This document shows, one piece after another, positions 1-64,000 of a stretch of 64,000 nt of DNA; position 1 is the first letter of the stretch; every line of letters starts with the position of its first letter. Made by a program: the position numbers and the translations under genes. The notes beneath the pieces were generated by a model. That model ran no database searches, had not been told where the DNA came from, and worked only from the letters and a program-made list of their open reading frames with translations. The DNA comes from Patescibacteria group bacterium (lineage in GTDB: Bacteria; Patescibacteriota; Minisyncoccia; Phycocordibacterales; CAIZLB01). The stretch covers positions 249,483 through 313,482 of the forward strand of contig JAZKJG010000001.1 in NCBI GenBank assembly GCA_040384445.1, in the 5' to 3' direction.

Positions 1-633
1 ATCAGGGTATGCTGCAAGAATATCTTTAATATCATTTAAATCTTGTATATTTCGTACAAATGAGTGAATGATGAAGTCGATATTATTTTTTGCACAGAAG
101 TGAATAAATCCAACATCTTTAGGAGTAAGTGAAGGTAAATTTATATGTACGTTTGGAATATTTAAACTTTTCTTTGTCTTAATAAGACCACTATTTTGCA
201 CAACACACTTAAGTCCTCCTTCAACAATTTCTTCTACTATAAATGAAATTGAGTTATCGTCATAACTAATAAGTTCTCCTACTGGAATTTCATTATGAAA
301 ATTTGGATAATCAACTCCGATAATCATTTCTCCTGTCTTTGTTAAATCTCCTGTAAAGATTACGTGGTCTCCTTTTTTCACTTCGAAAGGAATTTCTACA
401 CCCTTAGTTCTTGTTTCTGGACCTTTTGTATCTAGGAGAATACACATTTTTGAATCAGAAGCTGCTCTAATATTTGCAACTACACCAATAGCCTCTTCCT
501 CACCTTGGTGAGCGGTGTTAAGCCATGTTACATCGATTCCAGCATCAATAAGCTTTGTAATGTATTCTGGTGCTGCATTGTTGTCTGCAATTTTTGCAAT
601 AATTTTAGATTTTCTTCCGTGTGTCTTTATCAT
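1..633 (-). CDS. pyk: Pyruvate kinase, N-terminal ~211 aa; gene continues past window start
   Basis: Reverse translation from ATG at 631-633 gives MIKTHGRKSKIIAKI...LLDTKGPETRTKG, the typical PK N-terminal barrel motifs. No ORF-track entry because it runs off the edge. Confidence 0.75.
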   Translation of the reverse strand, partial: MIKTHGRKSKIIAKIADNNAAPEYITKLIDAGIDVTWLNTAHQGEEEAIGVVANIRAASDSKMCILLDTKGPETRTKGVEIPFEVKKGDHVIFTGDLTKTGEMIIGVDYPNFHNEIPVGELISYDDNSISFIVEEIVEGGLKCVVQNSGLIKTKKSLNIPNVHINLPSLTPKDVGFIHFCAKNNIDFIIHSFVRNIQDLNDIKDILAAYPD

Positions 634-696
634 AATTGTAATTTATTTTGAGTAAGGCTCTATAGTACTACAATTTTCAAATTTTTACCAGCTCTT

Positions 697-2481
697 CTAT
701 CTGTCTGGTGGAAGTTCATAATATTGGATCAAGAAATCTGTAAGGTCCAAGAATGAATTTGCAAGTGATTCAGATGAATATTGACTCACTTTTGGATCAA
801 CCGTGTACATAAAGACAATAAATCGTGGCTTATAAGCCGGAAAGAACCCAATGAACGTATGTATATTTTTTCCTTCTATGTATCCCCCGTTCTGTGATGC
901 AATCTGAGCAGTTCCTGTTTTGGCTGCAATCGAGTATCGTGGATTTTTTCTTTTACCATCAAGAAGTGCCTTATCAACATTTTCTACCAACATACTTCGA
1001 ATCTCATCAATCGTAGAAGCTTTAAGCACAGCTTTGTCTGGATCTAGCTTTAGAATAGGTGTTGTATCAAAAGTTCCAACTGAATGTTTTACTTTTTGTA
1101 CTACATGCGGATTAATCAAATGACCCCCATTTGCAAGCACTGAGAGCGCACGGATGGTTCCAACCGGTGTCATAGCAATACCTTGTCCAAAAGATGCTGT
1201 AGCGTGCTCTACATCGCCTTTGTCGAGGTTCTTAGTAAGTGGTGCAGACTCATCTGGTAAATCGATATTTGTTTTCTCCCCTAATCCAAAACTCTTAAAG
1301 TATTTTGTAAGTGTGTCATTTCCGACAAGTTGTGCAATACGGATGAATCCAGTGTTCAAAGATTTTGATAATGCTTCTTGGTATGTAATAACACCTCGTC
1401 CTTTTTTATCGAAGTTATACATCGTTCTATCTCGAACTTTTACAAACCCTTCGTCATTATAGGTTGTCTGCGCGTGAACTTTTCCTGTGTCAATTCCAAC
1501 AGCCATTGTCAGTGGTTTGATAATAGATCCCATTTCATGAGAACTTTCAACCATGTCATTTTTATAAATAGAAATATCAGTAATCTTTTTTGTGTCTTCA
1601 GGATTAAAGGTAGGAGTTTGTGCGAGAGCAAAAATTTCTCCAGTATACGGATCCATGATAATTGCTCCAGTCAAATCTGAGCTTTGTTTTGCTTGTACTG
1701 CAGCAACTGTCTGCTGTAATTCTTTTTGAACCGTAGGCTCGATTGTCGTGTATACATCGCCTTCAAGATTACCGCTATCTGCTATGATTTTTTTTGCTCC
1801 AGAAAATAGCTCAGCAAAAAAGTTTGTGTATGCTGAATTTCCTCTCACTAGAGTTTTCTCATATTGTTTCTCCAAACCATATCGACCTGCAAGTGAATCA
1901 CCTTTGTATCCAAGCAAGCCAATCACGTGTGGCGCTAGATCACCTCCTGGATAATATCTATCTTTCTCTTTCGCAACCCCGAGATAGGATAGTTTTAATT
2001 CTTTGATTTTCGTAACCTGCTCCTCTGATATGTCTTCAGTTATCTCTTCATATGGATCTTGTGGTTTGTTTTTGATGCCCGCAAAAGAATCAGAGTTAAC
2101 AGGTTTTGACGTTGTGCCTAGCGCAGCAACTATTCTAACTTGCAAATCAGACAAAGCATCTCCCACAGAGGTAATCACCTGTCCATCCTTATTTTTATAT
2201 CCATTTTTTGAAACAAGTACATGAAAAGATTTAGCATTGATATACAACACGTAGTTCGACCTTACTGTCGCAACAGCAACTGCAACACCATCTTTGGTGG
2301 TTACATAAATACTCCCTCTGTCTACAAATGCATTTGTCTTTTTTACATATTGCTTATCTGCAAGGTCCACGTAGGTCTCATGACGCGCAACTTGCACAAC
2401 ATACAATCTAAAAATTAAAACAAAACCAGCACAAAGACATAATAGAGATATAATACGAGCTCTAAAGATAAAAACGTTCAT
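697..2481 (-). CDS. ftsI: Class B penicillin-binding protein / peptidoglycan D,D-transpeptidase (FtsI/PBP2-like)
   Basis: 594 aa with N-terminal TM; SxxK (GSIIKP), SxN (SKS) and KTG(T) (KTGTA) motifs; sits in the dcw cluster after mraZ-rsmH-ftsL. Confidence 0.8.
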   Translation of the reverse strand: MNVFIFRARIISLLCLCAGFVLIFRLYVVQVARHETYVDLADKQYVKKTNAFVDRGSIYVTTKDGVAVAVATVRSNYVLYINAKSFHVLVSKNGYKNKDGQVITSVGDALSDLQVRIVAALGTTSKPVNSDSFAGIKNKPQDPYEEITEDISEEQVTKIKELKLSYLGVAKEKDRYYPGGDLAPHVIGLLGYKGDSLAGRYGLEKQYEKTLVRGNSAYTNFFAELFSGAKKIIADSGNLEGDVYTTIEPTVQKELQQTVAAVQAKQSSDLTGAIIMDPYTGEIFALAQTPTFNPEDTKKITDISIYKNDMVESSHEMGSIIKPLTMAVGIDTGKVHAQTTYNDEGFVKVRDRTMYNFDKKGRGVITYQEALSKSLNTGFIRIAQLVGNDTLTKYFKSFGLGEKTNIDLPDESAPLTKNLDKGDVEHATASFGQGIAMTPVGTIRALSVLANGGHLINPHVVQKVKHSVGTFDTTPILKLDPDKAVLKASTIDEIRSMLVENVDKALLDGKRKNPRYSIAAKTGTAQIASQNGGYIEGKNIHTFIGFFPAYKPRFIVFMYTVDPKVSQYSSESLANSFLDLTDFLIQYYELPPDR

Positions 2482-2492
2482 ACAATATAAAT

Positions 2493-2801
2493 TTATCGAA
2501 CAGCCAATGCAACATCCTTCACAGTATCAATATATGCAACTGCCCCTGTACTTCTTTCATACCCAAGCGCGAGTGCAGTTTCTACATCAATTGTAGAAGT
2601 TTTTTGAATATATTCATGTTCTTTCTGACCAACTACTGCCTGTAGTTCTGAAAAAGCAATTTGTTCTCTTTCATAATGTGAAGCAATAGTCACTGTTTTA
2701 TATACGCACACAATATACGTACATGAGAGAAGTATTATTAATGAAAATAACGCGGAAGTTCGGTTAATTTTTGCTAGTAATTTATATATATTTTTTTTCA
2801 T
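2493..2801 (-). CDS. Small bitopic membrane protein in the FtsL position of the dcw cluster
   Basis: 102 aa with a single N-terminal TM helix; positioned between rsmH and ftsI with a 4-nt overlap with rsmH. Assigned by synteny only. Confidence 0.4.
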   Translation of the reverse strand: MKKNIYKLLAKINRTSALFSLIILLSCTYIVCVYKTVTIASHYEREQIAFSELQAVVGQKEHEYIQKTSTIDVETALALGYERSTGAVAYIDTVKDVALAVR

Positions 2802-3706
2802 TTGTTTTTAAATATTCTTAGTTTTGCGCTTCGTGATCTCGGATTTAATTCGATCTCAGTCGCGGTAGGCAGTATAACTTTTTTATTCAAGCGTATCCCT
2901 AACCCTTCCTCTTCATATTTCTTAAACATATTCTTAACAATTCTGTCTTCAAGACTGTGGTAGCTTATGACGATTATTTTTCCTTCAGGAGCAAGAAGTT
3001 TCTGTGCATATTCCAACCCCTTCTCAAGAACTTGTAGTTCACCATTTACAGTGATTCTAATAGCTTGAAATGTTTTAGTTGCTGGATGGATTCCCCCTTT
3101 TCTTTTTACAACGCTTTCGATTAGGTCCGCTAGTTGTTTTGAAGTCTTGATTGGATTGATTTCTCGTGCCGCCTCGATTGCTTTGGCAATCTTCCAAGCA
3201 GACTGTTCTTCTGCATATGTTCGAAGGATAAGTGCAATGTTGTCTGGTGACCAACTGTTTACAATATCGTATGCAGTAAGTATGTCCCCTTGTTCATCTG
3301 TCAGTACATCTGTTGAGAATCTCATATCTAGAGGCTCGTCATATTTGAATGAAAACCCTCTTTCAGATGGACCAAGTTGATATGTACTTAGTCCGAGATC
3401 AAACAAGATACTGTCAAATGTTCCTTCATGCTCTTTTCCAATCAATGGTTCCAATTCTCCAAAATTTCCTTTGTGAATCGTTAATCGATCTTTTAAAGAT
3501 GTAATCTTTTTGTTTTGTTGTAAAAAGTTCTGGGCTCGTTCTATTGCGTTCTCATCTGCATCTATTGCATGTACATGGACGTTTGGATTTTGTACAAGAA
3601 GTTCTTCTACATGTCCTCCGTCTCCAAAGTTACAGTCTAAGTGAATCTTTGAGTCTGCACATAGTTCTGTAATTTCTTTCAGTAATACTGGAATGTGTCG
3701 TGTCAT
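2798..3706 (-). CDS. rsmH: 16S rRNA (cytosine1402-N4)-methyltransferase RsmH (MraW)
   Basis: 302 aa; N-terminal HIPVLLKE motif and SAM-MTase fold typical of RsmH; downstream of mraZ. Confidence 0.85.
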   Translation of the reverse strand: MTRHIPVLLKEITELCADSKIHLDCNFGDGGHVEELLVQNPNVHVHAIDADENAIERAQNFLQQNKKITSLKDRLTIHKGNFGELEPLIGKEHEGTFDSILFDLGLSTYQLGPSERGFSFKYDEPLDMRFSTDVLTDEQGDILTAYDIVNSWSPDNIALILRTYAEEQSAWKIAKAIEAAREINPIKTSKQLADLIESVVKRKGGIHPATKTFQAIRITVNGELQVLEKGLEYAQKLLAPEGKIIVISYHSLEDRIVKNMFKKYEEEGLGIRLNKKVILPTATEIELNPRSRSAKLRIFKNK

Positions 3707-3714
3707 ATAGTTGC

Positions 3715-4173
3715 TTAGAGTACACCAATTTCTCCTAATTTTGCAGCGAGGCTATCAGCTTCCTTCAAAATTCTTTCTTTATACACTTTCCACTTCTTCT
3801 CCTCCCAAATCTCAACTCTTGTATGAACTCCGGTAAATACAAGTTTTTGAGAACTTTTCTTATCTCCCGATGCATCTAGTCCCATATAATCTTTCAAAAA
3901 ATCTGGCATCAATATTCTTCCTGCACTATCAACTTCAACTTCTACTGCTCCTGCGAGCATAATTCGGTTGAAAGCTCTCGTATCAGGATTCAACATGGAC
4001 ATTTTTCCAAGTTGAGCGGCGATATTTGCCCACTCACTCAATGTAAACATGAACAGACAGCTGTCGAGACCGTGTGTGATTATAACGTTCTTTCCAAGCT
4101 CTTTTCTGAACTTAGAAGGAAGTGATAAACGTTTTTTTTCATCTAATGTGTGTGTAAATTCTCCTATGAACAT
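3715..4173 (-). CDS. mraZ: Transcriptional regulator MraZ
   Basis: 152 aa; MFIGEFTHTLDEKKRLSLPSKFR matches the duplicated MraZ DxxxR motif; first gene of the dcw cluster. Confidence 0.85.
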   Translation of the reverse strand: MFIGEFTHTLDEKKRLSLPSKFRKELGKNVIITHGLDSCLFMFTLSEWANIAAQLGKMSMLNPDTRAFNRIMLAGAVEVEVDSAGRILMPDFLKDYMGLDASGDKKSSQKLVFTGVHTRVEIWEEKKWKVYKERILKEADSLAAKLGEIGVL

Positions 4174-4182
4174 ATGCTTTTT

Positions 4183-4228
4183 AAGTGGTCTACCACTTTA
4201 TCCCACTTGATACCATTTTATACCACTT
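4183..4228 (-). promoter_or_regulatory. Putative MraZ operator: four direct AAGTGG/AAATGG repeats at 10-bp spacing plus one inverted copy
   Basis: On the minus strand: AAGTGGtataAAATGGtatcAAGTGGgataAAGTGGtaga, i.e. plus CCACTT at 4193, 4203, 4213(CCATTT), 4223; inverted AAGTGG at 4183-4188. The repeats overlap a TTTGCA-N17-TAAAAT-like promoter 20-55 nt upstream of the mraZ ATG. Confidence 0.45.
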
Positions 4229-4366
4229 CATGGGATTTGCAAATAGACATTACGGGGGTTTTGTGTGGGAATGTTGGGTTTTGATGATTATTTTTGTTTT
4301 GGTGCGAAAGTTGACAAAATTACTAAGGAATGATATTTTAAATAAGCACCTTTAACCTTTAAAAAT

Positions 4367-4690
4367 ATGCTCGGGGCATTTATTCAACTTTACGAAGACA
4401 ATAAACGCAAATCAGATTACTGTTCCAAAATCACGAAAATCAAACATTCACCAGAAAGAAAGATCAAAAAAGTAGTTCAAACCCTGAAAACATGGATCGA
4501 TGGGAAATATGAAAAGGGCTTAACAAAAAGAGAAGTAATTTCAGAGGTATATATTTGGGTTGTTACAGTCATGATCCAAAAGTATTACAAAGATCAACCT
4601 GAAGGTTCTGAATATGAGGAAACTTTTTACTGTGAGACTAAAGAAGCAGCTGAAAGAAAAGTTCCTGGTCATTCATGGAGTGGATTTTAA
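4367..4690 (+). CDS. Hypothetical protein (107 aa)
   Basis: Intact ORF followed by a perfect 10-bp-stem terminator; no recognisable motif. Confidence 0.4.
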   Translation: MLGAFIQLYEDNKRKSDYCSKITKIKHSPERKIKKVVQTLKTWIDGKYEKGLTKREVISEVYIWVVTVMIQKYYKDQPEGSEYEETFYCETKEAAERKVPGHSWSGF

Positions 4691-4715
4691 TTCTTTCTCA
4701 ATATCACAAACAAAC

Positions 4716-4750
4716 CACTAGAGGAGAATCCTCTAGTGTGTTTTTATTTT
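4716..4750 (+). terminator. Intrinsic terminator
   Basis: cactagagga-gaa-tcctctagtg followed by tgtttttatttt. Confidence 0.6.
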
Positions 4751-4755
4751 ACCTC

Positions 4756-5223
4756 CTACCGTCCCCCTCCATTCTCAATCATCTTCTCAATCACAGACAA
4801 ATGCGTGATCAAATCAGTTTTCGGAATCCCTTTCGCTAAAAATTTCATATGGACCCTTAATTCAACTTCAACTTTCTCAACAAACTTTCTTCCTTTAGCA
4901 GTTATAAACACATTCTTAGCTCTACTATCTAGTGGATCAGACTTAGTTTCTACCAACTCCTTTTTCGTTAACTCACGAACTAACACAGTAACAAAAGGAG
5001 GTTCTACAATCAATTCATCTGACAATGCACTGAACCTTAAACCTTTTTCGTCATCATATAAAATTCCAAGGAGTGCCCAATCAATTGTGGATATATTATG
5101 CTCAAGCAACTTTTCACCAGTGATCACTTTTAAAAGTCTATACACTTTTGCATGCAAAAGACCTACCCTATAGGTAGTTCGATGCTTTATTGCAGTTTGT
5201 ATTTTTTTAACGAGATCAAACAT
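4756..5223 (-). CDS. MarR-family transcriptional regulator
   Basis: 155 aa; winged-HTH pattern (DPLDSRAKNVFITAKGRKF...) typical of MarR/OhrR; adjacent to msrB. Confidence 0.6.
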   Translation of the reverse strand: MFDLVKKIQTAIKHRTTYRVGLLHAKVYRLLKVITGEKLLEHNISTIDWALLGILYDDEKGLRFSALSDELIVEPPFVTVLVRELTKKELVETKSDPLDSRAKNVFITAKGRKFVEKVEVELRVHMKFLAKGIPKTDLITHLSVIEKMIENGGGR

Positions 5224-5226
5224 AAT

Positions 5227-5703
5227 TTACTGTATCGTATCAGGTATAAATTTTAAGGCAAGACCATTAATACAATATCGAAGTCCTGTTGGAGTTTGAG
5301 GAGCATCATTAAATACATGTCCAAGGTGGCTTTTACATTTTGCAGAAATAATCTCTGTTCTATCCCCATCTGCCCGTTCTTCTACAGAACTTGATGCAAT
5401 CGGAGCCCAGAAACTTGGCCATCCTGTTCCTGTTTCAAACTTTTGTTCTGATCTAAACACTGGTTCGTTACAGTCAGCAGTTACATATGTTCCTTTTCGT
5501 TTTTCATATAGTAGATCACTCGTAAACGGACGCTCTGTTGCACCTTCTTTAAGAACTGCATATTGTGCTGGAGTGAGTGAAGAATCTACACTTTTAACTT
5601 CTGAAGGATTTTTGTGTATTCTTGACACAATAAAACCGAGTTGAACAATAACTATGACTATAAGTATTATTTTGATGAATTTTGATTGCATATATATGTG
5701 CAT
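5227..5703 (-). CDS. msrB: Peptide methionine-(R)-S-oxide reductase MsrB with N-terminal signal anchor
   Basis: 158 aa; GTGWPSF, CxxC...CxxC zinc motifs and RYCINGLAL catalytic region; hydrophobic N-terminus implies extracytoplasmic localisation. Confidence 0.8.
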   Translation of the reverse strand: MHIYMQSKFIKIILIVIVIVQLGFIVSRIHKNPSEVKSVDSSLTPAQYAVLKEGATERPFTSDLLYEKRKGTYVTADCNEPVFRSEQKFETGTGWPSFWAPIASSSVEERADGDRTEIISAKCKSHLGHVFNDAPQTPTGLRYCINGLALKFIPDTIQ

Positions 5704-5706
5704 TAA

Positions 5707-7374
5707 TTAACCGAATGTAAATGTGAATGCTTCAAGTCCTGGAGAACCTGTTCGAATCTCAAGCGTATGTTCTCCATATTCATTTCCATCAACTAGTGTA
5801 TATAGTTCATTTGCCTGAATCACAATATCTTTCACCTTTTTTCCATCTATATATATCTCAGTTGTAATTGGTTTCTCTGAACTTGCAACCATATATACAC
5901 TTCTTGCATCATACTTGTACAAAATTTTTCCTTTAGTTTTTGACATGGCTGATTCCGGAGTAAAATTCCATGTTCCTTCTAGATACAGTTTATTTTTAAT
6001 TATTGTCTGTGGGATTACAAATGTCTGAGTACCCAACACTCCAGCTTTACCATTTTCAAGAACCAAGTTTCTTGCAGAACCAAAGTACACCTCCTTACTA
6101 TTCACTCTTGAAGACTCATAGTTCATCACATTATTAGGATTTACGATATCAGTTGGAATCTTTATTTCAGGTCTCGTAGCATTTAATTTAAGCAATGCCA
6201 TTTGAATTGCTCTCTCTGTTTCAAGATATTCACCTTCACCAATATGGTCATATACGATATTCCCCTCTTCATCAATCAAATATTTTCGTGGCCAATATTG
6301 ATTTCCATATGCATTCCAAGTCTGATATGAGTTATCCAACACTACTGGATGTTTTACGTTAAATTTTCGAACTGCCTCTTCTACATTTTTCTCAACTTTT
6401 TCAAATGCAAATTCTGGCGTATGAAGGCCTATCACAACTAATCCTTTATCTTTATATTTTTCATACCACGCGTTTACATACGGAAGCGTTCTCTGACAAT
6501 TAATACAACTATACGTCCACACATCAAGGAGAATCACTTTTTTACCCTTAAACTCTGCAATAGTTATTGGCTGACCATCAGTATTTATATACCCATCTGG
6601 ACTCACAAGTTCTGGTGCCACGGTTCCAATAACTTCAGAATTATTCTTTTTATCTAGTGATAAGATTTTCTGTTCAACTTTTGTAACATCAAACAATCCA
6701 GCATCAAGAATACTTCTTTGAATCTTCTTATCTATTCCAAACATGATTCCCACTCCAACAATAATAAACAGAACACCAAGTCCTTTTTTAAACCATCCGT
6801 TAGGATCTGCCAGATTTCCAAGCTTACCAACAAACCTTTGTCCTACAAACGCAATAAGGAGAAGCATTCCCGATAAACCAATCGTATATACCACAAGGCA
6901 AAGTAGTCCAAATAAAAATGATTGTGGCAATACTGTTGCTAAAATAACAAAATATGTTGGACTACATGTTGAGAATACTGGACCTAAAGATGCTCCAATA
7001 ATAATGTCACCGTACGTACTCTCTTTATTTGAACCGATATTCATTACCTTGTTTGACTTCAAGGAGAGTTTATTTACAAAACGAAGTCTATCCCACAGAT
7101 TTGGAAACAAACTGATCAATCCAAATACAATAATAATTGTTCCGGAAATTATTGCCCAAACTGTTGGAGGAATATCAATAAACGCAGTACTTACTTTCAG
7201 AATGAGAGTAAAAATAATAATCGATGCTGCAAGAGAGCCTGCAATAACAAATGCTTTCTTTCTGTTATTTACTCCAGATACAGTACTTCCAATAATAATC
7301 GGTAGAATTGGCAGTGTACATGGGGCAAGTATTGTGAGAACTCCTGCGATAAATGAAATAAGTAGTAATATCAT
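5707..7374 (-). CDS. CcdA/DsbD-like membrane electron transporter fused to a TlpA/ResA-like thioredoxin domain plus a ~170-aa C-terminal domain of unknown function
   Basis: 555 aa; N-terminal ~6 TM with CcdA-type Cys pairs; central WTYSCINCQ (WCxxC thioredoxin motif); beta-rich C-terminal extension not recognised. Confidence 0.65.
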   Translation of the reverse strand: MILLLISFIAGVLTILAPCTLPILPIIIGSTVSGVNNRKKAFVIAGSLAASIIIFTLILKVSTAFIDIPPTVWAIISGTIIIVFGLISLFPNLWDRLRFVNKLSLKSNKVMNIGSNKESTYGDIIIGASLGPVFSTCSPTYFVILATVLPQSFLFGLLCLVVYTIGLSGMLLLIAFVGQRFVGKLGNLADPNGWFKKGLGVLFIIVGVGIMFGIDKKIQRSILDAGLFDVTKVEQKILSLDKKNNSEVIGTVAPELVSPDGYINTDGQPITIAEFKGKKVILLDVWTYSCINCQRTLPYVNAWYEKYKDKGLVVIGLHTPEFAFEKVEKNVEEAVRKFNVKHPVVLDNSYQTWNAYGNQYWPRKYLIDEEGNIVYDHIGEGEYLETERAIQMALLKLNATRPEIKIPTDIVNPNNVMNYESSRVNSKEVYFGSARNLVLENGKAGVLGTQTFVIPQTIIKNKLYLEGTWNFTPESAMSKTKGKILYKYDARSVYMVASSEKPITTEIYIDGKKVKDIVIQANELYTLVDGNEYGEHTLEIRTGSPGLEAFTFTFG

Positions 7375-7446
7375 ATGTTTATTATAATGTTGTTAATCAT
7401 CAAGACCAAACGTCATAATCGATTGATCTTGATTCAAACAACAATA

Positions 7447-8058
7447 CTATTTAGTTGGCATCAACACAGAGTCGATCACAAATGTAACTCCATTCGAAGA
7501 AATTACATCTGCTGTCTCAACCATTGCTGTTCCATTAACAGTAAGTTGTCCGCTAGCTGATTTTCCAATCTTAAGTGACTCACCCTGAACTGTTTTAAGC
7601 ATCATCCCATCCTTAAGATCTGCTGAAGTATATCTTCCTGCTACAACGTGGTACGTAAGGATATTTGTAAGTTTTGCTTTGTTCTCTGGTTTTACCAAAG
7701 TTTCAACTGTTCCTGCTGGAAGTTTTGCAAAGGCAGCGTTTGTTGGAGCGAAAACCGTAAATGGTCCAGCACTCTTTAATGTATCAACCAATCCAGCTGC
7801 TTTAACAGCTGCAACCACTGTTGTTACATTACTTGCATTCATAGCATTATCTACAATATCTTTACTTTTCACCATCATAGCTCCACCAACCATCACCCCT
7901 TCTTCTCTTGTCATCACTTCACCACTATTATTATCCATCATAGAATTATTCATCATACTGTTTGATTCCATCATTTTATCGTCTTTGTTCAATAGAACTA
8001 ATCCGATAATTCCAAGTATAACGATAATTATGATTGTTATTGTAGTTTCTTTTGACAT
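7447..8058 (-). CDS. Fasciclin (FAS1) domain protein with N-terminal TM and M/N-rich low-complexity segment
   Basis: FTVFAPTNAAFAKLP...VTFVIDSVLMP are fasciclin signature blocks. Confidence 0.7.
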   Translation of the reverse strand: MSKETTITIIIIVILGIIGLVLLNKDDKMMESNSMMNNSMMDNNSGEVMTREEGVMVGGAMMVKSKDIVDNAMNASNVTTVVAAVKAAGLVDTLKSAGPFTVFAPTNAAFAKLPAGTVETLVKPENKAKLTNILTYHVVAGRYTSADLKDGMMLKTVQGESLKIGKSASGQLTVNGTAMVETADVISSNGVTFVIDSVLMPTK

Positions 8059-8095
8059 AGTTTTGGATATTAATTTAATTATTAAAAGTTTATAG

Positions 8096-8117
8096 TACTT
8101 AAGTAGATACTTAAGTA
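8096..8117. promoter_or_regulatory. Two copies of the self-complementary 10-mer TACTTAAGTA in the fasciclin gene upstream region
   Basis: tacttaagta at 8096-8105 and 8108-8117, separated by ga, 40-60 nt upstream of the fasciclin start. Confidence 0.3.
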
Positions 8118-8195
8118 ACTTAACTATATCCTTTTTGCGTATTAAAAGCTATGTATTTTGTTGTGAAGAATTTTTATGACACTAAAATTTAATTC

Positions 8196-9116
8196 TTACC
8201 ACCCTCCACTACTCCCTCCTCCACCGGAACTTCCACCTCCTCCTGAAAATCCTCCACCCCCACCACTTCTTCCTCCCGATCCTGACATCCCTCCCCAGAA
8301 TCCACCTCCACCCCTAGATTTTTTTATACTTTTTTGCAGTGCATCCAGTATTTTCTCTGAAAAAGATGATTTACCAGAAAAGAACGCATCCACAATCAAC
8401 CCGAGTAATGCAATAATAAAGACAAATACTGTTTGAGTAATAATAAACAACACTACAGAAAGTATAAGCCCCAGAAAAAACCCTAACCATACAGATCTAG
8501 ATTTTGACATTGCCACAAGAATTGAAACAATAACTGTCACAAGTGAAGAAAGTATAAAGAATATGAAAAATAAAACACCAAACCAATCACTCGGATTCAC
8601 ATTTAACCCCTCATCCGCCACATATGCCTCACCACGCGACACAATATCAATCATTCTATCAACAGCATCATTCACCCCCTTCCCATAATCTCCAGCTTGA
8701 AAAGCCGGTGTTACATTTTCCCTTCTTATAATATCCGTCAATGAATCTGGCATTACCCCTTCAAGCCCATAACCAACTTCAAATCTATTCTTTCTATCTT
8801 CAAGCGAAATCAAAAACAATAATCCATTATTCTTATCCTTCTGCCCAATTTCATTATTTTGAAACAGCTCATATGCAAATGTCTCAATAGTCTGATCCGA
8901 TGGAAGTTTAGGAATTGTTACCACAACTATCTGGTTCGATGTAGATGCGTTAAATGAAGCCAGCTTACTCTCTATAACAGCCTGTACGTCGTCAGGAATC
9001 ATGTTTGCAGTATCTGTGACAAACATACTCAACTTCATATCAACACCTTGCGCAGAGACATCTACAACAAAAAAACTGCATACACTCAATATGGTAATGT
9101 ATAGCAGTTTTTTCAT
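8196..9116 (-). CDS. TPM-domain (TLP18.3/Psb32/MOLO-1) protein with TM segments and Gly/Ser-rich C-terminal tail
   Basis: 306 aa; signal peptide, TPM phosphatase-like domain, 4 TM, GGGGSSGGGG tail; classic partner of LemA. Confidence 0.7.
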   Translation of the reverse strand: MKKLLYITILSVCSFFVVDVSAQGVDMKLSMFVTDTANMIPDDVQAVIESKLASFNASTSNQIVVVTIPKLPSDQTIETFAYELFQNNEIGQKDKNNGLLFLISLEDRKNRFEVGYGLEGVMPDSLTDIIRRENVTPAFQAGDYGKGVNDAVDRMIDIVSRGEAYVADEGLNVNPSDWFGVLFFIFFILSSLVTVIVSILVAMSKSRSVWLGFFLGLILSVVLFIITQTVFVFIIALLGLIVDAFFSGKSSFSEKILDALQKSIKKSRGGGGFWGGMSGSGGRSGGGGGFSGGGGSSGGGGSSGGW

Positions 9117-9124
9117 AGTGTATT

Positions 9125-9676
9125 TTATAGATTAACTTCTGGTGCTACATCAGCTCCTCCTGCAGCTTCAAAGTATGGCTGTGCGTCAAATCCAAACATC
9201 GCAGCAAATATAGATCCAGGGAGTCTCTTTACCTTTAAGTTATAACTTTGAATCACAGAGTTGTATCCTTGTCTTTCAACCGCAATTCTGTTTTCAGTTC
9301 CTGCCAGTTCTACCATCAGAGTCTGAACTGCCTCGATAGATCGTAGTTGTGGATAATTTTCCATTACAACTAGTAGTCGAGATAGTGATGATTCTACTTG
9401 ATTTGCTGCCTGCACTTTATCAGCTTGAGTTGCCGCCCCGCTGTATCGTGTTCGAGCCTCAGCAAGAGCTGTGAATACTTCTGTTTCCTGCTTCATAACT
9501 CCTTGAACAGAGTTTACAAGGTTAGGAATAAGATCAAATCTTCTTTGATACTGATTTTCAACTTGTGCCCACTTGCTTGTATATTCTTCTCGTGAAGTTA
9601 CAAGTCCGTTATACGAACTTAACAAGACTAATCCGATAACTACAATAATTCCAATCCAAATGTATGTTTTTTTCAT
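9125..9676 (-). CDS. lemA: LemA family protein
   Basis: 183 aa; N-terminal TM and conserved LemA core (RRFDLIPNLVNSV...); 9-nt gap to the TPM gene. Confidence 0.75.
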   Translation of the reverse strand: MKKTYIWIGIIVVIGLVLLSSYNGLVTSREEYTSKWAQVENQYQRRFDLIPNLVNSVQGVMKQETEVFTALAEARTRYSGAATQADKVQAANQVESSLSRLLVVMENYPQLRSIEAVQTLMVELAGTENRIAVERQGYNSVIQSYNLKVKRLPGSIFAAMFGFDAQPYFEAAGGADVAPEVNL

Positions 9677-9704
9677 ACTTGGATTATAGCATAGGTGTCA
9701 AATA

Positions 9705-10655
9705 TTATGCACTCAATCCACAAAGCTTTTTTATCTCTTTAATTCTCTTAAGTGCAACTTTATTTGCCTGCTTATTTCCCTTTTCTACAACTTTCAAAAT
9801 TACCTTCATATTCTTCGCAAGCTTTTCTCGTCTTTCTCTTAAAGGTTTTATAAATGCATCAAGATCGTCTATAAGTGCCTCCTTTAAAGCTTTATACTTT
9901 CCTTTATGTAACTCATAAAGTGGTGCAAGCTCAGCCTCAGTCTTGATAAGTTTATGAATGTTGTAGACGTGAGTTGGAACATCGGATCCAGAGTCAGTCA
10001 CGATACTCATTACCAGTTTTTGAATTTCTTCTCGAGTAGAAAACAATGGGATTGTATTTCCATAACTCTTACTCATTTTCTTTCCATCGATTCCAGGTAC
10101 AAGTTGTGCATCGGCAATTAAAATCTCTTTTGGTTCTACAAAATATTCTCCATACTCATGATTAAATTTTCGTACTACGTCTCGAGCAATCTCAACATGC
10201 TGTTTATTATCAATTCCTACTGGCACATGAGTTGTTCCGTACAGGAGAATATCTGCAGCCATAAGCACTGGGTACAGAAACGTTCCGGCTAATACTTCTT
10301 TCCCTTTCGCCTCTGCGTCTTTATATAAATGTCCTCGCATCAAGTATGGTACCGTCATCAAGTAAGAGAAAATCATTGCCAGTTCAGAATGAGCAGGTAC
10401 TGCTGACTGAATAAACAACGTAGAGTTCTTTGGATCAATTCCAATAGCTAAATAGTCAAGTATGATGTCAAGACTTGCTTGTCTCATTGCTTCACCCTTA
10501 TTGGCGTCAAGCGTATGCATGTCTGCAACCATAAAAAACTTATCAGCACTTTTGTGCTCGTTTTGCATTTCCACAAATTGTCGCATTGCACCAAAATAAT
10601 TTCCAATATGCGGTCTTCCACTTGGTCGTACTCCTGATAAAATAATATTTTTCAT
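9705..10655 (-). CDS. trpS: Tryptophan--tRNA ligase
   Basis: 316 aa; HIGN (HIGH-class) and KMSKS motifs; N-terminus SGVRPSGRPHIGNYFGA typical of TrpRS. Confidence 0.85.
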   Translation of the reverse strand: MKNIILSGVRPSGRPHIGNYFGAMRQFVEMQNEHKSADKFFMVADMHTLDANKGEAMRQASLDIILDYLAIGIDPKNSTLFIQSAVPAHSELAMIFSYLMTVPYLMRGHLYKDAEAKGKEVLAGTFLYPVLMAADILLYGTTHVPVGIDNKQHVEIARDVVRKFNHEYGEYFVEPKEILIADAQLVPGIDGKKMSKSYGNTIPLFSTREEIQKLVMSIVTDSGSDVPTHVYNIHKLIKTEAELAPLYELHKGKYKALKEALIDDLDAFIKPLRERREKLAKNMKVILKVVEKGNKQANKVALKRIKEIKKLCGLSA

Positions 10656-10662
10656 ATAGTTT

Positions 10663-12141
10663 TTATTGTTTAGGTTTCAATAATGGAAACAATATCACAT
10701 CTCGTAGGTTTGGCTGATTTGTAAGCAAGGCGATCACACGCTCAACCCCCATTCCCCATCCTGACATTGGAGGCATTCCATGTTCCATCGCCTCTACATA
10801 TTCATCATCTTTTTGCATCGCTTCATCATCCCCCGCATCTCTAAATTCTCCCTGCTTTGCAAATCGTTCGGCTTGATCAATTGGATCAACCAACTCACTG
10901 TATGCATTTACAATTTCCCAGCCGTTTAACACTAGTTGGAATCTATCTGTTACTTCTCCGTTCTCATCGTTCTTTCGAGCAAGAGGAGAAATATCTATAG
11001 GATGATGCGTCAAAAACGTAGGCTTCACGAGTTTTGGTCGAGAAACTTTTTTGTACAATGAGTCAATCATGTTTCCCCGCCCAAGTGTATCAATATCTTT
11101 AATCTGAATATTTAATTTTTGGATAGCAGCTTTTAGAGTTTCTGTATCAGGATACAAATCAATATCAATTCCACAATCTGCAATTAATAATTCTCTAAAT
11201 GTTTTTCTATCCCACGGTGGCGTTAAATCAACTGTCACGAGTTCTCCGTCTCTATTCATACACTGAATTTCCATAGTACCTCGAAGTTTCCCAATAATTT
11301 CCGTAAACATTTCCTCTGTAAACTTCATATTATCTTTGTAATCCCAGTACGCCGCATAGTGCTCTATCATCGTAAATTCTTGTAAATGAGACGCGTCCAT
11401 TCCCTCATTTCGAAATACTCGAGCAACTTCAAATACTCGATCAAATCCCCCTACAATTGCTTCCTTAAGGTAAATCTCTGGCGCAATTCGAAGATACACA
11501 TCCATATCAAGTGCATTGTAGTGAGTTATAAAAGGTTTAGCTAAAGCACCAGAAGCAGATGTTTGCAGAACTGGTGTATCAACTTCTACGAAATTATGTT
11601 TGTTATAGAAATTTCGAAGTTCATGTAAAAAAGCAGAACGGAATTTAAATCTATCCATTGTTTCCTGATTACTAATAAGATCAAGATATCGTTTTCTGTA
11701 TACAGTTTCTGTATCAGTAAGTCCGTGCCATTTTTCAGGGAGTGGACGCAATGATTTTGAAAGAAATGTAAATCCAGTCACAAGTACTGAGATCTCACCT
11801 TTTTGAGTTGTAAAAATTGTTCCCTCTGCACCAACAAAATCACCAACATGAATCATATCTATTAATTCATCAAATGTTTCTCCCATTACATCAGCCTTAG
11901 CAACGATCTGTAATTGACCTGAAAAATCTTGCAGTTTAATGAATGCGAGCTTTCCCATATTTCGTAAAAAGACAATTCGTCCACACACTTTTACTTCTGC
12001 TCCTTCGGCCTTTTGTTTTGCATCATTCAACACATCACTTCTCTCAAATTTGTCGGCAAATGCAGTGATTCCTTTTTCTTGTATACTTTCTAGTTTTTTT
12101 ACACGGTCCAGTCGTTCGTCGTGTGATGATGCGGGTTCCAT
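10663..12141 (-). CDS. lysS: Lysine--tRNA ligase (class II)
   Basis: 492 aa; N-terminal OB anticodon-binding domain plus class II core (EFTMIEHYAAYWDY, GMGVERV). Confidence 0.85.
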   Translation of the reverse strand: MEPASSHDERLDRVKKLESIQEKGITAFADKFERSDVLNDAKQKAEGAEVKVCGRIVFLRNMGKLAFIKLQDFSGQLQIVAKADVMGETFDELIDMIHVGDFVGAEGTIFTTQKGEISVLVTGFTFLSKSLRPLPEKWHGLTDTETVYRKRYLDLISNQETMDRFKFRSAFLHELRNFYNKHNFVEVDTPVLQTSASGALAKPFITHYNALDMDVYLRIAPEIYLKEAIVGGFDRVFEVARVFRNEGMDASHLQEFTMIEHYAAYWDYKDNMKFTEEMFTEIIGKLRGTMEIQCMNRDGELVTVDLTPPWDRKTFRELLIADCGIDIDLYPDTETLKAAIQKLNIQIKDIDTLGRGNMIDSLYKKVSRPKLVKPTFLTHHPIDISPLARKNDENGEVTDRFQLVLNGWEIVNAYSELVDPIDQAERFAKQGEFRDAGDDEAMQKDDEYVEAMEHGMPPMSGWGMGVERVIALLTNQPNLRDVILFPLLKPKQ

Positions 12142-12452
12142 GGAGGGATTATAGCATAGGAATTTGAGTAAATATAATAAAAAAGATCCCCTCCCCGTGA
12201 AGGGAGGAGACGGTTTTGTTCCATACCAGGAGCTCAGGTATGCCTGAGAGTTAAGGATCTACCGGGGCAACATCAGTAGCTTGTTTGCTTGTCAGTAGTT
12301 TGATCCTGTAAACGCTTCACCGAAGCCTTCGGCACTTCGTTTACACACTCCTCCTCGGATTCATTAGCGTGTGCCAATTTAGCCATAGGTCTGGGCCGTT
12401 TTGGACCCTCTCGTACATACTGATCAAGTAGTGCACTTTCAGGAACGCAACC
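12142..12452 (-). promoter_or_regulatory. ~310-nt structured 5' leader of lysS (candidate riboswitch / T-box-like attenuator), class undetermined
   Basis: Putative promoter TTGTAA-N16-TAATCT at 12460-12487 on the minus strand; multiple hairpins (CUCAGG-CAUA-CCUGAG, GUAAACG...CGUUUAC, UUCG-type loop); the sequence UGGAACAAAACCG lies immediately 5' of the terminator strand; GAGGAGGAG upstream can pair alternatively with the CUCCUCC of the terminator. Confidence 0.4.
12175..12211 (-). terminator. Intrinsic terminator/attenuator ~35 nt upstream of the lysS start codon
   Basis: Minus-strand read: gtctcctccc-ttcacg-gggagggga followed by tcttttttatt; the lysS ATG follows 40 nt later. Confidence 0.55.
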
Positions 12453-12493
12453 TTTTTTCAGATTACTATATTTATAAAATTTTTACAAGCACA

Positions 12494-14086
12494 TTACATG
12501 CCCTTAAGCTCAATAATAAACGTAGAACCTTTGCCTTCTCCTGCAGATTCTGCCCACAAATGTCCTTCATGAGCTTCAACAAATGATTTTGCAATAAAGA
12601 GTCCAAGTCCAGTCCCTAAAATGTTTGCCTGTGAAGCGTCTGGCGCACGTGAGAATTTTACGAAAAGTTTTGGCATAACTTCAGCTGAAATTCCAACCCC
12701 TGTATCACTTACTTCTACCCGTACAATACCATCTGTTTTTCTGCATGCAGTTATCGTAATACTTCCCTTTGGTGTGTACTTGATAGAGTTGTCAATAATA
12801 TTCATGATAACTTGCTTCAACTTGGTTCTATCTGCACGTACGTTAAACAATCCTCCTTCATCAGTTTTTGGAATATTATCAACACATGCCAATCCAGATC
12901 GTTCAAATGAGGGAGCAAGTTCTGTCATACACTCTCGAAGTAATTCTCGTAGATCTAGATTCACAAAGTCGTAATGCATTCTCCCTTGTTCAATTCGAGT
13001 TACATCAAGGTAATCATTTACCACAGACGCAAGAGTTGTACACGAAAGTTCCATAACTCCGAGTGCTTCTTTAGCTTCTTTAGATACCGGACCAAGATCC
13101 TCATCACGAAGGAGTGAGATATATCCTTTGATTGATGTAAGCGGTCCTCGAATCTGATGTGATGCAAGAGATACGAACTCTGATTTTTCTTCTGAGATTC
13201 GGTGGAGTTCTGCGTTTTTCTTAACGAGGAGTTCGGATGATTTTTGCAATTCCTCTTTAGTTTTGATTTCCACTTTTACGCTTTTTATAAACAACCAACT
13301 AAAGATTGCCACAAAAATAAAGATTACAATCTTAAATGTAATTTGACTCACACCTTCTGATAAGATTATTTCTATAAATGAAATAAGAATGAGTGCAGAA
13401 GTAAACAGCTGCGCCGTAACCACCTTTGGACTCAATACCTTATATCGTATAACTCCATACACCATCACAATGATATATAAGATAACGATATAGTTTCCGA
13501 AAGGATATATATTAAAGAATTGCGGGAAAAAGTTTGTTCCACCTGCAGTAAATCCAATAAGGCACACGATAAGGGTGTTTTTCAACTGAGAACGGTATGT
13601 GCTTCCTGGTTCGATCTTTTTCAACGTATTCCAAATATGAAATACGCTTAAGATCACAGTACTAGCAAAAAATATTGGGAACAAAATATAAAGTGGTCCT
13701 GGATTAATCCAAAAGAAATCAAACTTTTGGACCATTCCAACTTTGAACAAAGGAGAGAAACTGAGGATAGCCATCGCAAAACTCACAATATACAAAATTG
13801 TTCTTGTATATGTTTTTTTATACCTAAGTAGCGTTGCAACAAAGGCAAAATATGTTGAAGGAATCCAGACTGCGGATGCATCCAAAATATATTGCCACTT
13901 AAATGCACTTTCTGCAGTTGATGCACTTGTAAGAAAATACAGTGCCATACTCCATGCTGCAAACGGGATCGAAAAATAGAACCAGTATCTGTTTACTTTA
14001 TTTTCTCTATCAGACTGGAATGCTACAACACTAAATAGAATTGTTGTGAGACTGAGTATAAGGCTCGAGAGACTAAAAGCTGACAT
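12494..14086 (-). CDS. Sensor histidine kinase with a multi-TM N-terminal sensor domain (orphan, no adjacent response regulator)
   Basis: 530 aa; ~7 TM; H-box HQIRGPLTSIKGY; HATPase_c G-boxes (GTGLGLFIAKSFVEAHEG). Confidence 0.8.
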   Translation of the reverse strand: MSAFSLSSLILSLTTILFSVVAFQSDRENKVNRYWFYFSIPFAAWSMALYFLTSASTAESAFKWQYILDASAVWIPSTYFAFVATLLRYKKTYTRTILYIVSFAMAILSFSPLFKVGMVQKFDFFWINPGPLYILFPIFFASTVILSVFHIWNTLKKIEPGSTYRSQLKNTLIVCLIGFTAGGTNFFPQFFNIYPFGNYIVILYIIVMVYGVIRYKVLSPKVVTAQLFTSALILISFIEIILSEGVSQITFKIVIFIFVAIFSWLFIKSVKVEIKTKEELQKSSELLVKKNAELHRISEEKSEFVSLASHQIRGPLTSIKGYISLLRDEDLGPVSKEAKEALGVMELSCTTLASVVNDYLDVTRIEQGRMHYDFVNLDLRELLRECMTELAPSFERSGLACVDNIPKTDEGGLFNVRADRTKLKQVIMNIIDNSIKYTPKGSITITACRKTDGIVRVEVSDTGVGISAEVMPKLFVKFSRAPDASQANILGTGLGLFIAKSFVEAHEGHLWAESAGEGKGSTFIIELKGM

Positions 14087-14110
14087 GTGATGATTGTATC
14101 ATATTATATT

Positions 14111-14806
14111 TTAATGAGGATATGTCTTTCCAGAAAGTTTTGCAATTTCTCGCATAATAGCACTCGTCACTTCTTCTAAAACAACAGGGTCCTTGTAACC
14201 ATCTTTAAGATGATCAAAATACATTGGTTCTCCAACAACTATCTCTGCAGTTTTTGAAAAATTAACTTTCTTACTTGCCTTGTTGTGAATATGATGTGTT
14301 CCTTTAATTCCAACAGGTATTACAGGTACATTATGTTGTAATGCATAGCGAGCCACACCAGTAAAAGCTTTCAACATTTCTGTATCTGAATGAGATCGTG
14401 TTCCTTCTGGGAAAATTCCAATCAAATTTTTCTTAAACAAATGTTTTTCAACTGTTGCGTGAACTTCAGATTTATCATGCGCATTCCTTTCAACTTTGAT
14501 TTGACCAGTTGAAAGCATGAGTGGTTTCCAAAGTTTATGGTGAAAAAATTTCTCCGCAGATAGGAAATGTATATTTCTTCCTGACACTGAGATCAAACAT
14601 AAGAAATCAAATATACTTTGGTGGTTTGCTGCGATTATTCCTGCCTCTTTATGCTTTTTAATATGATGAACATTCGAGTGAGATTTTACCCATATAGATT
14701 TTATAAACGGAGACATTATGGCTCGTACTGCCATATATGTATATTTAGTCAGAGTACTGTGGGATTTCATAGATATAATCATAAGCTTAATATCCATATA
14801 TTGCAA
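14111..14806 (-). CDS. plsC: 1-acyl-sn-glycerol-3-phosphate acyltransferase family (PlsC-like)
   Basis: 231 aa; HxxxxD (NHQSIFD) and FPEGTRS motifs. Confidence 0.65.
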   Translation of the reverse strand: MQYMDIKLMIISMKSHSTLTKYTYMAVRAIMSPFIKSIWVKSHSNVHHIKKHKEAGIIAANHQSIFDFLCLISVSGRNIHFLSAEKFFHHKLWKPLMLSTGQIKVERNAHDKSEVHATVEKHLFKKNLIGIFPEGTRSHSDTEMLKAFTGVARYALQHNVPVIPVGIKGTHHIHNKASKKVNFSKTAEIVVGEPMYFDHLKDGYKDPVVLEEVTSAIMREIAKLSGKTYPH

Positions 14807-14921
14807 TTGTTTTTCGGTATATACCTTGCTTTTATACCTTAATGGTGATATAATGTTTTCGTGTGAGGAACTTCCTACTCCTTACGATTCCCGTACCTTC
14901 ACCTATGGTCTGTAGGAGATC

Positions 14922-15653
14922 ATGTATCCCATCAATATATTGAAAACCTTATTTGTCCCCGGTCTCTGGTTCAACCCAGATGGACCGATTGGAGAGAAGC
15001 TCCAAGAACGCTTCGAACGCCTCACTGTTCTGCGTCATTGTGGAATGGATCTTAAAAGTCGTGTGAAAAATTTGAAAGAAAACATTCACCCGACCGACGA
15101 AACAACGATCGTTGGTCACAGCGCAGGCTGCGTTGTGATTCTTGAAGCAATGAAAGAGCTTCCAGCGGAACACAATATTAAGAACATCATCCTAATGAAT
15201 CCGGCTCCTGTTAAAGGGATCAAGTTCGGATTCAAGGATGAATTGTTCTGGAAAATGATGTACCCTCCCTACGTGGCAGCAATGATGTTTGGAAAGAAAT
15301 TCGAGTTAACTCCTACACACGTAGGACAACTCCTCTCCATTCAAAAAGAAAAGCTTCCTGCGGTCTGTGAAAACTTCACCCCAGATAGCGGAAAATTTGC
15401 TCGCGAGTTGGTTTTGAACCAGTTCAAACAGAAGGAGCGTATTACGATTCCGAAAAATATCAAACTTAGTGTTCTGGAGTCTGAAGGAGACATGATGATC
15501 GGCAGCACAATCAAGCAAACCATTCACCACCTCCGTCTCCACAACTCTGGACGTGTCACCACCACCGTACGAGTAGGCGGCCATCTCTGGGCCCTTCAAA
15601 ACGCCAAAGAGGTTGTGGACTACTTTGCTCCACTTCAACCTGCATTATCCTGA
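14922..15653 (+). CDS. Alpha/beta-hydrolase fold protein (putative esterase)
   Basis: 243 aa; GHSAG nucleophile elbow (GxSxG); AGGAG Shine-Dalgarno 5 nt upstream. Confidence 0.5.
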   Translation: MYPINILKTLFVPGLWFNPDGPIGEKLQERFERLTVLRHCGMDLKSRVKNLKENIHPTDETTIVGHSAGCVVILEAMKELPAEHNIKNIILMNPAPVKGIKFGFKDELFWKMMYPPYVAAMMFGKKFELTPTHVGQLLSIQKEKLPAVCENFTPDSGKFARELVLNQFKQKERITIPKNIKLSVLESEGDMMIGSTIKQTIHHLRLHNSGRVTTTVRVGGHLWALQNAKEVVDYFAPLQPALS

Positions 15654-15663
15654 TTCAAACGAA

Positions 15664-15701
15664 CCCCCCAGTACCCAACCCGGTACTCGGGGGTGTTTTT
15701 T
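15664..15701 (+). terminator. Intrinsic terminator
   Basis: ccccccagtacc...ggtactcggggg followed by tgtttttt. Confidence 0.6.
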
Positions 15702-15717
15702 ATGTTACACTCCTCAG

Positions 15718-16158
15718 ATGACCATCACTGTAATCACCATCTCAGGAGTAAAAAACAAAACAATCCTTCCTCTTATCGCAGAATACGTAAAAAGAATTAG
15801 TCGATATTCTAAAATCCAAGTTTTAGACATCAAAGAAGAAAAACGAGAGAATCACATCATCAATATCAAACACGCATATCCATCTTCATATATTTTCGCA
15901 TTAGATGAAGAAGGAAAAACCTACACCTCAGATTCATTTGCAAAACACATTGAACATATTCAAACCCATATCTCGAGTAATATTATCTTCGTTATCGGAC
16001 CTTCTGCAGGATTTAGTGTTGAAGAATTAAAAACTGCTAATCAAAAATTATCTCTCTCGTCCCTAACCTTTCCACATGAACTTGCAACAATGTTAGTTTG
16101 TGAACAGGTATATAGAGCGCTCACCATTTTAAACAATCATCCGTATCATAAAGAATAG
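15718..16158 (+). CDS. rlmH: 23S rRNA (pseudouridine1915-N3)-methyltransferase RlmH
   Basis: Start taken at internal ATG 15718 (MTITVITISGVK...); SPOUT fold; C-terminus NHPYHKE matches the RlmH NHPYHRE signature. Confidence 0.8.
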   Translation: MTITVITISGVKNKTILPLIAEYVKRISRYSKIQVLDIKEEKRENHIINIKHAYPSSYIFALDEEGKTYTSDSFAKHIEHIQTHISSNIIFVIGPSAGFSVEELKTANQKLSLSSLTFPHELATMLVCEQVYRALTILNNHPYHKE

Positions 16159-17403
16159 CTAGAAAATCTCCCCCCAAATCTCCCCTACATAATCTACAAC
16201 TTCATCCAACTTCACCTCCGTACTTACATTTGTCTTTCGCACCTTCACCTCACACATCCCTTTCTCCAAAGTCTTTGGACCCACAATAATCTGCACAGGC
16301 ATTCCGAGCATATCAGCATCTGTCATTTTATCTTTAATACTCATGATTCGGTCGTCGAACAAAGCATTGTCTAGTTTAGAATAAATCTCTTCACTCGCAG
16401 CATATACTGCATCACCTTTTTCTTTGTGTAAACTTACAATTTCAATTCCAAATGGCGCTACAGCTTTCGGCCATACAAGCCCAAGATCATCTGCATATTT
16501 TTCTACAATCACTCCCATCACTCGCGTGATTCCAATCCCGTATGATCCTAGAATTACAGGTTTCTGAACACCATCATTATCCATATATAGTAGACCCATT
16601 TTTTCTGACTTCTCACCTCCGAAGCTGAAAATATTTCCAACCTCTGCAGTTTTTACTTTCTCCAATTTCTCAGTATCCACTCCCTCAATAGCTTCTTCGT
16701 TATACGCAATCATTTTTTCTCTATCAATATAGACAACGTCCTCCCCCGCATCGCAGATTGTTTGAAACTCGTGAGAAGTATTTTTTGTAAATGCACCACC
16801 TGACGCCAGAGTTAAAAAGGTATCTTGTCCAAGACCAACTCTGTTATAGAAATTTGTGTACGCTTCAATCATTCGTGAATAAAATGCCGCGTGCATTTCA
16901 TCATCCTTTGAATATGAATATAAATCCTTCATCACAAATTCTCGTCCTCGCATAATACCACTTTTTGCTCGAAGTTCATTTCGAAGCTTTGTTTGAAACT
17001 GGTATACGTAAATTGGAAGATCTTTATAACTGTGAATAGAGTGCGTCATCATGTCTGTAATCGGTTCTTCATGCGACCATCCAAACCCAACTTCAGTTCC
17101 ATTTTTAAGTGTACTCTTAAACCATACATCTACATTTTCATCACTCCATCGATCTGTCTTTTCCCAAATATCTTTTCGCTGAAGTGCTGTCATGATAATC
17201 TCCTGCCCGTTCGCCTTATTCATCTCATCTCGAGCAATCTGTTTAAGTTTTTCAATCACCATCAACCCAAAAGGCATGTATGCGTACACTCCCGCCATTT
17301 CCTTATGAACATATCCTGCTTGAATCAGAATTTGAGCATTTTTTGCCGCCTCATCAGACGGAAATTCTTTCCGAGTTTTAGTGAAGATGTTGCTGTGTCG
17401 CAT
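16159..17403 (-). CDS. proS: Proline--tRNA ligase, short bacterial form without INS editing domain
   Basis: 414 aa; class II motifs, PFGLMVIEKL, FRNELRAKSGIMRGREFVMKD. Confidence 0.85.
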   Translation of the reverse strand: MRHSNIFTKTRKEFPSDEAAKNAQILIQAGYVHKEMAGVYAYMPFGLMVIEKLKQIARDEMNKANGQEIIMTALQRKDIWEKTDRWSDENVDVWFKSTLKNGTEVGFGWSHEEPITDMMTHSIHSYKDLPIYVYQFQTKLRNELRAKSGIMRGREFVMKDLYSYSKDDEMHAAFYSRMIEAYTNFYNRVGLGQDTFLTLASGGAFTKNTSHEFQTICDAGEDVVYIDREKMIAYNEEAIEGVDTEKLEKVKTAEVGNIFSFGGEKSEKMGLLYMDNDGVQKPVILGSYGIGITRVMGVIVEKYADDLGLVWPKAVAPFGIEIVSLHKEKGDAVYAASEEIYSKLDNALFDDRIMSIKDKMTDADMLGMPVQIIVGPKTLEKGMCEVKVRKTNVSTEVKLDEVVDYVGEIWGEIF

Positions 17404-17463
17404 AGATATATTGATACTATCATAACCTTGCTAAACATTCTATAAACGGCTATACTCACACCC

Positions 17464-18042
17464 ATGGCATTAATTGAATACAGTGACATTGTCACACGAA
17501 AAACTATTATCTTTGAAGGAGAACCGTATGAAATTTTGGATCACCATATTTTCCGAAAACAGATGCGAAAGCCTGTAAACGCAGTTAAAATGCGAAACCT
17601 TATCTCAGGGAGAACTATTGAACATTCTTTCCAAGCAACAGAAAAGGCAGAAGAAGCTGAACTAGAAACAGCTAAAGTTAAATATCTATTTAATAACAAG
17701 GGAGAATGGTGGTTCTGTCCTGAGAATGAACCGTCAAAACGTTTCAAACTTGCAGACACACTTATTGGAGACAGTCGAAAGTTTTTGAAGACAAATGCAA
17801 TTATCGATGTAAAGTACTTTGGAGAACTTGCTATCGGTGTAAAACTTCCTGTTAAGATTGATCTTGAAGTAACAGAAGCTCCGCCAACAGTCCGAGGCGA
17901 TACCGCAAAAGGAGGAAACAAAATTGTTACTCTTGAGACTGGCGCAGAAGTTCAATGTCCAATGTTCATCGGTCCTGGTGACATCATCAGAATCAATACC
18001 GATACTGGAGAGTACGCAGAGCGAGTGTCTGTTGCTAAGTAA
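17464..18042 (+). CDS. efp: Elongation factor P
   Basis: 192 aa; three OB/KOW-like domains; C-terminal GEYAERV block. The KPGKG loop reads RKQMRKP, so the modified Lys of E. coli EF-P is not conserved. Confidence 0.85.
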   Translation: MALIEYSDIVTRKTIIFEGEPYEILDHHIFRKQMRKPVNAVKMRNLISGRTIEHSFQATEKAEEAELETAKVKYLFNNKGEWWFCPENEPSKRFKLADTLIGDSRKFLKTNAIIDVKYFGELAIGVKLPVKIDLEVTEAPPTVRGDTAKGGNKIVTLETGAEVQCPMFIGPGDIIRINTDTGEYAERVSVAK

Positions 18043-18061
18043 GGAAATATATAATTAAAAA

Positions 18062-18094
18062 ACACATACCCGCAGACTAGGCATGTGTTTTTTA
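18062..18094. terminator. Bidirectional hairpin terminator between convergent efp and HAD genes
   Basis: A-run, acacat...atgtgt stem around the loop acccgcagactaggc, then tttttt. Confidence 0.45.
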
Positions 18095-18176
18095 ATTATA
18101 TATTTTTAGCATTGTACTCAAGAGTTTTAGAATTGAAAAATTTTTACAGCGTAATCATGCCTAGTCTGCGGGTATG
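18065..18176. repeat. Perfect 21-bp inverted repeat pair separated by 70 nt
   Basis: catacccgcagactaggcatg at 18065-18085 and its reverse complement catgcctagtctgcgggtatg at 18156-18176. Confidence 0.6.
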
Positions 18177-18197
18177 ATGGAGTTGTAAAAATTTTCA

Positions 18198-18833
18198 TTA
18201 CTCTAAAATAAACCACCCATGACTCTTTGCGTAATCTCTCAATTTCTTAGTTGGAGATACTGCATATCTATATGTTGCTTTAATCATAAGTGGAATATCT
18301 GAATGATGGTCAGAGTATGCAAATGATCCTTCGAAATCATACTTTTGAAGATTAGTAATCTTGTTTTCACCGTAGTTTGGAATTCCCAGAATCTCTCCTG
18401 TATATTTCCCGTCCTCAACTTTAAGCTGTGTTGATGTGTATTGTGGAATGTGAAAAAACTTGGCTGCAGCCTCTACAATAGGTTCAAAAGCAGCACTTGT
18501 GAGTACAACATGCTTACCTGCAGAGATGTGTTTCTCAAGCTCTTCTACAGCTCTAAAATTTTGTATTGATGCGAACTCTGCGAAAACAAACGCTCGAACA
18601 ACTTTTTTCATATATTCAACATCAACCCCTTTAAATAGCTTTGCCGATTCTTTGTATAGTTTCGGCATACTATCTTCTCCAATCAAATGAAGTTTGTATC
18701 GCAAGAAAAAAAAGTGTAATTTCAACACAGTAACAAGTGAAATTATTTTTCTTTTATATAGTACCTGTATAAGTAATCCCTGACTCTGAGTGCGAATAAG
18801 CGTTTTATCCAAATCAAAAAAGACATGTGACAT
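18198..18833 (-). CDS. HAD-superfamily hydrolase (subfamily IB, phosphoserine-phosphatase-like)
   Basis: 211 aa; motif I FDLDKTL; HAD cap/core pattern. Confidence 0.6.
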   Translation of the reverse strand: MSHVFFDLDKTLIRTQSQGLLIQVLYKRKIISLVTVLKLHFFFLRYKLHLIGEDSMPKLYKESAKLFKGVDVEYMKKVVRAFVFAEFASIQNFRAVEELEKHISAGKHVVLTSAAFEPIVEAAAKFFHIPQYTSTQLKVEDGKYTGEILGIPNYGENKITNLQKYDFEGSFAYSDHHSDIPLMIKATYRYAVSPTKKLRDYAKSHGWFILE

Positions 18834-18902
18834 AGGTAGATTATTATACTCGTATGAATTCTTTTTGCAAACCCAATATCACATTACACAACTCTTCTTG
18901 TA

Positions 18903-19388
18903 CTAAATGTTTGTAAAACAGTAGTAATTGGAACCATTGCTCCATGTTTTCAACTCAGGCAAATTAAGTGAGCTTTGAAACATGACATTGTATCCGCTAG
19001 CTGATGGACCAACACCTCCACAGGTACCACCAAGATCAGATCCTGATCCAATATAATTCATATGAAAATTTGCCTGCCCAACTCCTGTTGTAAATCCGAG
19101 TTGTCCAACTGGTAAATATGGATTGAGTGCAGTAATAAAAGGTGTCATGTTGTCCCCAACTAAAGTAAGTGTCCAAGCCTGTACAAGACCTGGATAATAT
19201 CCGTTATTCTGTAACCTATATTGCTCCATAGCAGTTTGGAACCGCTTCACTTCCTGAACAATTTTTGCCACCTGAGACTTTTTTTTAGATTCACTCAGGG
19301 ATACCAGAACTATACTTGAGAGAATTCCAATAATTGTAATCACAATCAATAATTCAATAAGCGTAAATCCTTTTTTTGTTGAATGCAT
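18903..19388 (-). CDS. Type IV pilin / pseudopilin (prepilin N-terminal methylation domain)
   Basis: 161 aa; KKGFTLIELLIVITIIGIL class III signal peptide. Confidence 0.75.
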   Translation of the reverse strand: MHSTKKGFTLIELLIVITIIGILSSIVLVSLSESKKKSQVAKIVQEVKRFQTAMEQYRLQNNGYYPGLVQAWTLTLVGDNMTPFITALNPYLPVGQLGFTTGVGQANFHMNYIGSGSDLGGTCGGVGPSASGYNVMFQSSLNLPELKTWSNGSNYYCFTNI

Positions 19389-19404
19389 AAATATATAAAA
19401 ATTA

Positions 19405-19659
19405 TTATTGTAATGGAGTTCCTACTGGATGTACATCGTTCGGATCAAACGTTAGAGGTTCTTCTAATGCTCGCATAGACAGAACAGCTGAAATTATAAG
19501 TAATACCGCCATCACAACATACAATAAAATAGTTGCTACCTCTTCTGTTTTTGCAATTCCTGTTTTTATTAAAAACAACACAGCCCGAGAGGGCTGATGT
19601 TGAGTGATATATACAGGAATGTTTTCTTCAACTTGAACTATGTCTTCGTCTTGTAACAT
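19405..19659 (-). CDS. Small membrane protein (84 aa), hypothetical
   Basis: One TM helix; immediately upstream of the pilin gene on the same strand. Confidence 0.3.
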   Translation of the reverse strand: MLQDEDIVQVEENIPVYITQHQPSRAVLFLIKTGIAKTEEVATILLYVVMAVLLIISAVLSMRALEEPLTFDPNDVHPVGTPLQ

Positions 19660-19674
19660 TCAATAAGTATACGT

Positions 19675-20409
19675 TTAGTTACGTACCTTGTCCATCACAT
19701 AGGCACTAATAAACTTACTTGTAGGAGCACCTGCCTCAACTCCTTGTGTTTTTGCTTTTTCCAGTACATCAGCAATTCGTACAATAGGTTTATAGATTAT
19801 TGATACCAAAGGTCTACGGAATGTAAAAACTTTAAACCAATCAATACGTTCAAACCCACTCAATTTTACAGGAATAATATCAGTCATTGTATATTCCGCA
19901 AGAAATCCAATTCCTCCTTTAGGCTCACTTGGTTTAAGTGTATTAACACTAATTTTACCTTCGGGGAAAATACACACTGATTTTCCATATTCAAGTAGTT
20001 CTATGTGATTTACAAGTGACGCGTGGTAGTCACGCATACCAAGATATGCCGGATACGCTCCAAGCATTTTAAAGAATGTTCCTCCGTATAAATACTTTCT
20101 CCATCCAAATTTTTCATATTGATAGTGGTCTTTTGTCATTGCCACAAAATACATAGGTGAAAAAATCGTGTGAAATGGAAGCATTGTTTGTACCATAACA
20201 CCATCCCATTCACTCACGTGATTTGGGGCAAATAATAGACCTTTTTCGTTTGCGTGAACAGCTTTAAGTTCTGCCGCAGCTTCTTTTTCTCCAACAACTT
20301 GTAATCTAAACAATAGTTTAAAAAGTACTAGAGTCGATAATTTAATAATTAACTGTAAGATAATTTGGATTTTTTCTATGTGGTCATTTTTACGACTTCC
20401 TATACTCAT
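19675..20409 (-). CDS. Lysophospholipid acyltransferase family protein (second PlsC-like paralog)
   Basis: 244 aa; HxxxxD (NHVSEWD) and FPEGKIS motifs. Confidence 0.55.
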   Translation of the reverse strand: MSIGSRKNDHIEKIQIILQLIIKLSTLVLFKLLFRLQVVGEKEAAAELKAVHANEKGLLFAPNHVSEWDGVMVQTMLPFHTIFSPMYFVAMTKDHYQYEKFGWRKYLYGGTFFKMLGAYPAYLGMRDYHASLVNHIELLEYGKSVCIFPEGKISVNTLKPSEPKGGIGFLAEYTMTDIIPVKLSGFERIDWFKVFTFRRPLVSIIYKPIVRIADVLEKAKTQGVEAGAPTSKFISAYVMDKVRN

Positions 20410-20456
20410 GTTAGTATTATACTATAGTTTTTCATATTTTGCAAGTTTTAGCCTTT

Positions 20457-20963
20457 TTACTTAAAATCCCCCTTTCCGAATCCGATATCAAACTTCTGCT
20501 TAGATAAAATAAACACTGAGATCATGGGTACAATCACGCAAACGAGGTAGCCTAAATTAGTCTGAAAAAATACTTCAAAGGGCTTACCAAGATTAAATAC
20601 ATCTTTATCTGGGAGTACGTGGAAACACACACCTATTGTCAGTAAAACTATTCCAAGAGATAAAACAATAGACTCAGCAACCCCCTTCAAACTATGATGC
20701 AGTTTGAACTCATTTACAATACGAATCATAGAAATATACACAGGAATAAGTACGAGAATAAATAAAGCAGTATGCATTGTAAACTCACTCGCTCCAAAAT
20801 TCATCTTATTTAAAAAATCAGTTCCCGCATATCCTATGATTGCTTTATAGATCACAGCTGTCGGATACGTCATCAAGATAATATTGAACAGCACATGTTT
20901 TCCACGCACGAAACACAACAGTACGAATGTGAATAAAACTATGTAGAGTGCTAAATATTGCAT
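20457..20963 (-). CDS. Polytopic membrane protein (168 aa), hypothetical
   Basis: 4-5 predicted TM helices; no motif recognised. Confidence 0.4.
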   Translation of the reverse strand: MQYLALYIVLFTFVLLCFVRGKHVLFNIILMTYPTAVIYKAIIGYAGTDFLNKMNFGASEFTMHTALFILVLIPVYISMIRIVNEFKLHHSLKGVAESIVLSLGIVLLTIGVCFHVLPDKDVFNLGKPFEVFFQTNLGYLVCVIVPMISVFILSKQKFDIGFGKGDFK

Positions 20964-20978
20964 GATGATATTGTAGCA

Positions 20979-22085
20979 CTAATATCCTGCCTTCTTCAAA
21001 GATTCAATCGCATGTTTAACCTCAGACGAAACTTTTTTTGGCATTTCAACTTTAATCGTAATCATCATATCACCTCTTTTTGATCCACCTCTACCACTAT
21101 CTATCACTCCTCCCTTTTCTTTTGCTCGAAGAATATCTCCGCTTCCAACTCCTGAAGGAACTTCTAATGTAAATTTTTGGTCAAATGAATTAATCACAAC
21201 ATCCCCTCCTCCAAGTGCAACTGAAAGTGGAATTGATTGTGTCATGTAGACTGTACTTTTCTCTTTTCTAAATATCATATCTGGTTTTACTGACACCCGG
21301 ATATATAAATCTCCTGCAACATTTCCAAGCCCACCTTCAACTTCACCTCGTCCTTGTACACGGAGTGATTCACCATTGTTGATTCCAGCCGGAATATGAA
21401 CTGTGATACTTTCTTTTTGTTTTGTAACTCCTGCACCTTTACATGTATGACATACACGAACCGGTATTTTTCCTGCACCGTCACACACATCACACACGTA
21501 TTGTTGTTCAACTTGTCCAAAAATAGATCGTTGCATTTTTGTGATATGGCCTGATCCTTTACACGTATCACATTTTTTAAAATCACTTCCAGGCTCTGCT
21601 TTACTTCCTTTACATGATACACAGGTATTGTGTCGAGAATATTCTATTGTTTTATCAATTCCAAGTGCAGAGTCTTTAAATGAAAGTGACACATCGACAG
21701 CAATGTCTGCTCCACGAGTTCTACTTCCACCTCTTGTTGCTCCACCTCTTCGCCCACCACTAAACATAGATCCAAAAATATCACCAAGATCAAATTCCAT
21801 ATCTGCTCCTTGTCCTTGTGAAAATCCCGAGAAATCAAAACCACCAAATCCTTGCCCAGCATGAGCTCCACCATGTGATGGACCTTCTGAACCGAACGTA
21901 TCATAGTGTTGACGTTTTTTGGCATCAGACAACGTACTGTATGCCTGATTTATTTCTTTAAATTTTTCATCTTTTCCTCCGTTTTTATCAGGATGATGTT
22001 CTAGTGCAAGTTTTCGAAATGCCTTTTTGATCTCGTCTTGTGACGCATTTTTCTCAACTCCAAGAATCTTATAATAGTCTTTCAT
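20979..22085 (-). CDS. dnaJ: Chaperone DnaJ
   Basis: 368 aa; J-domain with HPD (EHHPDKN), G/F region, four CxxCxGxG zinc-finger repeats. Confidence 0.9.
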
Positions 22086-22131
22086 GGGCCAATAATATCA
22101 TATCTGTCAATAATCTGCTTACGATAGGATT

Positions 22132-23451
22132 TTACTTCGGAAAATACACCAATGGATCAAGATACGCATTAACAGCAGATACAGGCATTGTCATACTTGT
22201 TCCAGGACATGAGTTACTTGGTCGAGTTACTGGATTTACAGCATCAGCAGCATACATACTTACATGTAAGTGAGGACCAGTTGAATATCCTGTGTTTCCA
22301 CTATATCCAACAACATCTCCTGCAGATACAGCTTGTCCAGGTGTTACAGAAATCTGTGATAAGTGTCCATATGTGGTTGCGAGACCGTTGTCGTATTTAA
22401 TAAGAATCCATTTTCCAAAAGAAACACCTCGACAATCTTTATCAGTATCTCCTGTTCCTGCAACTTTTCCATTTCCAGCAGATTTAAGAGGAGTTCCAAC
22501 AGGTGCTCTAAAGTCAACACCGTTATGTGTTCCTGATACATACAGTCTACCTGATGCATTTGTCTTACCGAACTTTTGAGTAATATACACATTATCTACC
22601 GGCCACTCGAGAGCGGTTGAGTTTGCTTTAGGCAGTGATCCAGGATTCAACACATATGTTAGTTTCTTTTCGTATTCAAAGATTTCTTTTTCAAACGCTA
22701 TTTTTTTCTTTTTCTTATCATCGAGAATTGCTTTGTAGTTTTTCTCTTGATTTTTAGTGAGCGCTAATTCTTTCTTCTGTTCTGCTTTTGCAATGTCCAA
22801 ACTTTTTTGCTTTGTTTGTAGTTTTACTTTTTCAGATTCAAGTTCTTGCTTCTTCTTTAATTCCCCTTCTTTGTTCGTTTCTAGAACTTCTTTTTCTTTC
22901 ACCACATCTTTTACAAGTTTATCCATTTCTTCTTGAATAACCTGAAGGTGATCAATATCTTGCACTGAACTCAAAATATTTCTATTTGCAAGAAAGTTCT
23001 CAATTACATTAATATCATCAGCAATATATTGTGAGTAAATTGTTTCAATAAGTCCAGCACGAATTCGCACCAGTTTTTCTTCACCTCCTTGAATTTCTGT
23101 TGAGAGCTGGGTGATTTCTAAATTACTCTTATCGATAGAAGTCTGACTTTTCTTAATATCAAGAGTCACAGAACTTACCTGTCGCTCAAGACCTTTAATA
23201 TATCCATTTAAAGTTTCTGCTTCTTTAGAAGATTTATCTGCGAGTTCCGCATATGCTTTAATTTCTTTTTCAAGATCAGCAATAAGCCGAGCACGTTCGT
23301 TGATTTGAGCTTGCAGTTGTGCAGCATCAGTAGGAGCTACTGTCTGTGCGTACACATATGTACACGATACACCCAATACACTCACCATAATTACTCCAAT
23401 TATAATATGTAGCAGTCTTTGCATATGGCACTTATTGTACCATGACATCAA
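22132..23451 (-). CDS. M23-family metallopeptidase with N-terminal coiled-coil (murein hydrolase / EnvC-like)
   Basis: 439 aa; signal/TM, long coiled-coil, C-terminal LytM motifs HNGVDF...GHLS...GPHLHV. Confidence 0.75.
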   Translation of the reverse strand: MMSWYNKCHMQRLLHIIIGVIMVSVLGVSCTYVYAQTVAPTDAAQLQAQINERARLIADLEKEIKAYAELADKSSKEAETLNGYIKGLERQVSSVTLDIKKSQTSIDKSNLEITQLSTEIQGGEEKLVRIRAGLIETIYSQYIADDINVIENFLANRNILSSVQDIDHLQVIQEEMDKLVKDVVKEKEVLETNKEGELKKKQELESEKVKLQTKQKSLDIAKAEQKKELALTKNQEKNYKAILDDKKKKKIAFEKEIFEYEKKLTYVLNPGSLPKANSTALEWPVDNVYITQKFGKTNASGRLYVSGTHNGVDFRAPVGTPLKSAGNGKVAGTGDTDKDCRGVSFGKWILIKYDNGLATTYGHLSQISVTPGQAVSAGDVVGYSGNTGYSTGPHLHVSMYAADAVNPVTRPSNSCPGTSMTMPVSAVNAYLDPLVYFPK

Positions 23452-24811
23452 TAGCTTTTTGAACTCTGACCATACTTTCTGATTTTCCCAAAATATAAAG
23501 CATTGAAAATGGATCTACAGACTTCTCTTGAAGTGTCAGTGCAATTCGAAGTGGCCACAACACAATCCCTCTTCCTTTTTCTTCGGCGAAGCTCCATAGC
23601 TTTTCTTTTATACTTTCTACAGTGTTGTAATCTTCTTCTGTTGTATTCTCTAAAATAGACTTCACTTCATTTAAAATAGCTGCAGTAGACTCCTTTGTGA
23701 CTTCAGTTCCTTTTCTCATTTTCTCTGGAACTAATAGTAAGTTTGAAATTTCTTCTGTACTCAGTGATGAATTTGAAGAATATAAATATGTATATGATGG
23801 ATCAGTATCCATATTTGCGAGTTCTCCAGCATACGAAAGTCTATCTCGAACTATGAGTAAAATTTTCTTAAGTGAGGCTGTATCTACATTTTCTACAACA
23901 GATGTTGGTATAAATGGAGTTACATACTCTATATAGGCATCTTCTGACATGAGCTTCATGTGCTCTTGATTGAACCAATCGAGTTTTACAGGATTAAACA
24001 CAGCTCCGCCTTTTTGTACTTTTGAAAGATCGAAAACTTGAATGAGTTCATCAAGTGTGTAAATTTCTTTTTCTCCACCTGGATTAAATCCGATGAATGC
24101 AGCTGCGTTTAGGATAGCCGATGGTAGGTATCCCATCTTCTTATACTCCAATACAGAAAGTGCCCCTTTTCGTTTTGAAAGTTTTTGTTTATCTTCACCA
24201 AGTACAAGAGGGATATGTGCGTACTCAGGAATTTTTCCACTAAGTGCTTCAATCAAAAGAATTTGTCGTGGTGTATTTGAAATATGATCCATCCCTCGAA
24301 TCACATGTGTTACACCAGATTCCATATCATCAACCACTACTGCTAAGTGATATAGTGGATCGTTTATATTTCGTGCAATAACAAAATCACCCAGATCAGT
24401 ACTGTCTACTGAAATTTCTCCTAGAATTAAATCATTAAATACAACTCTCTTGTTTGGGTTTTTAAATCGAACAATTTCTTTAATTACTCCGCTTCCATCT
24501 TTTGCTTCTTCTTTTGAAATATATGCATGTCCAGCATCAATAAGCGTATGAATTGCTTTTGTGTGTGATGCAACATTTTCAGTTTGAATAGAAACTTCTC
24601 CATCATATGATAGACCAAGCCACTCTAAACTTTCTAAAATTCCATCTTGATACTCTTTCTTTGATCGCTCTTTATCTGTATCTTCGATTCGGAGTAAAAA
24701 TTTTCCTCCTTTTTGTTTTGCATATAAATAGTTAAAAATTGCAGTACGGTATGAACCGATGTGAGCGTGACCTGTCGGACTTGGTGGAAATCGTACGACG
24801 ATGTGTGACAT
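23432..24811 (-). CDS. gltX: Glutamate--tRNA ligase
   Basis: 459 aa; RFPPSPTGHAHIGSYRTAIFNY (HIGH) and KLSKR motifs. Confidence 0.85.
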   Translation of the reverse strand: MSHIVVRFPPSPTGHAHIGSYRTAIFNYLYAKQKGGKFLLRIEDTDKERSKKEYQDGILESLEWLGLSYDGEVSIQTENVASHTKAIHTLIDAGHAYISKEEAKDGSGVIKEIVRFKNPNKRVVFNDLILGEISVDSTDLGDFVIARNINDPLYHLAVVVDDMESGVTHVIRGMDHISNTPRQILLIEALSGKIPEYAHIPLVLGEDKQKLSKRKGALSVLEYKKMGYLPSAILNAAAFIGFNPGGEKEIYTLDELIQVFDLSKVQKGGAVFNPVKLDWFNQEHMKLMSEDAYIEYVTPFIPTSVVENVDTASLKKILLIVRDRLSYAGELANMDTDPSYTYLYSSNSSLSTEEISNLLLVPEKMRKGTEVTKESTAAILNEVKSILENTTEEDYNTVESIKEKLWSFAEEKGRGIVLWPLRIALTLQEKSVDPFSMLYILGKSESMVRVQKAIDVMVQ

Positions 24812-24815
24812 ATAA

Positions 24816-25025
24816 TTATCTTCTTCTTACTAGTTTTGGTTTTCCTCCGTATGAATCTAATTCAATCTCTACTGTATCTCCAACTAAAATTCGAATTCGG
24901 TTGTATTTCATTTTACCACTTAAATACGCAAGCATAAGAGTTCCATCTTCAAGTTGCACACGAAAATGAGTGTCTGGGAGTGATTCTACCACTGTTCCGG
25001 TGAGGATGATTTTGTCTTGTGCCAT
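24816..25025 (-). CDS. infA: Translation initiation factor IF-1
   Basis: 69 aa; AKDKIILTGTVVESLPDTHFRVQLEDG...ISGKMKYNRIRILVGD aligns to IF-1 (S1/OB fold). Confidence 0.9.
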   Translation of the reverse strand: MAQDKIILTGTVVESLPDTHFRVQLEDGTLMLAYLSGKMKYNRIRILVGDTVEIELDSYGGKPKLVRRR

Positions 25026-25068
25026 ATGGGGTTATGGTACAGTAGAATGGTAATTTTGGCAATTGAGG

Positions 25069-25096
25069 TTGACAGGTAGTATATGTATGGTATTAT
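25069..25096 (+). promoter_or_regulatory. Strong sigma70-type promoter (TTGACA-N16-TGgTATTAT) at the left edge of the accessory islet
   Basis: TTGACA 25069-25074; extended -10 TGgTATTAT 25088-25096. Confidence 0.5.
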
Positions 25097-25155
25097 ATAT
25101 CCAGGCACTTTATATTTGAAGAGTGCTAATTTCAAACCATCATTTGATATTTATT

Positions 25156-25410
25156 ATGGACGATAGAGATTATTGGCTCAAAGAAGACGGAGAACTATGG
25201 AAGAATGTAACTCGGAGTGAGTTTACATATGCCGAACGTCGTGCGGGATACAAGCCTAAAGTAGGCGGTAGTCCTGTAGCAACTCCAGGCTTTTCAAAAG
25301 GCACTGTTGAGGGTCGAATTACCTACCCGGACACTAACCCTTCAGCATATGCGGACTGGGATCCAGCTTTTGCAAAAATTTTGGAAGCACACCAAGCAGT
25401 GGCTGCGTAA
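25156..25410 (+). CDS. Hypothetical small protein (84 aa from first ATG; ORF track begins at an upstream GTG 25123)
   Basis: MDDRDYWLKEDGELWKN...; bracketed by the promoter at 25069 and terminator at 25427. Confidence 0.35.
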   Translation: MDDRDYWLKEDGELWKNVTRSEFTYAERRAGYKPKVGGSPVATPGFSKGTVEGRITYPDTNPSAYADWDPAFAKILEAHQAVAA

Positions 25411-25426
25411 TTGCCACAACTATAGA

Positions 25427-25460
25427 ACACCGACCAGAAATGGTATCGGTGTTTTCTTTT
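25427..25460 (+). terminator. Intrinsic terminator
   Basis: acaccga-cagaaatggta-tcggtgt followed by tttcttttt. Confidence 0.5.
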
Positions 25461-25462
25461 TG

Positions 25463-25491
25463 TTGACACATCACTTTATTAGTGGTATTTT
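25463..25491 (+). promoter_or_regulatory. Promoter TTGACA-N17-TGgTATTTT
   Basis: TTGACA 25463-25468; extended -10 at 25483-25491. Confidence 0.5.
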
Positions 25492-25564
25492 TCACACAGT
25501 ACATTCATCAGGTAGAGGTCCCAGAAAAACCCAGGTGTCCTTATTACACCAAAGATATATACGT

Positions 25565-25774
25565 ATGCAACTTTCTTACCCTCCAGATACAGCCTTATGT
25601 GATATGTGTGGTGGACATGAAGTTGAATGTCATGTATGTGAAGGCAGACGTCATGTCTCAAAACACAGCCCACATGCAAGGCGATGCGCGGGTGATCAAT
25701 GCTTCAAAGTCGTCCCTTCAGACGCAGTCTTCACACTTTACTGCACTATACGTTGCAAATTCACAAACGAATAA
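25565..25774 (+). CDS. Cys-rich small protein (69 aa; 8 Cys, zinc-ribbon-like)
   Basis: MQLSYPPDTALCDMCGGHEVECHVCEGRRHV...CAGDQCFKV...LYCTIRCKF; first in-frame ATG after the promoter; terminator follows. Confidence 0.4.
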   Translation: MQLSYPPDTALCDMCGGHEVECHVCEGRRHVSKHSPHARRCAGDQCFKVVPSDAVFTLYCTIRCKFTNE

Positions 25775-25784
25775 TAACTCACCG

Positions 25785-25820
25785 CTCGGGAATTCCCGCT
25801 TCGGTGGGTTTTCTTTTTTG
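25785..25820 (+). terminator. Intrinsic terminator (cgggaattcccg palindrome + cccgc-ttcg-gtggg hairpin + T-run)
   Basis: Read directly from the sequence; the T-run ttttctttttt runs into repeat copy A. Confidence 0.5.
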
Positions 25821-25842
25821 ATGAAAGTACTTTGTTTGACAT
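25819..25842 (+). repeat. 24-nt repeat TTGATGAAAGTACTTTGTTTGACA, copy A (ends in a -35-like TTGACA)
   Basis: Identical 24-mer recurs at 26486-26509. Confidence 0.65.
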
Positions 25843-25929
25843 TTTACAGAGTAATGATACTGTTACTCTCGGCACTGAAGAAAGGTAGTACTCAGTCCAG
25901 CACCTCATATTTAACAAAAGGAGTCTCGT

Positions 25930-26259
25930 ATGGTAACACTCACGACTAGTCACAAAAATCCTCGCAGAAAATTTCGGAAATTTAATCGGAAGAAAGTAGT
26001 GAAGCTACTTGAACAGGCGCCGAAGTTCTTTATTTTTCACAAGTTTGTCAGGTGTCACTTTAACGACGAAATTAGGGTTTTAAATCTTGATACTCATCTC
26101 AACCTCGGAAAATACGGCAGGTTTGCACTTGTTGCCTTTGACGGATCCTCAGCAATCATCATGCACAGAGCACGACGTCAAAAAAACGATCGATTCATTT
26201 CCATTAGGAACAACAAAAATGTTAAGATCGGACACGGCATGTTCGTTGAGGAACGGTAA
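25930..26259 (+). CDS. Hypothetical basic protein (109 aa)
   Basis: ATG at 25930 preceded by AAAGAG; Lys/Arg-rich N-terminus; no motif recognised. Confidence 0.4.
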   Translation: MVTLTTSHKNPRRKFRKFNRKKVVKLLEQAPKFFIFHKFVRCHFNDEIRVLNLDTHLNLGKYGRFALVAFDGSSAIIMHRARRQKNDRFISIRNNKNVKIGHGMFVEER

Positions 26260-26281
26260 ACATCTCCCTCGCATACCTTTC

Positions 26282-26437
26282 ATGGAAAATATTATTCAAG
26301 CCCTATTTGGAATCCTTAAAATTATTGGATGCCTTCTTACTGTTGTCGTTATTGTATGCATCATTTGCTACAAGGAAATGCCACATGTCTGGACATGCAT
26401 AACAATACTCTGGGAAGAATGGAGGAAAAAGAAGTGA
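26282..26437 (+). CDS. Possible small hydrophobic protein (51 aa), low confidence
   Basis: MENIIQALFGILKIIGCLLTVVVIVCIICYKEMPHVW...; C-terminal part of ORF 26087..26437; ends 3 nt before terminator/repeat B. Confidence 0.25.
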   Translation: MENIIQALFGILKIIGCLLTVVVIVCIICYKEMPHVWTCITILWEEWRKKK

Positions 26438-26439
26438 TT

Positions 26440-26485
26440 AAAACAACCTCCCGCACTGTCATGGTGTGGGAGGGTTTTTGTTTTC
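26440..26485 (+). terminator. Terminator hairpin, copy B of a ~44-nt repeat (cctcccgcac-tgtcatg-gtgtgggagg + T-run)
   Basis: Near-identical copy at 27286-27331 (2 substitutions, 1 indel). Confidence 0.6.
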
Positions 26486-26509
26486 TTGATGAAAGTACTT
26501 TGTTTGACA
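26486..26509 (+). repeat. 24-nt repeat TTGATGAAAGTACTTTGTTTGACA, copy B
   Basis: Identical to 25819-25842; its TTGACA serves as the -35 for TGgTATTTT at 26524-26532. Confidence 0.65.
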
Positions 26510-26532
26510 CAACCATTGACATGTGGTATTTT
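26504..26532 (+). promoter_or_regulatory. Promoter TTGACA-N17-TGgTATTTT driving the MazG-like gene
   Basis: TTGACA 26504-26509, spacer 17 nt, -10 TATTTT 26527-26532 with a TG extension. Confidence 0.5.
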
Positions 26533-26567
26533 GCAAACAGAAACAAAACCTTTACTACCCTACCCTC

Positions 26568-27287
26568 ATGACCCTTGAAGAATTCCTGTCTCACTTTGGA
26601 AAAATATACGGAAAAAACAATAGGATATTTTATTCTCCTTTAGAGCACGTTGGATTTATCTCCGCTGCCATTCGGAATGTTCAAGAAACGCTGCGCAAAA
26701 AACCTGGCAACACAAGAGCTCTTGAAGAATCAATCGGCGGTCTCATTGCTCGAATTTTTGCAATCGCAACATTCTATCGGAAATTACCATTGAACAGTGG
26801 CTTTTGTACTAAATTCCCAGCCGGAGTTTGCGGAGATTGCCAGACATCAACATGTTCTTGTGATTATCAAAATCGTCCCAAGCATTCTGGAAATAAGCCT
26901 CCTGAAGAACAGTTCGCCTGGACATTGGCACAGCATCAAGAAAACATGCGAGCAGTATATGGACAAAGCAACACCGAAAAAGGAGGCACTTCTTTCTGCT
27001 TCGAAAGACTTCATTCCGAAGCTGCAGAACTTGTCTCGATTCTAATCGGTTCCGATTACACAGGTTGCACCGCTGTTGAAATTGAAAAAGGTCTCGTGGA
27101 AGAAATTTCCGATGTTTTGGCTTGGACATTGTCTTTAGCTGTTCAACTCAATGTCGATGCACAACATGTTGCTCTCCATATGTATGGCAATGGGTGTCCT
27201 ATCTGCTCCGACAATCCATGTAGGTGTCAAAAGTTCAGAATCGATCCGAGAAATCAGATTGAAACTGCCCGGACTCAACCCGCGTAA
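26568..27287 (+). CDS. MazG-like all-alpha NTP pyrophosphohydrolase domain protein with two Cys clusters
   Basis: 239 aa from ATG 26568; HSEAAELVSILIG...EISDVLAWTLSLAVQLNVD resembles the MazG EExxE/D helix pair; CGDCQTSTCSC and CPICSDNPCRC clusters. Confidence 0.5.
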   Translation: MTLEEFLSHFGKIYGKNNRIFYSPLEHVGFISAAIRNVQETLRKKPGNTRALEESIGGLIARIFAIATFYRKLPLNSGFCTKFPAGVCGDCQTSTCSCDYQNRPKHSGNKPPEEQFAWTLAQHQENMRAVYGQSNTEKGGTSFCFERLHSEAAELVSILIGSDYTGCTAVEIEKGLVEEISDVLAWTLSLAVQLNVDAQHVALHMYGNGCPICSDNPCRCQKFRIDPRNQIETARTQPA

Positions 27288-27331
27288 AACAACCTCCCAC
27301 ACTGTTATGGTGTGGGAGGGTTTTTTGTTTT
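27286..27331 (+). terminator. Terminator hairpin, copy C of the ~44-nt repeat
   Basis: cctcccacac-tgttatg-gtgtgggagg followed by gttttttgttttt. Confidence 0.6.
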
Positions 27332-27335
27332 TATA

Positions 27336-27364
27336 CTTGACCGTATACATAATAGGCGCTATTA
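27336..27364 (+). promoter_or_regulatory. Promoter TTGACC-N17-TATTAT
   Basis: TTGACC 27336-27341; TATTAT 27359-27364. Confidence 0.45.
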
Positions 27365-27370
27365 TACTTG

Positions 27371-27562
27371 AGGAAAACTGGTTGTAACAAACACTGAAGC
27401 AAAATCTAGATTGTGAGTAGTGTCAATTTTCAACCCAAGACTTAACAAACACGAACCTAAATTTATTCAGCAAGTACTGTCACTTTAAGTTATGAAAAGA
27501 ATTCCCCCGTTTGCTCGTTTTTCCGTTCAAACCCCTCCTTCGCACCGAAGGAGGGGTTTTTT
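27371..27562 (+). ncRNA. Candidate ~190-nt small RNA bounded by a promoter and an intrinsic terminator
   Basis: No credible ORF; the only long frame (27511..27726) runs through the terminator cccctccttcg-cac-cgaaggagggg + tttttt at 27532-27562. Confidence 0.3.
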
Positions 27563-27572
27563 ATATTTATAT

Positions 27573-27914
27573 TCATTTATACATCTCATCACGAATTCTT
27601 GTCAGCCCCTCAATCACTTTTTCATCGGTGATCAGAGTAAATCTTGAAACTGATTCTCCGTCGATCTCAACATTTCCCATCCACATTTCAAGTGGACGGA
27701 TATCAAAGAACTTTCCTGCTTTGTAAACTGAGGATTCGTAGATGGGTTGATAAACCACAAAGTGCACATCATCTTCTTCCGTGTGATAACCCACACCTAC
27801 CACTTGGTATACATAATTATTCATTGAACCATTGGGATTGTGCTTGTAATGGTAGTAAAAAGCACCTTTAACTGGGATGTTGGTTGGAATTTTCATGTGG
27901 GGGTAGTATAGCAT
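27573..27914 (-). CDS. DUF1653-family protein
   Basis: 113 aa; YYHYKHNPNGSMNNYVYQVVGVGYHTEEDDVHFVVYQPIY...RPLEMW matches the DUF1653 pattern (recalled from memory). Confidence 0.55.
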   Translation of the reverse strand: MLYYPHMKIPTNIPVKGAFYYHYKHNPNGSMNNYVYQVVGVGYHTEEDDVHFVVYQPIYESSVYKAGKFFDIRPLEMWMGNVEIDGESVSRFTLITDEKVIEGLTRIRDEMYK

Positions 27915-28040
27915 TTTTGGGAGAGGTGGAAATCTTTATCTTTTCTTTAACAAAACTTTTAAAAATATTTACATTGATAAAGTTATATTTATTTTGTGTT
28001 AAAATAATTAACATAAATTATTCATTATAAAAATCTATCC

Positions 28041-28778
28041 ATGCGAATATTACTTATCGAGGATGATGTCGATTTAGCAAAAAGTTTAGTAGAATGTCTT
28101 AAAACTGAACATATGATAGTAGACACTTGTGCAGAAGGTGATACTGGATCTTACGTAGCCAGAACCAATACCTATGACTTAATTCTTTTGGATCAAATTC
28201 TTCCTAAAAAATTAGGTACTGAAGTTTGTCAGGAACTCAGAAGATCTTATATTAAAACACCCATCCTAATAATGAGTGTGCGAAGTAATACAGAGGAGCG
28301 AATTTCATATCTCGAATCTGGTGCAGATGATTGTATTGCAAAACCGTTCTCAGTTGCTGAGTTAGTAATGAAGATAAAAGCATTAGTAAGAAGACCTTAC
28401 GATATCAAAGAGAGCGTAATTACAATAGATGACTTAACAATTGATGCAGGAACTCTAACAGTATCAAAAAATGGTAAAGGTTTATATTTTACCAGAAAAG
28501 AATTTTTAATTCTTGAACAAATTGCCAAAAAACCCGGACAAGTAGTAAGTCGTATGGATATTATGGACCATGTTTGGAATAAAGATTTTGATCCATTCTC
28601 AAACACGATAGAAACACATATTAGAAATATCCGTAAGAAAATTGGAGATAAAAGAAATACAAAAATAGAAACAGTTCCCGGGCGAGGATACAGGGTTTCA
28701 ACAAAAGAAACAGGTACTCTACGAGATCAAAGAATTCGAACCAATAAAAAGATTAACAAACCTACCCCCACTTCTTAA
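28041..28778 (+). CDS. OmpR/PhoB-family response regulator (orphan)
   Basis: 245 aa; receiver domain with EDD, phospho-acceptor LLDQILP, S/T and K residues; C-terminal winged helix (GRGYRV). Confidence 0.85.
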   Translation: MRILLIEDDVDLAKSLVECLKTEHMIVDTCAEGDTGSYVARTNTYDLILLDQILPKKLGTEVCQELRRSYIKTPILIMSVRSNTEERISYLESGADDCIAKPFSVAELVMKIKALVRRPYDIKESVITIDDLTIDAGTLTVSKNGKGLYFTRKEFLILEQIAKKPGQVVSRMDIMDHVWNKDFDPFSNTIETHIRNIRKKIGDKRNTKIETVPGRGYRVSTKETGTLRDQRIRTNKKINKPTPTS

Positions 28779-29472
28779 CCTGCAACCCCTTATACGCAGC
28801 CTGAGTCTCCGCTTCCTGCTTTGACTTCCCATCCCCGCTCGCGATGTGAATATCCCCCAAGAACACTCCGACTGTAAACAACTTATCATGATCTGGACCA
28901 AACTCTTTCATGAGCTCATATCGTGGAGTAACTCCAGCGTGTTCCTGTGACATTTCTTGAAACAAACTCTTTGGATCAATAAACTTCTTCTTCTCAATCA
29001 CTTCATGAATCAACGTATGCACATGCGCATCAATAAACTTTGCTGCAGCGTCATATCCAAGATCAAGATAAATAGCACCAATCAACGCTTCAATAGTGTT
29101 TGCCAAAATATATTGTCGTGCACGACCTGTATCTTTTGCTTCTCCTTTTGAAAGAAGTAGGTATGTGTTTAACCCAAGTTCTTCTGCAACAACCGCCAGT
29201 GTCTGTGCATTTACAAGTGCAGAGCGAAAGGCCGTCATTTCACCTTCAGGTTTTTTCGGATATGTTTTGTATAAAAAATTAGTTACAACCAATTCCAAAA
29301 CAGCATCTCCCAAAAACTCTAGTCGTTCGTTATGTTCTAGACCTGAATTTCTGTGTTCATTTAAATATGAACGGTGCGTAAATGCCTGAGCGAGTAAATG
29401 AATGTTTCCGAATTGTATTCCTAACTTTTTTGAGAGCTCTTCAAATTTTTCAATTTTTATCATATGTTTCAA
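28762..29472 (-). CDS. rnc: Ribonuclease III
   Basis: 236 aa; signature ERLEFLGDAVLELVV; C-terminal dsRBD. Confidence 0.9.
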   Translation of the reverse strand: MKHMIKIEKFEELSKKLGIQFGNIHLLAQAFTHRSYLNEHRNSGLEHNERLEFLGDAVLELVVTNFLYKTYPKKPEGEMTAFRSALVNAQTLAVVAEELGLNTYLLLSKGEAKDTGRARQYILANTIEALIGAIYLDLGYDAAAKFIDAHVHTLIHEVIEKKKFIDPKSLFQEMSQEHAGVTPRYELMKEFGPDHDKLFTVGVFLGDIHIASGDGKSKQEAETQAAYKGLQVKKWG

Positions 29473-29476
29473 TGTT

Positions 29477-30385
29477 TTATAGTGTTTCGATCGCAGCCAA
29501 TGCTTTCTTGATCACAGGTATCATATCTTCGTACAAATTCAGATCAAGCACTGCATCAATTTTAAACCAAGCTGCATCTTTTAATCCTCCTTCTTTTTTT
29601 GCTGTTAATGGAGTAAACTTTGCTTCGGCAATAATATACTCTACTTGCTTACGAACTTTCTTAAACTCAGGATGCGATGCAATGTATTCACTCGTATCGA
29701 TAGTTTGTTTATATTCACAAGCAATTCCCAACTCTTCCTGTACTTTTCTTTTGGCCGCATCAATAAGAGTTTCATCTTCTAGAAACTTTCCTTTTGACAA
29801 TGTCCAGAATCCAAACACATCGTGCACAAGAGCAAGATATGTATCACCCTCATGTCGGGCATATACAATACTTCCCACAAGTTTCTGGACTGGTAGTGCC
29901 GCTTTTTCTTCTTCAGTCAGTTCTTTTCGAACTTTTGGTTCTTTCTTAGTTTTTGGTTCTTCAGCACCATATAGATCTCTATACACTGCCCCAAGAACTC
30001 CGTTTACAAATTTTCCAGATGTTTCTCCTGAGAAAAACTTAGCGACTTCAATTGCTTCGTTGATTGCTACTTTTGCCGGAACTTCTTTTTTATCAGCATA
30101 AATAAGCTCATAGAGTCCGAGTCGTAGAACATTTCTATCAACTGTTCCAATCTTTTCAAGAGGCCATTCTGGTGCTGCCTTTACTATAATTGCATCAATT
30201 TCTTTTTGCTTTTTCAAAATACCATCAAGAAGCGCCTTCGCATATGTAAGATCAACATCATCTTGTGAAAACTCCTGAACATTATGTACAAGAACTTCCT
30301 CAAATAAGTTAGGGTCAATACCACGAAAATCTATCTCATACAGAGATTGTAGTGCTATTGTTCGGGATTGATGTCGACTTGCCAT
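29477..30385 (-). CDS. nusB: NusB antitermination factor fused to a C-terminal NUDIX hydrolase domain
   Basis: 302 aa; residues 1-140 are NusB (RTIALQSLYEIDF, VAINEAIEVAKFF, KFVNGVLGAV); residues ~165-302 carry a Nudix box GKFLEDETLIDAAKRKVQEELGI (Gx5Ex7R[K]VxEExGI). Confidence 0.7.
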   Translation of the reverse strand: MASRHQSRTIALQSLYEIDFRGIDPNLFEEVLVHNVQEFSQDDVDLTYAKALLDGILKKQKEIDAIIVKAAPEWPLEKIGTVDRNVLRLGLYELIYADKKEVPAKVAINEAIEVAKFFSGETSGKFVNGVLGAVYRDLYGAEEPKTKKEPKVRKELTEEEKAALPVQKLVGSIVYARHEGDTYLALVHDVFGFWTLSKGKFLEDETLIDAAKRKVQEELGIACEYKQTIDTSEYIASHPEFKKVRKQVEYIIAEAKFTPLTAKKEGGLKDAAWFKIDAVLDLNLYEDMIPVIKKALAAIETL

Positions 30386-30432
30386 GGTTTTTTGTTTGTT
30401 TAAATGAACTTTGACCGATGCTGCGTATAATA

Positions 30433-30651
30433 TTACGCTTTAACTGCTTGAGATTTTGCAGCTTTTTTATCGATTTTAGCAGCCATATCAATAACCATAC
30501 GTCCTTTAAAGTGACCGCAATTCTTGCATACTGTATGTTTTAGACCTGGTTGACCACAGTTTGTACAAAGTGTTAAATCTACCGCCTTAAGAGCATGGTG
30601 ACTTCTTCGGTTACCAGTATGCCCTCGCGTGTGTCGCATGTTATTTACCAT
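30433..30651 (-). CDS. rpmF: 50S ribosomal protein L32
   Basis: 72 aa; N-terminal basic RHTRGHTGNRRSHHALK and CxxC...CxxC zinc ribbon typical of L32. Confidence 0.75.
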   Translation of the reverse strand: MVNNMRHTRGHTGNRRSHHALKAVDLTLCTNCGQPGLKHTVCKNCGHFKGRMVIDMAAKIDKKAAKSQAVKA

Positions 30652-30807
30652 AATACTATGAGTATACGTATTTTCAGGCGGATTGCAAGGGATTATAGTG
30701 TGATTATTGGGGATTTTGTGGATTATTGTGTTTTAAGGGTATTTATGGTATAATAATGGCTATGGTCTTACGTTAGACTAAACCCTCTACCCCATCCTGA
30801 CCTTTAT

Positions 30808-31185
30808 ATGCAACTAGCACCCTGGATCAAATTCGTCATTCTCTTACTGTTTGTCGGAGTACTTGGTTACAACCGAATCGTTTACCGACAACTTGCAGAA
30901 AACGAGAAACCTCATCCTACCCCAACAATCAAGCTCGATATTATTCCACTCAGTAAACTCCCTCCGGGACAATACAGAGTACTCGAGAAAATTTCGAGAG
31001 TGCCAACCAAGAAATACTCCAAGATGGACTGGCTGACCATCAAAGTACAGGACATCACTGAATCTTTTCCACACACTACACACGTGGTGCAAATGATGCA
31101 GCTCGGCAATGAAGATGATGCACACCTCGTAAACTCAACGTTCATCAAAAACGTCGATGGATCAACATTCCAAGCAATGAAGTAA
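30808..31185 (+). CDS. Membrane-anchored hypothetical protein (125 aa)
   Basis: N-terminal TM; TGgTATAAT extended -10 about 65 nt upstream; terminator follows at 31198-31240. Confidence 0.4.
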   Translation: MQLAPWIKFVILLLFVGVLGYNRIVYRQLAENEKPHPTPTIKLDIIPLSKLPPGQYRVLEKISRVPTKKYSKMDWLTIKVQDITESFPHTTHVVQMMQLGNEDDAHLVNSTFIKNVDGSTFQAMK

Positions 31186-31281
31186 GCCACTCAAACCTCC
31201 CCTCGGACCCACAAAGTCTGAGGGGATTTTTTAATATAAAAACACTCGAGGTAACCGAAGTTACCTCGAGTGGTGTGGGTG

Positions 31282-31881
31282 TTAAGGGGTATTGATTAAG
31301 AAAGAATGGACAGCTTCATATTGAGCTTTCTTCAACAGTTCTGATTGTTCAATCTCAATTTTCTTTTTCTTTGCTTGTTCGACTGCTTTTTTAATATTCT
31401 CAACACAATCCTGTAAACCAAATTCGGCACTCCGAATATCAAAAATAAAATCAATCATCTCTTTTTTTCGAGGCACATCATCCTCGATAGTAATAGTATC
31501 GATCTTCAGTTCATATCCTCCAGGAATACAACGAATCCAGATTTGCTTCCCCTTAATGATCCCAGAGTGTGTTAAGGACTCTTTATCATAACTGAGTGAC
31601 ATCACCTCTTGAATTTCCCTCGGGTTCGCACCAAGGTCCTGGAGAATCTGTCTGTTCATCTTTATTGCCAAGTCCGTTTCCTTTTCAATTACCTGGGCTA
31701 CCTCAACTTCATCCAGTAGATCCATAATCGCCTGACCTCCGTAGGTTCTAAAAGCAGGTACAGGCTTTTCCTTCTTCTTAAACAGTTTTCTAAAAAATTT
31801 CATAAAGTGCAATGGTTGAATTAACCTCAAAGCAACGTGCTTCACTGAGAGAATACTATACCCCACTACATTTGACAACAC
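31282..31881 (-). CDS. Hypothetical protein (199 aa; possible alternative start at 31803)
   Basis: No motif recognised; a 13-bp perfect-stem terminator (cactcgaggtaac-cgaa-gttacctcgagtg) lies downstream. Confidence 0.4.
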   Translation of the reverse strand: MLSNVVGYSILSVKHVALRLIQPLHFMKFFRKLFKKKEKPVPAFRTYGGQAIMDLLDEVEVAQVIEKETDLAIKMNRQILQDLGANPREIQEVMSLSYDKESLTHSGIIKGKQIWIRCIPGGYELKIDTITIEDDVPRKKEMIDFIFDIRSAEFGLQDCVENIKKAVEQAKKKKIEIEQSELLKKAQYEAVHSFLINTP

Positions 31882-31947
31882 TTACTTTGGGTGTATAAAT
31901 AACTCACGACACAACGTAGTGTTAAAATTCCAACTCTCATTACCGCC

Positions 31948-32262
31948 ATGAACATTCAACTTTTCTTTAAGGAACATCCGGTTTATTTCACGATTATTCT
32001 CTGCCATTTTTTAGTGGGGATGTTTAGCTACTGGAGCAAACTTCTCAAGCATGAATATAGTGGATTAAAAAAATTCATTGCAAAGAAACATGCAGTTCAT
32101 GCTATCACTTTTGAAATCATGCTTGAACTCGTAGGGGTTTCGCTTTTAGCTGGAATCGCTGGGTTTTTAACTGTGCCGTATTTAATCATTGAACATTACC
32201 GCGCAACACTTCCACAACCCCAAGCTTCAAGTCTCCAAAAACCTGAGCTCACAACACCCTAA
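31948..32262 (+). CDS. Small membrane protein (104 aa), hypothetical
   Basis: Two TM helices; terminator cacctcccgg-acccaat-ccgggaggtg + tttt follows. Confidence 0.4.
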   Translation: MNIQLFFKEHPVYFTIILCHFLVGMFSYWSKLLKHEYSGLKKFIAKKHAVHAITFEIMLELVGVSLLAGIAGFLTVPYLIIEHYRATLPQPQASSLQKPELTTP

Positions 32263-32358
32263 CCACCACCTCCCGGACCCCAATCCGGGAGGTGTTTTCA
32301 TAACATATCACCGTACTTTACAACTATTCACAATCTCTACATATCGTATAATACTCCT

Positions 32359-35300
32359 ATGTCTTTTACTCATCTCCATGTACATAGTCATTACAGCCTT
32401 CTTCAAGCTGTACCTAAAATTGATGAGCTTGTAAAGAAAACAAAAGAGTTTGGTATGACTTCCCTTGCGCTTACAGACAACGGTAATCTGTACGGTGCAA
32501 TTGAATTTTATAAAGAATGTACAGCAAAAGGAATTAAACCTATTATTGGTGTAGATTTTTATGTTGCAGCTCGAACACGTTTTGATAAAGAGGGGCGACT
32601 CGATACAAAAAGAACACGACATGTGTTGCTGGCAAAAAACTATGAAGGATATCTCAATCTTATAAAGCTTGTTACTGATTCAAATCTTGAAGGATATTAT
32701 TATAAACCTAGAATTGATGCAGAATTGATTGAAAAATATCATACTGATCTTATTTGTATATTACCTTTTTGGTCAAGTGCAGTTTCTGAAGCATTAAAAG
32801 TTGATGACGAAACTGTTGCACATCAAGAGTATGAGAAGTTAAAAAAGATCTACGGTGACGATAATATTTTTTATGAAATCACTCGTCACGAAGAATTGCA
32901 TGGTCACGATAAGTTAGAGGAGCGTGTTCTTGCATTTATAAAAAAATATAATGTAAAACCGGTTGCAACAAACGATGTCTTCTACATGAATCCGGAAGAT
33001 AAGAAAGCGAGGACAACTATGATGATGATTCAAAGTAGCGGTGAGCGCGTGATCGAAGATGATGCTGACCTCTCTTTTGCATCACCAGACCGGATGGAAG
33101 AATTATTTGCAGATGAACATAATCCAGAAAGAAATGCAGTATTTAAAGAGGCACTTAAGAATGCTGAAGTGATTTCTGATGCATGTAATGTGGAAATCGA
33201 ACTTGGAAAATGGGTGTTTCCTAAAATGGATTTACCAGAAGGAAAAGATGCAAACGAAGCACTTCGAGATGTCGTATATGAAGGATTTGCAAAACGTGGA
33301 GTAGAAAAAACAGAAGCAGTTCTTAAACGTGTTGAGTACGAACTAGAAGTTATTAAAAATAAAGGATACTCCCCTTACTTCCTCATCGTGTCTGACCTAC
33401 TTGCATATGCAAAAGCTCATGAGATTCTTTCAAACATTCGAGGATCTGTTTCTGGATCTATGGTGACATTCTTGTCTGGTATTACAAACATTGACCCACT
33501 CGAGTTTCAGATTCCTTTTGAACGATTCCTAAACCCAGAACGTCCATCTGCTCCGGACATCGACATGGACTACGCTGATGATAGACGAGATGAGATTATT
33601 GATTATGCTCGTTTTAAATATGGAGCTGACAAGGTGGCGCAGATTGGAACATTCGGAACTATGGCAGCAAAGGGTTCTATTAAAGATGTAACGCGAGCTA
33701 TGGGATTTCCATATACTCTCGGTGATCAGATTTCAAAACTTGTTCCGCTTGGATCACAAGGTTTTTTAATGACGATCGAACATGCGCTTGAAATCACAGA
33801 AGAATTAAAAACATTGTACGATACAAATCCAGATGTCCGAACAATTATAGACATGGCGAAGAAAGTTGAAGGGTGTGCGAGACATATCGGAGTGCATGCG
33901 GCCGGTGTGGTTATTTCCCCTACCGCCTTAACCGACTTTACCCCACTCCAGTATGATACAAAAGGTGAACAGAAAATTATTAGTCAGTATGACATGTACT
34001 CTATTGAAGAAGCAGGGCTTTTAAAGTTTGACTTCTTGGGACTCAAAAACTTAAAAATTATTTACGAGGCAAAAAAACTTGTACGGAATCGTTTCGGAAT
34101 TGACATTGATATTGACAACTTACGAATGGACGACAAAAAAACATTTGAAATGCTTGCGAGGGGTGAGACACAAGATTTATTTCAGTTGAACGGTGACGGA
34201 ATGACAAAATATTTGGTTGACCTTAAGCCAACAACCATTCACGATATCAATGCGATGGTGGCTTTGTATCGACCTGGACCTATTCAGTTTATTCCCATGT
34301 ATATTGAACGAAAGCATAATCCAACTCTTGTAACATACATGGACCCGATGCTTGAAGATATTCTTGAAAAAACATATGGAGTTCTTGTGTACCAAGATGA
34401 CCTTCTGATGATGGCACATAAGATTGCTGGATATTCTTGGGGAGAAGTAGATAAATTCCGAAAAGCTGTAGGTAAAAAAATCCCAGAAGAAATGGCCGCC
34501 CAAAAAGATAAGTTCATCAAAGGATGTGTTACTCATAGTAAGTGGACAGAAAAAAAGGCGTCAGATGTATGGAAATGGATTGAACCGTTTGCTGCGTACG
34601 GATTTAACAAAGCTCACTCAGTGTCATATGGACGAGTGGCATACGTAACGGCATTTCTAAAAGCAAACTATCCAACAGAATACATGACAGCGGTTTTGAC
34701 TGCAGAGTCTGGAGACCTAGAAGGAGTAGCTGTATCCATTAAAGAGTGTAGACGAATGGGTATTACTATTTTACCTTCAAGTATTAATGAAAGTTTTGGA
34801 ACATTTACCGTAATTCCCGAATACAATACAGAAACAGGAAAAGATGCGATTCGGTTTGGACTCTTCAGTATTAAAAACCTTGGTGAAGGTATTGCACAAA
34901 GTATTATTGAAAACAGAACTACACATGGAGATTTTACGAGTATTGAAAATTTCTTAGAAAGAATTCAAGATAGAAACTTAAACAGAAAATCTCTTGAAGC
35001 ATTAATCAAAGCTGGAGCCATGGATGATCTTGGTGATCGAATTGAATTGCTTGATGGACTTGAAAAATATTTGGAGTACAACAAATCAAATGCAAAAATG
35101 GATAGTTCTCAAACAAGTTTGTTTGATTTATTTGCCGCACCTGTTGAAGAAGTTGAAGTTATTAAAGGAAAGATTTTACAGAGACCTGAGACATTACAAC
35201 AACGACTTGTGTGGGAGAAAGAACTTCTTGGATTTTACATTTCTGGTCACCCACTTGATAAGTATAAATCTGTGTTTGAAAAACGAGATATTGATGTGCT

Positions 35301-35580
35301 TAAAGTTATAGCCACTGGAGTGAACGAAAAAATGTACATCCTTGGAGGAATTGTTGAAAAAGTAAAAGAAATTCCAACAAAGAAAGATCCGATGAAAAAG
35401 ATTATGTTTTTCACACTGAAGGATTTATCTGGAGAGATTGAGTGTGTGGTGTTTCCGAAGCAAATTGACCTTGCACGAAAAGTGATTATAGAAGAGTCGT
35501 GTATTGTGTTTAAAGGAAAGTTTTCAGAGCATGAGGATAAGAAGAGTTTGGTGTTTGAGAGCGCACAGAAGTTAAACTAA
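32359..35580 (+). CDS. dnaE: DNA polymerase III alpha subunit
   Basis: 1073 aa; N-terminal PHP domain (HLHVHSHYSLL), polymerase core, C-terminal OB domain. Confidence 0.9.
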   Translation: MSFTHLHVHSHYSLLQAVPKIDELVKKTKEFGMTSLALTDNGNLYGAIEFYKECTAKGIKPIIGVDFYVAARTRFDKEGRLDTKRTRHVLLAKNYEGYLNLIKLVTDSNLEGYYYKPRIDAELIEKYHTDLICILPFWSSAVSEALKVDDETVAHQEYEKLKKIYGDDNIFYEITRHEELHGHDKLEERVLAFIKKYNVKPVATNDVFYMNPEDKKARTTMMMIQSSGERVIEDDADLSFASPDRMEELFADEHNPERNAVFKEALKNAEVISDACNVEIELGKWVFPKMDLPEGKDANEALRDVVYEGFAKRGVEKTEAVLKRVEYELEVIKNKGYSPYFLIVSDLLAYAKAHEILSNIRGSVSGSMVTFLSGITNIDPLEFQIPFERFLNPERPSAPDIDMDYADDRRDEIIDYARFKYGADKVAQIGTFGTMAAKGSIKDVTRAMGFPYTLGDQISKLVPLGSQGFLMTIEHALEITEELKTLYDTNPDVRTIIDMAKKVEGCARHIGVHAAGVVISPTALTDFTPLQYDTKGEQKIISQYDMYSIEEAGLLKFDFLGLKNLKIIYEAKKLVRNRFGIDIDIDNLRMDDKKTFEMLARGETQDLFQLNGDGMTKYLVDLKPTTIHDINAMVALYRPGPIQFIPMYIERKHNPTLVTYMDPMLEDILEKTYGVLVYQDDLLMMAHKIAGYSWGEVDKFRKAVGKKIPEEMAAQKDKFIKGCVTHSKWTEKKASDVWKWIEPFAAYGFNKAHSVSYGRVAYVTAFLKANYPTEYMTAVLTAESGDLEGVAVSIKECRRMGITILPSSINESFGTFTVIPEYNTETGKDAIRFGLFSIKNLGEGIAQSIIENRTTHGDFTSIENFLERIQDRNLNRKSLEALIKAGAMDDLGDRIELLDGLEKYLEYNKSNAKMDSSQTSLFDLFAAPVEEVEVIKGKILQRPETLQQRLVWEKELLGFYISGHPLDKYKSVFEKRDIDVLKVIATGVNEKMYILGGIVEKVKEIPTKKDPMKKIMFFTLKDLSGEIECVVFPKQIDLARKVIIEESCIVFKGKFSEHEDKKSLVFESAQKLN

Positions 35581-35584
35581 AAAG

Positions 35585-35628
35585 AAAAAACCCTATACTC
35601 GCCGACTGGTATAGGGTTTTTTCTTTTT
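35585..35628 (+). terminator. Intrinsic terminator after dnaE
   Basis: A-run, ccctatac-tcgccgactg-gtataggg, then tttttt. Confidence 0.6.
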
Positions 35629-35743
35629 AGTTTTCATGATAGAGTATCAAAGCCTCCCCACCTTTTAAATCGAGAGATCACCTTGAACGAGTTCCCTAAC
35701 TATAAGGGTAAGTGTTCCAGGAAGTGTGTGGAGGTTTATTATT

Positions 35744-35830
35744 TGCTATAATACTGTACGTACGAGGGTAGCTTTGGTAGGCTGCTACTCTACAGGTGGT
35801 CCTGCACGCGTATGCGTGGGGACCACTTTT

Positions 35831-35832
<2 letters not shown>
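35744..35832 (+). ncRNA. Candidate ~75-nt small RNA: extended -10 promoter (TGcTATAAT) then two hairpins and a T-run
   Basis: TGcTATAAT at 35744-35752; hairpin guagc...gcuac; terminal nested hairpin gtggtcc-[cacgcgtatgcgtg]-ggaccac followed by tttttt at 35827-35832; no downstream plus-strand gene; lacks a tRNA T-loop. Confidence 0.3.
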
Positions 35833-37400
<1,568 letters not shown>

Positions 37401-37468
37401 TTATCATGCATGGACGATCTTTTTTGTCTTCAAACCAACTCAACCACCTTTCACCCTAATTTTAAATT

Positions 37469-37636
37469 ATGAGCAACGAGGTCATATCAAGACTAACAGG
37501 AGATACTGACTGCATCGACCCTGGAGACATGGAGAATTCACTTCTTCCATGTCAACGTCGTCCAGCACCACATAGAACTCTGGAATTCGAACTTCAAGAA
37601 GCAGCCAAAGGAACAGAGATTGTTCTCATCTCCTAA
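37469..37636 (+). CDS. Possible small ORF (55 aa), low confidence
   Basis: MSNEVISRLTGDTDCIDPGDMENSLLPCQRR...; ends 9 nt before copy 1 of the 42-nt hairpin repeat; below the ORF-track length cutoff. Confidence 0.2.
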   Translation: MSNEVISRLTGDTDCIDPGDMENSLLPCQRRPAPHRTLEFELQEAAKGTEIVLIS

Positions 37637-37644
37637 TCCTGACC

Positions 37645-37686
37645 AACTCAAAAGACCCGCAGCTCATCGCTCCGGGTCTTTCTTTA
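37645..37686. repeat. 42-nt hairpin/terminator repeat, copy 1 (aactcaaaagacccgcagctcatcgctccgggtctttcttta)
   Basis: Identical 42-mer at 38329-38370; stem agacccg/cgggtct. Confidence 0.65.
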
Positions 37687-37742
37687 TATATGCAAAATCC
37701 TCACTGCCCATATTTTGACGCAGTGAGGATATTTTTTCCACT

Positions 37743-38297
37743 TCAGATATCAGACACAAGAAACACCATTGAATTTTGTTTCAACTCTTCTTCTGGTGAA
37801 AATGGTTTTACTTGCAAAAATCCAGTAAAGAGTCCATCCCACTCCAAAGTAAAGTTTTCATCTTGAATTTTTCCAAAAGTAAAAATATGATTCAATAAAA
37901 TTTCCCTAGTTTCTTCAGGATATGCAACCAGGAGCCGAACAAATTCCAAAGGTGTTCCGAGTCTTATAGTTGGTAAATCGTTTTTAATACTCACATCAGA
38001 TATGTGCCCTATAGGCTCCCAAGTGTGTACTGTCGCCGTGTGGGCCTGAAAAGACGTGGGTGAATCTGGCTCATTTCGGACTGCATTTATAAACCGTTCT
38101 TCATAACAATCCAGAAGACATACACTACCACTGTGATAAAGACTTACCCTACTCGGTATAACAAAAAGCGTTTTTAAAGCTTCTTGGGTGAATGACGAAT
38201 TGAAACCAGCAACCTGAGGCGGAACAATAAGAGGGCTTGAAATAACATCTGTAAAGATCATAATATAAGGAAGGTGAATTGTTGTAACTCTACACAA
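37743..38297 (-). CDS. Hypothetical protein (184 aa) flanked by the identical 42-nt repeats
   Basis: No motif recognised; alternative start at 38262. Confidence 0.35.
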   Translation of the reverse strand: MCRVTTIHLPYIMIFTDVISSPLIVPPQVAGFNSSFTQEALKTLFVIPSRVSLYHSGSVCLLDCYEERFINAVRNEPDSPTSFQAHTATVHTWEPIGHISDVSIKNDLPTIRLGTPLEFVRLLVAYPEETREILLNHIFTFGKIQDENFTLEWDGLFTGFLQVKPFSPEEELKQNSMVFLVSDI

Positions 38298-38328
38298 GAG
38301 AGTATCACCACTTATAATATTAAGTCAA

Positions 38329-38370
38329 TAACTCAAAAGACCCGCAGCTCATCGCTCCGGGTCTTTCTTT
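38329..38370. repeat. 42-nt hairpin/terminator repeat, copy 2; likely terminator of rplI
   Basis: Identical to 37645-37686; lies 13 nt downstream of the rplI stop on the minus strand. Confidence 0.65.
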
Positions 38371-38382
38371 ATTCTGTATTTC

Positions 38383-38808
38383 TTACTTCGCTACAACCGT
38401 AATCTTAATCTCCTTCGTCACATCCTTTACAGTAACTGAAACTGTATGCTCTCCAACTTCTTTAATAGGAGTTGAGATTGTTATATACATTGGATCTACT
38501 CCAATAACTGTACCAACTTCTTCTTTGTGCACTGATGCAAAAAGATGCCCTTGTTCGTTAGCCTTAGCTTCGATAGTAAATTCTTTTTGAGCAATTGATC
38601 CAAGCTCTTTTACAAGCTCTTCTTCTCGTAGAAGTCGTGCAGCAGACTCTACTTCTTTTAGTTTTGTATATTTCTCAACTGTCTTTGCAGTAGCAATCTC
38701 AGCTACTCGTGTTGGAATAAGACTGTTAAGTGCATATCCGTCGGCAACAGTAACAACCTCATATTTTTTTCCCACTTTGTGCAGGTCTTTAAGAAGAATG
38801 ATTTTCAT
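38383..38808 (-). CDS. rplI: 50S ribosomal protein L9
   Basis: Start taken at internal ATG (MKIILLKDLHKVGKKYEVVTVADGYALNSLIP...), which aligns to the L9 N-domain; the ORF track extends 25 codons upstream. Confidence 0.8.
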   Translation of the reverse strand: MKIILLKDLHKVGKKYEVVTVADGYALNSLIPTRVAEIATAKTVEKYTKLKEVESAARLLREEELVKELGSIAQKEFTIEAKANEQGHLFASVHKEEVGTVIGVDPMYITISTPIKEVGEHTVSVTVKDVTKEIKITVVAK

Positions 38809-38824
38809 AGATGTCCAGTATACA

Positions 38825-40093
38825 CTATTTAGCCAATATTTCAACTGCTTTCTTCTGCTGTGAGTCATTCTGCTTCTTAGCATCTTCTTCCGTGATTTTC
38901 ACTTCTATATCAGGAGTAAGACCATTTACAGAAATAGAACGACCTTCTGGAGTCAGCCATCGTGCAATAGTTACCTTAAGACCAGTTGTTGGAGTTACCT
39001 TGATATATTCCTGTACAGATCCTTTTCCAAATGTTTTCTGACCTACAAGTGTTGCAAGCTTGTAATCCTGAAGTGCACCTGCCAAAATTTCAGATGCTGA
39101 TGCAGAACCTCCATCAATAAGCACAACCACCTTCACATCTGACCCAATAGTTCCATATCCTAGACTTCGCATATATTCTGTCTCTTTCTTTTTTCCATAA
39201 TCCTGACTCACGATAATTTTTCCTTGTGGAATAAAATGACTTGCAATATCAACAGCAGAATCTAAATATCCTCCTGGATTTCCTCGTAAATCAATAATCA
39301 ACTTTTTAGCACCTGCTGCTTTAAACTCTTTCAGAGCTTGAGTAAACATACTTGCCACCTGTTCTGAGAATGAATGAATCTTTATAGTATACACTCCAGT
39401 TGCTTGATCAAAGTTTTTTGTAATTGTTGGAAGTTCAATTGTGTCTCGAAGTACCTTGATCTCTAGAGGCTGATCAATCCCTTCTCTATATATCGTAAGT
39501 GCAACCTCTGTACCTTTTTTACCTCGGATCAGATTTACCGCAGCATCAATAGCCATATCTGTTGTAATTGTTTTATCAATTTTCAAAATCTTATCCCCTG
39601 ACTTTAGGCCAGCTTTCTCAGCAGGACTTCCAGGAAGAGGAGAAATAATTGTAATTATTCCATCCTTCTTTCCAACCTCCATTCCCACACCCTCAAAACT
39701 ACCTTTGATCTCACTTTCAAACGAGCTCGCCTCAGTTGGCACAAAGAATGTTGTATATGGATCCCCTTCAGCATCTACCATACCTTTAATTGCCCCATAT
39801 AATCTTCTCTCTGCAACAGACAAAGAGTCAGATGAAGTTGTGGCTGTACTTGTTGAACCTCTATCATCATCAGAACTAAACGGATCTCTGTGAGATGTTG
39901 TTACGAATTCATTGTCTAATATTTCCCAGACTTTTGTGAATGTCTTTGTGTCAAAGCCCTCTGGGGTGTTTCTTGAAGCAGAGTTAGCAGCAATTGCTGG
40001 TGAAAAATTACCAATCAGAAAACCACCAAGAAATATCAACCCTACAATCAATATTTTTTCTAAATTCTTTGTTTTACTAGGTGTTGTTTCCAT
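38825..40093 (-). CDS. ctpA: Carboxyl-terminal processing protease (S41) with PDZ domain
   Basis: 422 aa; N-terminal TM, PDZ (GSPAEKAGLKSGDKILKID), S41 signature DLRGNPGGYL and catalytic Ser/Lys region. Confidence 0.85.
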   Translation of the reverse strand: METTPSKTKNLEKILIVGLIFLGGFLIGNFSPAIAANSASRNTPEGFDTKTFTKVWEILDNEFVTTSHRDPFSSDDDRGSTSTATTSSDSLSVAERRLYGAIKGMVDAEGDPYTTFFVPTEASSFESEIKGSFEGVGMEVGKKDGIITIISPLPGSPAEKAGLKSGDKILKIDKTITTDMAIDAAVNLIRGKKGTEVALTIYREGIDQPLEIKVLRDTIELPTITKNFDQATGVYTIKIHSFSEQVASMFTQALKEFKAAGAKKLIIDLRGNPGGYLDSAVDIASHFIPQGKIIVSQDYGKKKETEYMRSLGYGTIGSDVKVVVLIDGGSASASEILAGALQDYKLATLVGQKTFGKGSVQEYIKVTPTTGLKVTIARWLTPEGRSISVNGLTPDIEVKITEEDAKKQNDSQQKKAVEILAK

Positions 40094-40153
40094 ATATATT
40101 CAAGTATACCTTATGTTAAAAAATATGCTATACTACCTTTGTAACTATTACAT

Positions 40154-40690
40154 ATGGCACAATATACACCACGTCCAACAACACCTAGAACAAATATTAA
40201 CTATCATATTCGGGCGCCCGAATTGCGACTTATTGATGAAAATGGAGAAAACATTGGCGTTGTAAGTAACGCAGAAGCTCAGAAGTTGGCTCAAACAGCA
40301 GGACTTGACCTTATTGAGATATCCCCAAATGCTAACCCTCCGGTTGCAAAAATCATGGATTATGGTAGATTTCAATATGACGAGAACAAAAAGCAGAAAG
40401 CCTCAAAAGCTACTGCAAAAGTTGTCGAAGTGAAAAATATTCAGGTAAAGATTGGTACAGGTGAAGCAGACCTTGCCCTTAAGGCAAAAAAAGCTTCAGA
40501 ATGGCTCGCAGATGGTCAGCAGGTACGAGTAGAATTATTCGTGTCAGGACGATCAAAGTTTTTAAAGGATGACTTTTTAAATGAGAGACTACAACGGTAC
40601 CTTAATCTTATCTCTGTTGATTTCAAGATCACAGTACCTCTTAAGCGAGGACCTAAAGGACCAGCACTTGTTATTGAAAAAAAGAAGTAG
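40154..40690 (+). CDS. infC: Translation initiation factor IF-3
   Basis: 178 aa; IRAPELRLIDENGENIGVVS...LDLIEISPNANPPVAKIMDYG; starts the infC-rpmI-rplT operon. Confidence 0.85.
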   Translation: MAQYTPRPTTPRTNINYHIRAPELRLIDENGENIGVVSNAEAQKLAQTAGLDLIEISPNANPPVAKIMDYGRFQYDENKKQKASKATAKVVEVKNIQVKIGTGEADLALKAKKASEWLADGQQVRVELFVSGRSKFLKDDFLNERLQRYLNLISVDFKITVPLKRGPKGPALVIEKKK

Positions 40691-40815
40691 GCTGTTTATC
40701 ACTTTTGACAACTAAAAGATCCGTCGAAAAGGCACTTGAAGTGAGAACATATGTTCTCCGCCTCGAGACTTATAAATAAGTACTTCCTTAACGGAAGTGA
40801 AATAAAATAAAAATT

Positions 40816-41007
40816 ATGACTGTAAAATCAAACAAGTCTTTTGCTAAACGTCTTAAAGTTAGTAAAAACGGTAAAATCAAAGCACGAGTTCCAGGACATA
40901 ACCACTTTAACTCAAAAGAAAGTGGACGTTCTCAGCTAGCTAAAAAACGACAGGTAGACTTTCACATGTCTAGTCAAGAAAAGAGACGATTTCTTGCTCA
41001 CCTATAA
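40816..41007 (+). CDS. rpmI: 50S ribosomal protein L35
   Basis: 63 aa, highly basic; conserved position between infC and rplT. Confidence 0.7.
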   Translation: MTVKSNKSFAKRLKVSKNGKIKARVPGHNHFNSKESGRSQLAKKRQVDFHMSSQEKRRFLAHL

Positions 41008-41042
41008 TTCTTATTCATCATTAATAATACTTACATACATAT

Positions 41043-41390
41043 ATGGTACGAGTTAAAAAAGGCGTTCACGCCGCAAAAACAAGACGAAATGTCCTTAGAA
41101 TGGCTAAGGGTTTTAGAGGAGGAAGAAGTACAAAAGAAAAACTAGCGTATGAACAGATCGTTCACTCACTAAACACAGCCTTTGCACACCGACGAGACAA
41201 GAAAGGAGATTTCCGAAGACTATGGAATGTTAAAATCAACGCAGCACTTCGAACATATGGAACTACGTACAGTAAGTTCATAGGAATTCTTAAGAAAAAA
41301 GAAATCGAAGTTGACCGAAAGATTATGGCTGACCTAGCTCAGAATGATCCAACTGTTTTCGAAAGATTTGTGAAAAACGTGTTGGCGTAA
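41043..41390 (+). CDS. rplT: 50S ribosomal protein L20
   Basis: 115 aa; MVRVKKGVHAAKTRRNVLRMAKGFRGGRS...RRLWNVKINAALR. Confidence 0.9.
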   Translation: MVRVKKGVHAAKTRRNVLRMAKGFRGGRSTKEKLAYEQIVHSLNTAFAHRRDKKGDFRRLWNVKINAALRTYGTTYSKFIGILKKKEIEVDRKIMADLAQNDPTVFERFVKNVLA

Positions 41391-41400
41391 GCTACACATA

Positions 41401-41431
41401 AAAAAGACCTTCACTGCGAAGGTCTTTTTTA
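41401..41431 (+). terminator. Intrinsic terminator after rplT
   Basis: aaaaagaccttc-actgc-gaaggtct followed by tttttt. Confidence 0.6.
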
Positions 41432-41442
41432 TTTACAATTTT

Positions 41443-41691
41443 CTACTGAAGTTCAATACTTGTTGATGCCAACTGCTCCTCTGTAGGAGGTTGTGCCCAT
41501 CGTCCTTGCTGAGCAGGTACTGCACCTTGCATCATCATATGACCTCCTCTCATATCCGCATTGCCTCGAATCATCATCATTTTATCGTGTCGCCCCCCTC
41601 GACCACAAAGTGCAATGATGAATCCTAGAATAATAATCGACACTAGGATTAACATATTTCTGTTAATACTAAATTGTATTTGTTTGTCCAT
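41443..41691 (-). CDS. Small membrane protein with His/Met-rich tail (82 aa)
   Basis: N-terminal TM, then MMMIRGNADMRGGHMMMQG...; Met-rich motifs can bind Cu(I). Confidence 0.3.
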   Translation of the reverse strand: MDKQIQFSINRNMLILVSIIILGFIIALCGRGGRHDKMMMIRGNADMRGGHMMMQGAVPAQQGRWAQPPTEEQLASTSIELQ

Positions 41692-41727
41692 GTTTTTAAA
41701 TTAATGATTAATAATAGGTATAGTATA

Positions 41728-42195
41728 CTACTTTTTCACTTTACCCTTACCTTTCGTTGGAAAATTTGTCACAATATCTACCTTAGTTGCGTTGATAATT
41801 AAATCAGCGGCGTGAATTTGCCCTGAAACAATAACCTTCTGTCCTACTGCCAGATCTGCGAACGTTGCAGCAAGACCATCTTTCTTAATAGTTGTTGTTG
41901 CAGTAGTTTGTGCATCTACTGAAATCACTTTTTCAACCCCTTTTGTTGTACTTGCATGCTTATGATGAACTTCAAATGTAAATCCAGTTCCACTCACAGC
42001 AGTAATGGTACCTACACTATGTTTAACTCTAGACCTGATTTTATTCGGATCTTTCATGTGTAATGCACCATTTCTGGTTGAAGTTGCATATGACGAACCA
42101 GTAGACGTTGCTGCATACGTTTTGATTGAGGATGTGCCTCCAACCAATAATGTGAGTGCAAACGCACCAGTGATGATTCTTTGTTTGTATTTCAT
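41728..42195 (-). CDS. Secreted hypothetical protein (155 aa)
   Basis: Signal peptide; Thr/Ser-rich; no motif recognised. Confidence 0.4.
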   Translation of the reverse strand: MKYKQRIITGAFALTLLVGGTSSIKTYAATSTGSSYATSTRNGALHMKDPNKIRSRVKHSVGTITAVSGTGFTFEVHHKHASTTKGVEKVISVDAQTTATTTIKKDGLAATFADLAVGQKVIVSGQIHAADLIINATKVDIVTNFPTKGKGKVKK

Positions 42196-42262
42196 TATGT
42201 ATGTATATATTAATTAGTTGGTAACGTATACTAGTACACCAACCACACACATTTATTTCATT

Positions 42263-42622
42263 TTATCTCACGTAGAATCTCACAAGTAGTCCAAACAACA
42301 GCAAAGTCATTGCAAGTAACATGATCGTAGATATATATCGCTCTTTTACAATTGCAAATATTGAACCAAACAAAAACACAGTAGGAATAATAAAATGATG
42401 TACACCGGCCACACACGCATCTGTACACAGCAGTAATATTATAAACGGATATATACTTCCAACACACACAACAACTATTCCAACCCAACTCAGCACAGTA
42501 GTGAGTGTTTCAAATCTCTCATTTGCTGGTGTAAAATTTACCATGCGGAGGATGTGAGATTCGAACTCACGGAACCATTTCTGGCTCGACAGTTTAGTAA
42601 ACTGTTGATTTAAACCACTCAT
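42263..42622 (-). CDS. Membrane protein (119 aa), hypothetical
   Basis: 2-3 TM helices. Confidence 0.35.
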   Translation of the reverse strand: MSGLNQQFTKLSSQKWFREFESHILRMVNFTPANERFETLTTVLSWVGIVVVCVGSIYPFIILLLCTDACVAGVHHFIIPTVFLFGSIFAIVKERYISTIMLLAMTLLLFGLLVRFYVR

Positions 42623-42665
42623 CCAATCCTCCTTTCTTATAGGGATAATACCCTACAAGTTTATG

Positions 42666-43211
42666 TTATGCAAACCAATGTTTTATCTCATCCTCCGCCT
42701 CTTTAACGCTCCCAGAAGCGTGTACAAGGTTCTTCACTGATCGATCTTCATCAACTGCAATCTGGTACGAATCAACCACGTAATCCCCTCGTATTGTCCC
42801 CACATCAGACGACAGAGGTTCTGTGCCTCCGATAAGCTTTCGTACAATCTTCACCGCATGTGGACCTTCCCAAACCATAGGGATTACAGGACCTGCTGTC
42901 ATGTATCGTGACAATCTTCCAAGTACTGCATCAGCCAACACGATAGGATCTTCGCTTGGTGGCGTTAATCCTTTTTCCCTATAACTCGCAAGCGTTTTCT
43001 GTCCCACTGAATCTTTCCATCCTGCCTCAAGTGTATAGTGCTTTTCAACATGGTCAGGAGTAGTACTAACCATTTTCATATCAACTAACTTCAAACCAAC
43101 TCTCTCAAATCGAGAAATGATTTCACCAACAAGACTTCTCTCTACTCCGTCTGGTTTTACTATTATAAGTGTTCTTTCTACGTGATTATGTGCCATAAAA
43201 TTATGATTCAC
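42666..43211 (-). CDS. ndk: Nucleoside diphosphate kinase
   Basis: 181 aa; ERTLIIVKPDGVERSLVGEIISRFERVGLKLV, NLVHASGS (catalytic His region). Confidence 0.9.
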   Translation of the reverse strand: MNHNFMAHNHVERTLIIVKPDGVERSLVGEIISRFERVGLKLVDMKMVSTTPDHVEKHYTLEAGWKDSVGQKTLASYREKGLTPPSEDPIVLADAVLGRLSRYMTAGPVIPMVWEGPHAVKIVRKLIGGTEPLSSDVGTIRGDYVVDSYQIAVDEDRSVKNLVHASGSVKEAEDEIKHWFA

Positions 43212-44871
43212 AACTTACACAAACCTTCTTTCGACTTAACACCTGAGCAGCGTTCATACTGTGTTGGTAATACAATGTTTTCACACCACTTTTCCATGCA
43301 TCAATATATAGAGCGTTGATCTCTTTTGCTGTAGTTGTTTTAGGATTGATCATCAGGTTAAGAGACTGACTCTGATCGATAAACATTTGTCGTGCTCCGG
43401 CTTGATCAATAATCGCATACTGGTCGATTTCAGCGAATGTTTTAAATACATCTTTTTCTTCTTGAGAAAGAAAATCAATATGCTGCACAGATCCATCTTT
43501 ATCTCGAATATCTTGCCATACATCTTTTGTATTCTTTCCTTTTGACTCAAGAAGTTTTTCCAAGAATGGATTTGTAATTGTTACTTTCATTTTCTCAATA
43601 TCTTTCACGTAACAGTTTGACCATACAGGTTCGATACTCTGAGATACTTGTCCTAGAATAAACGCAGAAGATGTTGTGGGTGCAACAGCACATAATGTTG
43701 TATGTCTTCGTCCAATCCCTTCAAGCATTTTAGGTTCTCCGTACTTCACCGCCATTTCCGCTGATGCTTCGTACGCTTTTGTTTTTATAAATTTAAATAG
43801 TTCAACATTAAGAACTGCAGCTTCCTGACTTTCAAAAGAAATCATTTTACTTTGTAGGAATGAGTGCCATCCAAGTACCCCTAATCCAATCGCTCGGTTC
43901 TCAACAGCAAATCTGTATGATTTTTCCATAAAATAAAACTCTTGTCGTCGCTCTGCATCTTCTGAATCTCGATATCCTTCTAGTTTATTGATAAAATCAG
44001 TCATCACCGCATCAAGGAAATATGTCAGAGTCTGAACTGCATCTGTTGTTTTCCAATCATCATAATACAATGCATTCATTGAAGATAAGCAACACACAAA
44101 AGACCATTCATTGTTTGAAGGTAGTGCAATTTCACTACACAGGTTACTTGCATAAATCTTATGCTTATCTTTATACACCTCAACAGTATTATTGTTTACG
44201 TTATCTGAGAACAAAATATATGGATATCCGATTTCTGTTCGTCGTTTAATTACTTTCGCCCATACATTTCGCTTCTCTTCATCTCCATCTTGCATCTCTT
44301 TCATCCACTTGTCTGTTACCGTAACTGCATGTGTAAGTCCTTGAATTGGATCTCCTTCTGTTCCTACATTTAAAAACTCATCAATATCTGGATGCTCAAC
44401 AGGAAGATACGCAGCTAAATGTCCTCTTCTTGTTGACCCTTGACTCACCACGTTTGTAACCGTATCAAACAATCGCATAAAATGAACTGGTCCTGATGAT
44501 GTACCGTTGTTTGTGATCGCTGCCCCTCGAGCTCTAAGATCTCCAAAATATGCAGATGTTCCTCCTCCTTTTTTACTCATCATACCCACTTCTGCTGTTG
44601 TATATAGAATGTCTCCCATTGTGTCTCCAACATATGAACCAAAGCAACTAATTGGTAGCCCTTTAGCAAAACCGAAGTTAACCCACACAGGTGTGGCAAG
44701 AGAATAATATCCCTTTTCCATATATCCATAAAATTTATCGGCAAATCCTGGAATTCCTAGGATTTTTTCTGCATGCTCTGCAAGAAAACGAATTCGTTCT
44801 TCTGCTGTTGACCCATCGTTAATATAATCTTTTGCAAGGAATTTTCTACTATTTTCGTTGAGCCATTTCAT
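43201..44871 (-). CDS. nrdA: Class I ribonucleotide reductase alpha subunit, short form lacking an N-terminal ATP-cone
   Basis: 556 aa; active-site NLCSEI; begins directly in the catalytic barrel with no VxKRDG ATP-cone motif. Confidence 0.75.
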   Translation of the reverse strand: MKWLNENSRKFLAKDYINDGSTAEERIRFLAEHAEKILGIPGFADKFYGYMEKGYYSLATPVWVNFGFAKGLPISCFGSYVGDTMGDILYTTAEVGMMSKKGGGTSAYFGDLRARGAAITNNGTSSGPVHFMRLFDTVTNVVSQGSTRRGHLAAYLPVEHPDIDEFLNVGTEGDPIQGLTHAVTVTDKWMKEMQDGDEEKRNVWAKVIKRRTEIGYPYILFSDNVNNNTVEVYKDKHKIYASNLCSEIALPSNNEWSFVCCLSSMNALYYDDWKTTDAVQTLTYFLDAVMTDFINKLEGYRDSEDAERRQEFYFMEKSYRFAVENRAIGLGVLGWHSFLQSKMISFESQEAAVLNVELFKFIKTKAYEASAEMAVKYGEPKMLEGIGRRHTTLCAVAPTTSSAFILGQVSQSIEPVWSNCYVKDIEKMKVTITNPFLEKLLESKGKNTKDVWQDIRDKDGSVQHIDFLSQEEKDVFKTFAEIDQYAIIDQAGARQMFIDQSQSLNLMINPKTTTAKEINALYIDAWKSGVKTLYYQHSMNAAQVLSRKKVCVSCES

Positions 44872-44907
44872 GATGTTGTGTAGTTAGTTTGTTATGTATG
44901 TTTTTAA

Positions 44908-46218
44908 TTAAAATAGATCATTTCCAGTGATACTTGTAACTCGTTTGTTGTAGTTCACCGATCTCTTAACGAAGAAGTCTCCATGTTTCGTTGTCATAAT
45001 CTCGTCGTCAAACCAATCTGTTTTTGCAAGTGTTGCTGGGTCGATATCGAAGATTTTCTTAATTCCAAGTGATACCAATGAGTTGTTGAATCTATTTTTT
45101 ATAAATTCCTTGATCACATCTTTTGGCAAGAAATCCAACTCTCCCTTCTCAAAAATCCAATCAATAATTCTTTCTTCTGCCTTATATGCCTCTTCGCACA
45201 GGCTGATAACACTTTCTTCGTATTGTGCATCAAACCATTCTGGATGCTCTTGTTGAATAATCTTAATCAAATCGATACCAAATAGTCCATGAATCTGCTC
45301 TTCTTTCGATGTGGCCTCAATCACATTCGACATTCCTCTAAACATTGATTTATGTTTATTGAACGACATAATGATCAAAAACTGTGAGAACAACGATACA
45401 TGTTCTATGAATAAAGAAAACAGTAGTAGAGTTTTAGAATAATCTTTCTCGCTTCCAAATGATGCATATGAAATCGCTTTCTCTACATAATTTACCCGAT
45501 CCATGATTGCTGGAATAGATTTGATGTTATCAAACTCATCGTTCAAACCTAAAATATCAAGCAGGTTCGCATACGCATCAGCGTGTCGAACTTCTGACTC
45601 TGCAAACGTAGCTCCAACCGCCCCAATCTCTGGTTTTGGAATCTTTTTGTACACATCTCCCCAAAAAGTTTTTACAGACACCTCAACTTGTGCAATTGCA
45701 AGCATTGCATTCTTAAGTGCACTTCGTTCTACCTCGTTAATGTTTGCTTTGTAGTCATGAATGTCAGATGTGAAGTTAAATTCACTATGTAACCAGTACG
45801 AGTGTCGGATTCCATCCACGTATTCGAGTAATTCTGGGTATTCGTATGGACGTAATGCCACTCTTTTTTTAAATAGATCTCTTTTTCGAGCTTCTGCATG
45901 CTTTTCTCGGTACAGGATGTATGCTTTTGCTGTTGCAAACAGATCAGATCGCATCAACATAATTTCAACAACATCTTGAACACCCTCTACTGAAGGTGTA
46001 AAAGATCCATCTTTGTTCTTTCCTTCTAGATTTTCAATAACTTTCTGTGATAGTTCCTGCGCTAGTCCGTTTTTATACTCACCAGACTCTTTTAGCGCTT
46101 TTTCAATGGCAACAACAACTTTTTCAGGATTAAAATTAACGATTGATCGATCTCGTTTAAGAACAAAACTTATTTTGTGATGTGCTGCTTTTGTCATAGG
46201 TACTATATATAATATCAT
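44908..46218 (-). CDS. nrdB: Class I ribonucleotide reductase beta subunit (R2, ferritin-like) with N-terminal ATP-cone
   Basis: 436 aa; residues ~15-105 form an ATP-cone (VLKRDRSIVNFNPEKVVVAIEKAL...); the remainder has diiron ligand motifs ESEVRHADAY and SKEEQIHG. Confidence 0.8.
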   Translation of the reverse strand: MILYIVPMTKAAHHKISFVLKRDRSIVNFNPEKVVVAIEKALKESGEYKNGLAQELSQKVIENLEGKNKDGSFTPSVEGVQDVVEIMLMRSDLFATAKAYILYREKHAEARKRDLFKKRVALRPYEYPELLEYVDGIRHSYWLHSEFNFTSDIHDYKANINEVERSALKNAMLAIAQVEVSVKTFWGDVYKKIPKPEIGAVGATFAESEVRHADAYANLLDILGLNDEFDNIKSIPAIMDRVNYVEKAISYASFGSEKDYSKTLLLFSLFIEHVSLFSQFLIIMSFNKHKSMFRGMSNVIEATSKEEQIHGLFGIDLIKIIQQEHPEWFDAQYEESVISLCEEAYKAEERIIDWIFEKGELDFLPKDVIKEFIKNRFNNSLVSLGIKKIFDIDPATLAKTDWFDDEIMTTKHGDFFVKRSVNYNKRVTSITGNDLF

Positions 46219-46376
46219 TAAAACTCTGATAAAGAATACATCAATACCTCCTTTGGTACCTTACAGTACACATACATCCATATGTAAATAGTTACGGTGG
46301 AAAATGTACAAAAGTAAGGAACTATATACTTTCAACCTGTCGTCAACTTGACAATTCTGCAACAAATTTTTTAGTG

Positions 46377-46407
46377 AAAAAACACTCAAGATTATGAGTG
46401 TTTTTTT
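46377..46407. terminator. Bidirectional hairpin terminator downstream of the LOG-family gene
   Basis: A-run, cactca-agatta-tgagtg, then ttttttt. Confidence 0.5.
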
Positions 46408-46423
46408 ATTTGAAAAATATTTT

Positions 46424-47020
46424 TTAGAGCAATTGTTTTTTTTCTCGAACCATATTCATCACTTTCGTTACCAACTTTCGAGGATCTTTATCAAACGCAA
46501 TGTATTTATTTGTTCTATGACTCTTTTCAATGATAAATTTTATCACTTCATCAGTCTCCCATCCATCTCCCTCTAGAATCCCCATCGGTGTCTCACCTTC
46601 AAATGCAATTGTAAACTCATGAATCGTTCCAATTCTTCCTGGTCCAATAATAATCCCATCACATGAACGAGTAAAGATAATATCTCTTCCTGGATACCCA
46701 AAACCTGTGAACGAAATTAAATCCATATAATCAAGAGGAAGTCGATACACATCAGTATGCTCTTTTGGACCTACAGCTGGAGAAAAACCAATTGATAATC
46801 CACCAGCATGTTTCGCCCCCATCGCAGACCAGTGAGGAAAACCAGTTGAAGCACCAGTTACAAGTATTCCTCCCTGCTCAACAATCTCAGCTCCAAGCTG
46901 TTTTCCAATCTGACATACTTCCTGAGTTAAAAAACTTCCGTCAGCACTTGCACTTACTCCAATCTTTGGTGTAAGGTATGCTTTTTTTATATCAGTCTGC
47001 ACAGTTGAAGTTACTTTCAT
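46424..47020 (-). CDS. LOG/TIGR00725-family Rossmann-fold protein
   Basis: 198 aa; VTGASTG...GGLSIGFSP...GPGRIGTIHEF resemble LOG-family PGGxGTxxE and glycine-rich motifs. Confidence 0.5.
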   Translation of the reverse strand: MKVTSTVQTDIKKAYLTPKIGVSASADGSFLTQEVCQIGKQLGAEIVEQGGILVTGASTGFPHWSAMGAKHAGGLSIGFSPAVGPKEHTDVYRLPLDYMDLISFTGFGYPGRDIIFTRSCDGIIIGPGRIGTIHEFTIAFEGETPMGILEGDGWETDEVIKFIIEKSHRTNKYIAFDKDPRKLVTKVMNMVREKKQLL

Positions 47021-47070
47021 GCTATGTATTGTAGCATTATATACTTTGCAGTTGCAAAATTTTTTCTTTT

Positions 47071-47550
47071 TTATTCGAGCACATCAATACCTTCAATCAC
47101 AACTGGTGATGTTGGTCTGTCATTTGCACCAGTTTCTGTATTTTCAATTTCATGTACAACATCCATGCCGTTCGACACTCTTCCAAACACTGTATGTTTT
47201 GCATCTAAAAAATTATTATCTTTAACATTTATAAAAAACTGACTTCCGTTTGTATTTGGTCCAGCATTAGCCATAGAAATAGTTCCTGTGTAGTTTCCAT
47301 TTGTATCTCCAATCTCATCCTCGAACATATATCCAGGTCCTCCTGTACCCCATCGGTGTGATTCAGCTTCTTCCTTACTCAAAGGATCCCCACCCTGAAT
47401 CATAAATCCTTTAATAACTCTGTGGAATTTAACTCCATTATAAAATCCCTCTTTTGCAAGCTTTATAAAGTTTGCAACTGTATTAGGTGCAATTTCTTCG
47501 AATAATTCTAGATCAATAGATCCTCGGCTTGTGTGTAGTTTTATATTCAT
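47071..47550 (-). CDS. ppiB: Peptidyl-prolyl cis-trans isomerase, cyclophilin type
   Basis: 159 aa; FHRVIKGFMIQGGDP, FFINVKDNNFLD. Confidence 0.9.
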   Translation of the reverse strand: MNIKLHTSRGSIDLELFEEIAPNTVANFIKLAKEGFYNGVKFHRVIKGFMIQGGDPLSKEEAESHRWGTGGPGYMFEDEIGDTNGNYTGTISMANAGPNTNGSQFFINVKDNNFLDAKHTVFGRVSNGMDVVHEIENTETGANDRPTSPVVIEGIDVLE

Positions 47551-47571
47551 AGATCGATACTATATCATAAT

Positions 47572-48138
47572 TTAATATTTCCGTATAACTCCTTTTACAA
47601 TCGCCACAATCTGGAATGATTCAGTTGGATAAATATCCTTAAAATCTTTATTTGCAGGTCGTAAGAAAATAGTGTCACCTTTTTTCTTGAAATATTTCAT
47701 AGTGAATCCTCCGTCAACTTCAGCGATCACTATTTCCCCATCTTTCGCATCTGACTTTTTCTCAACAATCACATAATCTCCTTCCTTGATACCTTCATCA
47801 ATCATAGAGTCACCTTTTACCTCAAGAATGTAACTGTTCTCTTTGTGTGGCATCAAGTACTGATCTATATCAATCGTGTCTAACAAATCTTCCTCGGCAA
47901 GTGAAGGTAAACCGGCTTCAACATATCCAAGGAAAGGAACTTCATCACTCATGAACGCTGGTGTAATCTTTCCTTTCGCATCTTTAAGAATTACCCCAAG
48001 CTCAACAAGCTTATTAATAAGCTTGTAGACTGCGTTCTTAGATTTAAAACCAGTAAGCGACATGATCTCGGCATAACCGGGCATACGCTTATTGTTTTCA
48101 TAAAATGAGAGTATCTTTTTTTTGTAGGTGTCTATCAT
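47572..48138 (-). CDS. lexA: LexA repressor
   Basis: 188 aa; N-terminal wHTH; cleavage site VEAGLPS (Ala-Gly); S24 peptidase Ser (GDSM) and Lys. Confidence 0.85.
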   Translation of the reverse strand: MIDTYKKKILSFYENNKRMPGYAEIMSLTGFKSKNAVYKLINKLVELGVILKDAKGKITPAFMSDEVPFLGYVEAGLPSLAEEDLLDTIDIDQYLMPHKENSYILEVKGDSMIDEGIKEGDYVIVEKKSDAKDGEIVIAEVDGGFTMKYFKKKGDTIFLRPANKDFKDIYPTESFQIVAIVKGVIRKY

Positions 48139-48150
48139 CTTGTATATTGA

Positions 48151-48366
48151 TTATAGCAAGAAAGATGCCATTGCGTGAGATAATCTCATAGTCCAAGATT
48201 CTCGTTTTACATCACCTCGAATTGCTTGAGTTAAATGTGAGATAAGAAACTTATGTCTCTTTGACTCTTTTTTATACTCTAGCCCTTGAATAATTTTCAG
48301 ATCAATTTGTTCGTTGATCTTCTCTAATTCAGTATGTATTGTTGTAATTAATTTTTGTTTACTCAT
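48151..48366 (-). CDS. Small helical protein (71 aa), first gene of the lexA operon
   Basis: 12-nt gap to the lexA start; its promoter carries the LexA box. Confidence 0.4.
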   Translation of the reverse strand: MSKQKLITTIHTELEKINEQIDLKIIQGLEYKKESKRHKFLISHLTQAIRGDVKRESWTMRLSHAMASFLL

Positions 48367-48367
48367 A

Positions 48368-48401
48368 TTTATAGTATAGTGAACTACGGTTCACCTGTCA
48401 A
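48368..48401 (-). promoter_or_regulatory. SOS promoter: TTGACA-N17-TATACT with a Cheo-type LexA box GTGAACcgtaGTTCAC inside the spacer
   Basis: Plus-strand palindrome gtgaactacggttcac at 48379-48394; -35 ttgaca (plus tgtcaa 48396-48401); -10 tatact (plus agtata 48373-48378); 6 nt before the ATG. Confidence 0.55.
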
Positions 48402-48495
48402 AGAATATGCATGTGGATAACGAAGTATGATACATGGAATTTATTTTGTAAATAAAAATCCCCTCCCTAGCGGTGAAGCATAGGAAGGGTCTTGA

Positions 48496-49065
48496 TTACT
48501 TTTTCTTTTTTTGTTTTACTTTTTTCTTGACCACAGAAAGTGGTTTGAGTTTTGGAGGAACAAAAGCTAAGATGTGCGGCCTTAGACCATGAATTTCCTG
48601 GTTATTAACGTAGATGAAGTTTTTTGGACACCATCGTTTTTTAACCTCATTCCAATATGCTCCAAAAGTCTGAACTATTTTTCCGTCAGTAACCACAATA
48701 TGTCGAGTTTCTAACAGAGTAATACCGTAAGGTTTACAAAGACTATTGAGCACAGTCTGCCTATCATCTTTGATAAGCCTACCAAGCTCAAGATAACTCA
48801 TGAGACTTTTCTTTTTAAATTTTGCAGACACTGGTTGGTGATGAAAAATGAGATACATCCTAAGCGATGGATCCAAACTTTCTCTTAGCCGAGTATCAGC
48901 AAAGATGAAAAATCCATTACCTTGACCAAAACGACGAGGGTTAAATAATTCAGCACCTGGCTTAGCCATAATTGGGAAAGGTACTTTAAGCTCCTGATAC
49001 CTTTGATATTCTGCTCTAGGTTGCATAAGAAGAAGTGGGTTAATTGTTGAAAGAACTGCTTTCAA
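48496..49065 (-). CDS. Hypothetical protein, paralog B (189 aa, Lys-rich C-tail)
   Basis: Shares blocks P[FY]P..K.G..L...GxG[ND]G..(6)DT..R, LM..L.L..L[IL]KD..Q..L, [IV]VQT[FI]GA, W...RP.ILA..P.K with the gene at 49123..49638. Confidence 0.45.
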   Translation of the reverse strand: MKAVLSTINPLLLMQPRAEYQRYQELKVPFPIMAKPGAELFNPRRFGQGNGFFIFADTRLRESLDPSLRMYLIFHHQPVSAKFKKKSLMSYLELGRLIKDDRQTVLNSLCKPYGITLLETRHIVVTDGKIVQTFGAYWNEVKKRWCPKNFIYVNNQEIHGLRPHILAFVPPKLKPLSVVKKKVKQKKKK

Positions 49066-49122
49066 AGTACCACACTATATAAGAAGAAACCACCCTTTCG
49101 TGAGATTGGGTGGCCGAAGTAA

Positions 49123-49638
49123 TTATTTTTTCTCAACTTTTTGAGGAAGACACGCAAGAATCATTGGACGATATTTCCGGCTGACTCCTCTGTAATAGTT
49201 ATAGTGGTATACAAACCAGGTTCCAGTAGTACTACTCCGCTCAGCACCAATTGTCTGAACATGATCTTCCGATTCAGTAAAAGCAAAACGCGCTTCCACT
49301 CTTGAACATGTATATACCTTGTGAATTTTCCTTAAGAATTTTTGTGTTGGATCCTTAAGTAACATTTCCAAAGCAATATGATCCATAAGCAGTTTGTCGT
49401 TTAGCACAGGATCAGCTTTTCTTGAAAATGCATGAACGCTCGGTAAGGCTACACCCTCCCATTCATCCTGGTTGCAAAACCTATCAATTGTATCAAGGAG
49501 CAAACTGTGACCATCACCTATTCCAATGGTTCGAAGAGAATATCCATCTTTGTCCGAAAGTGGGTAAGGTTCCTTCAACCTTTCTGTTTGGCCTGCAAGA
49601 TAAACACGGTGTACAATAGGGCAAATTTTTTGAGACAT
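49123..49638 (-). CDS. Hypothetical protein, paralog A (171 aa)
   Basis: Paralog of 48496..49065; no known motif. Confidence 0.45.
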   Translation of the reverse strand: MSQKICPIVHRVYLAGQTERLKEPYPLSDKDGYSLRTIGIGDGHSLLLDTIDRFCNQDEWEGVALPSVHAFSRKADPVLNDKLLMDHIALEMLLKDPTQKFLRKIHKVYTCSRVEARFAFTESEDHVQTIGAERSSTTGTWFVYHYNYYRGVSRKYRPMILACLPQKVEKK

Positions 49639-49700
49639 AACAAAGATTGGTTAATATTTACTCACACAACAGTGTAAAGAGCTGTATTCAAAACTACCAC

Positions 49701-49734
49701 AAAAAAAGGACCCCGTACAGAGGTCCTTTTTTTC
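49701..49734. terminator. Bidirectional hairpin terminator
   Basis: aaaaaaa-ggacc-ccgtacaga-ggtcc-ttttttt. Confidence 0.5.
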
Positions 49735-49755
49735 TTATTAAAATTTTTAAATAAA

Positions 49756-50025
49756 TTAGATTTTTGTAAGGTGATTTGAAATCAGCTTAGTCATCTCAAA
49801 CATTGTAACAACTTTTTTTCCTCCGAAAACTTTTAGAAGTTTTTCGTCAGCAACGATATTTCGTTTATTTTTTGGATCTTGTAGATCAAGTTTTTTGATA
49901 TAAACCCAGATCTGCTTTGCAACCTCTGGTCGAGACAATGGTCCCTTCCCTACTACTGCTGCAAGATCTGCACTTAGATTCATAGGTTGAGTTAATCCTG
50001 AACCTGCTGTTTTTTTTGTTGGCAT
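49756..50025 (-). CDS. SWIB/MDM2-domain protein (~89 aa; start taken at internal ATG 50025)
   Basis: PMNLSADLAAVVGKGPLSRPEVAKQIWVYIKKLDLQDPKNKRNIVADEKLLKVFG matches the SWIB fold; the 166-aa ORF-track form would overlap the pheA start. Confidence 0.5.
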   Translation of the reverse strand: MPTKKTAGSGLTQPMNLSADLAAVVGKGPLSRPEVAKQIWVYIKKLDLQDPKNKRNIVADEKLLKVFGGKKVVTMFEMTKLISNHLTKI

Positions 50026-50116
50026 GGGGTTAGTATAGCCTATCCTAGGGGAGATTGCCATATGTTGACAACTAGCATATACTCTAGTCCAGCCCTTTAA
50101 CCCCCCCATACATATC

Positions 50117-51001
50117 ATGAAAACCTTACCGTACACATACCTAGGTCCCATTGGTACCACATTTTCTGCAGTTGCTTGGAAGCATTTCGTAAAACTATTT
50201 GGTGCACCTGATGGAGATGAGGTGAATTGTTTGCCAGCAGTGGCAAATGGAGACATCCTGAAAAGAGTAATGAGTCACCACGGCTATGGAGCTGTTGCTA
50301 TAACTACAAAATGCAGAGGAAAACTAAGAGAGTCATTAGATCCGTACGCAGATCTTTTGCTTCATTACTCTTCAAACGATGAGTGTCCGTTCACTGTAAT
50401 TGGTGCAGTCAACCTTAAGCTCAATTTCTGCCTGATGGCTAAGTCTACAGCTTCTATCACATCACTCAAAGGAGTTCTTTCTCATGAGGTTGGACTAGCA
50501 GCTTGCAAGAAATACATCAAAAAGCATGGTTTGGAAGAAATTAAAATGCAGACCAATGGACTTGCAGCTCGCGCTATAGCAAGTGAGGAAAAATATTCTC
50601 AGTTTGCTGCATTGGGTCCCTGTGAAGCCGCTGAAATATACGACCTCAACATCCTTGAGGAAAATGTGCAGGACAAGGAAGCATTTACATTGTTTACACT
50701 CGTAGGACCAAAGCAGCATAAAATCATACACGCAGAAAACAATTTGGCCATAGTAGTCTTCAATATACCAAATAGTCCAAATTCTCTCACACATGTTTTA
50801 TCACTGTTTGGTAGCCCAGGTTTAAATTTATCGTATATCCACCTCACTCATATTGAGGATTCGGAACGATATAATTTTCTCATAACAATGGAGGTACACA
50901 GAGATCAAATCCCTGACTTTAATCTGGCGATTCAACTCCTAGGTGAACAGGTCACTAGAAAATTCCTCACCTTCGGACCATTCCCAGTCATCCAAAAGTA
51001 G
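50117..51001 (+). CDS. pheA: Prephenate dehydratase (PDT domain + C-terminal ACT domain)
   Basis: 294 aa; N-terminus YLGPIGTTFSAVA resembles the PDT start; C-terminal ACT-like segment LFTLVGPK...LSLFGSPGLNLSYIHL. Confidence 0.5.
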   Translation: MKTLPYTYLGPIGTTFSAVAWKHFVKLFGAPDGDEVNCLPAVANGDILKRVMSHHGYGAVAITTKCRGKLRESLDPYADLLLHYSSNDECPFTVIGAVNLKLNFCLMAKSTASITSLKGVLSHEVGLAACKKYIKKHGLEEIKMQTNGLAARAIASEEKYSQFAALGPCEAAEIYDLNILEENVQDKEAFTLFTLVGPKQHKIIHAENNLAIVVFNIPNSPNSLTHVLSLFGSPGLNLSYIHLTHIEDSERYNFLITMEVHRDQIPDFNLAIQLLGEQVTRKFLTFGPFPVIQK

Positions 51002-51013
51002 GATAAAACCTCA

Positions 51014-51051
51014 AACCCCGGACGTCACATCAACGTTCCGGGGTTCTTTTA
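51014..51051 (+). terminator. Intrinsic terminator
   Basis: aaccccgga-(cgtcacatcaacgt)-tccggggtt followed by ctttt. Confidence 0.55.
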
Positions 51052-51097
51052 TATACAGTACCTTGCACTACATAGTACTATATGATACATTTTAGAT

Positions 51098-51436
51098 ATG
51101 CCAATAAAAGATTCACAAATCGAAAACACAAAAGCGCAAATGAGAAAAGGAACTCTTGAGTTTTGTATTCTACTTATTATTGCTCGTGGACGTGTATACG
51201 CTTCTGAAATTCTAGAAGAATTAAAAAGTTCTGACATGATTGTTGTCGAAGGAACACTCTATCCCCTTTTGAGTAGATTACGAACTGCCGGACTCTTAGA
51301 ACATACATGGGAAGAATCACGGAGTGGACCACCTCGGAAATACTACACCCTCACTCCAGATGGAAAAGAAAGTTTGCACGACTTAAAGACAACATGGAAA
51401 AAATTATCAGCATCAATAACTACACTTACAAAATAA
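51098..51436 (+). CDS. PadR-family transcriptional regulator
   Basis: 112 aa; GTLEFCILLIIARGRVYASEILEEL...GTLYPLLSRLRTAGLLE is the PadR wHTH. Confidence 0.8.
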   Translation: MPIKDSQIENTKAQMRKGTLEFCILLIIARGRVYASEILEELKSSDMIVVEGTLYPLLSRLRTAGLLEHTWEESRSGPPRKYYTLTPDGKESLHDLKTTWKKLSASITTLTK

Positions 51437-51440
51437 CTAT

Positions 51441-53144
51441 ATGAAAAAAGCACTCCAAATAACACTCGCAGGAAATCTCTTCACCATAGAAGAAGATGCG
51501 TACAACACATTACATAGTTACCTTACCTCTATTAAAGAGTATTTTACACACATAACTGATAGTGATGATGTTGTTGAAGATATTGAGGCTCGTATTGCCG
51601 AGCAACTGTTGGAGAAAATAAAACATCACAACAATATTGTAACTCTCACTGATGTGGATCATGTTATGGAGTCAATGGGAACTATTGAAGAAATCAGTGG
51701 TACGTCCACTACAGAACCTACAAAAACAAATACAGCAGAGGAATCTACTCCAACTCGAAGATTGTATAGAAGCGCAGATGATGTTGTAATCGCCGGAGTC
51801 GCTTCTGGAGTGGCATCATATTTTGGAGTAGATACATTTGCAATGAGAATAGTATTTGTTCTTGCACTTATGGCAACAGGAGGAGGATTTATCTTTGTAT
51901 ACATTGCAGCCGCACTTTTAATCCCTCAAGCAAAAACTGCAACTGATAAGGTAAAAATGAAAGGTGGTCCAGTGACACTCGCTTCATTTAAAGACACATT
52001 TAACGAACAAATGGATGCGGTAAAAGTAAACAGTTCATCCCTTCGACAAACTGTAGAGAAAATGTTTTACATGATTGGAAATATTATAAGAACAATTGTT
52101 AAAGTTATTGTAAAAATAATTGGAGCATTTCTTGTGGTTGGCGCTGCATTTGCTAGTTTTGTACAAATTTTTATTGCAGGCAATCTTCTCTTTAACTACA
52201 ATTCTCCGTATATTGATTTTCCTCTTACACAAGTAATTTCACAACCAATCTATTATCTTCTTATTCTTATTGCATTCTTAACAGTCTTCATTCCGACACT
52301 ATTTGTAGGCTCACTTGGAATAATGATTCTGTCGCGTAAATCAAGAATAAGTAATACAACAGCTATGATTTTGGGTGGAATCTGGATTATTGCAGTTATA
52401 CTTGCAGGAACTCTTGGATTTAGAACAGGTCTTGATGTACAACAAAAAATCAAGAGTTTACCTGAGTATCAATCAGCAACTCAAACTCTTGAGCAAAGTC
52501 CATTTACAGGAATAGAACTTCACGGAAGACACGAAGTGACATATGTTGAAAGTGATATCTATAAAGTAACTGTACAAGGACGACAAATTGATATCGACAA
52601 AGCACTCATAATTGTTGAGAATAATATTTTGAAAATTGATACTGCACCTCGAAAAGATTTCTGTCTTATCTGTATGGATGGTGAAAGATTACAAATAGAA
52701 GTAGCAGCTCCAAGTATGAATTCAGTATTTATTGATGACGTAGGACATTTCAAATCATCAAATCTCGATGCTGAAAATATTTCAATTACAATAAAAGATG
52801 CAGGTTCTGCACACATTGGCGTAAACGCAAAAATCCTGCATGTCGATGTTGAACAAGCAGGAAGATTGAGAATGCATGGCACATCGACAGATGTAACACT
52901 TTTACTTGAAGATGCAGCACGATTTGATGGAGACGAATTAGCGATGACAAATGTAACTGCAACACTGAAGGATGGTGGACGTGCTCACATTGAAGCAACG
53001 GGCTCAATACAAATTACTGCTGCAGATGGAGCTCGAGCTACGTATGTAGGAACGAATCCAAACATCACGATTGAAGATGGTGCGCGAGTTGAGAATGTGA
53101 GTTCAAGCACAAAGAGAGCTGTTGATCTTTCAAATAGTTATTAG
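51441..53144 (+). CDS. PspC-domain membrane protein with C-terminal DUF4097/DUF2807 beta-helical repeats
   Basis: 567 aa; PspC motif YRSADDVVIAGVASGVASYFGVDTFAMRIVFVL; several TM; C-terminal G/D-rich repeats; 4-nt gap after padR. Confidence 0.7.
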   Translation: MKKALQITLAGNLFTIEEDAYNTLHSYLTSIKEYFTHITDSDDVVEDIEARIAEQLLEKIKHHNNIVTLTDVDHVMESMGTIEEISGTSTTEPTKTNTAEESTPTRRLYRSADDVVIAGVASGVASYFGVDTFAMRIVFVLALMATGGGFIFVYIAAALLIPQAKTATDKVKMKGGPVTLASFKDTFNEQMDAVKVNSSSLRQTVEKMFYMIGNIIRTIVKVIVKIIGAFLVVGAAFASFVQIFIAGNLLFNYNSPYIDFPLTQVISQPIYYLLILIAFLTVFIPTLFVGSLGIMILSRKSRISNTTAMILGGIWIIAVILAGTLGFRTGLDVQQKIKSLPEYQSATQTLEQSPFTGIELHGRHEVTYVESDIYKVTVQGRQIDIDKALIIVENNILKIDTAPRKDFCLICMDGERLQIEVAAPSMNSVFIDDVGHFKSSNLDAENISITIKDAGSAHIGVNAKILHVDVEQAGRLRMHGTSTDVTLLLEDAARFDGDELAMTNVTATLKDGGRAHIEATGSIQITAADGARATYVGTNPNITIEDGARVENVSSSTKRAVDLSNSY

Positions 53145-53617
53145 ATTTGTTGTGATTTACTTTTCACACATATTCCCGCAATTACACCAATCAAAAGACC
53201 AAACACGAGAGCAAATACAAATTGTGCAGCCATATCTATTCCAATAATTTGTGTATTTGTTTTATCGGTCAACTTATACACTTCGCCGATAGAAGCCACG
53301 ATTTCAGGATTGATGAACGTGTAGTATGCAAGAAATATAAATGGTGAAATCAAACCAAAGACAAGGGAAATTTTAAGACTCTCTCTTATTGCCTCTTTGT
53401 ATGACAATATGCCTGCTCGTTCTTTTTTCTTAGAGACCATTCCCCAGATGATTACAATAACAGGTGCAATCATAAGAAATATAGTTTGAACCATAGCATG
53501 ATCTTCGAAAGACTGATTTCTTCCAGTAAACTCCATGATTGCTAAACAAATGATTGTAAGTGAGCAAAGTATGAGTGCAAATTTTGTATGGTTTTTCATA
53601 TGTATGTAGTATATCAA
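53141..53617 (-). CDS. Membrane protein (158 aa), hypothetical
   Basis: 4 TM helices; probable start at internal Met 53599. Confidence 0.4.
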   Translation of the reverse strand: MIYYIHMKNHTKFALILCSLTIICLAIMEFTGRNQSFEDHAMVQTIFLMIAPVIVIIWGMVSKKKERAGILSYKEAIRESLKISLVFGLISPFIFLAYYTFINPEIVASIGEVYKLTDKTNTQIIGIDMAAQFVFALVFGLLIGVIAGICVKSKSQQI

Positions 53618-53647
53618 TAATACCGTGAAAAATCCCTAGCTAGGGAG

Positions 53648-54109
53648 CTAGTCTAGCTCACTCAACAGATTTTCAATATCAAGCTTTTCAGTTACCATTT
53701 CCACTTCTCCATCATTACTCACTTTCCATTCAGACCTCGGACGATCTACATATAACTCTAATCCAATATCATCAGGATCATTTAAATACAATGCTTCAGA
53801 TACTCCGTGATCAGCACTTCCTGTAAGTGGATAGTTTGCATCAATAAGTTTCTGTAGTGCTTGTGCGAGTGATTTTCGTGTTGGAAATAAAATTGCAAAA
53901 TGAAACAACCCTGAGTGACCTTTAGGCGGTGGAGTAACACCCTTACCTGCCCATGTGTTTAATCCAATATGATGATGGTAACCACCCGTAGAAAGAAATA
54001 CAGCAGAATCACCGTACCGAGTTGTAATTTCAAATCCCAGCAAATCTTTATAGAACGCGAGTGAGCGATCGAGATCTGCAACAGTAAGATGTACGTGACC
54101 TATATTCAT
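53648..54109 (-). CDS. VOC-family (glyoxalase/bleomycin-resistance/dioxygenase) protein
   Basis: 153 aa; IGHVHLTVADLDRSLAFYKDLLGFE.... Confidence 0.7.
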   Translation of the reverse strand: MNIGHVHLTVADLDRSLAFYKDLLGFEITTRYGDSAVFLSTGGYHHHIGLNTWAGKGVTPPPKGHSGLFHFAILFPTRKSLAQALQKLIDANYPLTGSADHGVSEALYLNDPDDIGLELYVDRPRSEWKVSNDGEVEMVTEKLDIENLLSELD

Positions 54110-54570
54110 TAGATTGTTTCCACCAAAGTCTTAAGTGCCTCAAGAGCTTTAGGCCATGCTTCATTCATATATGGAATAAATTCATCAATCACCATTAATT
54201 CAATTGTAAGCTCAGTTCCTCCTTCTTTTTCAATAACAGTATAATTCTCATGTGATCCTGCCCATTTTTGTACACGTTCACTTTCAGTATCTTCAACTCC
54301 ATCATTTATTTCACCAATATGTTTAAAAGAAATAAACTCGTTAGGAATATATTTTTCTACAACAGAAACCATTCCCCCGATGCTTTCTGGTTTTTCTGGA
54401 TTTGGTCCGAGGAAGTGGATTTTTGATCCTTCTGTTATTTCCCCTTCATACCATGACCCACCTTCGTTAAATGGAAGCGTCCAGATTTTATATGATTCTT
54501 TATCAAGCATTGTTGAGAGTACTTTCTCAGGCGATGCGTTGATGTGTGTTGTGAAGTGTAGTGTTTGCAT
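54109..54570 (-). CDS. SRPBCC (AHSA1/START-like) domain protein
   Basis: 153 aa; helix-grip-type pattern; overlaps the VOC gene by 1 nt. Confidence 0.55.
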   Translation of the reverse strand: MQTLHFTTHINASPEKVLSTMLDKESYKIWTLPFNEGGSWYEGEITEGSKIHFLGPNPEKPESIGGMVSVVEKYIPNEFISFKHIGEINDGVEDTESERVQKWAGSHENYTVIEKEGGTELTIELMVIDEFIPYMNEAWPKALEALKTLVETI

Positions 54571-54584
54571 ATGGTTATTATAAA

Positions 54585-54821
54585 TTATTTTTGTTTTTTT
54601 GAAAATATATCTAGTTTTTTAAAGGTTATATATATCCCTAAAGGTACAATTATTAATATGAATGGATCATAAAATTTAATTATCCCTAGTTGAATGAAAA
54701 CAGTCTGAAAAAGCCTATCTGCAGATGTTGCCCATAAACTACCTAAAAATCCAAGCATAACACCTAAAGCCAATAATCCTATATTGAAATTATATTCATT
54801 GGGTTTAATTTTATTAGACAT
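54585..54821 (-). CDS. Small membrane protein (~78 aa; start taken at internal ATG 54821)
   Basis: Two TM helices; the longer ORF-track form would overlap the Nudix gene by 120 nt. Confidence 0.3.
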   Translation of the reverse strand: MSNKIKPNEYNFNIGLLALGVMLGFLGSLWATSADRLFQTVFIQLGIIKFYDPFILIIVPLGIYITFKKLDIFSKKQK

Positions 54822-55194
54822 AATATTTTTTATTATTTTTATACGCATCAAAAGAAAGCTTACACAAATCAAACATCGGCTCAGGGATACTATCCAGATC
54901 ATACCAATCCCAACCCTCCGTCTTCTCTGGCTCAATCACCTGAGGCTCACCACTTTCCCATTCTGCAGTCATAGTTAAGTGTACATAATGTTTTGGTGCA
55001 TATTGTTTTGCATTTGTTAAATATAAAAACTGTAAATTTTTAATCTCTATTCCAGTTTCTTCTTTAGTTTCTCGAATTGCACACTCTTCAAATGATTCCA
55101 TGTATTCAAGATGTCCTCCTGGAAAACTATACTCACCAGCACCATGAGATCCTTTTCGTTTAGACATTAACACTTTCCCATTTTTGAATATCAT
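54814..55194 (-). CDS. NUDIX hydrolase
   Basis: Nudix box GGHLEYMESFEECAIRETKEETGI (Gx5Ex7REUxEExGU); start taken at MIFKNGK. Confidence 0.75.
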   Translation of the reverse strand: MIFKNGKVLMSKRKGSHGAGEYSFPGGHLEYMESFEECAIRETKEETGIEIKNLQFLYLTNAKQYAPKHYVHLTMTAEWESGEPQVIEPEKTEGWDWYDLDSIPEPMFDLCKLSFDAYKNNKKYYV

Positions 55195-55313
55195 CACGCC
55201 CACTCCAACTTTAGTTATATGTTGTGAATTTTCCATATGTGAATATTACCATTTCCATCATTTGCTATTTACCCCAAAACATGACATAGTGTTCCTCAGA
55301 ACCTTCCATCTTT

Positions 55314-55571
55314 ATGCACCCTACAACAAACACACCCGCCCCTCCCTTGTGGAGTTCCCTATTCTGGTTTGGACTCATTGCCTTCATCTTACAGGAAAAA
55401 GGCATGCTCACCTTCGGCATCTGCCTATTTGCCGTCCTGTTTCTTGCAATGACTTATGCAGTCAAATGCAGGATCAATACAGGAAACAAGTGGGTAGCCA
55501 CACTCGTAGCAACTCTCTGGAGCCTTGCAATTGGTCTCTGGTTTACCTACCTCAAAGCCTTCCGTGTATGA
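55314..55571 (+). CDS. Small membrane protein (85 aa), hypothetical
   Basis: 2-3 TM helices. Confidence 0.35.
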   Translation: MHPTTNTPAPPLWSSLFWFGLIAFILQEKGMLTFGICLFAVLFLAMTYAVKCRINTGNKWVATLVATLWSLAIGLWFTYLKAFRV

Positions 55572-55816
55572 ACAATAATCAGTCCTTCATTCCATCATAC
55601 GGTTCATTCCTTATCCTCGCCTTGTCTGCTTCCATTTTTTATTTCTGCGGAAAGGAAAGCGGGTATGCATTGATGTTCTGGATTGGAGCAGGATCATTCA
55701 CTTTTGCAGCCCTCATGTTTCTCCGACACAACGGGGATCTGCACTTGAGAAATATCTTAGCTTGCATCCTTTCTTTTGCATTCGCCTTCGCATTCTTTAA
55801 GCTCGCCCGAGGATAA
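55568..55816 (+). CDS. Small membrane protein (82 aa), hypothetical; tandem to the previous gene
   Basis: In-frame ATG at 55568 inside ORF 55184..55816; similar size and TM architecture to 55314..55571. Confidence 0.3.
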   Translation: MNNNQSFIPSYGSFLILALSASIFYFCGKESGYALMFWIGAGSFTFAALMFLRHNGDLHLRNILACILSFAFAFAFFKLARG

Positions 55817-55908
55817 AACTCCCAACACCCACCAAGGTCACACTTGTGTGGGTTGTTTTTATATCACACCACAACATTTCAAAAACTTCTCCTGTATACT
55901 CTCTAGAT

Positions 55909-56541
55909 ATGACAAACATCACAAAAGCATTGCATTGGCGCTATGCAACAAAAAAATTTGATCTATCTAAAAAGATTTCTCCTGAGACACTTACAGATCT
56001 TAAAGAAAGTATCAGATTAGCACCTTCATCGTACGGACTACAACCATATACAATTATTGATGTTTCAATTCCAGAAATTAGAGAAAAATTAAAAGATGCT
56101 GCATACGGACAAACACAGCTCACAGATGCGTCACATCTTTTTGTGTTTGCTGTCCCTACAGATATGAATGAAGCTCATGCTGATGAGTTTATTAGTGCCC
56201 ATGCAACTATTCGCAATGTACCAGTTGAATCTCTTGCAGGATATGCAGGTATGATTAAAGATAATATCGCATCGAAAACAACTGAACAGAAAATTATATG
56301 GGCGGAAAAGCAGGCATATATTGCTCTTGGATTTTTACTTGAAACTGCAGCACTGCTTGAAGTGGATGCTGCTCCTATGGAAGGTTTTGAAGCAGCGAAA
56401 TTTGATGAGATTCTCGGATTAAAAGCAAAGAATCTGACCACTGCAGTTATCTGCCCCATTGGATACCGCGCACACGATGATGAATATGCAAATCAACCAA
56501 AGGTACGAAAAACTGAGAGTGAATTGTTTTTGAGTCTATAA
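55909..56541 (+). CDS. NAD(P)H nitroreductase family protein
   Basis: Start at internal ATG (MTNITKALHWRYATKKF...); nitroreductase fold motifs. Confidence 0.7.
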   Translation: MTNITKALHWRYATKKFDLSKKISPETLTDLKESIRLAPSSYGLQPYTIIDVSIPEIREKLKDAAYGQTQLTDASHLFVFAVPTDMNEAHADEFISAHATIRNVPVESLAGYAGMIKDNIASKTTEQKIIWAEKQAYIALGFLLETAALLEVDAAPMEGFEAAKFDEILGLKAKNLTTAVICPIGYRAHDDEYANQPKVRKTESELFLSL

Positions 56542-57876
56542 TTTTACCTCCATCAACTCCTCCCACACTGTCGTAAACCTCGGACTCATAAGATTACGCT
56601 TCATGCCCCAGCCTGAAGCGTTTTTCTTTGCAGAATTAATTCTCTTCAACTTATCAGGAGTACCCTGTGATGCCAACACAAGAGAATGTTGTCCATACTT
56701 TTTATTTATCCTATCAAGAGCATCCATCACTTCGTTTTTATCTGTATTCATAAAATCAAACAACGAATTCACTTGTGACGATTCAGGATTCAAATCATTA
56801 AACACAACTCCCGCTTTTACATATTGAAACAGCTCTCCATTATTCGCATATTTTTTAAAACATTTTTTAAATAAATTAAACGCAACTCTGTTTAAAATAA
56901 ATGTATCGTTTGTAGCTCGTACTAAGTTAGCTGATGCAGTCCCTTGATACCTAAGCTCCGCATGACGGCCAGTTGAAATATATACCGTAATTCTCGAGCA
57001 GATTAATTTTTCTTGCCGTAACTTTTCTGCCCCTCTTCCAATGTGTGTTGATACTGCTTGGAGTATCAATTTTGGATCAGTTACTTTTTGACCGAACATT
57101 CGACTCCGAATTAAACTCTTTCTCTGCTCACCTACAAGATCGAGAAATATACACGGAATTCCTTTAAGCTCTAGACATGTTCGCTCTAACACTACGTTAT
57201 ACTTTTTCCGCATTGCTAAAGGTTCAGCATTCATCAAATCTCGTGCCGTCAACAATCCAACATCTTGTAGTCTTCTTCCCCACGCTCGTCCAACACCCCA
57301 CACATCAGTGATACTTAAATTTTCTATAAACGTTGCTTTATCCTCATGCTCCCAAAAACATACACATGGTATCTTTTTCGCTTTCAATAATTTCTTCGCA
57401 TATTCACTTCCAACTTTGGCAAGTGTTTTTGTTTCAGCAATAGAAATTCGAACTGGAATACCAGTACCCTTAAGAACCTCTCTGTACATAGTCTCCGCAA
57501 GATTTTGTAAACGTATTCGCTCATCTGCAATATTATCTTCATCAGTATTTAAATAAATAAAAGCCTCATCAATAGAACACTGTTCAACCTCATCGCTAAA
57601 TCGTGAGATCACCTGCATTACTCTTCTACTCATATCTGCATACAAACAATAGTTAGAGGAAAATACTGAAACCTTAAATTCCTCAAGTGTTTTCTTTACT
57701 TGATAAAACGGTGTACCTACCATCACACCGAGAGCTTTTACTTCTGGAGTAAGTGATACGACGGCCCCATCATTGTTCGACAATACGCATATTGGTTTAT
57801 CTTTTAAATCAGGCCGAAATGCCCGCTCGCATGAACAGTAAAAAGATGAGCAATCGATGAGTGCAAAGAGTTTCAT
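56536..57876 (-). CDS. umuC: Y-family translesion DNA polymerase (UmuC-like)
   Basis: 446 aa; MKLFALIDCSSFYCSCERAF... N-terminus typical of UmuC/ImpB; 4-nt overlap with the upstream umuD. Confidence 0.8.
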   Translation of the reverse strand: MKLFALIDCSSFYCSCERAFRPDLKDKPICVLSNNDGAVVSLTPEVKALGVMVGTPFYQVKKTLEEFKVSVFSSNYCLYADMSRRVMQVISRFSDEVEQCSIDEAFIYLNTDEDNIADERIRLQNLAETMYREVLKGTGIPVRISIAETKTLAKVGSEYAKKLLKAKKIPCVCFWEHEDKATFIENLSITDVWGVGRAWGRRLQDVGLLTARDLMNAEPLAMRKKYNVVLERTCLELKGIPCIFLDLVGEQRKSLIRSRMFGQKVTDPKLILQAVSTHIGRGAEKLRQEKLICSRITVYISTGRHAELRYQGTASANLVRATNDTFILNRVAFNLFKKCFKKYANNGELFQYVKAGVVFNDLNPESSQVNSLFDFMNTDKNEVMDALDRINKKYGQHSLVLASQGTPDKLKRINSAKKNASGWGMKRNLMSPRFTTVWEELMEVKL

Positions 57877-58271
57877 TTTCGAAGTATTCGAGCAAAACCT
57901 GTAACCACTCCCCAGATCTGCACATCTTGTTCACTCTCAGGGATGATGTCAGGAAATTCTTCGTTCGACGCTTCGAAGATAATGCAGCTTCCTTTTTTTC
58001 TAAATGTTTTAACCGTAAATTCACTATCAATTACCGCAATTACAATATCTCCGTCACGAGCATCCAAATCTCTGCGCACATGTAAAATATCACCTGGCAT
58101 AATGCCAGAATTTTTCATCGACATTCCAACAGCCCTCACGTAAAAAGATGTTGCTTCATCAACTTGAAACAAATCATTTATATCTATATTTTTTTCCAAA
58201 TAGTCATCTGCTTGAGATGGAAATCCTGCCTGAACTTGAGTTGTAAAAAATGGGATTGTTTTCGCGAGCAT
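57873..58271 (-). CDS. umuD: UmuD-like S24 self-cleaving protein (no HTH)
   Basis: 132 aa; aligns to E. coli UmuD (VQAGFPSQADDY...GMSM...GDIVIA...EFTVK); Ser and Lys catalytic residues present. Confidence 0.75.
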   Translation of the reverse strand: MLAKTIPFFTTQVQAGFPSQADDYLEKNIDINDLFQVDEATSFYVRAVGMSMKNSGIMPGDILHVRRDLDARDGDIVIAVIDSEFTVKTFRKKGSCIIFEASNEEFPDIIPESEQDVQIWGVVTGFARILRK

Positions 58272-58277
58272 GGTGTA

Positions 58278-58306
58278 AGTGTACCACGGTTCACCACTTT
58301 ACTACT
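58278..58306 (-). promoter_or_regulatory. Putative SOS operator upstream of umuD: GTGAACcgtgGTAC plus shared 18-mer AGTAGTAAAGTGGTGAAC
   Basis: Plus gtaccacggttcac at 58281-58294 is a Cheo-like box with one mismatch; 18-mer gttcaccactttactact at 58289-58306 is identical to 61331-61348. Confidence 0.4.
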
Positions 58307-58341
58307 GTAGAGATTTGTTTGGTTTTAATTGCAAACTACAC

Positions 58342-61278
58342 CTACAACCCCAAAGCCTCCTTTGTCTTCTCTCCAACCACACCCCACCCTGTGGTTATTG
58401 GAGTTCCAGAGCAGATAATATTCTTGTCACATTGATATTTCTTGACTGCATTCTCTGTCTCGATACCGAAGTATGTTGTTTCGGTTTGTGCAGAGGCTGG
58501 GACTTTGAGAGATGATCCATAGGGTGAGAAGTATCCCAGAGATCGAAGTTTTGTTCTCATGAGCTTGACGTTTTGATTGGAGTCACCAAGTTTGAGTGTA
58601 GAACCAGATGATGTGATGGATGATGGAGCACGAGAGTTAGACAGCTTGTTTATAAAGGCACGAGTGATGAACCCAAAGTAGCCTTGTGATGGCGTAATCT
58701 TGTAAAATCTTTGGAATTTAATGAGAGCAGCACGAGTTGCTGGACCAAAGTAGGTTGATTCTTTAGTTGGTGATCCGTTTCCAGTTTGAGCAACAACAAA
58801 ACCATGAGTATTCAGAAATTGTTGGAGTTTTTTCACATCATTCTGTGTCATACCTAGTTTTAAGTCGCGAGTGAAGGTGTATGAAGGAGATTGAGTTGTG
58901 GTAGAAGATGATGAGACGTTCATCGCAATCAAAGACGGTGTTCCTGTTGTTGTGGCAGTCTGTATGGTCACAGCAGCTGGAGCAACATATGATGACGATC
59001 CACCACCTGAAGTTACTGAAGAGACAGGTGTTGTAACAACAGGTGTAGTTGATGTTGTGGCTACAGTAGTTGTTGCTGGAGTAGTCACAGTTACTGCTGC
59101 TGTTGTGAAAGTTCTTTCTGTTGAAGTTGAGATATTACCTGCTGCGTCGCTTGATACGACAACAAAATAGTATGTGGTTACAGGAGCAAGATCAGTGAGC
59201 GTACGTGAGTGTTGTGATGTATATGTTTGAGATGATGAGGTTGTTGGATATAAAGTAGAAGTGGTTCCATAGGACACACGGGAGGTTGCACTTTCGTTTG
59301 TGTTCCATGTGACGGTTGCAGTTGCATCCGTGGTTGTTGAGGAGATATTGGTTAGGTTTGGAGAAGTAAGATCAGCACTAGGGGGTGCGCTATTAAAATA
59401 TCGATATCCCGCAGGTATAGCTTGATAATTTAAAACTGGATTATACGGATCAAATGGTGGCCATGCTAATGAACCAAAATACTCTGGCTTTGATGTTCTA
59501 AAAAGTGAATCTGGAAGAGCAACAGCTGTTGCTTCATTAGGATAAATGCCCAATCCTCTTCGGTAGTTTGCAAGGAGTAATGTTGTTGATGCAACATCGA
59601 GATCGAGTTCTTGAAATCCAGATGAACCTGGCCAGATGAGAAGCACGGAATCGAGTGGTGGCAGAACACCAGCAAATGCAGATGTATCGACATCTACAAC
59701 ATTTCCATTAATAGCAGTTACAAGCACTGTTTTGCTGAGGCTACCGTAATACACTATTAGTGCACCGCCTTGTGCAACCGTACCACTCGATAATGTGATT
59801 TGCCCTACAGTATCTGTAGTTCTTGCAGTTAATATTCCGGCAGTTGTAGGGGTTCCATCAGGATTTAGGTCTGCCCACCAATCTCCTACGCTTGGTTGCG
59901 CAGTACCTGACCATGCACCATTACCAATGTTTGGCTGACCATATGAATCACAGTTTCCAGTTGATGCAGCATTTCCAAAAATATTACCTATGACTGAGAA
60001 GTTTCGAGAGAATCGTTTCAAACTCATACAATACGTTTGCGTTTGAACCTCCGATCGATTTGATGCTGACAGACCAGCTGCTGTTAACCAGTTACGATAC
60101 ACGGTTGTTTCAGATTCTCCACCAAAGTACCCATCAGACATAAGGTTATGTGCAATGTTACCTTCAAAAAGATTGAATGTGTTGTGTGGGGCATGATTTG
60201 TATCAATACCAATTATTCCGGCTGCATTGTTAACAAAGTTATATGCAAACACATTACCTGACGATCCACCAAAATATTCAACATTTGGGAATGCCTCAAC
60301 AAAAATATTGTCTTCAAACAAACAGCCAGATATTGATGACGTAAGTAGCCCTGATCCATTACTTCCTGAATGATTAAGTTCACCAACATAACCTCCTCGC
60401 ATTTCACAATTCAATGAGTCTGAGAAATATACAGTGTAATTGGACATGTGTATTAACTTAACGTTTTTGATCCAACTATTATCTGTTTCGGAAAACCAAA
60501 TACCAAAAGCAACACTACCATTCTCTCCATCAGCAGTTAACTCCTCAACCCCCATGCCTTCTCCACGATAACCTGAGTATGTTACGTCAGCCCCTTCAGT
60601 TGTATAGTCATCATACAGTGCTGGAAAGAATGAGAGGGTTGAGCCGGTTTTTGCAGTGATTCGTACCATTTGAATTCTCATATGATCAAAACCTGATGTA
60701 CTGACAACTGGTAACGTAGGGTCGTTGTGTGCAGCAATTTTAATTACATCACCAACAGCATACGGAGATGTATCACTGACTGAAATTTGAGTACTGCCAC
60801 GTGTTAGTCCACTATTAATAGTGACGTATGGTTGATAACTTGCTTGTGATCCACCGTACATACAAACACTGGACCTACAATCAAGTATTGTGACGTCCAT
60901 ACCAGCACCTCGTACGGTAATAAAATCTCTGCTTGCACTAAGATTAAGAGCTAAATTTAATCTCCATGTACCAGCTGGAATATATACATAGGTATGTGGC
61001 AGCGCAGAATCAATTGCCGCCTGTATGAGTGGAGCAGCATTTGTTGAACCGTCCTTATACTCTGCTGCAGCATTTACAAGATCTGTACAAGCAGCAGTAT
61101 CACACTGAGTCCTATTAGTAGGAATACCTCCAACCACACCAACATTTACACCTGGTGTCCAATCAATTATATGATTGTCTGGAATAAGGCTTGGAGCAGG
61201 GTTTGCATCAATATTAAGTGTAAAATATCCTAAACCAAGAATAAATAGAAATAAATACGTGAGATGCGCTTTTTTCAT
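58342..61278 (-). CDS. Large secreted protein: right-handed beta-helix (pectate-lyase-like) + FN3-like domain + Thr/Val-rich linker + two C-terminal peptidoglycan-binding (PG_binding_1-like) repeats
   Basis: 978 aa; signal peptide; many NxxG/GxxS beta-helix rungs; TVTWNTNESATSRVSYGT...YYFVVVSSDAAGN (FN3-like); two LKLG...V..LQ..L...G repeats. Confidence 0.6.
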   Translation of the reverse strand: MKKAHLTYLFLFILGLGYFTLNIDANPAPSLIPDNHIIDWTPGVNVGVVGGIPTNRTQCDTAACTDLVNAAAEYKDGSTNAAPLIQAAIDSALPHTYVYIPAGTWRLNLALNLSASRDFITVRGAGMDVTILDCRSSVCMYGGSQASYQPYVTINSGLTRGSTQISVSDTSPYAVGDVIKIAAHNDPTLPVVSTSGFDHMRIQMVRITAKTGSTLSFFPALYDDYTTEGADVTYSGYRGEGMGVEELTADGENGSVAFGIWFSETDNSWIKNVKLIHMSNYTVYFSDSLNCEMRGGYVGELNHSGSNGSGLLTSSISGCLFEDNIFVEAFPNVEYFGGSSGNVFAYNFVNNAAGIIGIDTNHAPHNTFNLFEGNIAHNLMSDGYFGGESETTVYRNWLTAAGLSASNRSEVQTQTYCMSLKRFSRNFSVIGNIFGNAASTGNCDSYGQPNIGNGAWSGTAQPSVGDWWADLNPDGTPTTAGILTARTTDTVGQITLSSGTVAQGGALIVYYGSLSKTVLVTAINGNVVDVDTSAFAGVLPPLDSVLLIWPGSSGFQELDLDVASTTLLLANYRRGLGIYPNEATAVALPDSLFRTSKPEYFGSLAWPPFDPYNPVLNYQAIPAGYRYFNSAPPSADLTSPNLTNISSTTTDATATVTWNTNESATSRVSYGTTSTLYPTTSSSQTYTSQHSRTLTDLAPVTTYYFVVVSSDAAGNISTSTERTFTTAAVTVTTPATTTVATTSTTPVVTTPVSSVTSGGGSSSYVAPAAVTIQTATTTGTPSLIAMNVSSSSTTTQSPSYTFTRDLKLGMTQNDVKKLQQFLNTHGFVVAQTGNGSPTKESTYFGPATRAALIKFQRFYKITPSQGYFGFITRAFINKLSNSRAPSSITSSGSTLKLGDSNQNVKLMRTKLRSLGYFSPYGSSLKVPASAQTETTYFGIETENAVKKYQCDKNIICSGTPITTGWGVVGEKTKEALGL

Positions 61279-61325
61279 ATTGGAAATATTTGTAGCTTTA
61301 TTTTACCACGCCTTACATAGGAAAC

Positions 61326-61348
61326 AAATCGTTCACCACTTTACTACT
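61326..61348 (-). promoter_or_regulatory. Second copy of the 18-mer with a GAAC half-site upstream of the 978-aa gene; TTGTTT-N16-TAAAAT promoter adjacent
   Basis: gttcaccactttactact at 61331-61348; minus strand reads AGTAGTAAAGTGGTGAACgatTTGTTTc...TAAAAT. Confidence 0.35.
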
Positions 61349-62261
61349 CCTTATACTTCTGATCTATGTAGTGATATTTCACAAGGTCATGCATCCATGC
61401 ACACATTTCTTTAAACTTGCCTGTGTAGAGTACAGGACATCGTCGAATGACAAGAGAAGGGTCTTTTGCTTTTGGAGACGCGGCAGTATATTCATGTGCT
61501 TCTTTTATAAACCCTGGAGAAATTTTCAGCATTGGCCCAGTCTCATTGTATTCAATAATAAATTCTTCAGGAATCATTTTTGCAACAGGATCTTCAAAGT
61601 CTTCTTTCACACCTTCAGGAAATTCAAGAAGTTTATACGCGATCGAGATCGAAGGTGCTTGATTATTATTCATAAGTTGAGTCATGAGTGTTTGGAAGGA
61701 TGAATCCTGAAGCATATGTTCATACTCTTCTTCACTTGGTTCTAAACCTGTTACATTTTTAAACACTTTAGGTGCAACCTCAGCAAATCTTCCGTAGAGT
61801 AAAACCAAATCTGTAAATGAAGGAAATCCTAATCCTTTTCCCGCATTTCTATTCATATTCAAAAACGTAAACCTCATCAAGATTTGCTCTTCCCTATCTA
61901 ATTCTCCTCCGGCCATCATTTTAGCAGAAGTCTCATATGCCTTATCCCACATTGCTTGCTGATGCACACGTGCAAGCTCAATATATTTTTTTTCAAAATT
62001 AATCCAAAATTCTTCATCTAGTGGAATTTTTTCTCCCAACATTTCCTCTTCATTCATCCCCATAATCCCTTCCCATTCTTTTTCTATAATATGTCCTGCA
62101 ATAGCAAATGATTCATGTGTTAGTCCAGGCTCTTGAACTTCCCTAAATATATCAACATCTCCTTCTCCTTTTTTATATTCCACATACTGCCTAAAAGCAG
62201 TGTTGTCTATTGGTAGATTTGCGAGTCGTGCAAGTGTTTTCGGTTGTTCTGGTTTTTCCAT
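61344..62261 (-). CDS. Hypothetical acidic cytoplasmic protein (305 aa)
   Basis: No motif recognised; its stop codon lies inside the shared 18-mer. Confidence 0.4.
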   Translation of the reverse strand: MEKPEQPKTLARLANLPIDNTAFRQYVEYKKGEGDVDIFREVQEPGLTHESFAIAGHIIEKEWEGIMGMNEEEMLGEKIPLDEEFWINFEKKYIELARVHQQAMWDKAYETSAKMMAGGELDREEQILMRFTFLNMNRNAGKGLGFPSFTDLVLLYGRFAEVAPKVFKNVTGLEPSEEEYEHMLQDSSFQTLMTQLMNNNQAPSISIAYKLLEFPEGVKEDFEDPVAKMIPEEFIIEYNETGPMLKISPGFIKEAHEYTAASPKAKDPSLVIRRCPVLYTGKFKEMCAWMHDLVKYHYIDQKYKE

Positions 62262-62324
62262 GGGTTTATTATATCAGTTTACTTTGATTCATATGCATCA
62301 CAAACCCAGATCGTTTGAAGTTCC

Positions 62325-64000
62325 TTAAATAGAAATATCAACCCCTTTTTGACCAATCACATTTCCATTCTTATCTTTTGCAACAAAGTTAATATTGTAT
62401 GGTCCATGACCTTTCCAATTCCAGTTTGTGAGATCAACTATTGCTTCCTTATGTGTACCTGCGTCATACATGTCATTATATCTATCTCCATCCACTTGCC
62501 AAAACATCACATAGTCAGATAACGATAATCCTGTCATATATGCTTTAAAAAATTGGACACCTGTTACATTTCCAGAAGGAGACATAATAGTCAGAGCTGG
62601 TGGAGCAACTGTGATTCCTGAAGTAACCGTTACACTACCTGCATTATCAACCCAGAGTTTATTTGTTGCCCATCCATTTGAGAATATACCAACTTTAACA
62701 GTGTAGGTACCAACTTTTTGCGGAGTAAATGTTATAGAATACTGCTTCGATTCACCTGTACCAAAAGTTTGGTTCTCAAACACATTTTGTGCAACTTTTT
62801 CACCAAATGAATTATACACCTCAATGTCTGCTAAAATATCAGAGACTGAACTTGCACTTCGGATCAAAGCATTGACTGTTACGGCCTGGGATACAGTACT
62901 TGTTGTAGAAGCAACGTTCACTATATACCCTTCAGCAGGAACAGGAGTATTTTCCACAACTGCTTTAACTGTAAATTGTTGCGCAACATCCTGCCACAGA
63001 AAATTCTTGGTCCAGTTGTAATTAAATACTCCTACTTTTACTTTATAATTTCCAGTTTGTGTAGGTGTCCAAGTTGTTGTAAATGATTTTGTTCCAAGTA
63101 TAGTTTGATTTTCATAAAACTTCTGAAAAACCTTTCTATCACTACTATCATAAATTTCTACATCAACAACAATATTACTTGCATTAGTTCCATTTGTTGA
63201 AATCTTTGTATCTACATTCACAGGAGTATTTACAAACAAATTTCCTGGAGGAACAGACGTAATTGCACTGAACACATGAGCGGTGGAACTTGCAGACAAA
63301 GAAATTGGAAATGTAGTGACAGTAGTAGTTCCAAACCACTTCTTCATTACAGGCTCTGCAAGTTTGTTTTGTGGAGTATAGTCTGGATCATTCGCTCCTC
63401 CTGCATCTGGCTTCGCATCCCAATTCCATACATGAATTCCATCTATATAACTTTTATCATTCCAGAAAGAAAATAAGGCTTCGTATAAATTTGCTTGAGC
63501 CTGTTGATTTAATCCATCAGTATGATGGTAATTTCCAGGATCAATATGAGTTCCGTTTGTACTTCTATATCCAACCTCAGTAAATACGATTGGTCTATTT
63601 ACCTTCTGCTGGAACGGTTTAATATCATACTCTTCAATTTGTGCCCAGTAATTTCTAAAATTCTCAACTGATGTTTCTGCATAATTTCCTCCCAGTGGAT
63701 AATACGCATCAATCCCAACCACATCTACGGCGTCCCAAAATGCAATTCTGTTTTTCTCATCTGCGAGTCCTGATCCCCAATTCGCAGCATACACAATTTT
63801 ACCAGTGTAAATTTTTCTCACTTCGGCAATAAGCGCTCTCCATGCGGGCGTATTTTGTACGTTGTGATCATGAGCAGTAAGTGCGATTAATTCAGTTCCA
63901 ATTATAAACTGCTCCGCACCTTGTGCTTGCGCTATTGCTGCATATCTTTTTATAAATGCACCATAATTCTCAAACCAGAGTGTCCTGTTTGCTGGATCTA
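62325..64000 (-). CDS. Secreted glycoside-hydrolase-like protein (TIM-barrel, clan GH-A-like) with three tandem Ig-like domains; 5' end beyond the window
   Basis: Frame stays open to position 64000 (..FIIGTELIALT..VFTEVGY.. resemble GH-A acid/base and nucleophile strands); three ~95-aa repeats (VVDVEIYDS..YKVKVGVF; ILADIEVYNS..YTVKVGIF). Confidence 0.5.
   Translation of the reverse strand, partial: DPANRTLWFENYGAFIKRYAAIAQAQGAEQFIIGTELIALTAHDHNVQNTPAWRALIAEVRKIYTGKIVYAANWGSGLADEKNRIAFWDAVDVVGIDAYYPLGGNYAETSVENFRNYWAQIEEYDIKPFQQKVNRPIVFTEVGYRSTNGTHIDPGNYHHTDGLNQQAQANLYEALFSFWNDKSYIDGIHVWNWDAKPDAGGANDPDYTPQNKLAEPVMKKWFGTTTVTTFPISLSASSTAHVFSAITSVPPGNLFVNTPVNVDTKISTNGTNASNIVVDVEIYDSSDRKVFQKFYENQTILGTKSFTTTWTPTQTGNYKVKVGVFNYNWTKNFLWQDVAQQFTVKAVVENTPVPAEGYIVNVASTTSTVSQAVTVNALIRSASSVSDILADIEVYNSFGEKVAQNVFENQTFGTGESKQYSITFTPQKVGTYTVKVGIFSNGWATNKLWVDNAGSVTVTSGITVAPPALTIMSPSGNVTGVQFFKAYMTGLSLSDYVMFWQVDGDRYNDMYDAGTHKEAIVDLTNWNWKGHGPYNINFVAKDKNGNVIGQKGVDISI

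Follow-up and report, generated by a model that had tools for sequence, protein, structure and literature searches.

The window analysed here is a 64,000-nucleotide stretch of the chromosome of a tiny, uncultured Patescibacteria (CPR) bacterium. Adjoining infA, positions 25069–27914 (~2.8 kb) hold five same-strand units and a convergent DUF1653 gene. The units share one plan: a near-consensus sigma-70 promoter, a short leader, one or two small genes or a ~190-nt non-coding stretch, and an intrinsic terminator, with promoters and terminators predicted by consensus calls only. An initial annotation had described five promoter-gene-terminator modules, and promoter-like sites lie where it placed them: a promoter scan returned TTGACA with a TG-extended -10 at 25069, 25463, 25836 and 26504, and the fifth site reads TTGACC-17-TATTAT. 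The strict pattern TTGACA-N13-16-TGNTATWWT occurs four times in the 64 kb, three of them inside the islet (0.07 expected); a somewhat looser pattern places four of its five matches there.

On its left the variable array is bounded by the infA promoter region (25026–25068, minus strand; TTGCCA-17-TACCAT), back-to-back with P1 (25069–25096; TTGACA-16-TG-TATTAT), which, like all features that follow unless stated, is on the plus strand. The first unit carries p84 (25156–25410) and ends in T1 (25428–25462), a CACCGA..TCGGTG hairpin with a T-tract. P2 and leader 2 (25463–25564; TTGACA-17-TG-TATTTT) precede p69 (25565–25774) and the hairpin T2 (25780–25817). P3 and its 65-nt, near-invariant leader 3 with an AAGGAG ribosome-binding site (25836–25929; TTGACA..TG-TACTGT) head p109 (25930–26259) and p51 (26282–26437), which are co-transcribed in the predicted unit; T3 (26439–26484) follows. 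P4 and leader 4 (26504–26567; TTGACA-N6-TTGACA-TG-TGGTATTTT, a double -35-like box) precede p239 (26568–27287) and T4 (27285–27330). Last comes P5 (27337–27365) with a putative ~190-nt non-coding transcript (27372–27560) that ends in the bidirectional terminator T5 (27529–27559). Hairpins with T-tracts stand at the T1, T2 and T5 coordinates and at 26447–26473 and 27293–27319, within T3 and T4. Stop codons interrupt all three frames of 27372–27528, an Rfam search of this segment matched no family, and the putative non-coding stretch is present only in this strain and a 98%-identical relative. The DUF1653 gene (27573–27914, minus strand), placed on the opposite strand by the initial annotation as well, converges on the array and closes the variable region on its right.

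The junctions between units are built from repeated elements. The 24-mer TTGATGAAAGTACTTTGTTTGACA occurs in exact copies at 25818–25841 and 26486–26509, where none would be expected, and allowing even three mismatches uncovered no further copy in the 64-kb window; copy 1, which had been annotated as starting at 25819, includes the palindrome AAAGTACTTT and the P3 -35 box. The two near-identical terminators, T3 and T4, proved to be 46-nt rather than 44-nt repeats and are 91% identical. We distinguish the junction families T1, T2, T3/T4, the 24-mer, the P4-type double-TTGACA promoter, and leaders 2 and 3, each with only two to three copies per genome segment. That such repeats mark cassette junctions holds; within the 64 kb they are confined to the array and do not point to a genome-wide family of cassettes.

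The compositional shift noted initially is real, modest in GC and clear in cargo GC3. GC is 41.0% in the islet versus 37.7% (z=2.3, top 3% of 2.8-kb windows), tetranucleotide distance is not significant (z=1.5), and GC3 is 33–46% in the cargo versus 21–25% in gltX, infA, the response regulator gene and nusB.

Coding content of the array

All five cargo ORFs are real coding genes, because each has homologues and a dN/dS between 0.06 and 0.46, which shows purifying selection on all of them. The initial cargo list, which named a Cys-rich 69-aa, a basic 109-aa, a 51-aa and a MazG-like product, had omitted the gene of module 1. This gene, p84, encodes an acidic 84-aa protein (hypothetical in the NCBI annotation; dN/dS 0.23–0.24) with homologues on L010 (67% aa), L005 (36%) and the phage-like contig L076 (47%). 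The 69-aa p69 contains eight Cys in two CxxCxG motifs and a C-terminal C..C..YCxxxC (dN/dS 0.46); its homologues are 65% (L074) and 35% (L004) identical, the latter as a C-terminal domain within a membrane-anchored protein of 132 aa. The basic p109 (109 aa, pI 11.4) has homologues at 93, 64 and 61% aa identity (dN/dS 0.22–0.39) and is predicted to be all-beta (AF2 pLDDT 75); Foldseek returned no significant fold match for the model. The hydrophobic p51 (51 aa, GRAVY 0.92) is 98% identical in L074 and 73% in L069 at the amino acid level (dN/dS 0.08–0.28). At the right end, the DUF1653 call is firm (Pfam 45.9 bits versus a cutoff of 23.5, E=7e-12; dN/dS 0.25), and the gene is missing from the locus in L013 and L004. 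PHROG matches for the cargo were non-significant. The cargo genes look like strain-specific accessory functions.

The 239-aa p239 belongs to the MazG superfamily, and both its fold and its motifs agree with the initial description of a MazG-like domain with two Cys clusters. It has a PDB profile match to the MazG-like protein 1vmg (E=1.3e-14), and the top Foldseek matches to its model (AF2 pLDDT 94.6) are all members of the superfamily; p239 itself scores below the Pfam gathering threshold. It represents an uncharacterised family of ~240-aa proteins (414 cluster representatives) that is without a name in Pfam and NCBIfam, in which a degenerate N-terminal helical bundle and a C-terminal catalytic-type bundle are each followed by a CxxCxxxPCxC knuckle, and in which ExxE..ExxD and the Cys motifs are invariant. 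We compared p239 with E. coli MazG (3cra), SSO3215 (1vmg), iMazG (2q5z), B. subtilis YpjD (2gta) and DCTPP1. As in the all-alpha NTP pyrophosphohydrolases, the C-terminal bundle bears an ExxE...ExxD metal-binding motif, and as in 3cra two bundles share a single chain; in contrast to the superfamily, the N-terminal bundle lacks the acidic motif, and the two knuckles are absent from solved MazG relatives. p239 is probably an NTP hydrolase with zinc-stabilised knuckles. Its dN/dS against L001 is 0.06, and alleles at the same locus are 39% (L069) and 37% (L013) identical.

This content raises a functional alternative, compatible with the shuffling architecture discussed below, in which the islet serves defence, counter-defence or toxin-antitoxin roles: nucleotide depletion or cleaning would fall to the MazG-like enzyme, p109 and the membrane peptide p51 would form a toxin-like pair, and an arms race would drive variability. 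Fast allele turnover at the hotspot fits this proposal, as do a p239-family member adjoining HicAB in another CPR lineage, the p84 homologue next to the anti-restriction gene ArdA, and a Clp_N-domain cassette carried by relatives. Yet PADLOC matched none of ten cargo proteins, Pfam revealed neither toxin nor antitoxin domains in the cargo, and dN/dS stays below 1 throughout. The toxin/defence islet suggested initially thus receives no assignment, and we regard this alternative as unlikely.

The locus and its junctions in related lineages

An identical IF-1 protein is encoded on 14 contigs. In L004–L012 and L069, homology to the window stops at 25064–25126, at the infA promoter, and different genes lie beyond. 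About ten related lineages (core 77–98% nucleotide identical) carry other cassette sets after infA, varying in order and content. The region is accessory and strain-variable, as the initial annotation held; its notion of one discrete insertion separating infA from the response regulator gives way in the synteny comparison, in which relatives all carry different sets at the same place. In a species at 77% GltX identity the locus still holds a MazG-like module with 37% identity, and the array is wholly absent from L014 (76% GltX identity). The shared module and the differing sets point to an old hotspot, not to one insertion event, and by these comparisons the locus is a long-standing, hypervariable one. 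The junction motifs had no match in GTDB representatives, JGI metagenomes or IMG/VR and are documented in one narrow clade.

An old hotspot speaks against a prophage or mobile-element remnant, in which phage morons or early genes would have entered between infA and the response regulator gene on one occasion and would now be decaying. The modularity is phage-like, as the initial annotation remarked, and cargo GC3 is raised; the phage-like contig with the p84 homologue spans 103 kb, carries ArdA and has PHROGs matches for six of ten neighbours, and a Vibrio inovirus carries among its accessory genes a homologue of p239 (25% aa). These two homologues are the only links to phages. The resemblance in architecture, closest to the phage elements discussed below, stands, but a phage origin could not be shown: from 18.0 to 30.7 kb there are no att-like flank repeats, structural genes or replication genes, the precomputed Pfam matches include neither an integrase nor a transposase (as initially annotated), IMG/VR scans with cargo profiles were as empty as those with junction motifs, and the cargo lacks significant PHROG matches. 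We consider a remnant of this kind very unlikely.

The junctions keep much more of their sequence than the genes between them. Promoters, leaders and terminators retain 92–100% identity alongside coding sequences that share just 35–75%. In L069, P3 (100%), leader 3 (96.6%) and the terminator (92–93%) contrast with the coding parts (p109 CDS 75%, p51 82%, p239 39% aa). Across L069, L074 and L075, P3 is 100% and leader 3 92–97% identical beside coding sequences with dS of 0.8–1.1, and in L074 leader 2 (98.5%) and T2 (100%) flank a p69 CDS of 81%. T1 is 98% conserved in L074, and its arms carry compensatory changes in L005 (GTGCCGA..TCGGCAC); P5 is 100% identical in L002. The same elements also accompany unrelated genes: leader 2 (86% identical) heads a 120-aa gene in L004, T2-family terminators stand behind c101 in L010 and c123 in L006, and P4-type promoters head unrelated genes in L001, L004, L005, L006 and L069. 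T3/T4 copies, 87–97.5% identical, occur in L001, L002, L004 (twice), L008, L011, L069 and L074, and the L008/L011 copy reaches 97.5% versus 85–92% for the core.

Selection on expression signals alone could produce such conservation. A rival reading takes the genes for ordinary small housekeeping or regulon members under the adjacent orphan OmpR-type response regulator, with the TTGACA-N6-TTGACA repeats and the 24-mer palindrome serving as operators conserved for regulation only. The P4-type promoters do have a direct TTGACA repeat with 12-bp spacing, the palindrome lies upstream of two -35 boxes, and the response regulator gene neighbours the array in the window, as it does in L013. However, the L004 array stands without an adjoining response regulator, the p239 promoter of L013 lacks the second TTGACA, gene content varies even among 98%-identical strains, and L014 has no array at all; a regulon of this kind is scarcely plausible.

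The 98%-identical strain (contigs L010, L074, L001 and L002) records the gain or loss of whole cassettes. It has three extra ones, each between direct junction repeats: c101 (~477 nt) has a copy of the P1 -35 region at either end; c218 (825 nt) is bordered on both sides by a terminator tail and the 24-mer (copy 2); and the thioesterase-like c134 (511 nt) is bordered on both sides by the 44-nt terminator (T4). This array was pieced together from short metagenome contigs (1.3–4.2 kb) with overlaps of only 8 and 19 nt, so that more than one co-existing strain could be the source; a 4HBT_2 domain match runs across the L001/L002 join, and the junction-cargo-junction pattern is visible in every contig taken singly. 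Between the 98%-identical strains, p84 and p69 alleles differ by dS of 0.4–1.0 versus a core dS of 0.04–0.18, an excess which indicates that these alleles were replaced.

A model of cassette shuffling and its closest known systems

Taken together, these observations make it likely that this CPR chromosome carries a hypervariable array of autonomous expression cassettes that are shuffled at their junctions without an integrase. Each cassette would be an insulated transcription unit (promoter, often with a TG-extended -10, leader, one or two accessory genes, terminator), and each cassette's terminator sits directly against the following promoter, the two making up a composite junction element; promoter and terminator activity is here read from sequence. 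Since the junctions vary far less than the flanked genes, their copies could act as portable homology patches. Recombination among them would loop cassettes out, and exchange with incoming DNA or excised circles would add new cassettes or substitute existing ones, with the expression of every gene preserved. Host homologous recombination, possibly following DNA uptake, is the most likely agent, and we infer that the exchange is homologous rather than site-specific.

A site-specific, integron-like system would instead depend on an unlinked recombinase that treats the hairpins as attC-like sites and mobilises the cassettes. Integron arrays resemble this one in being unidirectional, in their small, mostly uncharacterised or orphan genes, in hairpin-forming boundaries and in the gain and loss of whole cassettes, and a Vibrio superintegron includes a MazG-type pyrophosphohydrolase cassette, iMazG (PMC3856429). 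The present locus has no attC signature: its hairpins are canonical terminators, perfect GC-rich stems with T-tracts that on direct reading lack the attC ends RYYYAAC/GTTRRRY, and no intI or tyrosine recombinase gene was found nearby (18.0–30.7 kb). Unlike integron cassettes, each unit has its own promoter and terminator, and an attI site is missing; the three indels fall at three junction parts (-35 region, 24-mer, terminator) rather than at a single crossover site. An integron-like mechanism is highly improbable, and there is no evidence for a prophage, integron or known defence system at the locus.

Phage morons (Hendrix and colleagues) are reportedly autonomous promoter-gene-terminator units of lambdoid prophages. 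The cassettes share with them self-contained transcription, a composition unlike the surroundings and presence/absence variation between relatives; unlike morons, they lie outside any prophage, in tandem, with shared junction sequences.

The closest parallel to cassette shuffling is found in the promoter-early stem-loop (PeSL) elements of T4-type phages, for which junction recombination is the proposed mechanism (Arbiol et al. 2010, PMC2839356; Comeau et al. 2014, PMC4122927). Both systems combine a strong sigma-70-type promoter with a terminator stem-loop, repeat these elements between small ORFan genes in a hyperplastic region, and use them to bound insertions, deletions and replacements between close relatives, so that cassettes bring their own (here predicted) expression signals. 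They differ in that the array lies among core genes of a CPR bacterial chromosome rather than in a phage, and its hairpin is a canonical intrinsic terminator upstream of the promoter, whereas that of the PeSL overlaps the -35/-10. The array also shows few copies of several families at one locus compared with ~50 PeSLs per phage genome and includes conserved leaders in its junctions. A cassette layout built on terminator-promoter joints has so far been described only in T4-type phages; here it would be at work in a cellular chromosome.

Anatomy of the region beside infA

The region at 25069–27914 lies between infA (24816–25025, minus strand; Pfam eIF-1a) and the gene for an OmpR-type response regulator (28041–28778), with gltX, an M23 peptidase gene and dnaJ to the left and rnc, a nusB-NUDIX fusion and rpmF to the right. 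The NCBI annotation (locus tags V4686_0148x) recognizes only ORFs of 84 and 254 aa here, both as hypothetical proteins. The DUF1653 gene at the right border matches Pfam PF07866 (45.9 bits vs a gathering score of 23.5, E=7e-12), and the 302-aa NusB-NUDIX fusion (29477–30385, minus strand; precomputed Pfam PF01029 and PF00293) is kept in the relatives L002, L003 and L013. At the left border, the infA promoter (TTGCCA-17-TACCAT, minus strand, with a very short leader) and the first predicted array promoter, P1, stand back-to-back within 25034–25096, with about 6 nt between their −35 boxes; the end of the infA promoter is exactly where the variable region begins.

The initial annotation described five consecutive promoter-gene-terminator units, and that anatomy is present, with five predicted promoters (P1–P5) and as many predicted terminators. 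Four promoter sites (25069, 25463, 26504 and 27337) rank among the best sigma-70-like sequences in a 13-kb stretch, with 10–11 of 12 consensus matches; the fifth, at 25836, reads TTGACA...TG-TACTGT. At the sequence level P1, P2 and P4 carry a TG-extended −10 box, and the strict pattern TTGACA-N13-16-TGNTATWWT occurs four times in the 64 kb, three of them inside the region, with 0.07 expected. Each unit ends in a predicted hairpin and T-tract; the stems are GC-rich and 10–14 bp long, are separated by 4–40 nt from the next −35 box downstream, and vary in their arms by wobble-compatible or compensatory changes.

The junctions are repetitive, as previously noted: the identical 24-mer has exact copies at 25818 and 26486, and the near-identical terminator pair is a 46-nt repeat (26439 and 27285) of 91% identity. 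A perfect 10-bp palindrome within the 24-mer, AAAGTACTTT, precedes the −35 box by about 5 nt (25823–25834 and 26491–26502) and may serve as an operator; the exact 12-mer GAAAGTACTTTG is confined to the same two junctions. The P4-type promoter was defined as the motif TTGACA-N6-TTGACA-NG-TGGTATTTTGCA. The proposal that such repeats mark a family of cassettes held for the arrays of relatives, where the same element families recur, but not for the rest of the window: every junction-element copy in the 64 kb falls inside the array, two copies per family, and the 24-mer has no further copy. Exact searches of IMG/VR with the terminator, the 24-mer, the P4 promoter and leaders 2 and 3 (the 5′ leaders of the p69 and p109 genes) gave 0 matches each, as did the terminator motif in GTDB representative genomes and JGI metagenomes. 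Three JGI metagenome matches to the P4 motif were dismissed as chance, being located inside unrelated coding sequence.

The compositional shift claimed for the region stands in part. Its GC content is 41.0% vs 37.7% (z=2.3), and the GC3 of the cargo genes, at 33–46%, is clearly above the 21–25% of the flanking core genes, but the tetranucleotide deviation is not significant. Elsewhere in the window, a second stretch (about 57500–60000) equals the region in GC (0.42–0.43), and its GC skew locally switches to positive values. The tRNA-Ser gene at 42545–42632 (minus strand) has the anticodon loop TT-ACT-AA, hence the anticodon ACU with A34; the usual anticodon for AGY codons is GCU, and ACU with A34 is unusual for bacteria.

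Gene content of the locus among relatives

Fourteen contigs encode an identical 69-aa IF-1. One of these, L003, is a separate Logan assembly that matches 12.6 kb of the window at 100% identity (possibly from the same sample's reads), and for the window itself an assembly artefact was therefore rejected. In all other relatives, with core nucleotide identities of 77–98%, similarity stops at 25064–25126, just past infA's own promoter, beyond which different genes follow; the synteny comparison proposed in the initial annotation thus shows a variable locus.

The closest relative is a strain from one metagenome, represented by contigs L010, L074, L001 and L002, the core genes of which are 98% identical to those of the window. 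Its array was pieced together from short contigs, with overlaps of 19 and 8 nt and a gap inside p84′ (proteins are named by length in residues, primes denoting the relative's alleles). The order is infA, P1-c101-T2′, P1-p84′, P2-p69′, P3-p109′-p51′ and P-c218 in the first half, and P4-p239, P-c134, P5-ncRNA, DUF1653 and response regulator in the second. Relative to the window, this strain has three extra cassettes, each enclosed by directly repeated copies of a junction element: c101 (about 477 nt), flanked by ttttggcaatt[g/a]aggttgacagg; c218 (825 nt), flanked by gggagggtttttactttcttgatgaaag[g/t]actttgtttgaca; and c134 (511 nt), flanked by the 44-nt terminator and encoding a thioesterase-like protein (Pfam 4HBT_2, 1e-7). 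Between the two 98%-identical strains, dS for p84 and p69 is 0.4–1.0 and for core genes 0.04–0.18, an excess that indicates allele replacement.

More distant arrays are built from the same parts. In L069, infA is followed by a P4-type promoter, a p239 allele (39% identical), a copy of the terminator repeat, P3 with leader 3, p109 (61%) and p51 (73%), so that the cassettes are reordered. In L004, L005, L006, L008/L011 and L075, promoters, leaders and terminators of the same families accompany different cargo, which includes proteins of 120 and 123 aa, a protein with a Clp_N domain and a small membrane peptide. Across lineages the regulatory parts are 92–100% identical, with adjoining coding sequences at 75–82% nucleotide identity or unalignable. 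Further away, L013 (GltX 77% identical) has at this locus only a 37%-identical MazG-like module, which has a promoter of its own and another terminator and adjoins an unrelated 246-aa gene; L014 (GltX 76%) has ordinary genes.

Two of these loci show further peculiarities. The array of L004 (reverse-complement 2683–8300) abuts the gene for a convergent 1873-aa FG-GAP repeat protein rather than DUF1653 and the response regulator, which implies that the right border was rearranged on a larger scale. In L008 (about 1395–1570) and L011 (about 420–590; window orientation), the membrane-peptide gene, homologous to the N-terminus of a 132-aa protein of L004, has ATA in place of its ATG start and could be either a pseudogene or a gene with an alternative start. 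The idea that the array is a regulon of the neighbouring response regulator was rejected, since the array occurs without that regulator in L004.

Taken together, the comparison of sequences identifies the region as one configuration of a cassette array that is hypervariable and integrase-free. At this level it shows that transcription units predicted to be insulated share conserved terminator-promoter(-leader) boundary elements, and that it is at those boundaries that cassettes are gained, lost and reordered and alleles replaced. The phenomenon was seen in one narrow clade, at one locus.

Cargo proteins and a putative RNA

As judged from their sequence conservation, the ORFs of the array are genuine genes: dN/dS for all cargo is 0.06–0.46, vs 0–0.14 for core genes (Nei-Gojobori). 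The previously listed cargo is thus present and under purifying selection, but the list omitted the 84-aa gene of the first module. Database homologues are absent or very few. Homologues of p84 occur in L010 (67% aa identity), L005 (36%) and L076 (47%; HMMER E=1e-13), and those of p69 in L074 (65%) and L004 (35%), where the homologous sequence is the C-terminal domain of the membrane-anchored 132-aa protein; p109 has homologues at 93%, 64% and 61% identity and p51 at 98% and 73%. The AlphaFold2 model of p109 is of moderate confidence (pLDDT 75) and all-beta, and Foldseek gives only weak beta-barrel likenesses (TM ≤0.43, E ≥0.3) and no fold assignment. L076 is a 103.6-kb contig of 59.5% GC, the p84 homologue of which (10001–10234) lies in a phage-like region where dozens of small ORFs run in one direction, among them the anti-restriction gene ArdA, DUF2786 and DUF4326; ArdA is beside it, and six of its ten neighbours match PHROGs.

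Searches for phage and defence relationships returned little. PHROGs gave nothing significant for the cargo, tblastn found no match for p84 and p109 in phages or for protein P0176 in phages and plasmids, and profiles of p84, p109 and p239 found no relatives in IMG/VR. The suggestion of a toxin or defence islet was not borne out: PADLOC had no match for 10 cargo proteins, and Pfam revealed no toxin-antitoxin domains in the cargo.

The MazG-like domain with Cys clusters was correctly recognized. A word-indexed search with p239 returned almost no matches; exhaustive HMMER returned 414 cluster representatives at E≤1e-3 (187 at ≤1e-10), nearly all full-length at 235–255 aa. In a 44-sequence alignment K82, C88/C91/C96/C98, E151/E154, E179/D182 and C213/C218/C220 are invariant and C210 is present in at least 90%; E151, E154, E179 and D182 form the acidic motif ExxE ... 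ExxD. Against PDB sequences, the profile matches all-alpha NTP pyrophosphohydrolases of the MazG type, 1vmg (E=1.3e-14) over residues 111–206, and over the same residues iMazG, B. subtilis MazG, YpjD and DCTPP1. The AlphaFold2 model from this alignment (pLDDT 94.6, pTM 0.91) predicts two helical bundles with a Cys knuckle after each, and its top Foldseek matches are exclusively of the MazG superfamily (probability up to 0.99, E ≥0.07). No Pfam or NCBIfam model is above threshold: p239 scores 14.5 bits vs the gathering score of 27 for MazG (PF03819), does not pass MazG-like PF12643 either, and of the 44 family members nine reach E<0.01 against PF03819. On the profile matches, the predicted structure and the Foldseek results, p239 is a MazG-superfamily protein of an unnamed family.

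Among phages, tblastn with p239 found one gene, an accessory gene of a Vibrio inovirus. In another CPR lineage (L071–L073), a p239-family gene and a HicAB pair lie between rpsJ (S10) and rplC (L3), and a protein kinase gene and a 71-aa gene between rplB and rpsS; such accessory inserts within the S10 ribosomal-protein operon include 3280–4903 and 7959–8972 of L071. Further family members (L080–L082) are on short contigs.

Leader 3 (25865–25929, 65 nt) is 92–97% identical across lineages, with 2–5 differences (L069 904–966, L074 491–554, L075 1326–1387), while dS of the adjoining p109 coding sequence is 0.8–1.1. Predicted leader folds are only weak 5–7-bp hairpins, of 7 bp in leader 3, and the variation is too low for covariation; leader 3 may be a cis-regulatory or autoregulatory element.

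The fifth unit had been proposed to yield a 190-nt non-coding transcript. The stretch 27372–27528 has stops in all frames, and among the fetched loci its homologues are confined to L002 and L003. Rfam gave no match at gathering thresholds over the whole window nor at E up to 10 over 24800–28100, the likenesses within the region being weak and terminator-driven. The fold z-score of the putative RNA (−3.0) is mostly terminator-derived, and a crude RNAduplex scan found no targets within the region.

Known systems and a possible route of gene turnover

In T4-type phages, promoter-early stem-loops (PeSLs) are mobile regulatory cassettes present in dozens of copies per genome, and the model outlined for them is that recombination between element copies excises or inserts cassettes (PMC2839356, PMC4122927). 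The array resembles them in several respects: a strong sigma-70-consensus promoter, judged by sequence, lies inside the repeated element; a predicted terminator stem-loop and promoter are joined in one composite intergenic element; the elements cluster in a hyperplastic region directly upstream of ORFans; and the elements lie at the ends of the indels and replacements that distinguish close relatives, as for the three extra cassettes and the L069 reordering. By analogy, the conserved terminator-promoter junctions appear to behave like phage PeSLs. Unlike PeSLs, they reside in a cellular chromosome flanked by gltX, infA, rnc and nusB, with two copies per family in 64 kb; the searchable open-access literature discusses no PeSLs outside viruses.

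With integrons the array has in common the row of orphan cassettes and even a MazG-type cargo, iMazG being cassette 21 of Vibrio rotiferianus DAT722 (PMC3856429). The integron reading was rejected because the array has neither IntI (18.0–30.7 kb) nor attC, and every cassette has its own predicted promoter, whereas integron cassettes are promoterless. The array hairpins are near-perfect, with T-tracts and AAACAAC/GTTTTTG ends; attC sites are imperfect, with RYYYAAC/GTTRRRY ends and extrahelical bases. The initial likening to phage cassettes survives as PeSL-like architecture, but the array is not a recognizable prophage, with no prophage hallmarks (integrase, att repeats, structural or replication genes) within 18.0–30.7 kb and no viral-contig homology in the IMG/VR scans, and no known defence or toxin-antitoxin system was detected in it. 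Links to mobile elements exist and are thin: the ArdA-side p84 homologue and the inovirus and HicAB-side p239 homologues. The observation behind the initial annotation is confirmed and its interpretation partly supported.

Recombination between junction copies would excise or insert cassettes; the partner copy could lie in the same genome, on incoming DNA or on an excised circle. Three observations speak for homologous recombination rather than a site-specific enzyme: each of the three indels uses a different junction part, the hairpins resemble plain terminators, and, as first reported for integrases, no recombinase domain is present among the precomputed Pfam matches of genes across 18.0–30.7 kb. 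A wider proposal, which we consider tentative and rather doubtful, is that in some CPR/Patescibacteria chromosomes the infA-side hotspot serves an integron-like but integrase-free capture of genes, the junctions acting as both expression signals and recombination handles. After DNA uptake, homologous recombination would bring in small foreign genes, some common to phages and other mobile elements, reshuffle them and pass them between strains, and invariant leaders such as leader 3 might be additional cis-regulatory RNA elements.

CPR/Patescibacteria genomes are tiny and streamlined, and little is understood of how these bacteria obtain strain-specific functions and express them. The locus suggests a compact, recombinase-free route in which conserved joints let unrelated small genes enter, leave and swap, each slotted gene keeping a strong and independent predicted expression; if true, this cellular-chromosome case would extend beyond viruses the mechanism proposed for hyperplastic regions of T4-type phages. 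The array layout also explains the fragmentation of such regions in metagenome assemblies, and its joints would offer natural portable promoter and terminator parts for organisms not yet engineerable. The fast-turnover proteins, among them the putative MazG-like zinc-knuckle enzyme, the Cys-rich protein, the basic protein with its membrane peptide, the thioesterase-like protein and the protein with a Clp_N domain, are candidates for interactions with hosts, symbionts or phages.

Follow-up and report, generated by a model that had tools for sequence, protein, structure and literature searches.

A candidate small non-coding RNA gene co-inherited with a DUF1653 gene in a Patescibacteria genome

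Introduction

Convergent to a DUF1653 gene in the genome of a Patescibacteria (CPR) bacterium lies a short intergenic unit, bounded by a promoter-like site and a strong intrinsic terminator, that we tentatively interpret as a small, lineage-specific and independently transcribed non-coding RNA gene, conserved between strains and co-inherited with DUF1653. The predicted non-coding transcript is ~190–194 nt long and runs on the + strand from ~27372 to ~27565, its ends being inferred from the promoter-like site and the terminator. Judged by its letters, the unit has the anatomy of a classical intergenic sRNA gene; in kind it appears to be a standard promoter-plus-terminator sRNA prediction with no known relatives. 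A literature search found essentially no sRNA work on Patescibacteria (CPR).

Throughout the text, positions refer to the window, that is, the whole 64,000-nt stretch of DNA that was analyzed. We use P5 and T5 for the promoter-like site and the terminator of the unit, T4 for the terminator that marks its left edge, c4 for the 239-aa gene that T4 serves, and strain B for the second assembly in which the unit was found (GCA_040384025.1).

Promoter, terminator and predicted transcript

The unit begins with P5, a sigma-70-type promoter-like site on the + strand (27337–27365) whose hexamers TTGACC (27337–27342) and TATTAT (27360–27365) are separated by a 17-nt spacer and agree with the consensus at 10 of 12 positions; strain B has the same letters. 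The four cassette promoters of the surrounding islet and the DUF1653 promoter have a TG extension, which P5 lacks, and the -35 element of P5 starts 18 nt past the T4 hairpin. About 165 nt past TATTAT comes the hairpin of T5 (27529–27565, + strand), an intrinsic terminator with a perfect 14-bp stem, a 3-nt loop and a U6 tract (AAACCCCTCCTTCG-CAC-CGAAGGAGGGGTTT at 27529–27559, the T run continuing to 27565) that is identical in strain B. On its own this hairpin folds at -24.2 kcal/mol (z -7.25), with none of 200 shuffles equally stable, and T5 is the strongest terminator-like site of the whole 64-kb window. The sequence-only reading had described a near-consensus promoter followed about 190 nt later by a strong terminator, and all elements of the unit were found essentially where it had placed them. 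We infer that the transcript starts ~7 nt past the -10 hexamer (about G27372) and place its 3′ end in the U run, which gives a transcript body of ~155 nt (27372–27526) that is A-rich (34% A).

The U6 tract of T5 lies on the + strand, and on the minus-strand side only UUUGAACGG stands behind the hairpin. Because the U tract is on the + strand only and the upstream gene is already served by T4, a + strand transcript would end at T5; the simplest account of a + strand-only terminator ~200 nt past T4 is that the two enclose a transcription unit of that strand. This transcript is not a 5′ leader, attenuator or riboswitch, for no + strand gene lies behind T5 and DUF1653 is antisense there.

Three short sequence features accompany these elements. 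A 17-bp palindrome, ATAATAG-GCG-CTATTAT (27349–27365, read from the sequence), lies over the -10 hexamer and is possibly an operator, or possibly a product of chance; the same palindrome also yields minus-strand TATAAT matches. The 10-nt direct repeat TAACAAACAC is present on the + strand at 27385–27394 and again at 27443–27452; these two copies, 58 nt apart, are the only ones in the window, where 0.25 would be expected. A second pair of 10-nt direct repeats in the region is formed by two copies of TTATACTTGA.

Statistical weight of the promoter and the gap

Taken alone, the P5 match is of modest significance and the T5 hairpin is clearly beyond chance. In 5000 dinucleotide-preserving shuffles of the 209-nt gap, a + strand match of P5 quality (at least 10 of 12 positions) arose in 3.7%, or ~1 in 27. 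Across the window there are 35 matches of at least 10/12, of which 11 are intergenic, intergenic sequence making up 11% of the window. Most of these 11 lie 7–34 nt upstream of gene starts, to which is added the match at 25069 (P1), and that at 27337 is the sole + strand intergenic match of at least 10/12 with no gene behind it: on this strand, 676 nt separate P5 from the nearest gene start, with the terminator and an opposing gene in between. Outside 25–30 kb, promoter-like matches in the window are no commoner than in shuffles.

These frequencies bear on a first rival, namely that the gap is a non-functional spacer in which the hairpin serves to terminate DUF1653 or to back up the upstream cassette, AT-rich DNA happens to match a promoter, and no consequential RNA is made. 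Apart from the shuffle results, a spacer of this kind would fit with the start of the hairpin 14 nt past the DUF1653 stop codon and with a transcript body that has neither a structure signal nor homologues (see below). We nevertheless regard it as unlikely: a terminator of DUF1653 would need its U tract on the other strand, and the 285-bp gap that holds the unit is unusual for a compact genome, being the longest convergent gap in the window by a rough gene map in which the median is 52 bp. Neutral DNA should also show 3.9–8% divergence between the two strains, whereas the unit shows 0.85%.

Coding potential, folding and RNA families

The unit does not code credibly, as the sequence-only reading had already judged. 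Only one + strand open reading frame with a start inside it reaches 30 aa (27492–27647, 51 aa); this frame crosses T5, and no ATG occurs before 27492. In a six-frame translation, every frame of the unit is interrupted by several stops, which rejects a pseudogene, and a tblastx comparison of the unit with 62 fetched loci and the window gave no protein-like similarity. An alternative code was also rejected, as the longest + strand frame, with its two TGA codons read as sense, still has no start and crosses the T4 hairpin. Small + strand ORFs of 9–22 aa do exist, the longest internal one being a 22-aa ORF with a GTG start (27420–27488), and the missing Shine-Dalgarno sequence is not decisive against a micro-protein of this kind, since several islet genes are without an obvious one. 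Such a micro-protein is nonetheless scarcely credible: these ORFs are no longer than chance expectation, and in strain B the substitution 27459 A>G changes Lys to Glu in the 22-aa ORF.

Folding and family searches, which the sequence-only reading had suggested as checks, lent the transcript no further support. The body (27372–27526) is no more stable than its shuffles on the + strand (z +0.89), and its minus-strand fold is equally unremarkable (z -0.15); the fold of the whole unit reaches z -3.0 wholly because the terminator is included, the body being without signal. In Rfam 15 no known family reaches its gathering threshold in the unit, and in the whole window only a tRNA passes. A permissive scan of 27200–27700 (E ≤ 10) gave only sub-threshold, terminator-driven matches, the best being hairpin-only alignments to RefA9 (29 bits, threshold 49) and RsaJ (26 bits, threshold 100), and Rfam scans of eight related loci returned only tRNAs and one rRNA end. 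No tandem repeats or periodic array were found in the unit. A duplex-energy target search against all translation-initiation regions of the window and the neighboring mRNAs, which covers the 64-kb window and thus part of the genome, performed no better with the RNA than with shuffled RNAs.

The islet and its cassettes

The unit lies between infA (24816–25025, minus strand) and an OmpR-type response regulator gene (28041–28778, + strand), in an islet that consists of a row of self-contained cassettes. The first has a promoter at 25069 and an 84-aa gene, with no terminator called; the second has a promoter at 25463, a gene for a Cys-rich 69-aa protein and a terminator at 25795; the third has a promoter at 25836, genes for a 109-aa protein and a 51-aa membrane peptide, and a terminator at 26447; and the fourth has a promoter at 26504, the 239-aa gene c4 and the terminator T4 at 27293. 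T4 (27293–27331, + strand; hairpin 27293–27319, called on both strands) is the left edge of the unit. The cassettes share modules: the terminators at 26439–26484 and 27285–27330 are 91% identical, as are the junctions at 25809–25841 and 26477–26509. The order of terminator then promoter at T4/P5 is the same as at the other islet junctions. Among Pfam, PHROGs, PADLOC and NCBIfam, the islet proteins matched no family except DUF1653 in Pfam. A protein search with c4 returned c4 itself and one distant MazG-like relative (E 3e-4), so that c4 has almost no sequence relatives. Elsewhere in the window, convergent genes have separate terminators, at 31198 (+) and 31272 (-). Profile-less genes in reduced genomes can thus form interchangeable promoter-gene-terminator cassettes that differ between near-identical strains.

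Given this setting, the unit might be the relic of a lost cassette gene, its ORF gone and its promoter and terminator perhaps still firing to no effect. Four promoter-gene(-terminator) cassettes stand directly upstream, and cassette content varies among strains and relatives, as this explanation would have it. We hold it to be quite unlikely, since the sequences of P5 and T5 are unrelated to the modules common to the cassettes, all six frames are multiply stopped with no protein-like similarity by tblastx, a relic would be expected to evolve neutrally and the unit is conserved, and the unit moves with DUF1653 rather than with the cassettes. For the same reasons of sequence and linkage, the earlier placement of the transcript inside the islet needs refining: it is more apt to regard the unit and DUF1653 as one ~600-bp block that occupies the islet's fixed edge than to count the unit among the cassettes.

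The DUF1653 neighbor

The gene that faces the unit, correctly identified in the sequence-only reading as a convergent DUF1653 gene, lies on the minus strand at 27573–27896 (107 aa from the NCBI start) or 27573–27914, and its product matches Pfam PF07866 (E 7e-12). Its promoter-like site, TTTCCA-N16-TGcTATACT (27905–27932, minus strand), stands at the right end of the ~600-bp block. The structure model of the protein (pLDDT 91) matches only PDB 3be3, a structural-genomics DUF1653 protein, and this match gives no functional clue to the modeled protein. Exact-protein look-ups of the 113-aa DUF1653 ORF and of P0001 returned no record, scans of viral sequences with the DUF1653 and 239-aa proteins were empty, and the 173 relatives of DUF1653 are all at most 68% identical to it, save itself. 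The T5 hairpin begins 14 nt past the DUF1653 stop, and the predicted RNA ends 8 nt short of the stop codon.

DUF1653 homologues elsewhere have varied contexts and unrelated downstream regions. At seven loci with such homologues (L001–L007), there was neither a convergent promoter-terminator unit nor any similarity to the RNA. This bears on the view that the functional transcript is that of the minus strand, with the region conserved because the DUF1653 mRNA has a long 3′ UTR that reaches to the bidirectional T4. The absence of a minus-strand U tract at T5, the calling of T4 on both strands and the co-inheritance of the region with DUF1653 all suit this view, and conservation is blind to strand. 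It would leave unexplained, however, both the U6 tract on the + strand and the + strand promoter right behind T4, the minus-strand fold is nothing special, and the downstream regions of other DUF1653 genes vary; we rate it as distinctly improbable.

Conservation in a second strain

The 90% clusters of the c4 and DUF1653 proteins hold members from another assembly, strain B, which we sampled as two contigs (L063 and L064). L063 aligns with 27286–31270 of the window at 97.7% identity and contains the entire unit and DUF1653. L064 aligns with 26468–27330, the c4 cassette, at 97.6%, and past T4 diverges to a P4-like promoter and a new gene. L064 ends in 8 nt (AGGAGGAA) that match, in reverse complement, the 8 nt with which L063 begins, and an rpmF look-up returned L063 only. 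Most simply, strain B would have c4 and T4, followed by an extra cassette of ~134 aa whose terminator is the third copy of the shared one, and after this P5, the RNA, T5 and DUF1653, and finally the response regulator. The breakpoints in strain B are at the shared terminator, and the terminator that precedes the unit there is a third variant of the T4 type. Hence in strain B the left-hand cassette differs and the unit remains joined to DUF1653.

Between the strains, the unit (27337–27572) differs at 2 of 236 positions (0.85%). Third codon positions differ at 52 of 1093 sites (4.8%) in the six genes of L063 and at 13 of 240 (5.4%) in c4, while first and second positions of the same six genes differ at 18 of 2186 (0.8%). 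Other non-coding stretches are also more divergent, namely the T4 region (4/51, 7.8%), the P4 region (4/100, 4%) and the spacers at 30652–30807 (7/156, 4.5%) and 31186–31270 (7/85, 8%). The unit is thus kept in the second strain more tightly than synonymous-like sites, both when compared with the local third positions of c4, DUF1653 and the response regulator (23/594, 3.9%; one-sided Fisher P 0.013) and when compared with all third positions (65/1333, 4.9%; one-sided Fisher P 0.0013). This comparison is of one strain pair with two substitutions in the unit, and it is blind to strand and to the distinction between RNA and DNA. Divergence is uneven along the locus, from 0 of 144 in the spacer between DUF1653 and the response regulator to 9.9% at nusB third positions. 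A recent transfer of the whole block fails to explain the low value of the unit, because the DUF1653 gene is itself 2.5% divergent (8/324).

The two substitutions are 27459 A>G and 27523 C>T. One falls in a predicted loop and the other turns the closing-stem pair G27373–C27523 into G-U, so that both fit the fold predicted for the transcript. Besides the anatomy of the unit, the low divergence between strains is the only positive evidence for a function.

Relatives and the ~600-bp block

A GltX scan of the genome collection gave 55 loci, among which the nearest syntenic relative, at species level, is L008 (GltX 77% identity, RNase III and NusB 91%, response regulator 83%). In L008, infA is followed by a 246-aa gene, then by a promoter with a c4 homologue (37% identical) and a terminator, behind which the upstream region of the response regulator begins at once. 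L008 is without a block of ~600 bp (27331–27930) that comprises the unit, DUF1653 and the DUF1653 promoter, and homology between the window and L008 restarts at ~27931, at AAATCTTTATCTTTT. These ~600 bp are, by alignment, an indel relative to L008 whose direction is unpolarized, three further loci (L009, L010 and L045) being non-syntenic at the unit and thus providing no outgroup. Inspection of the block ends by eye revealed neither a target-site duplication nor terminal inverted repeats. The unit and DUF1653 are therefore co-inherited in the sense that both are missing from L008 and both are in L063.

Further relatives of the unit were not found. Comparisons of the unit with 7 and then 62 fetched loci plus the window (blastn, nhmmer or tblastx) returned no homologue; exact-pattern scans of metagenome contigs (with a 26-mer of the body and with the hairpin with a free loop), two DNA-pattern scans of viral contigs for the unit, and a distant blastn of the whole islet against phage records were all empty or at chance level. 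The earlier interpretation has stood in part: the unit is non-coding in every test, has the anatomy of an sRNA gene and is strain-conserved. Its body is no more structured than shuffles, and in these searches it has neither an Rfam family nor a homologue.

L008 also bears on the response regulator, whose gene is 480 nt from the unit. Because its own upstream region is kept in L008 without the block, the response regulator is not the target of a leader. It could be the binding partner of the block, if the latter were a regulatory region acting and constrained as DNA, in which the palindrome at 27349–27365 and the two pairs of 10-nt repeats (TTATACTTGA and TAACAAACAC, two copies each) bind a protein such as this adjacent regulator of the OmpR family. 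The presence of these motifs, the proximity of the gene and the invariant spacer between DUF1653 and the response regulator are in keeping with such a role. The repeat spacings of 31 and 58 nt, on the other hand, depart from the usual 10–11-nt phasing of OmpR-type sites, L008 has the response regulator and its upstream region without the block, and no + strand target is left downstream; we consider a DNA-level role very unlikely.

Possible mode of action

If the unit is a small RNA gene, as we tentatively favor, RNA polymerase with the housekeeping sigma factor would start at ~G27372, just past P5, copy the weakly structured, A-rich body of ~155 nt and halt at T5 to give an RNA of ~190 nt. Because the U tract of T5 is on the + strand only, transcripts of DUF1653 would often read through T5 and end at the bidirectional T4 hairpin. 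The resulting 3′ extension of the DUF1653 mRNA would be fully complementary to the small RNA, and the duplex would be a substrate for RNase III. By this route the small RNA may tune the stability of the DUF1653 mRNA, and T5 would shield the DUF1653 coding region from antisense transcription. Given the arrangement of the two transcripts, the RNA would most likely act by antisense interplay with DUF1653; action in trans on targets elsewhere in the genome has about the same probability.

The sequence-only reading had listed a cis-antisense regulator of the islet among its possibilities. This finds no support, as the predicted transcript stops 8 nt before the DUF1653 stop codon and any antisense overlap would be limited to the 3′ untranslated end of DUF1653.

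Comparison with known systems

Early E. coli screens for sRNA genes reportedly looked for an orphan sigma-70 promoter and a Rho-independent terminator 50–400 nt apart. Like classical intergenic sRNA genes, the unit has an orphan promoter, a U-tract terminator, a length of ~190 nt and no ORF, it lies in an unusually long intergenic gap, and it is conserved between strains. Unlike them, it is conserved in one further strain only, has no stable structure besides the terminator and is known from sequence alone, and its host is a Patescibacteria (CPR) bacterium.

The arrangement also resembles convergent antisense pairs that overlap at their 3′ ends and are processed by RNase III. The unit faces DUF1653, both predicted transcripts must have at least the 31-nt hairpin in common, the asymmetric U tract suggests read-through of DUF1653 transcripts across the whole unit, and the genome has an rnc gene (28762–29472). 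It differs in that the small RNA would leave the DUF1653 coding region untouched, ending 8 nt short of it, in that any longer overlap needs the predicted read-through, and in that DUF1653 and such a unit are not associated at the seven other loci.

Toxin-antitoxin RNAs of types I and III (Sib/OhsC-like and ToxI-like) share with the unit their own promoter and terminator and a variable, islet-like region, and the gene for the 51-aa membrane peptide lies 1 kb from the unit. The Rfam matches to OrzO-P and ohsC are weak, terminator-driven and far sub-threshold, and they lie at the T4 hairpin (27286–27371, minus strand). A type I antisense RNA was rejected, as the opposite ORFs are at most 28 aa long, mostly have TTG or GTG starts and include none that resembles a membrane peptide. 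A type III RNA was likewise rejected, there being no tandem repeats and no same-strand toxin downstream, where the gene that follows runs the other way. The suggestion of an antitoxin RNA thus finds no support, with no small hydrophobic ORF opposite, no tandem repeats and no complementarity to the gene of the 51-aa membrane peptide above that of shuffled sequences.

Finally, TIGR arrays are built of 36-nt units, some 5–15 in a row, in which two repeats of 8–12 nt alternate and the spacers are 9 nt long; they lie beside a gene for a Nop-domain protein (Tas), and TIGR-Tas systems are found in phages and parasitic bacteria (PMC12045711). The unit is like them in being non-coding, in ending at a Rho-independent terminator, in belonging to a CPR-type genome and in having a short repeated motif. 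We rejected this identification, since the unit has only two copies of a 10-mer 58 nt apart, no periodic array, and no Nop-domain protein among its neighbors.

Conclusions

If it is transcribed, the unit would join a very short list of concrete candidates for small RNAs from Patescibacteria (CPR), a group whose riboregulation is essentially unexplored. Its present value is that of a candidate for metatranscriptome mapping, an ordinary-looking sRNA prediction rather than a discovery. Through its linkage to DUF1653, it offers something testable on a protein family that has a solved structure and no function.

A bolder idea, to which we give very little credence, is that the DUF1653 protein works together with the ~190-nt RNA as a functional module of two parts, an RNA-protein pair whose ~600-bp block is gained or lost as one. 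Such a module might be an RNA-controlled toxin of a new kind or an element of defense or addiction, or it might supply a dedicated RNA-binding partner. If it were true, a strain-variable cassette array in a CPR bacterium would have this module as the anchor of its fixed end, and the module would give the first functional handle on DUF1653, a widespread family whose structure has been solved and that has no function.

A cassette hotspot beside infA

Interchangeable promoter-gene-terminator cassettes, which have near-identical promoter and terminator modules in common, make a hotspot of the DNA upstream of infA, on the side that faces the response-regulator gene. This emerges from the stretches compared here: 25060-27330 of the window, 1-1723 of L064 and 3938-4241 of L063 (two contigs of a second strain, GCA_040384025.1, about 97.7% identical to the window), 7950-9700 of L008, the nearest syntenic relative, and 7815-9665 of L009, another relative. 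In the second strain, c4 is separated from the RNA unit (the candidate non-coding transcript of about 190 nt) by one additional cassette, and the gene upstream of the c4 cassette is not the one found in the window; the breakpoints coincide exactly with the shared terminator. The hotspot of L008 contains only a c4 homologue and a 246-aa gene, and that of L009 an AAA-ATPase together with an RloB-like pair. None of these stretches showed an integrase or a recombinase.

The cassette protein c4 (239 aa; 26568-27287, + strand) contains Cys-rich insertions and is almost an orphan, its relatives being itself, a 37% homologue in L008 and one MazG-domain match (E 3e-4); it also weakly matches the MazG-like PDB entry 1vmg. 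The strains differ at 13 third codon positions of c4 versus four first or second positions, which marks c4 as a genuine gene subject to purifying selection.

Other features of the window

Elsewhere in the window, ARAGORN and an Infernal alignment place a tRNA-Ser with anticodon ACU, and hence A at position 34, at 42545-42632 (- strand); A34 is uncommon in bacterial serine tRNAs. A NusB-NUDIX hydrolase fusion is encoded as one 302-aa protein at 29477-30385 (- strand) and at 886-1794 of L063, where Pfam assigns PF01029 and PF00293 to the orthologue.

Another long convergent gap holds a second orphan promoter-terminator unit (35735-35835, + strand), in which an extended -10 element, TGCTATAAT, is followed about 45 nt on by the hairpin GTGGTCC...GGGACCAC plus TTTTTTATTT. 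Judged by these elements, the unit may produce an RNA of about 75-85 nt; it gave no Rfam match at the gathering threshold.

The DUF1653 gene

On the - strand of 27896-27932, the promoter-like site of the DUF1653 gene (TTTCCA-N16-TGcTATACT) stops 8 nt short of the gene's annotated ATG, a spacing that suggests an mRNA with no leader or almost none; further intergenic promoter matches in the window, several in number, lie 7-10 nt from ORF starts. A 28-aa ORF (27490-27576, - strand) begins with an ATG that shares bases with the TGA stop codon of DUF1653 (ATGA); it has the hairpin of T5, the terminator of the RNA unit, inside its reading frame and is probably a chance occurrence.

The Patescibacteria contig L002 has promoter-like and terminator-like elements (5350-5700, + strand) in a 527-bp gap downstream of its DUF1653 homologue, including two hairpins with T runs on the same strand, at 5573 and 5668; these elements are unrelated in sequence to the RNA unit.

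The two strains differ at eight positions in the DUF1653 gene, and five of these are packed into 15 nt (27651-27665), three of the five at first codon positions; such clustering is suggestive of recombination over a small tract or of a multi-nucleotide event.

Follow-up and report, generated by a model that had tools for sequence, protein, structure and literature searches.

The nrd locus described here is very probably an aerobic, manganese-dependent class Id ribonucleotide reductase (RNR) operon, in which a radical-generating β subunit bearing an ATP-cone (NrdBi) is followed by its catalytic α subunit (NrdAi), with an ndk gene added at the 3′ end. The operon lies in a 64,000-nucleotide stretch of DNA (the window) whose host belongs to the Patescibacteria (CPR). 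The enzyme is an ordinary member of a characterized kind, the mechanism of which was published in 2018, and is not a new one. Its domain architecture, its subclass and the conservation of catalytic, metal and cone residues can be read from the locus itself, while the biochemical steps proposed below are carried over by homology from the enzymes of Leeuwenhoekiella blandensis (Lb) and Facklamia ignava. The features of the locus are as follows.

44908..46197, minus strand: nrdB, class Id (NrdBi) radical-generating β subunit, 429 aa plus stop.
45895..46167, minus strand: ATP-cone of NrdB (PF03477), residues 11-101 of the 429-aa form.
45043..45861, minus strand: ferritin-like metal-binding core of NrdB (PF00268, E 2e-58), residues 113-385.
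44911..45042, minus strand: C-terminal α-binding tail of NrdB, ending in ...NYNKRVTSITGNDLF, 72% identical to the Lb tail.
43201..44871, minus strand: nrdA, class Id (NrdAi) catalytic α subunit (TIGR02510), 556 aa, 36 nt past nrdB.
42666..43196, minus strand: ndk, long-type nucleoside diphosphate kinase (PF00334), 176 aa from its most likely start.
42545..42632, minus strand: tRNA-Ser (anticodon ACU), 33 nt past ndk.
46200..46217, minus strand: AT-rich block TGATATTATATATAGTAC, directly 5′ of the nrdB ATG, whose DNA sequence is conserved in 5 loci.
46341..46353, minus strand: palindrome TGTCAAGTTGACG, about 145 nt 5′ of nrdB, kept in L001 and L046.
46377..46406, minus strand: terminator-like hairpin with a 12-bp stem and U-run, 3′ of a SLOG/LOG-like gene.

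The three tightly packed genes had been listed as minus-strand reading frames at 44908..46218 (436 aa), 43201..44871 (556 aa) and 42666..43211 (181 aa). All three are present, and it is two of the starts that need to be moved. Sequence comparison makes ATG 46197 the most likely start of nrdB, as the DNA beneath the seven extra codons of the longer form (MILYIVP) stays conserved in related loci, including ones where that frame is interrupted by a stop, and the homologues are mostly 429 aa long. The exact protein is also in NCBI in its 429-aa form (MES2985807.1, from a Patescibacteria MAG and generically annotated). The 436-aa start at 46218 was rejected, because a stop closes the frame in three related loci (L001, L046 and L017) though the DNA is conserved. 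For ndk, the most likely start on sequence grounds is ATG 43196 (176 aa), which falls 4 nt past the nrdA stop and is used at the same position in the L051 orthologue; the alternative, GTG 43211, would give an 11-nt overlap with nrdA. Neighbors in the window include the SLOG/LOG-like gene, a cyclophilin, a LexA-like S24 peptidase, the tRNA-Ser and small unknown ORFs. Recent horizontal acquisition was considered on the basis of composition and dropped, since the GC content of the operon (0.374-0.384) is that of the window.

The original prediction placed an ATP-cone on the N-terminus of β and none on α, and a PF03477 search of both subunits bears this out. In NrdB the match covers residues 18-108 in the 436-aa numbering and profile positions 2-87 of 88, with an E-value of 6.4e-20 (6.1e-20 for the 429-aa form) and a score of 71.9 bits, where the gathering score is 25.8; it is followed at residues 120-392 of the same numbering by the Ribonuc_red_sm domain. 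The AlphaFold model builds the cone as a hairpin (strands 11-13 and 19-21) and four helices (24-38, 45-60, 70-83 and 87-108) at a pLDDT of 84-93 and ties it to the core via a flexible linker, while residues 404-429 have the low pLDDT expected of a disordered tail. A Foldseek search with this model returns 5OLK, from L. blandensis, as the top match, aligned over 394 columns that include the cone, with class Id β subunits next. Given a Pfam score above the gathering score, a full-length alignment to 5OLK and the modeled fold, the NrdB N-terminus is by sequence a bona fide ATP-cone, and it is predicted to bind nucleotide.

Conservation within the cone is extensive. The K14-R15 motif is retained, as are the residues matching Lb D73, E76, M80, K89, I92, R95 and R102, and about 20 cone positions, including the KR motif and the R95 and R102 equivalents, are invariant across 36 homologues of 62-89% identity. 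Such conservation, together with a Pfam score of 72 bits and a domain predicted at high confidence by AlphaFold, makes it very improbable that the cone is a degenerate remnant that plays no part in regulation, even though ATP-cones have been gained and lost frequently in RNR evolution (PMC5794259) and cone-bearing and cone-less NrdBi are interspersed in a neighbor-joining tree.

The metal site places the protein among the class Id β subunits, which are defined by a Glu first ligand paired with a second-sphere Tyr among six carboxylate or His ligands (PMC8463856). In NrdB the first ligand is Glu, not Asp, and it is paired with Y209. All six ligands are conserved (E172, E202, H205, E265, E300 and H303 in the 429-aa numbering, corresponding to Lb E170, E200, H203, E263, E298 and H301), as are the signature residues K176, W179, Y209 and T296 (Lb K174, W177, Y207 and T294). 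K176 corresponds to the Lys of the unwound helix B that faces the metal site, and T296 to the Thr that holds the Tyr off Mn1; both are invariant in the 36 homologues. The best PDB matches of β are all class Id subunits (5OLK, 6SF4, 8DQ3 and 6CWO), with 5OLK aligned end to end at 59% identity (E 1.6e-167), and in the neighbor-joining tree the window NrdB and the L. blandensis enzyme group together in a single cone-bearing clade. The full-length alignment to 5OLK, the conserved ligands and signature Lys, Trp, Tyr and Thr, and the retention of most of the tetramer interface thus identify the window RNR as class Id (NrdAi/NrdBi) and, by homology, as Mn-dependent. This is the subclass that had been proposed for the operon, and the α subunit points the same way.

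NrdA scores 768.3 bits against the TIGR02510 "NrdE-prime" model, where the cut-off is 602.25, and the PDB entries that it matches best are the class Id α structures 6DQX (E 4e-209) and 6DQW (E 2e-172). The catalytic set, with the thiyl Cys in N-x-C-x-E, the redox Cys pair, the YY radical-transfer pair and the C-terminal CxxC, is present: ISC76, N243-x-C245-x-E247, C261/C262, Y534-Y535 and C551-x-x-C554. A 12-residue insertion at residues 298-309, EGYRDSEDAERR, is absent from both 6DQX and 6DQW. The Pfam profile search finds no PF03477 match on NrdA, nor can a cone be hidden upstream, as only 4 open codons precede its ATG. The subunit had been described as short and as starting directly in the catalytic barrel. 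Its length of 556 aa agrees with the first point and the barrel itself is clear (PF02867, E 4e-96), but a shortened all-α N-domain is kept in front of it, seen as a sub-threshold match to PF00317 at residues 4-70 (26.9 bits versus 28).

The closest characterized system is the L. blandensis NrdAi/NrdBi pair (5OLK, 6SF4/6SF5; eLife 2018, PMC5794259). Both β subunits run in the same order, from cone through a short linker and ferritin core to a disordered tail; both operons place nrdB before nrdA, and α lacks a cone in each. Identity between the two NrdB proteins is 59% overall, at 40% in the cone, 64% in the core and 72% in the tail, and the metal ligands, Lys174, Trp177, Tyr207, Thr294 and most of the cone-cone interface are shared. 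The two differ in host, one being a flavobacterium and the other a member of the Patescibacteria, and in the ndk gene appended to the window operon. Among other class Id RNRs compared, those of Flavobacterium johnsoniae, Aggregatibacter actinomycetemcomitans and Actinobacillus ureae (6CWO-6CWQ, 8DQ3, 6DQW and 6DQX) share with the window enzyme the Glu first ligand, the unwound-helix Lys, the Tyr-Thr pair and a minimal α subunit; unlike the window NrdB, the F. johnsoniae protein (6CWO-6CWQ) is cone-less, and the 8DQ3 chain matches the window core only. The Grx::ATP-cone::NrdBi of F. ignava (PMC6187632) belongs to the same NrdBi subclass and also has its cone on β, although it carries a glutaredoxin domain that is missing from the window NrdB, which begins with the cone. 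The on/off switch and Mn2(IV,III) cofactor of that enzyme are predicted for the window enzyme as well. The cone of Pseudomonas aeruginosa NrdA (5IM3) is of the type predicted for the window NrdB, binding two dATP and pairing via its last two helices, and every dATP-binding residue in it is reportedly found in the Lb cone too. In P. aeruginosa, however, the cone sits on α and leads to α4, whereas in the window it sits on β.

By analogy with the published class Id and cone-on-β work (PMC5794259, PMC8350387, PMC6754362 and PMC8463856), the β subunit would carry a Mn2(IV,III) cofactor assembled with superoxide and would have no tyrosyl radical. The α subunit would be a minimal catalytic subunit lacking an overall-activity site, so that overall activity would be set by the cone of β. 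With ATP bound, the β dimer may join α in an active α2β2 complex. With dATP bound, at two per cone, the cones of two β dimers would pair via helices 3 and 4 to form β4, which may trap α2 as α2β4 or α4β4 and put the asymmetric active geometry out of reach.

It is possible, though unlikely, that the cone is a functional sensor working in another mode than that of L. blandensis, through a different nucleotide number, a different oligomer or an α-β contact in place of β4. The cone is only 40% identical to that of L. blandensis, Lb I93 is replaced by Leu, and Lb R98, an Arg there, is His in the window. At interface position 77, the Lb Asp is replaced by Ile at a site that varies within the clade; the interface residue called 'Asp76' in the published description could correspond either to Lb sequence position 76 (Glu, conserved here) or to position 77 (Asp, Ile here). 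Oligomer types also vary among RNR ATP-cones (PMC11226230), and the F. ignava cone, of the same subclass, binds one ATP and not two (PMC6187632), so nucleotide stoichiometry is not readable from homology. Set against this, the window NrdB falls in the same clade as the Lb protein, and the interface residues M80, K89, I92, R95, D73 and E76, together with the γ-phosphate Arg102 (Lb numbering), are invariant across that clade. A switch through β4 of the L. blandensis type is the more probable reading.

The third gene encodes an Ndk (PF00334, E 8e-37) with its catalytic His within NLVHAS. It aligns over its full length with the Pyrobaculum aerophilum enzyme 1XQI (E 2.6e-48), including both insertions, extra segments that are missing from ordinary Ndks of ~140 aa; unlike 1XQI, it has a bacterial (CPR) host and is placed in an RNR operon. 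Ndk would convert the dNDP products of the reductase to dNTPs, and the 4-nt gap suggests that it is probably co-transcribed with nrdA. The co-operonic ndk of the original prediction is thus found in the window, but it is not a general trait: of the 39 related loci whose sequence extends far enough downstream, only 2 (L001 and L051) have ndk 3′ of nrdA. In the closest relatives a conserved tRNA-Ser with an ACU anticodon flanks the nrd operon on its 3′ side. In these ndk sits between nrdA and the tRNA-Ser, while in the sister loci L017 and L045 the same tRNA-Ser directly follows nrdA with no ndk between. This arrangement implies that ndk entered an existing junction, and the comparison of loci identifies it as a recent lineage-specific insertion and not a feature of the cone-NrdB RNR system. 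Whether the insertion is also neutral, with no functional coupling beyond a shared transcript, is evenly balanced. Its restriction to two testable loci, the bare nrdA-tRNA-Ser junction of the sister loci and the heterogeneous 3′ neighbors of nrdA in other relatives favor neutrality; the RNR product is, however, the substrate of Ndk, the 4-nt spacing suggests coupled expression, and the nrdA-ndk arrangement has been kept in three species with Ndk proteins 74-76% identical.

The operon is apparently read from a short-leader promoter directly before nrdB. The AT-rich block TGATATTATATATAGTAC is conserved as DNA in the 5 loci whatever the reading frame, and the window holds no second copy at up to 2 mismatches and one match at 3. 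The block probably serves as an extended -10 promoter (TGnTATTAT) giving an mRNA with a very short leader; many -10 boxes abut start codons in this genome, and no Shine-Dalgarno sequence is found for nrdB, nrdA or ndk. In a consensus scan for σ70 promoters and terminators no promoter passed and no enrichment was seen, and the scan missed the AT-rich hairpin. That hairpin, at 46377..46406, folds at -13.6 kcal/mol (z = -5.15, with 0 of 200 shuffles as good) and separates the SLOG/LOG-like gene from the nrd transcription unit. The palindrome TGTCAAGTTGACG may act as an operator or a -35 region. Its pattern TGTCAAnTTGACR was rejected as a regulon motif, as further copies in the window occur no more often than by chance. 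A Shine-Dalgarno-like AAAGGAGG with a 7-codon uORF (46241..46218, its stop overlapping ATG 46218) occurs in the window only, is absent in relatives and is taken as chance. Searches for known regulators gave little: 5′ of nrdB no riboswitch or leader RNA reaches the Rfam gathering score, with sub-threshold matches falling only on the terminator hairpin; NrdR boxes (acaCwAtATaTwGtgt) at up to 3 mismatches are not found near nrdB, and the 2 elsewhere in the window equal chance expectation; and no second ATP-cone ORF, of the kind that an NrdR would be, was found in the 64-kb window by phmmer or by Pfam on large ORFs.

The architecture had been put forward as rare. This is true of RNRs taken together and of RefSeq in 2018, but not of the relatives recovered here, as the cone is present in all 120 of the closest database clusters. 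It occurs in about 18% of the best 150 NrdBi-like clusters at 50% identity. Related matches are found in 51 species genomes, nearly all of them Patescibacteria, and mostly start within the first ~12 residues; 48 of the 51 loci have nrdB and then nrdA on one strand, and the other 3 are cut short. In the literature consulted, ATP-cone::NrdBi proteins are described as mostly flavobacterial, and no paper in it combines RNRs of Patescibacteria or CPR with an ATP-cone. With architecture, structure and mechanism published between 2018 and 2021 and the protein already in NCBI, the modest addition made here is phyletic. Since the nearest 120 clusters and the 51 species genomes are overwhelmingly patescibacterial, cone-on-β appears to be a frequent form of RNR in Patescibacteria, at least among the relatives recovered.

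Related class Id operons hold a further observation, in that two unrelated families of small predicted FMN proteins are wedged into them, one PNPOx-like (~123 aa, for example L005 9010-9381) and one nitroreductase-like (L040 7616-8257). We know of no activase or superoxide source for class Id, and these genes in sister operons are perhaps more useful to RNR specialists than the window itself. In the window there is no PNPOx-like gene, and no flavodoxin-like NrdI gene was found among the neighbors of the RNR genes. Nor does the window contain a second RNR, as judged by phmmer and Pfam on large ORFs and by the NrdD profile on ORFs of at least ~460 aa. A broader proposal, which we offer only tentatively and consider rather doubtful, is that the cone-on-β class Id enzyme is the only RNR in this reduced-genome lineage, with ndk and the flavoproteins as lineage-specific accessories and the flavoproteins as the missing activase that supplies superoxide. 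All organisms with an ATP-cone NrdB in the 2018 set also have another RNR (PMC5794259), and a lineage with this RNR alone would contradict that rule. Its DNA synthesis would then hang on superoxide derived from O2 and be throttled solely through the β subunit.

The genes nrdB, nrdA and ndk are closely packed on the minus strand of the window, with a palindrome upstream and a tRNA gene downstream:

46341-46353, minus strand, palindrome TGTCAAGTTGACG upstream of nrdB
44908..46218, minus strand, nrdB ORF, 436 aa as first read, ATP-cone then RNR small chain
43201..44871, minus strand, nrdA ORF, 556 aa, RNR barrel
42666..43211, minus strand, ndk ORF, 181 aa as first read, nucleoside diphosphate kinase
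42545-42632, minus strand, tRNA-Ser with anticodon 5'-ACU-3' (A34)

The original prediction placed an ATP-cone on the beta subunit (NrdB) and none on the alpha subunit (NrdA), and both parts hold. In Pfam searches, NrdB residues 18-108 match the ATP-cone PF03477 (E 6.4e-20) with 71.9 bits where the gathering score is 25.8, far beyond chance; behind the cone lies the RNR small-chain domain PF00268 (E 2e-58). NrdA contains the RNR barrel PF02867 (E 4e-96) and a shortened all-alpha N-domain, PF00317, that is sub-threshold (26.9 bits vs 28), and the profile search of its 556-aa ORF found no ATP-cone. No cone is hidden on alpha, as the open frame reaches just four codons beyond the nrdA ATG on its 5' side and the nrdB stop is only 36 nt away. 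Ndk matches PF00334 (E 8e-37).

The cone-on-beta layout was also linked to the NrdAi/NrdBi subclass (class Id), an assignment that is supported at several levels. NrdA falls in the NCBIfam family TIGR02510 ("NrdE-prime"), scoring 768 bits where the curated cut-off is 602, and aligns with the class Id alphas 6DQX (E 4e-209) and 6DQW (E 2e-172). The best match of NrdB to a solved structure is the ATP-cone NrdB of Leeuwenhoekiella blandensis (5OLK, E 1.6e-167), in an alignment running from residue 14 to the C-terminal end; next come the class Id betas 6SF4, 8DQ3 and 6CWO, which are cone-less chains. Identity to the L. blandensis protein is 59% in a residue map (cone 40%, core 64%, C-terminal tail 72%), and all six of its metal ligands (E170, E200, H203, E263, E298, H301) are kept, as are Trp177, the Tyr207-Thr294 pair and, in the unwound helix B, Lys174 (L. 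blandensis numbering). Such features, together with the metal ligands, define class Id in the literature (PMC6754362, PMC8463856). The NrdA catalytic residues are present (N243-x-C245-x-E247, C76, C261/C262, the Y534-Y535 pair and a C-terminal CxxC). An AlphaFold model of NrdB built on 36 homologues has a cone made up of a beta-hairpin and four helices (pLDDT 84-93), a low-confidence linker (residues 104-120) and a helical core; the first Foldseek match to this model is 5OLK, ahead of class Id betas. In a rough NJ tree built from the core domains, the window NrdB and the L. blandensis enzyme share one cone-bearing clade. The evidence supports a class Id RNR with its cone on beta, of a known, structurally characterised kind. 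A 12-residue acidic/basic insertion in NrdA, EGYRDSEDAERR (residues 298-309; window 43945-43980, minus strand), has no counterpart in 6DQX or 6DQW, the two solved class Id alphas.

The L. blandensis cone binds two ATP or two dATP. ATP yields beta2 and active alpha2beta2, while dATP pairs the cones of two dimers via helices 3 and 4 into beta4, which captures alpha2 as alpha2beta4 or alpha4beta4 and sterically blocks the asymmetric active complex (PMC5794259, PMC8350387). By homology, the window enzyme most likely uses the same switch: an ATP-bound cone would leave beta2 and active alpha2beta2, dATP would join cones through helices 3/4 into beta4, and beta4 would trap alpha2 in inactive alpha2beta4 or alpha4beta4. 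The interface and phosphate-contact residues D73, E76, M80, K89, I92, R95 and R102 are kept, with I93 replaced by Leu. Across 36 homologues at 62-89% identity these positions vary little or not at all, which argues that the cone is under selection. Asp at L. blandensis position 77 is Ile in the window and R98 is His. The "Asp76" of the published work maps uncertainly onto the sequence, so the interface match at that residue is uncertain. Nucleotide stoichiometry is not safely predictable by homology, since the cone of a relative, that of F. ignava, takes only one ATP (PMC6187632).

The nrdB start is most likely ATG 46197, giving 429 aa, the length of most NrdB homologues and of the exact NCBI match (MES2985807.1, from a Patescibacteria group bacterium MAG, 314-kb contig). 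The 46218 start is disfavoured: the 21 nt for the extra MILYIVP fall inside the block TGATATTATATATAGTACCT-ATG, whose DNA sequence is retained by five related loci, although in three of them the MILYIVP frame is closed by a stop. The TGATATTATATATAGTACCT block is read as a probable extended -10 element (TGnTATTAT) that stops 11 nt short of ATG 46197, and this reading fits the wider genome because 17 of 58 long ORFs in the window have a TATAAT box (at least 5/6) ending 5-8 nt before the first ATG (for example, starts 48138, 47020, 20409, 14086 and 9676), vs 3.7% of all ATGs. No Shine-Dalgarno sequence is found at nrdB, nrdA or ndk, nor at many boxed genes in the window; leaderless or very short-leader mRNAs are suggested to be widespread in this organism. 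The ndk start is most likely ATG 43196, 4 nt past the nrdA stop, matching the start of an orthologue in a related locus (L051).

Directly upstream of nrdB, 46424-47020 (minus strand) encodes a SLOG cluster-4/TIGR00725 protein (LOG-like, Rossmann-fold) that may act in nucleotide salvage; the gene has the same position in four related loci with NrdB at least 75% identical (L001, L017, L045, L046). A 12-bp hairpin with a U-run at 46377-46406 (z = -5.15) appears to end this gene in terminator-like fashion, so the nrd unit would start downstream of it. L001 retains both the palindrome and a block, GTTTACATAT...GTATGTGT (46270-46300, minus strand), and L046 retains them in part; the palindrome is not enriched elsewhere in the window. 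Neither qualifies as an NrdR box, of which there are none, and no Rfam family matched upstream of nrdB. A LexA-like S24 repressor (47572-48138, minus strand) lies three genes upstream of nrdB, past the SLOG and cyclophilin genes, and the window also encodes a UmuC-type Y-family polymerase (56539-57930, minus strand) and DnaE (32263-35577, plus strand); no operator common to these genes and nrdB was detected.

The link to ndk stands for the window, where ndk is closely packed behind nrdA and coupling of dNDP production to phosphorylation is sensible, but it is not conserved across the cone-on-beta system. Of 39 loci whose sequence runs far enough downstream, only two have ndk after nrdA (L001, NrdB 89% identical; L051, 80%). 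In L017 and L045, both slightly more distant, nrdA is immediately followed by the same tRNA-Ser, so ndk was inserted into a pre-existing nrdA/tRNA junction in one sub-lineage. The window Ndk is of the long type and aligns full-length, with both extra segments, with Pyrobaculum aerophilum NDK (1XQI, E 2.6e-48). The tRNA is conserved in five species (the window; L001 9663-9750; L051 2754-2841; L017 5205-5292; L045 9045-9132), with compensatory changes in the variable arm. Its anticodon is odd because AGY is a two-codon box sharing its first two bases with the frequent Arg codon AGA, which a tRNA with inosine at position 34 would misread. Across 13 sampled genes there are 72 AGT and 13 AGC codons.

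Eight related Patescibacteria class Id operons carry a gene for a PNPOx_N protein of about 123 aa (PF01243, E 1e-10 to 1e-12), predicted to be of the FMN-binding split-barrel type, directly 3' of nrdA, on the same strand and overlapping the nrdA stop or within about 30 nt:

L005 9010-9381; L007 5445-5819; L008 7221-7586; L009 7242-7418 (cut)
L010 2973-3344; L011 6388-6801; L047 8989-9360; L048 8953-9330

The gene is absent from the 64-kb window. Three Gracilibacteria loci (L040, L041, L044) have an ASCH protein and a nitroreductase-family flavoprotein between the cone-bearing nrdB and nrdA, the latter being a second flavoprotein family, unrelated to the PNPOx-like one, that sits inside class Id operons; in Gracilibacteria HOT-871 (L040, CP017714.1; translated with code 25) these are 7287-7622 (PF04266) and 7616-8257 (PF00881, E 6.6e-23). 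Class Id is not known to have an NrdI-like activase. Class Id beta requires superoxide, and of more than 260 known genes none is near an NrdI (PMC8463856); both flavoprotein types are therefore candidate activators.

The arrangement had been called rare, which is true across RNRs as a whole but not among the window's recovered relatives. A 2018 count found 93 RefSeq NrdBi proteins with cones, 70 from Flavobacteriales, and every such species also had another RNR (PMC5794259); no second RNR or other ATP-cone ORF lies within the 64-kb window. In a search of 5.8 billion proteins, the best 120 clusters all had both cone and small chain, those named being Patescibacteria, Parcubacteria, Pacebacteria, Levybacteria and Nomurabacteria. 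To avoid bias to cone-bearing matches, the core domain alone was searched against 1.84 billion cluster representatives, giving 241 clusters at E <= 1e-30; among the best 150, 29 were extended at the N-terminus by 85 aa or more, and 27 of these matched PF03477 (about 18% of 150). Cone-on-beta is thus a minority within NrdBi, yet the standard form in this clade. That search also returned P0148, a 1019-aa representative with an N-terminal extension of about 110 aa, PF00268 and then PF02867, which appears to be a single-chain NrdB-NrdA fusion, and another with a YfbR-like HD 5'-deoxynucleotidase domain. In many NrdBi representatives of 560-820 aa the core match is split in two, with breaks near core position ~95 or ~196, as expected if an intein were present; of 30 scanned, 2 had confirmed Hint/intein domains.

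A scan of one genome per species gave 51 loci at 55-89% identity, with nrdA following nrdB on the same strand in 48 and the other three ending early. Hosts include Paceibacterota, Kaiserbacteria, Nomurabacteria, Gracilibacteria (including the complete genome CP017714.1), Peribacteria, Levyibacteriota and Saccharibacteria-labelled MAGs, along with two flavobacterial MAGs and three loci labelled Woesearchaeota. The last (L010, L048, L050) come from contigs assigned in binning to 'Candidatus Woesearchaeota archaeon' and have the cone-nrdB/nrdA pair at 55-65% identity, and L010 and L048 the PNPOx-like gene too; they reflect either transfer into DPANN archaea or mis-binning. Relative to published examples of cone-on-beta, the window locus represents a new phylum-level host.
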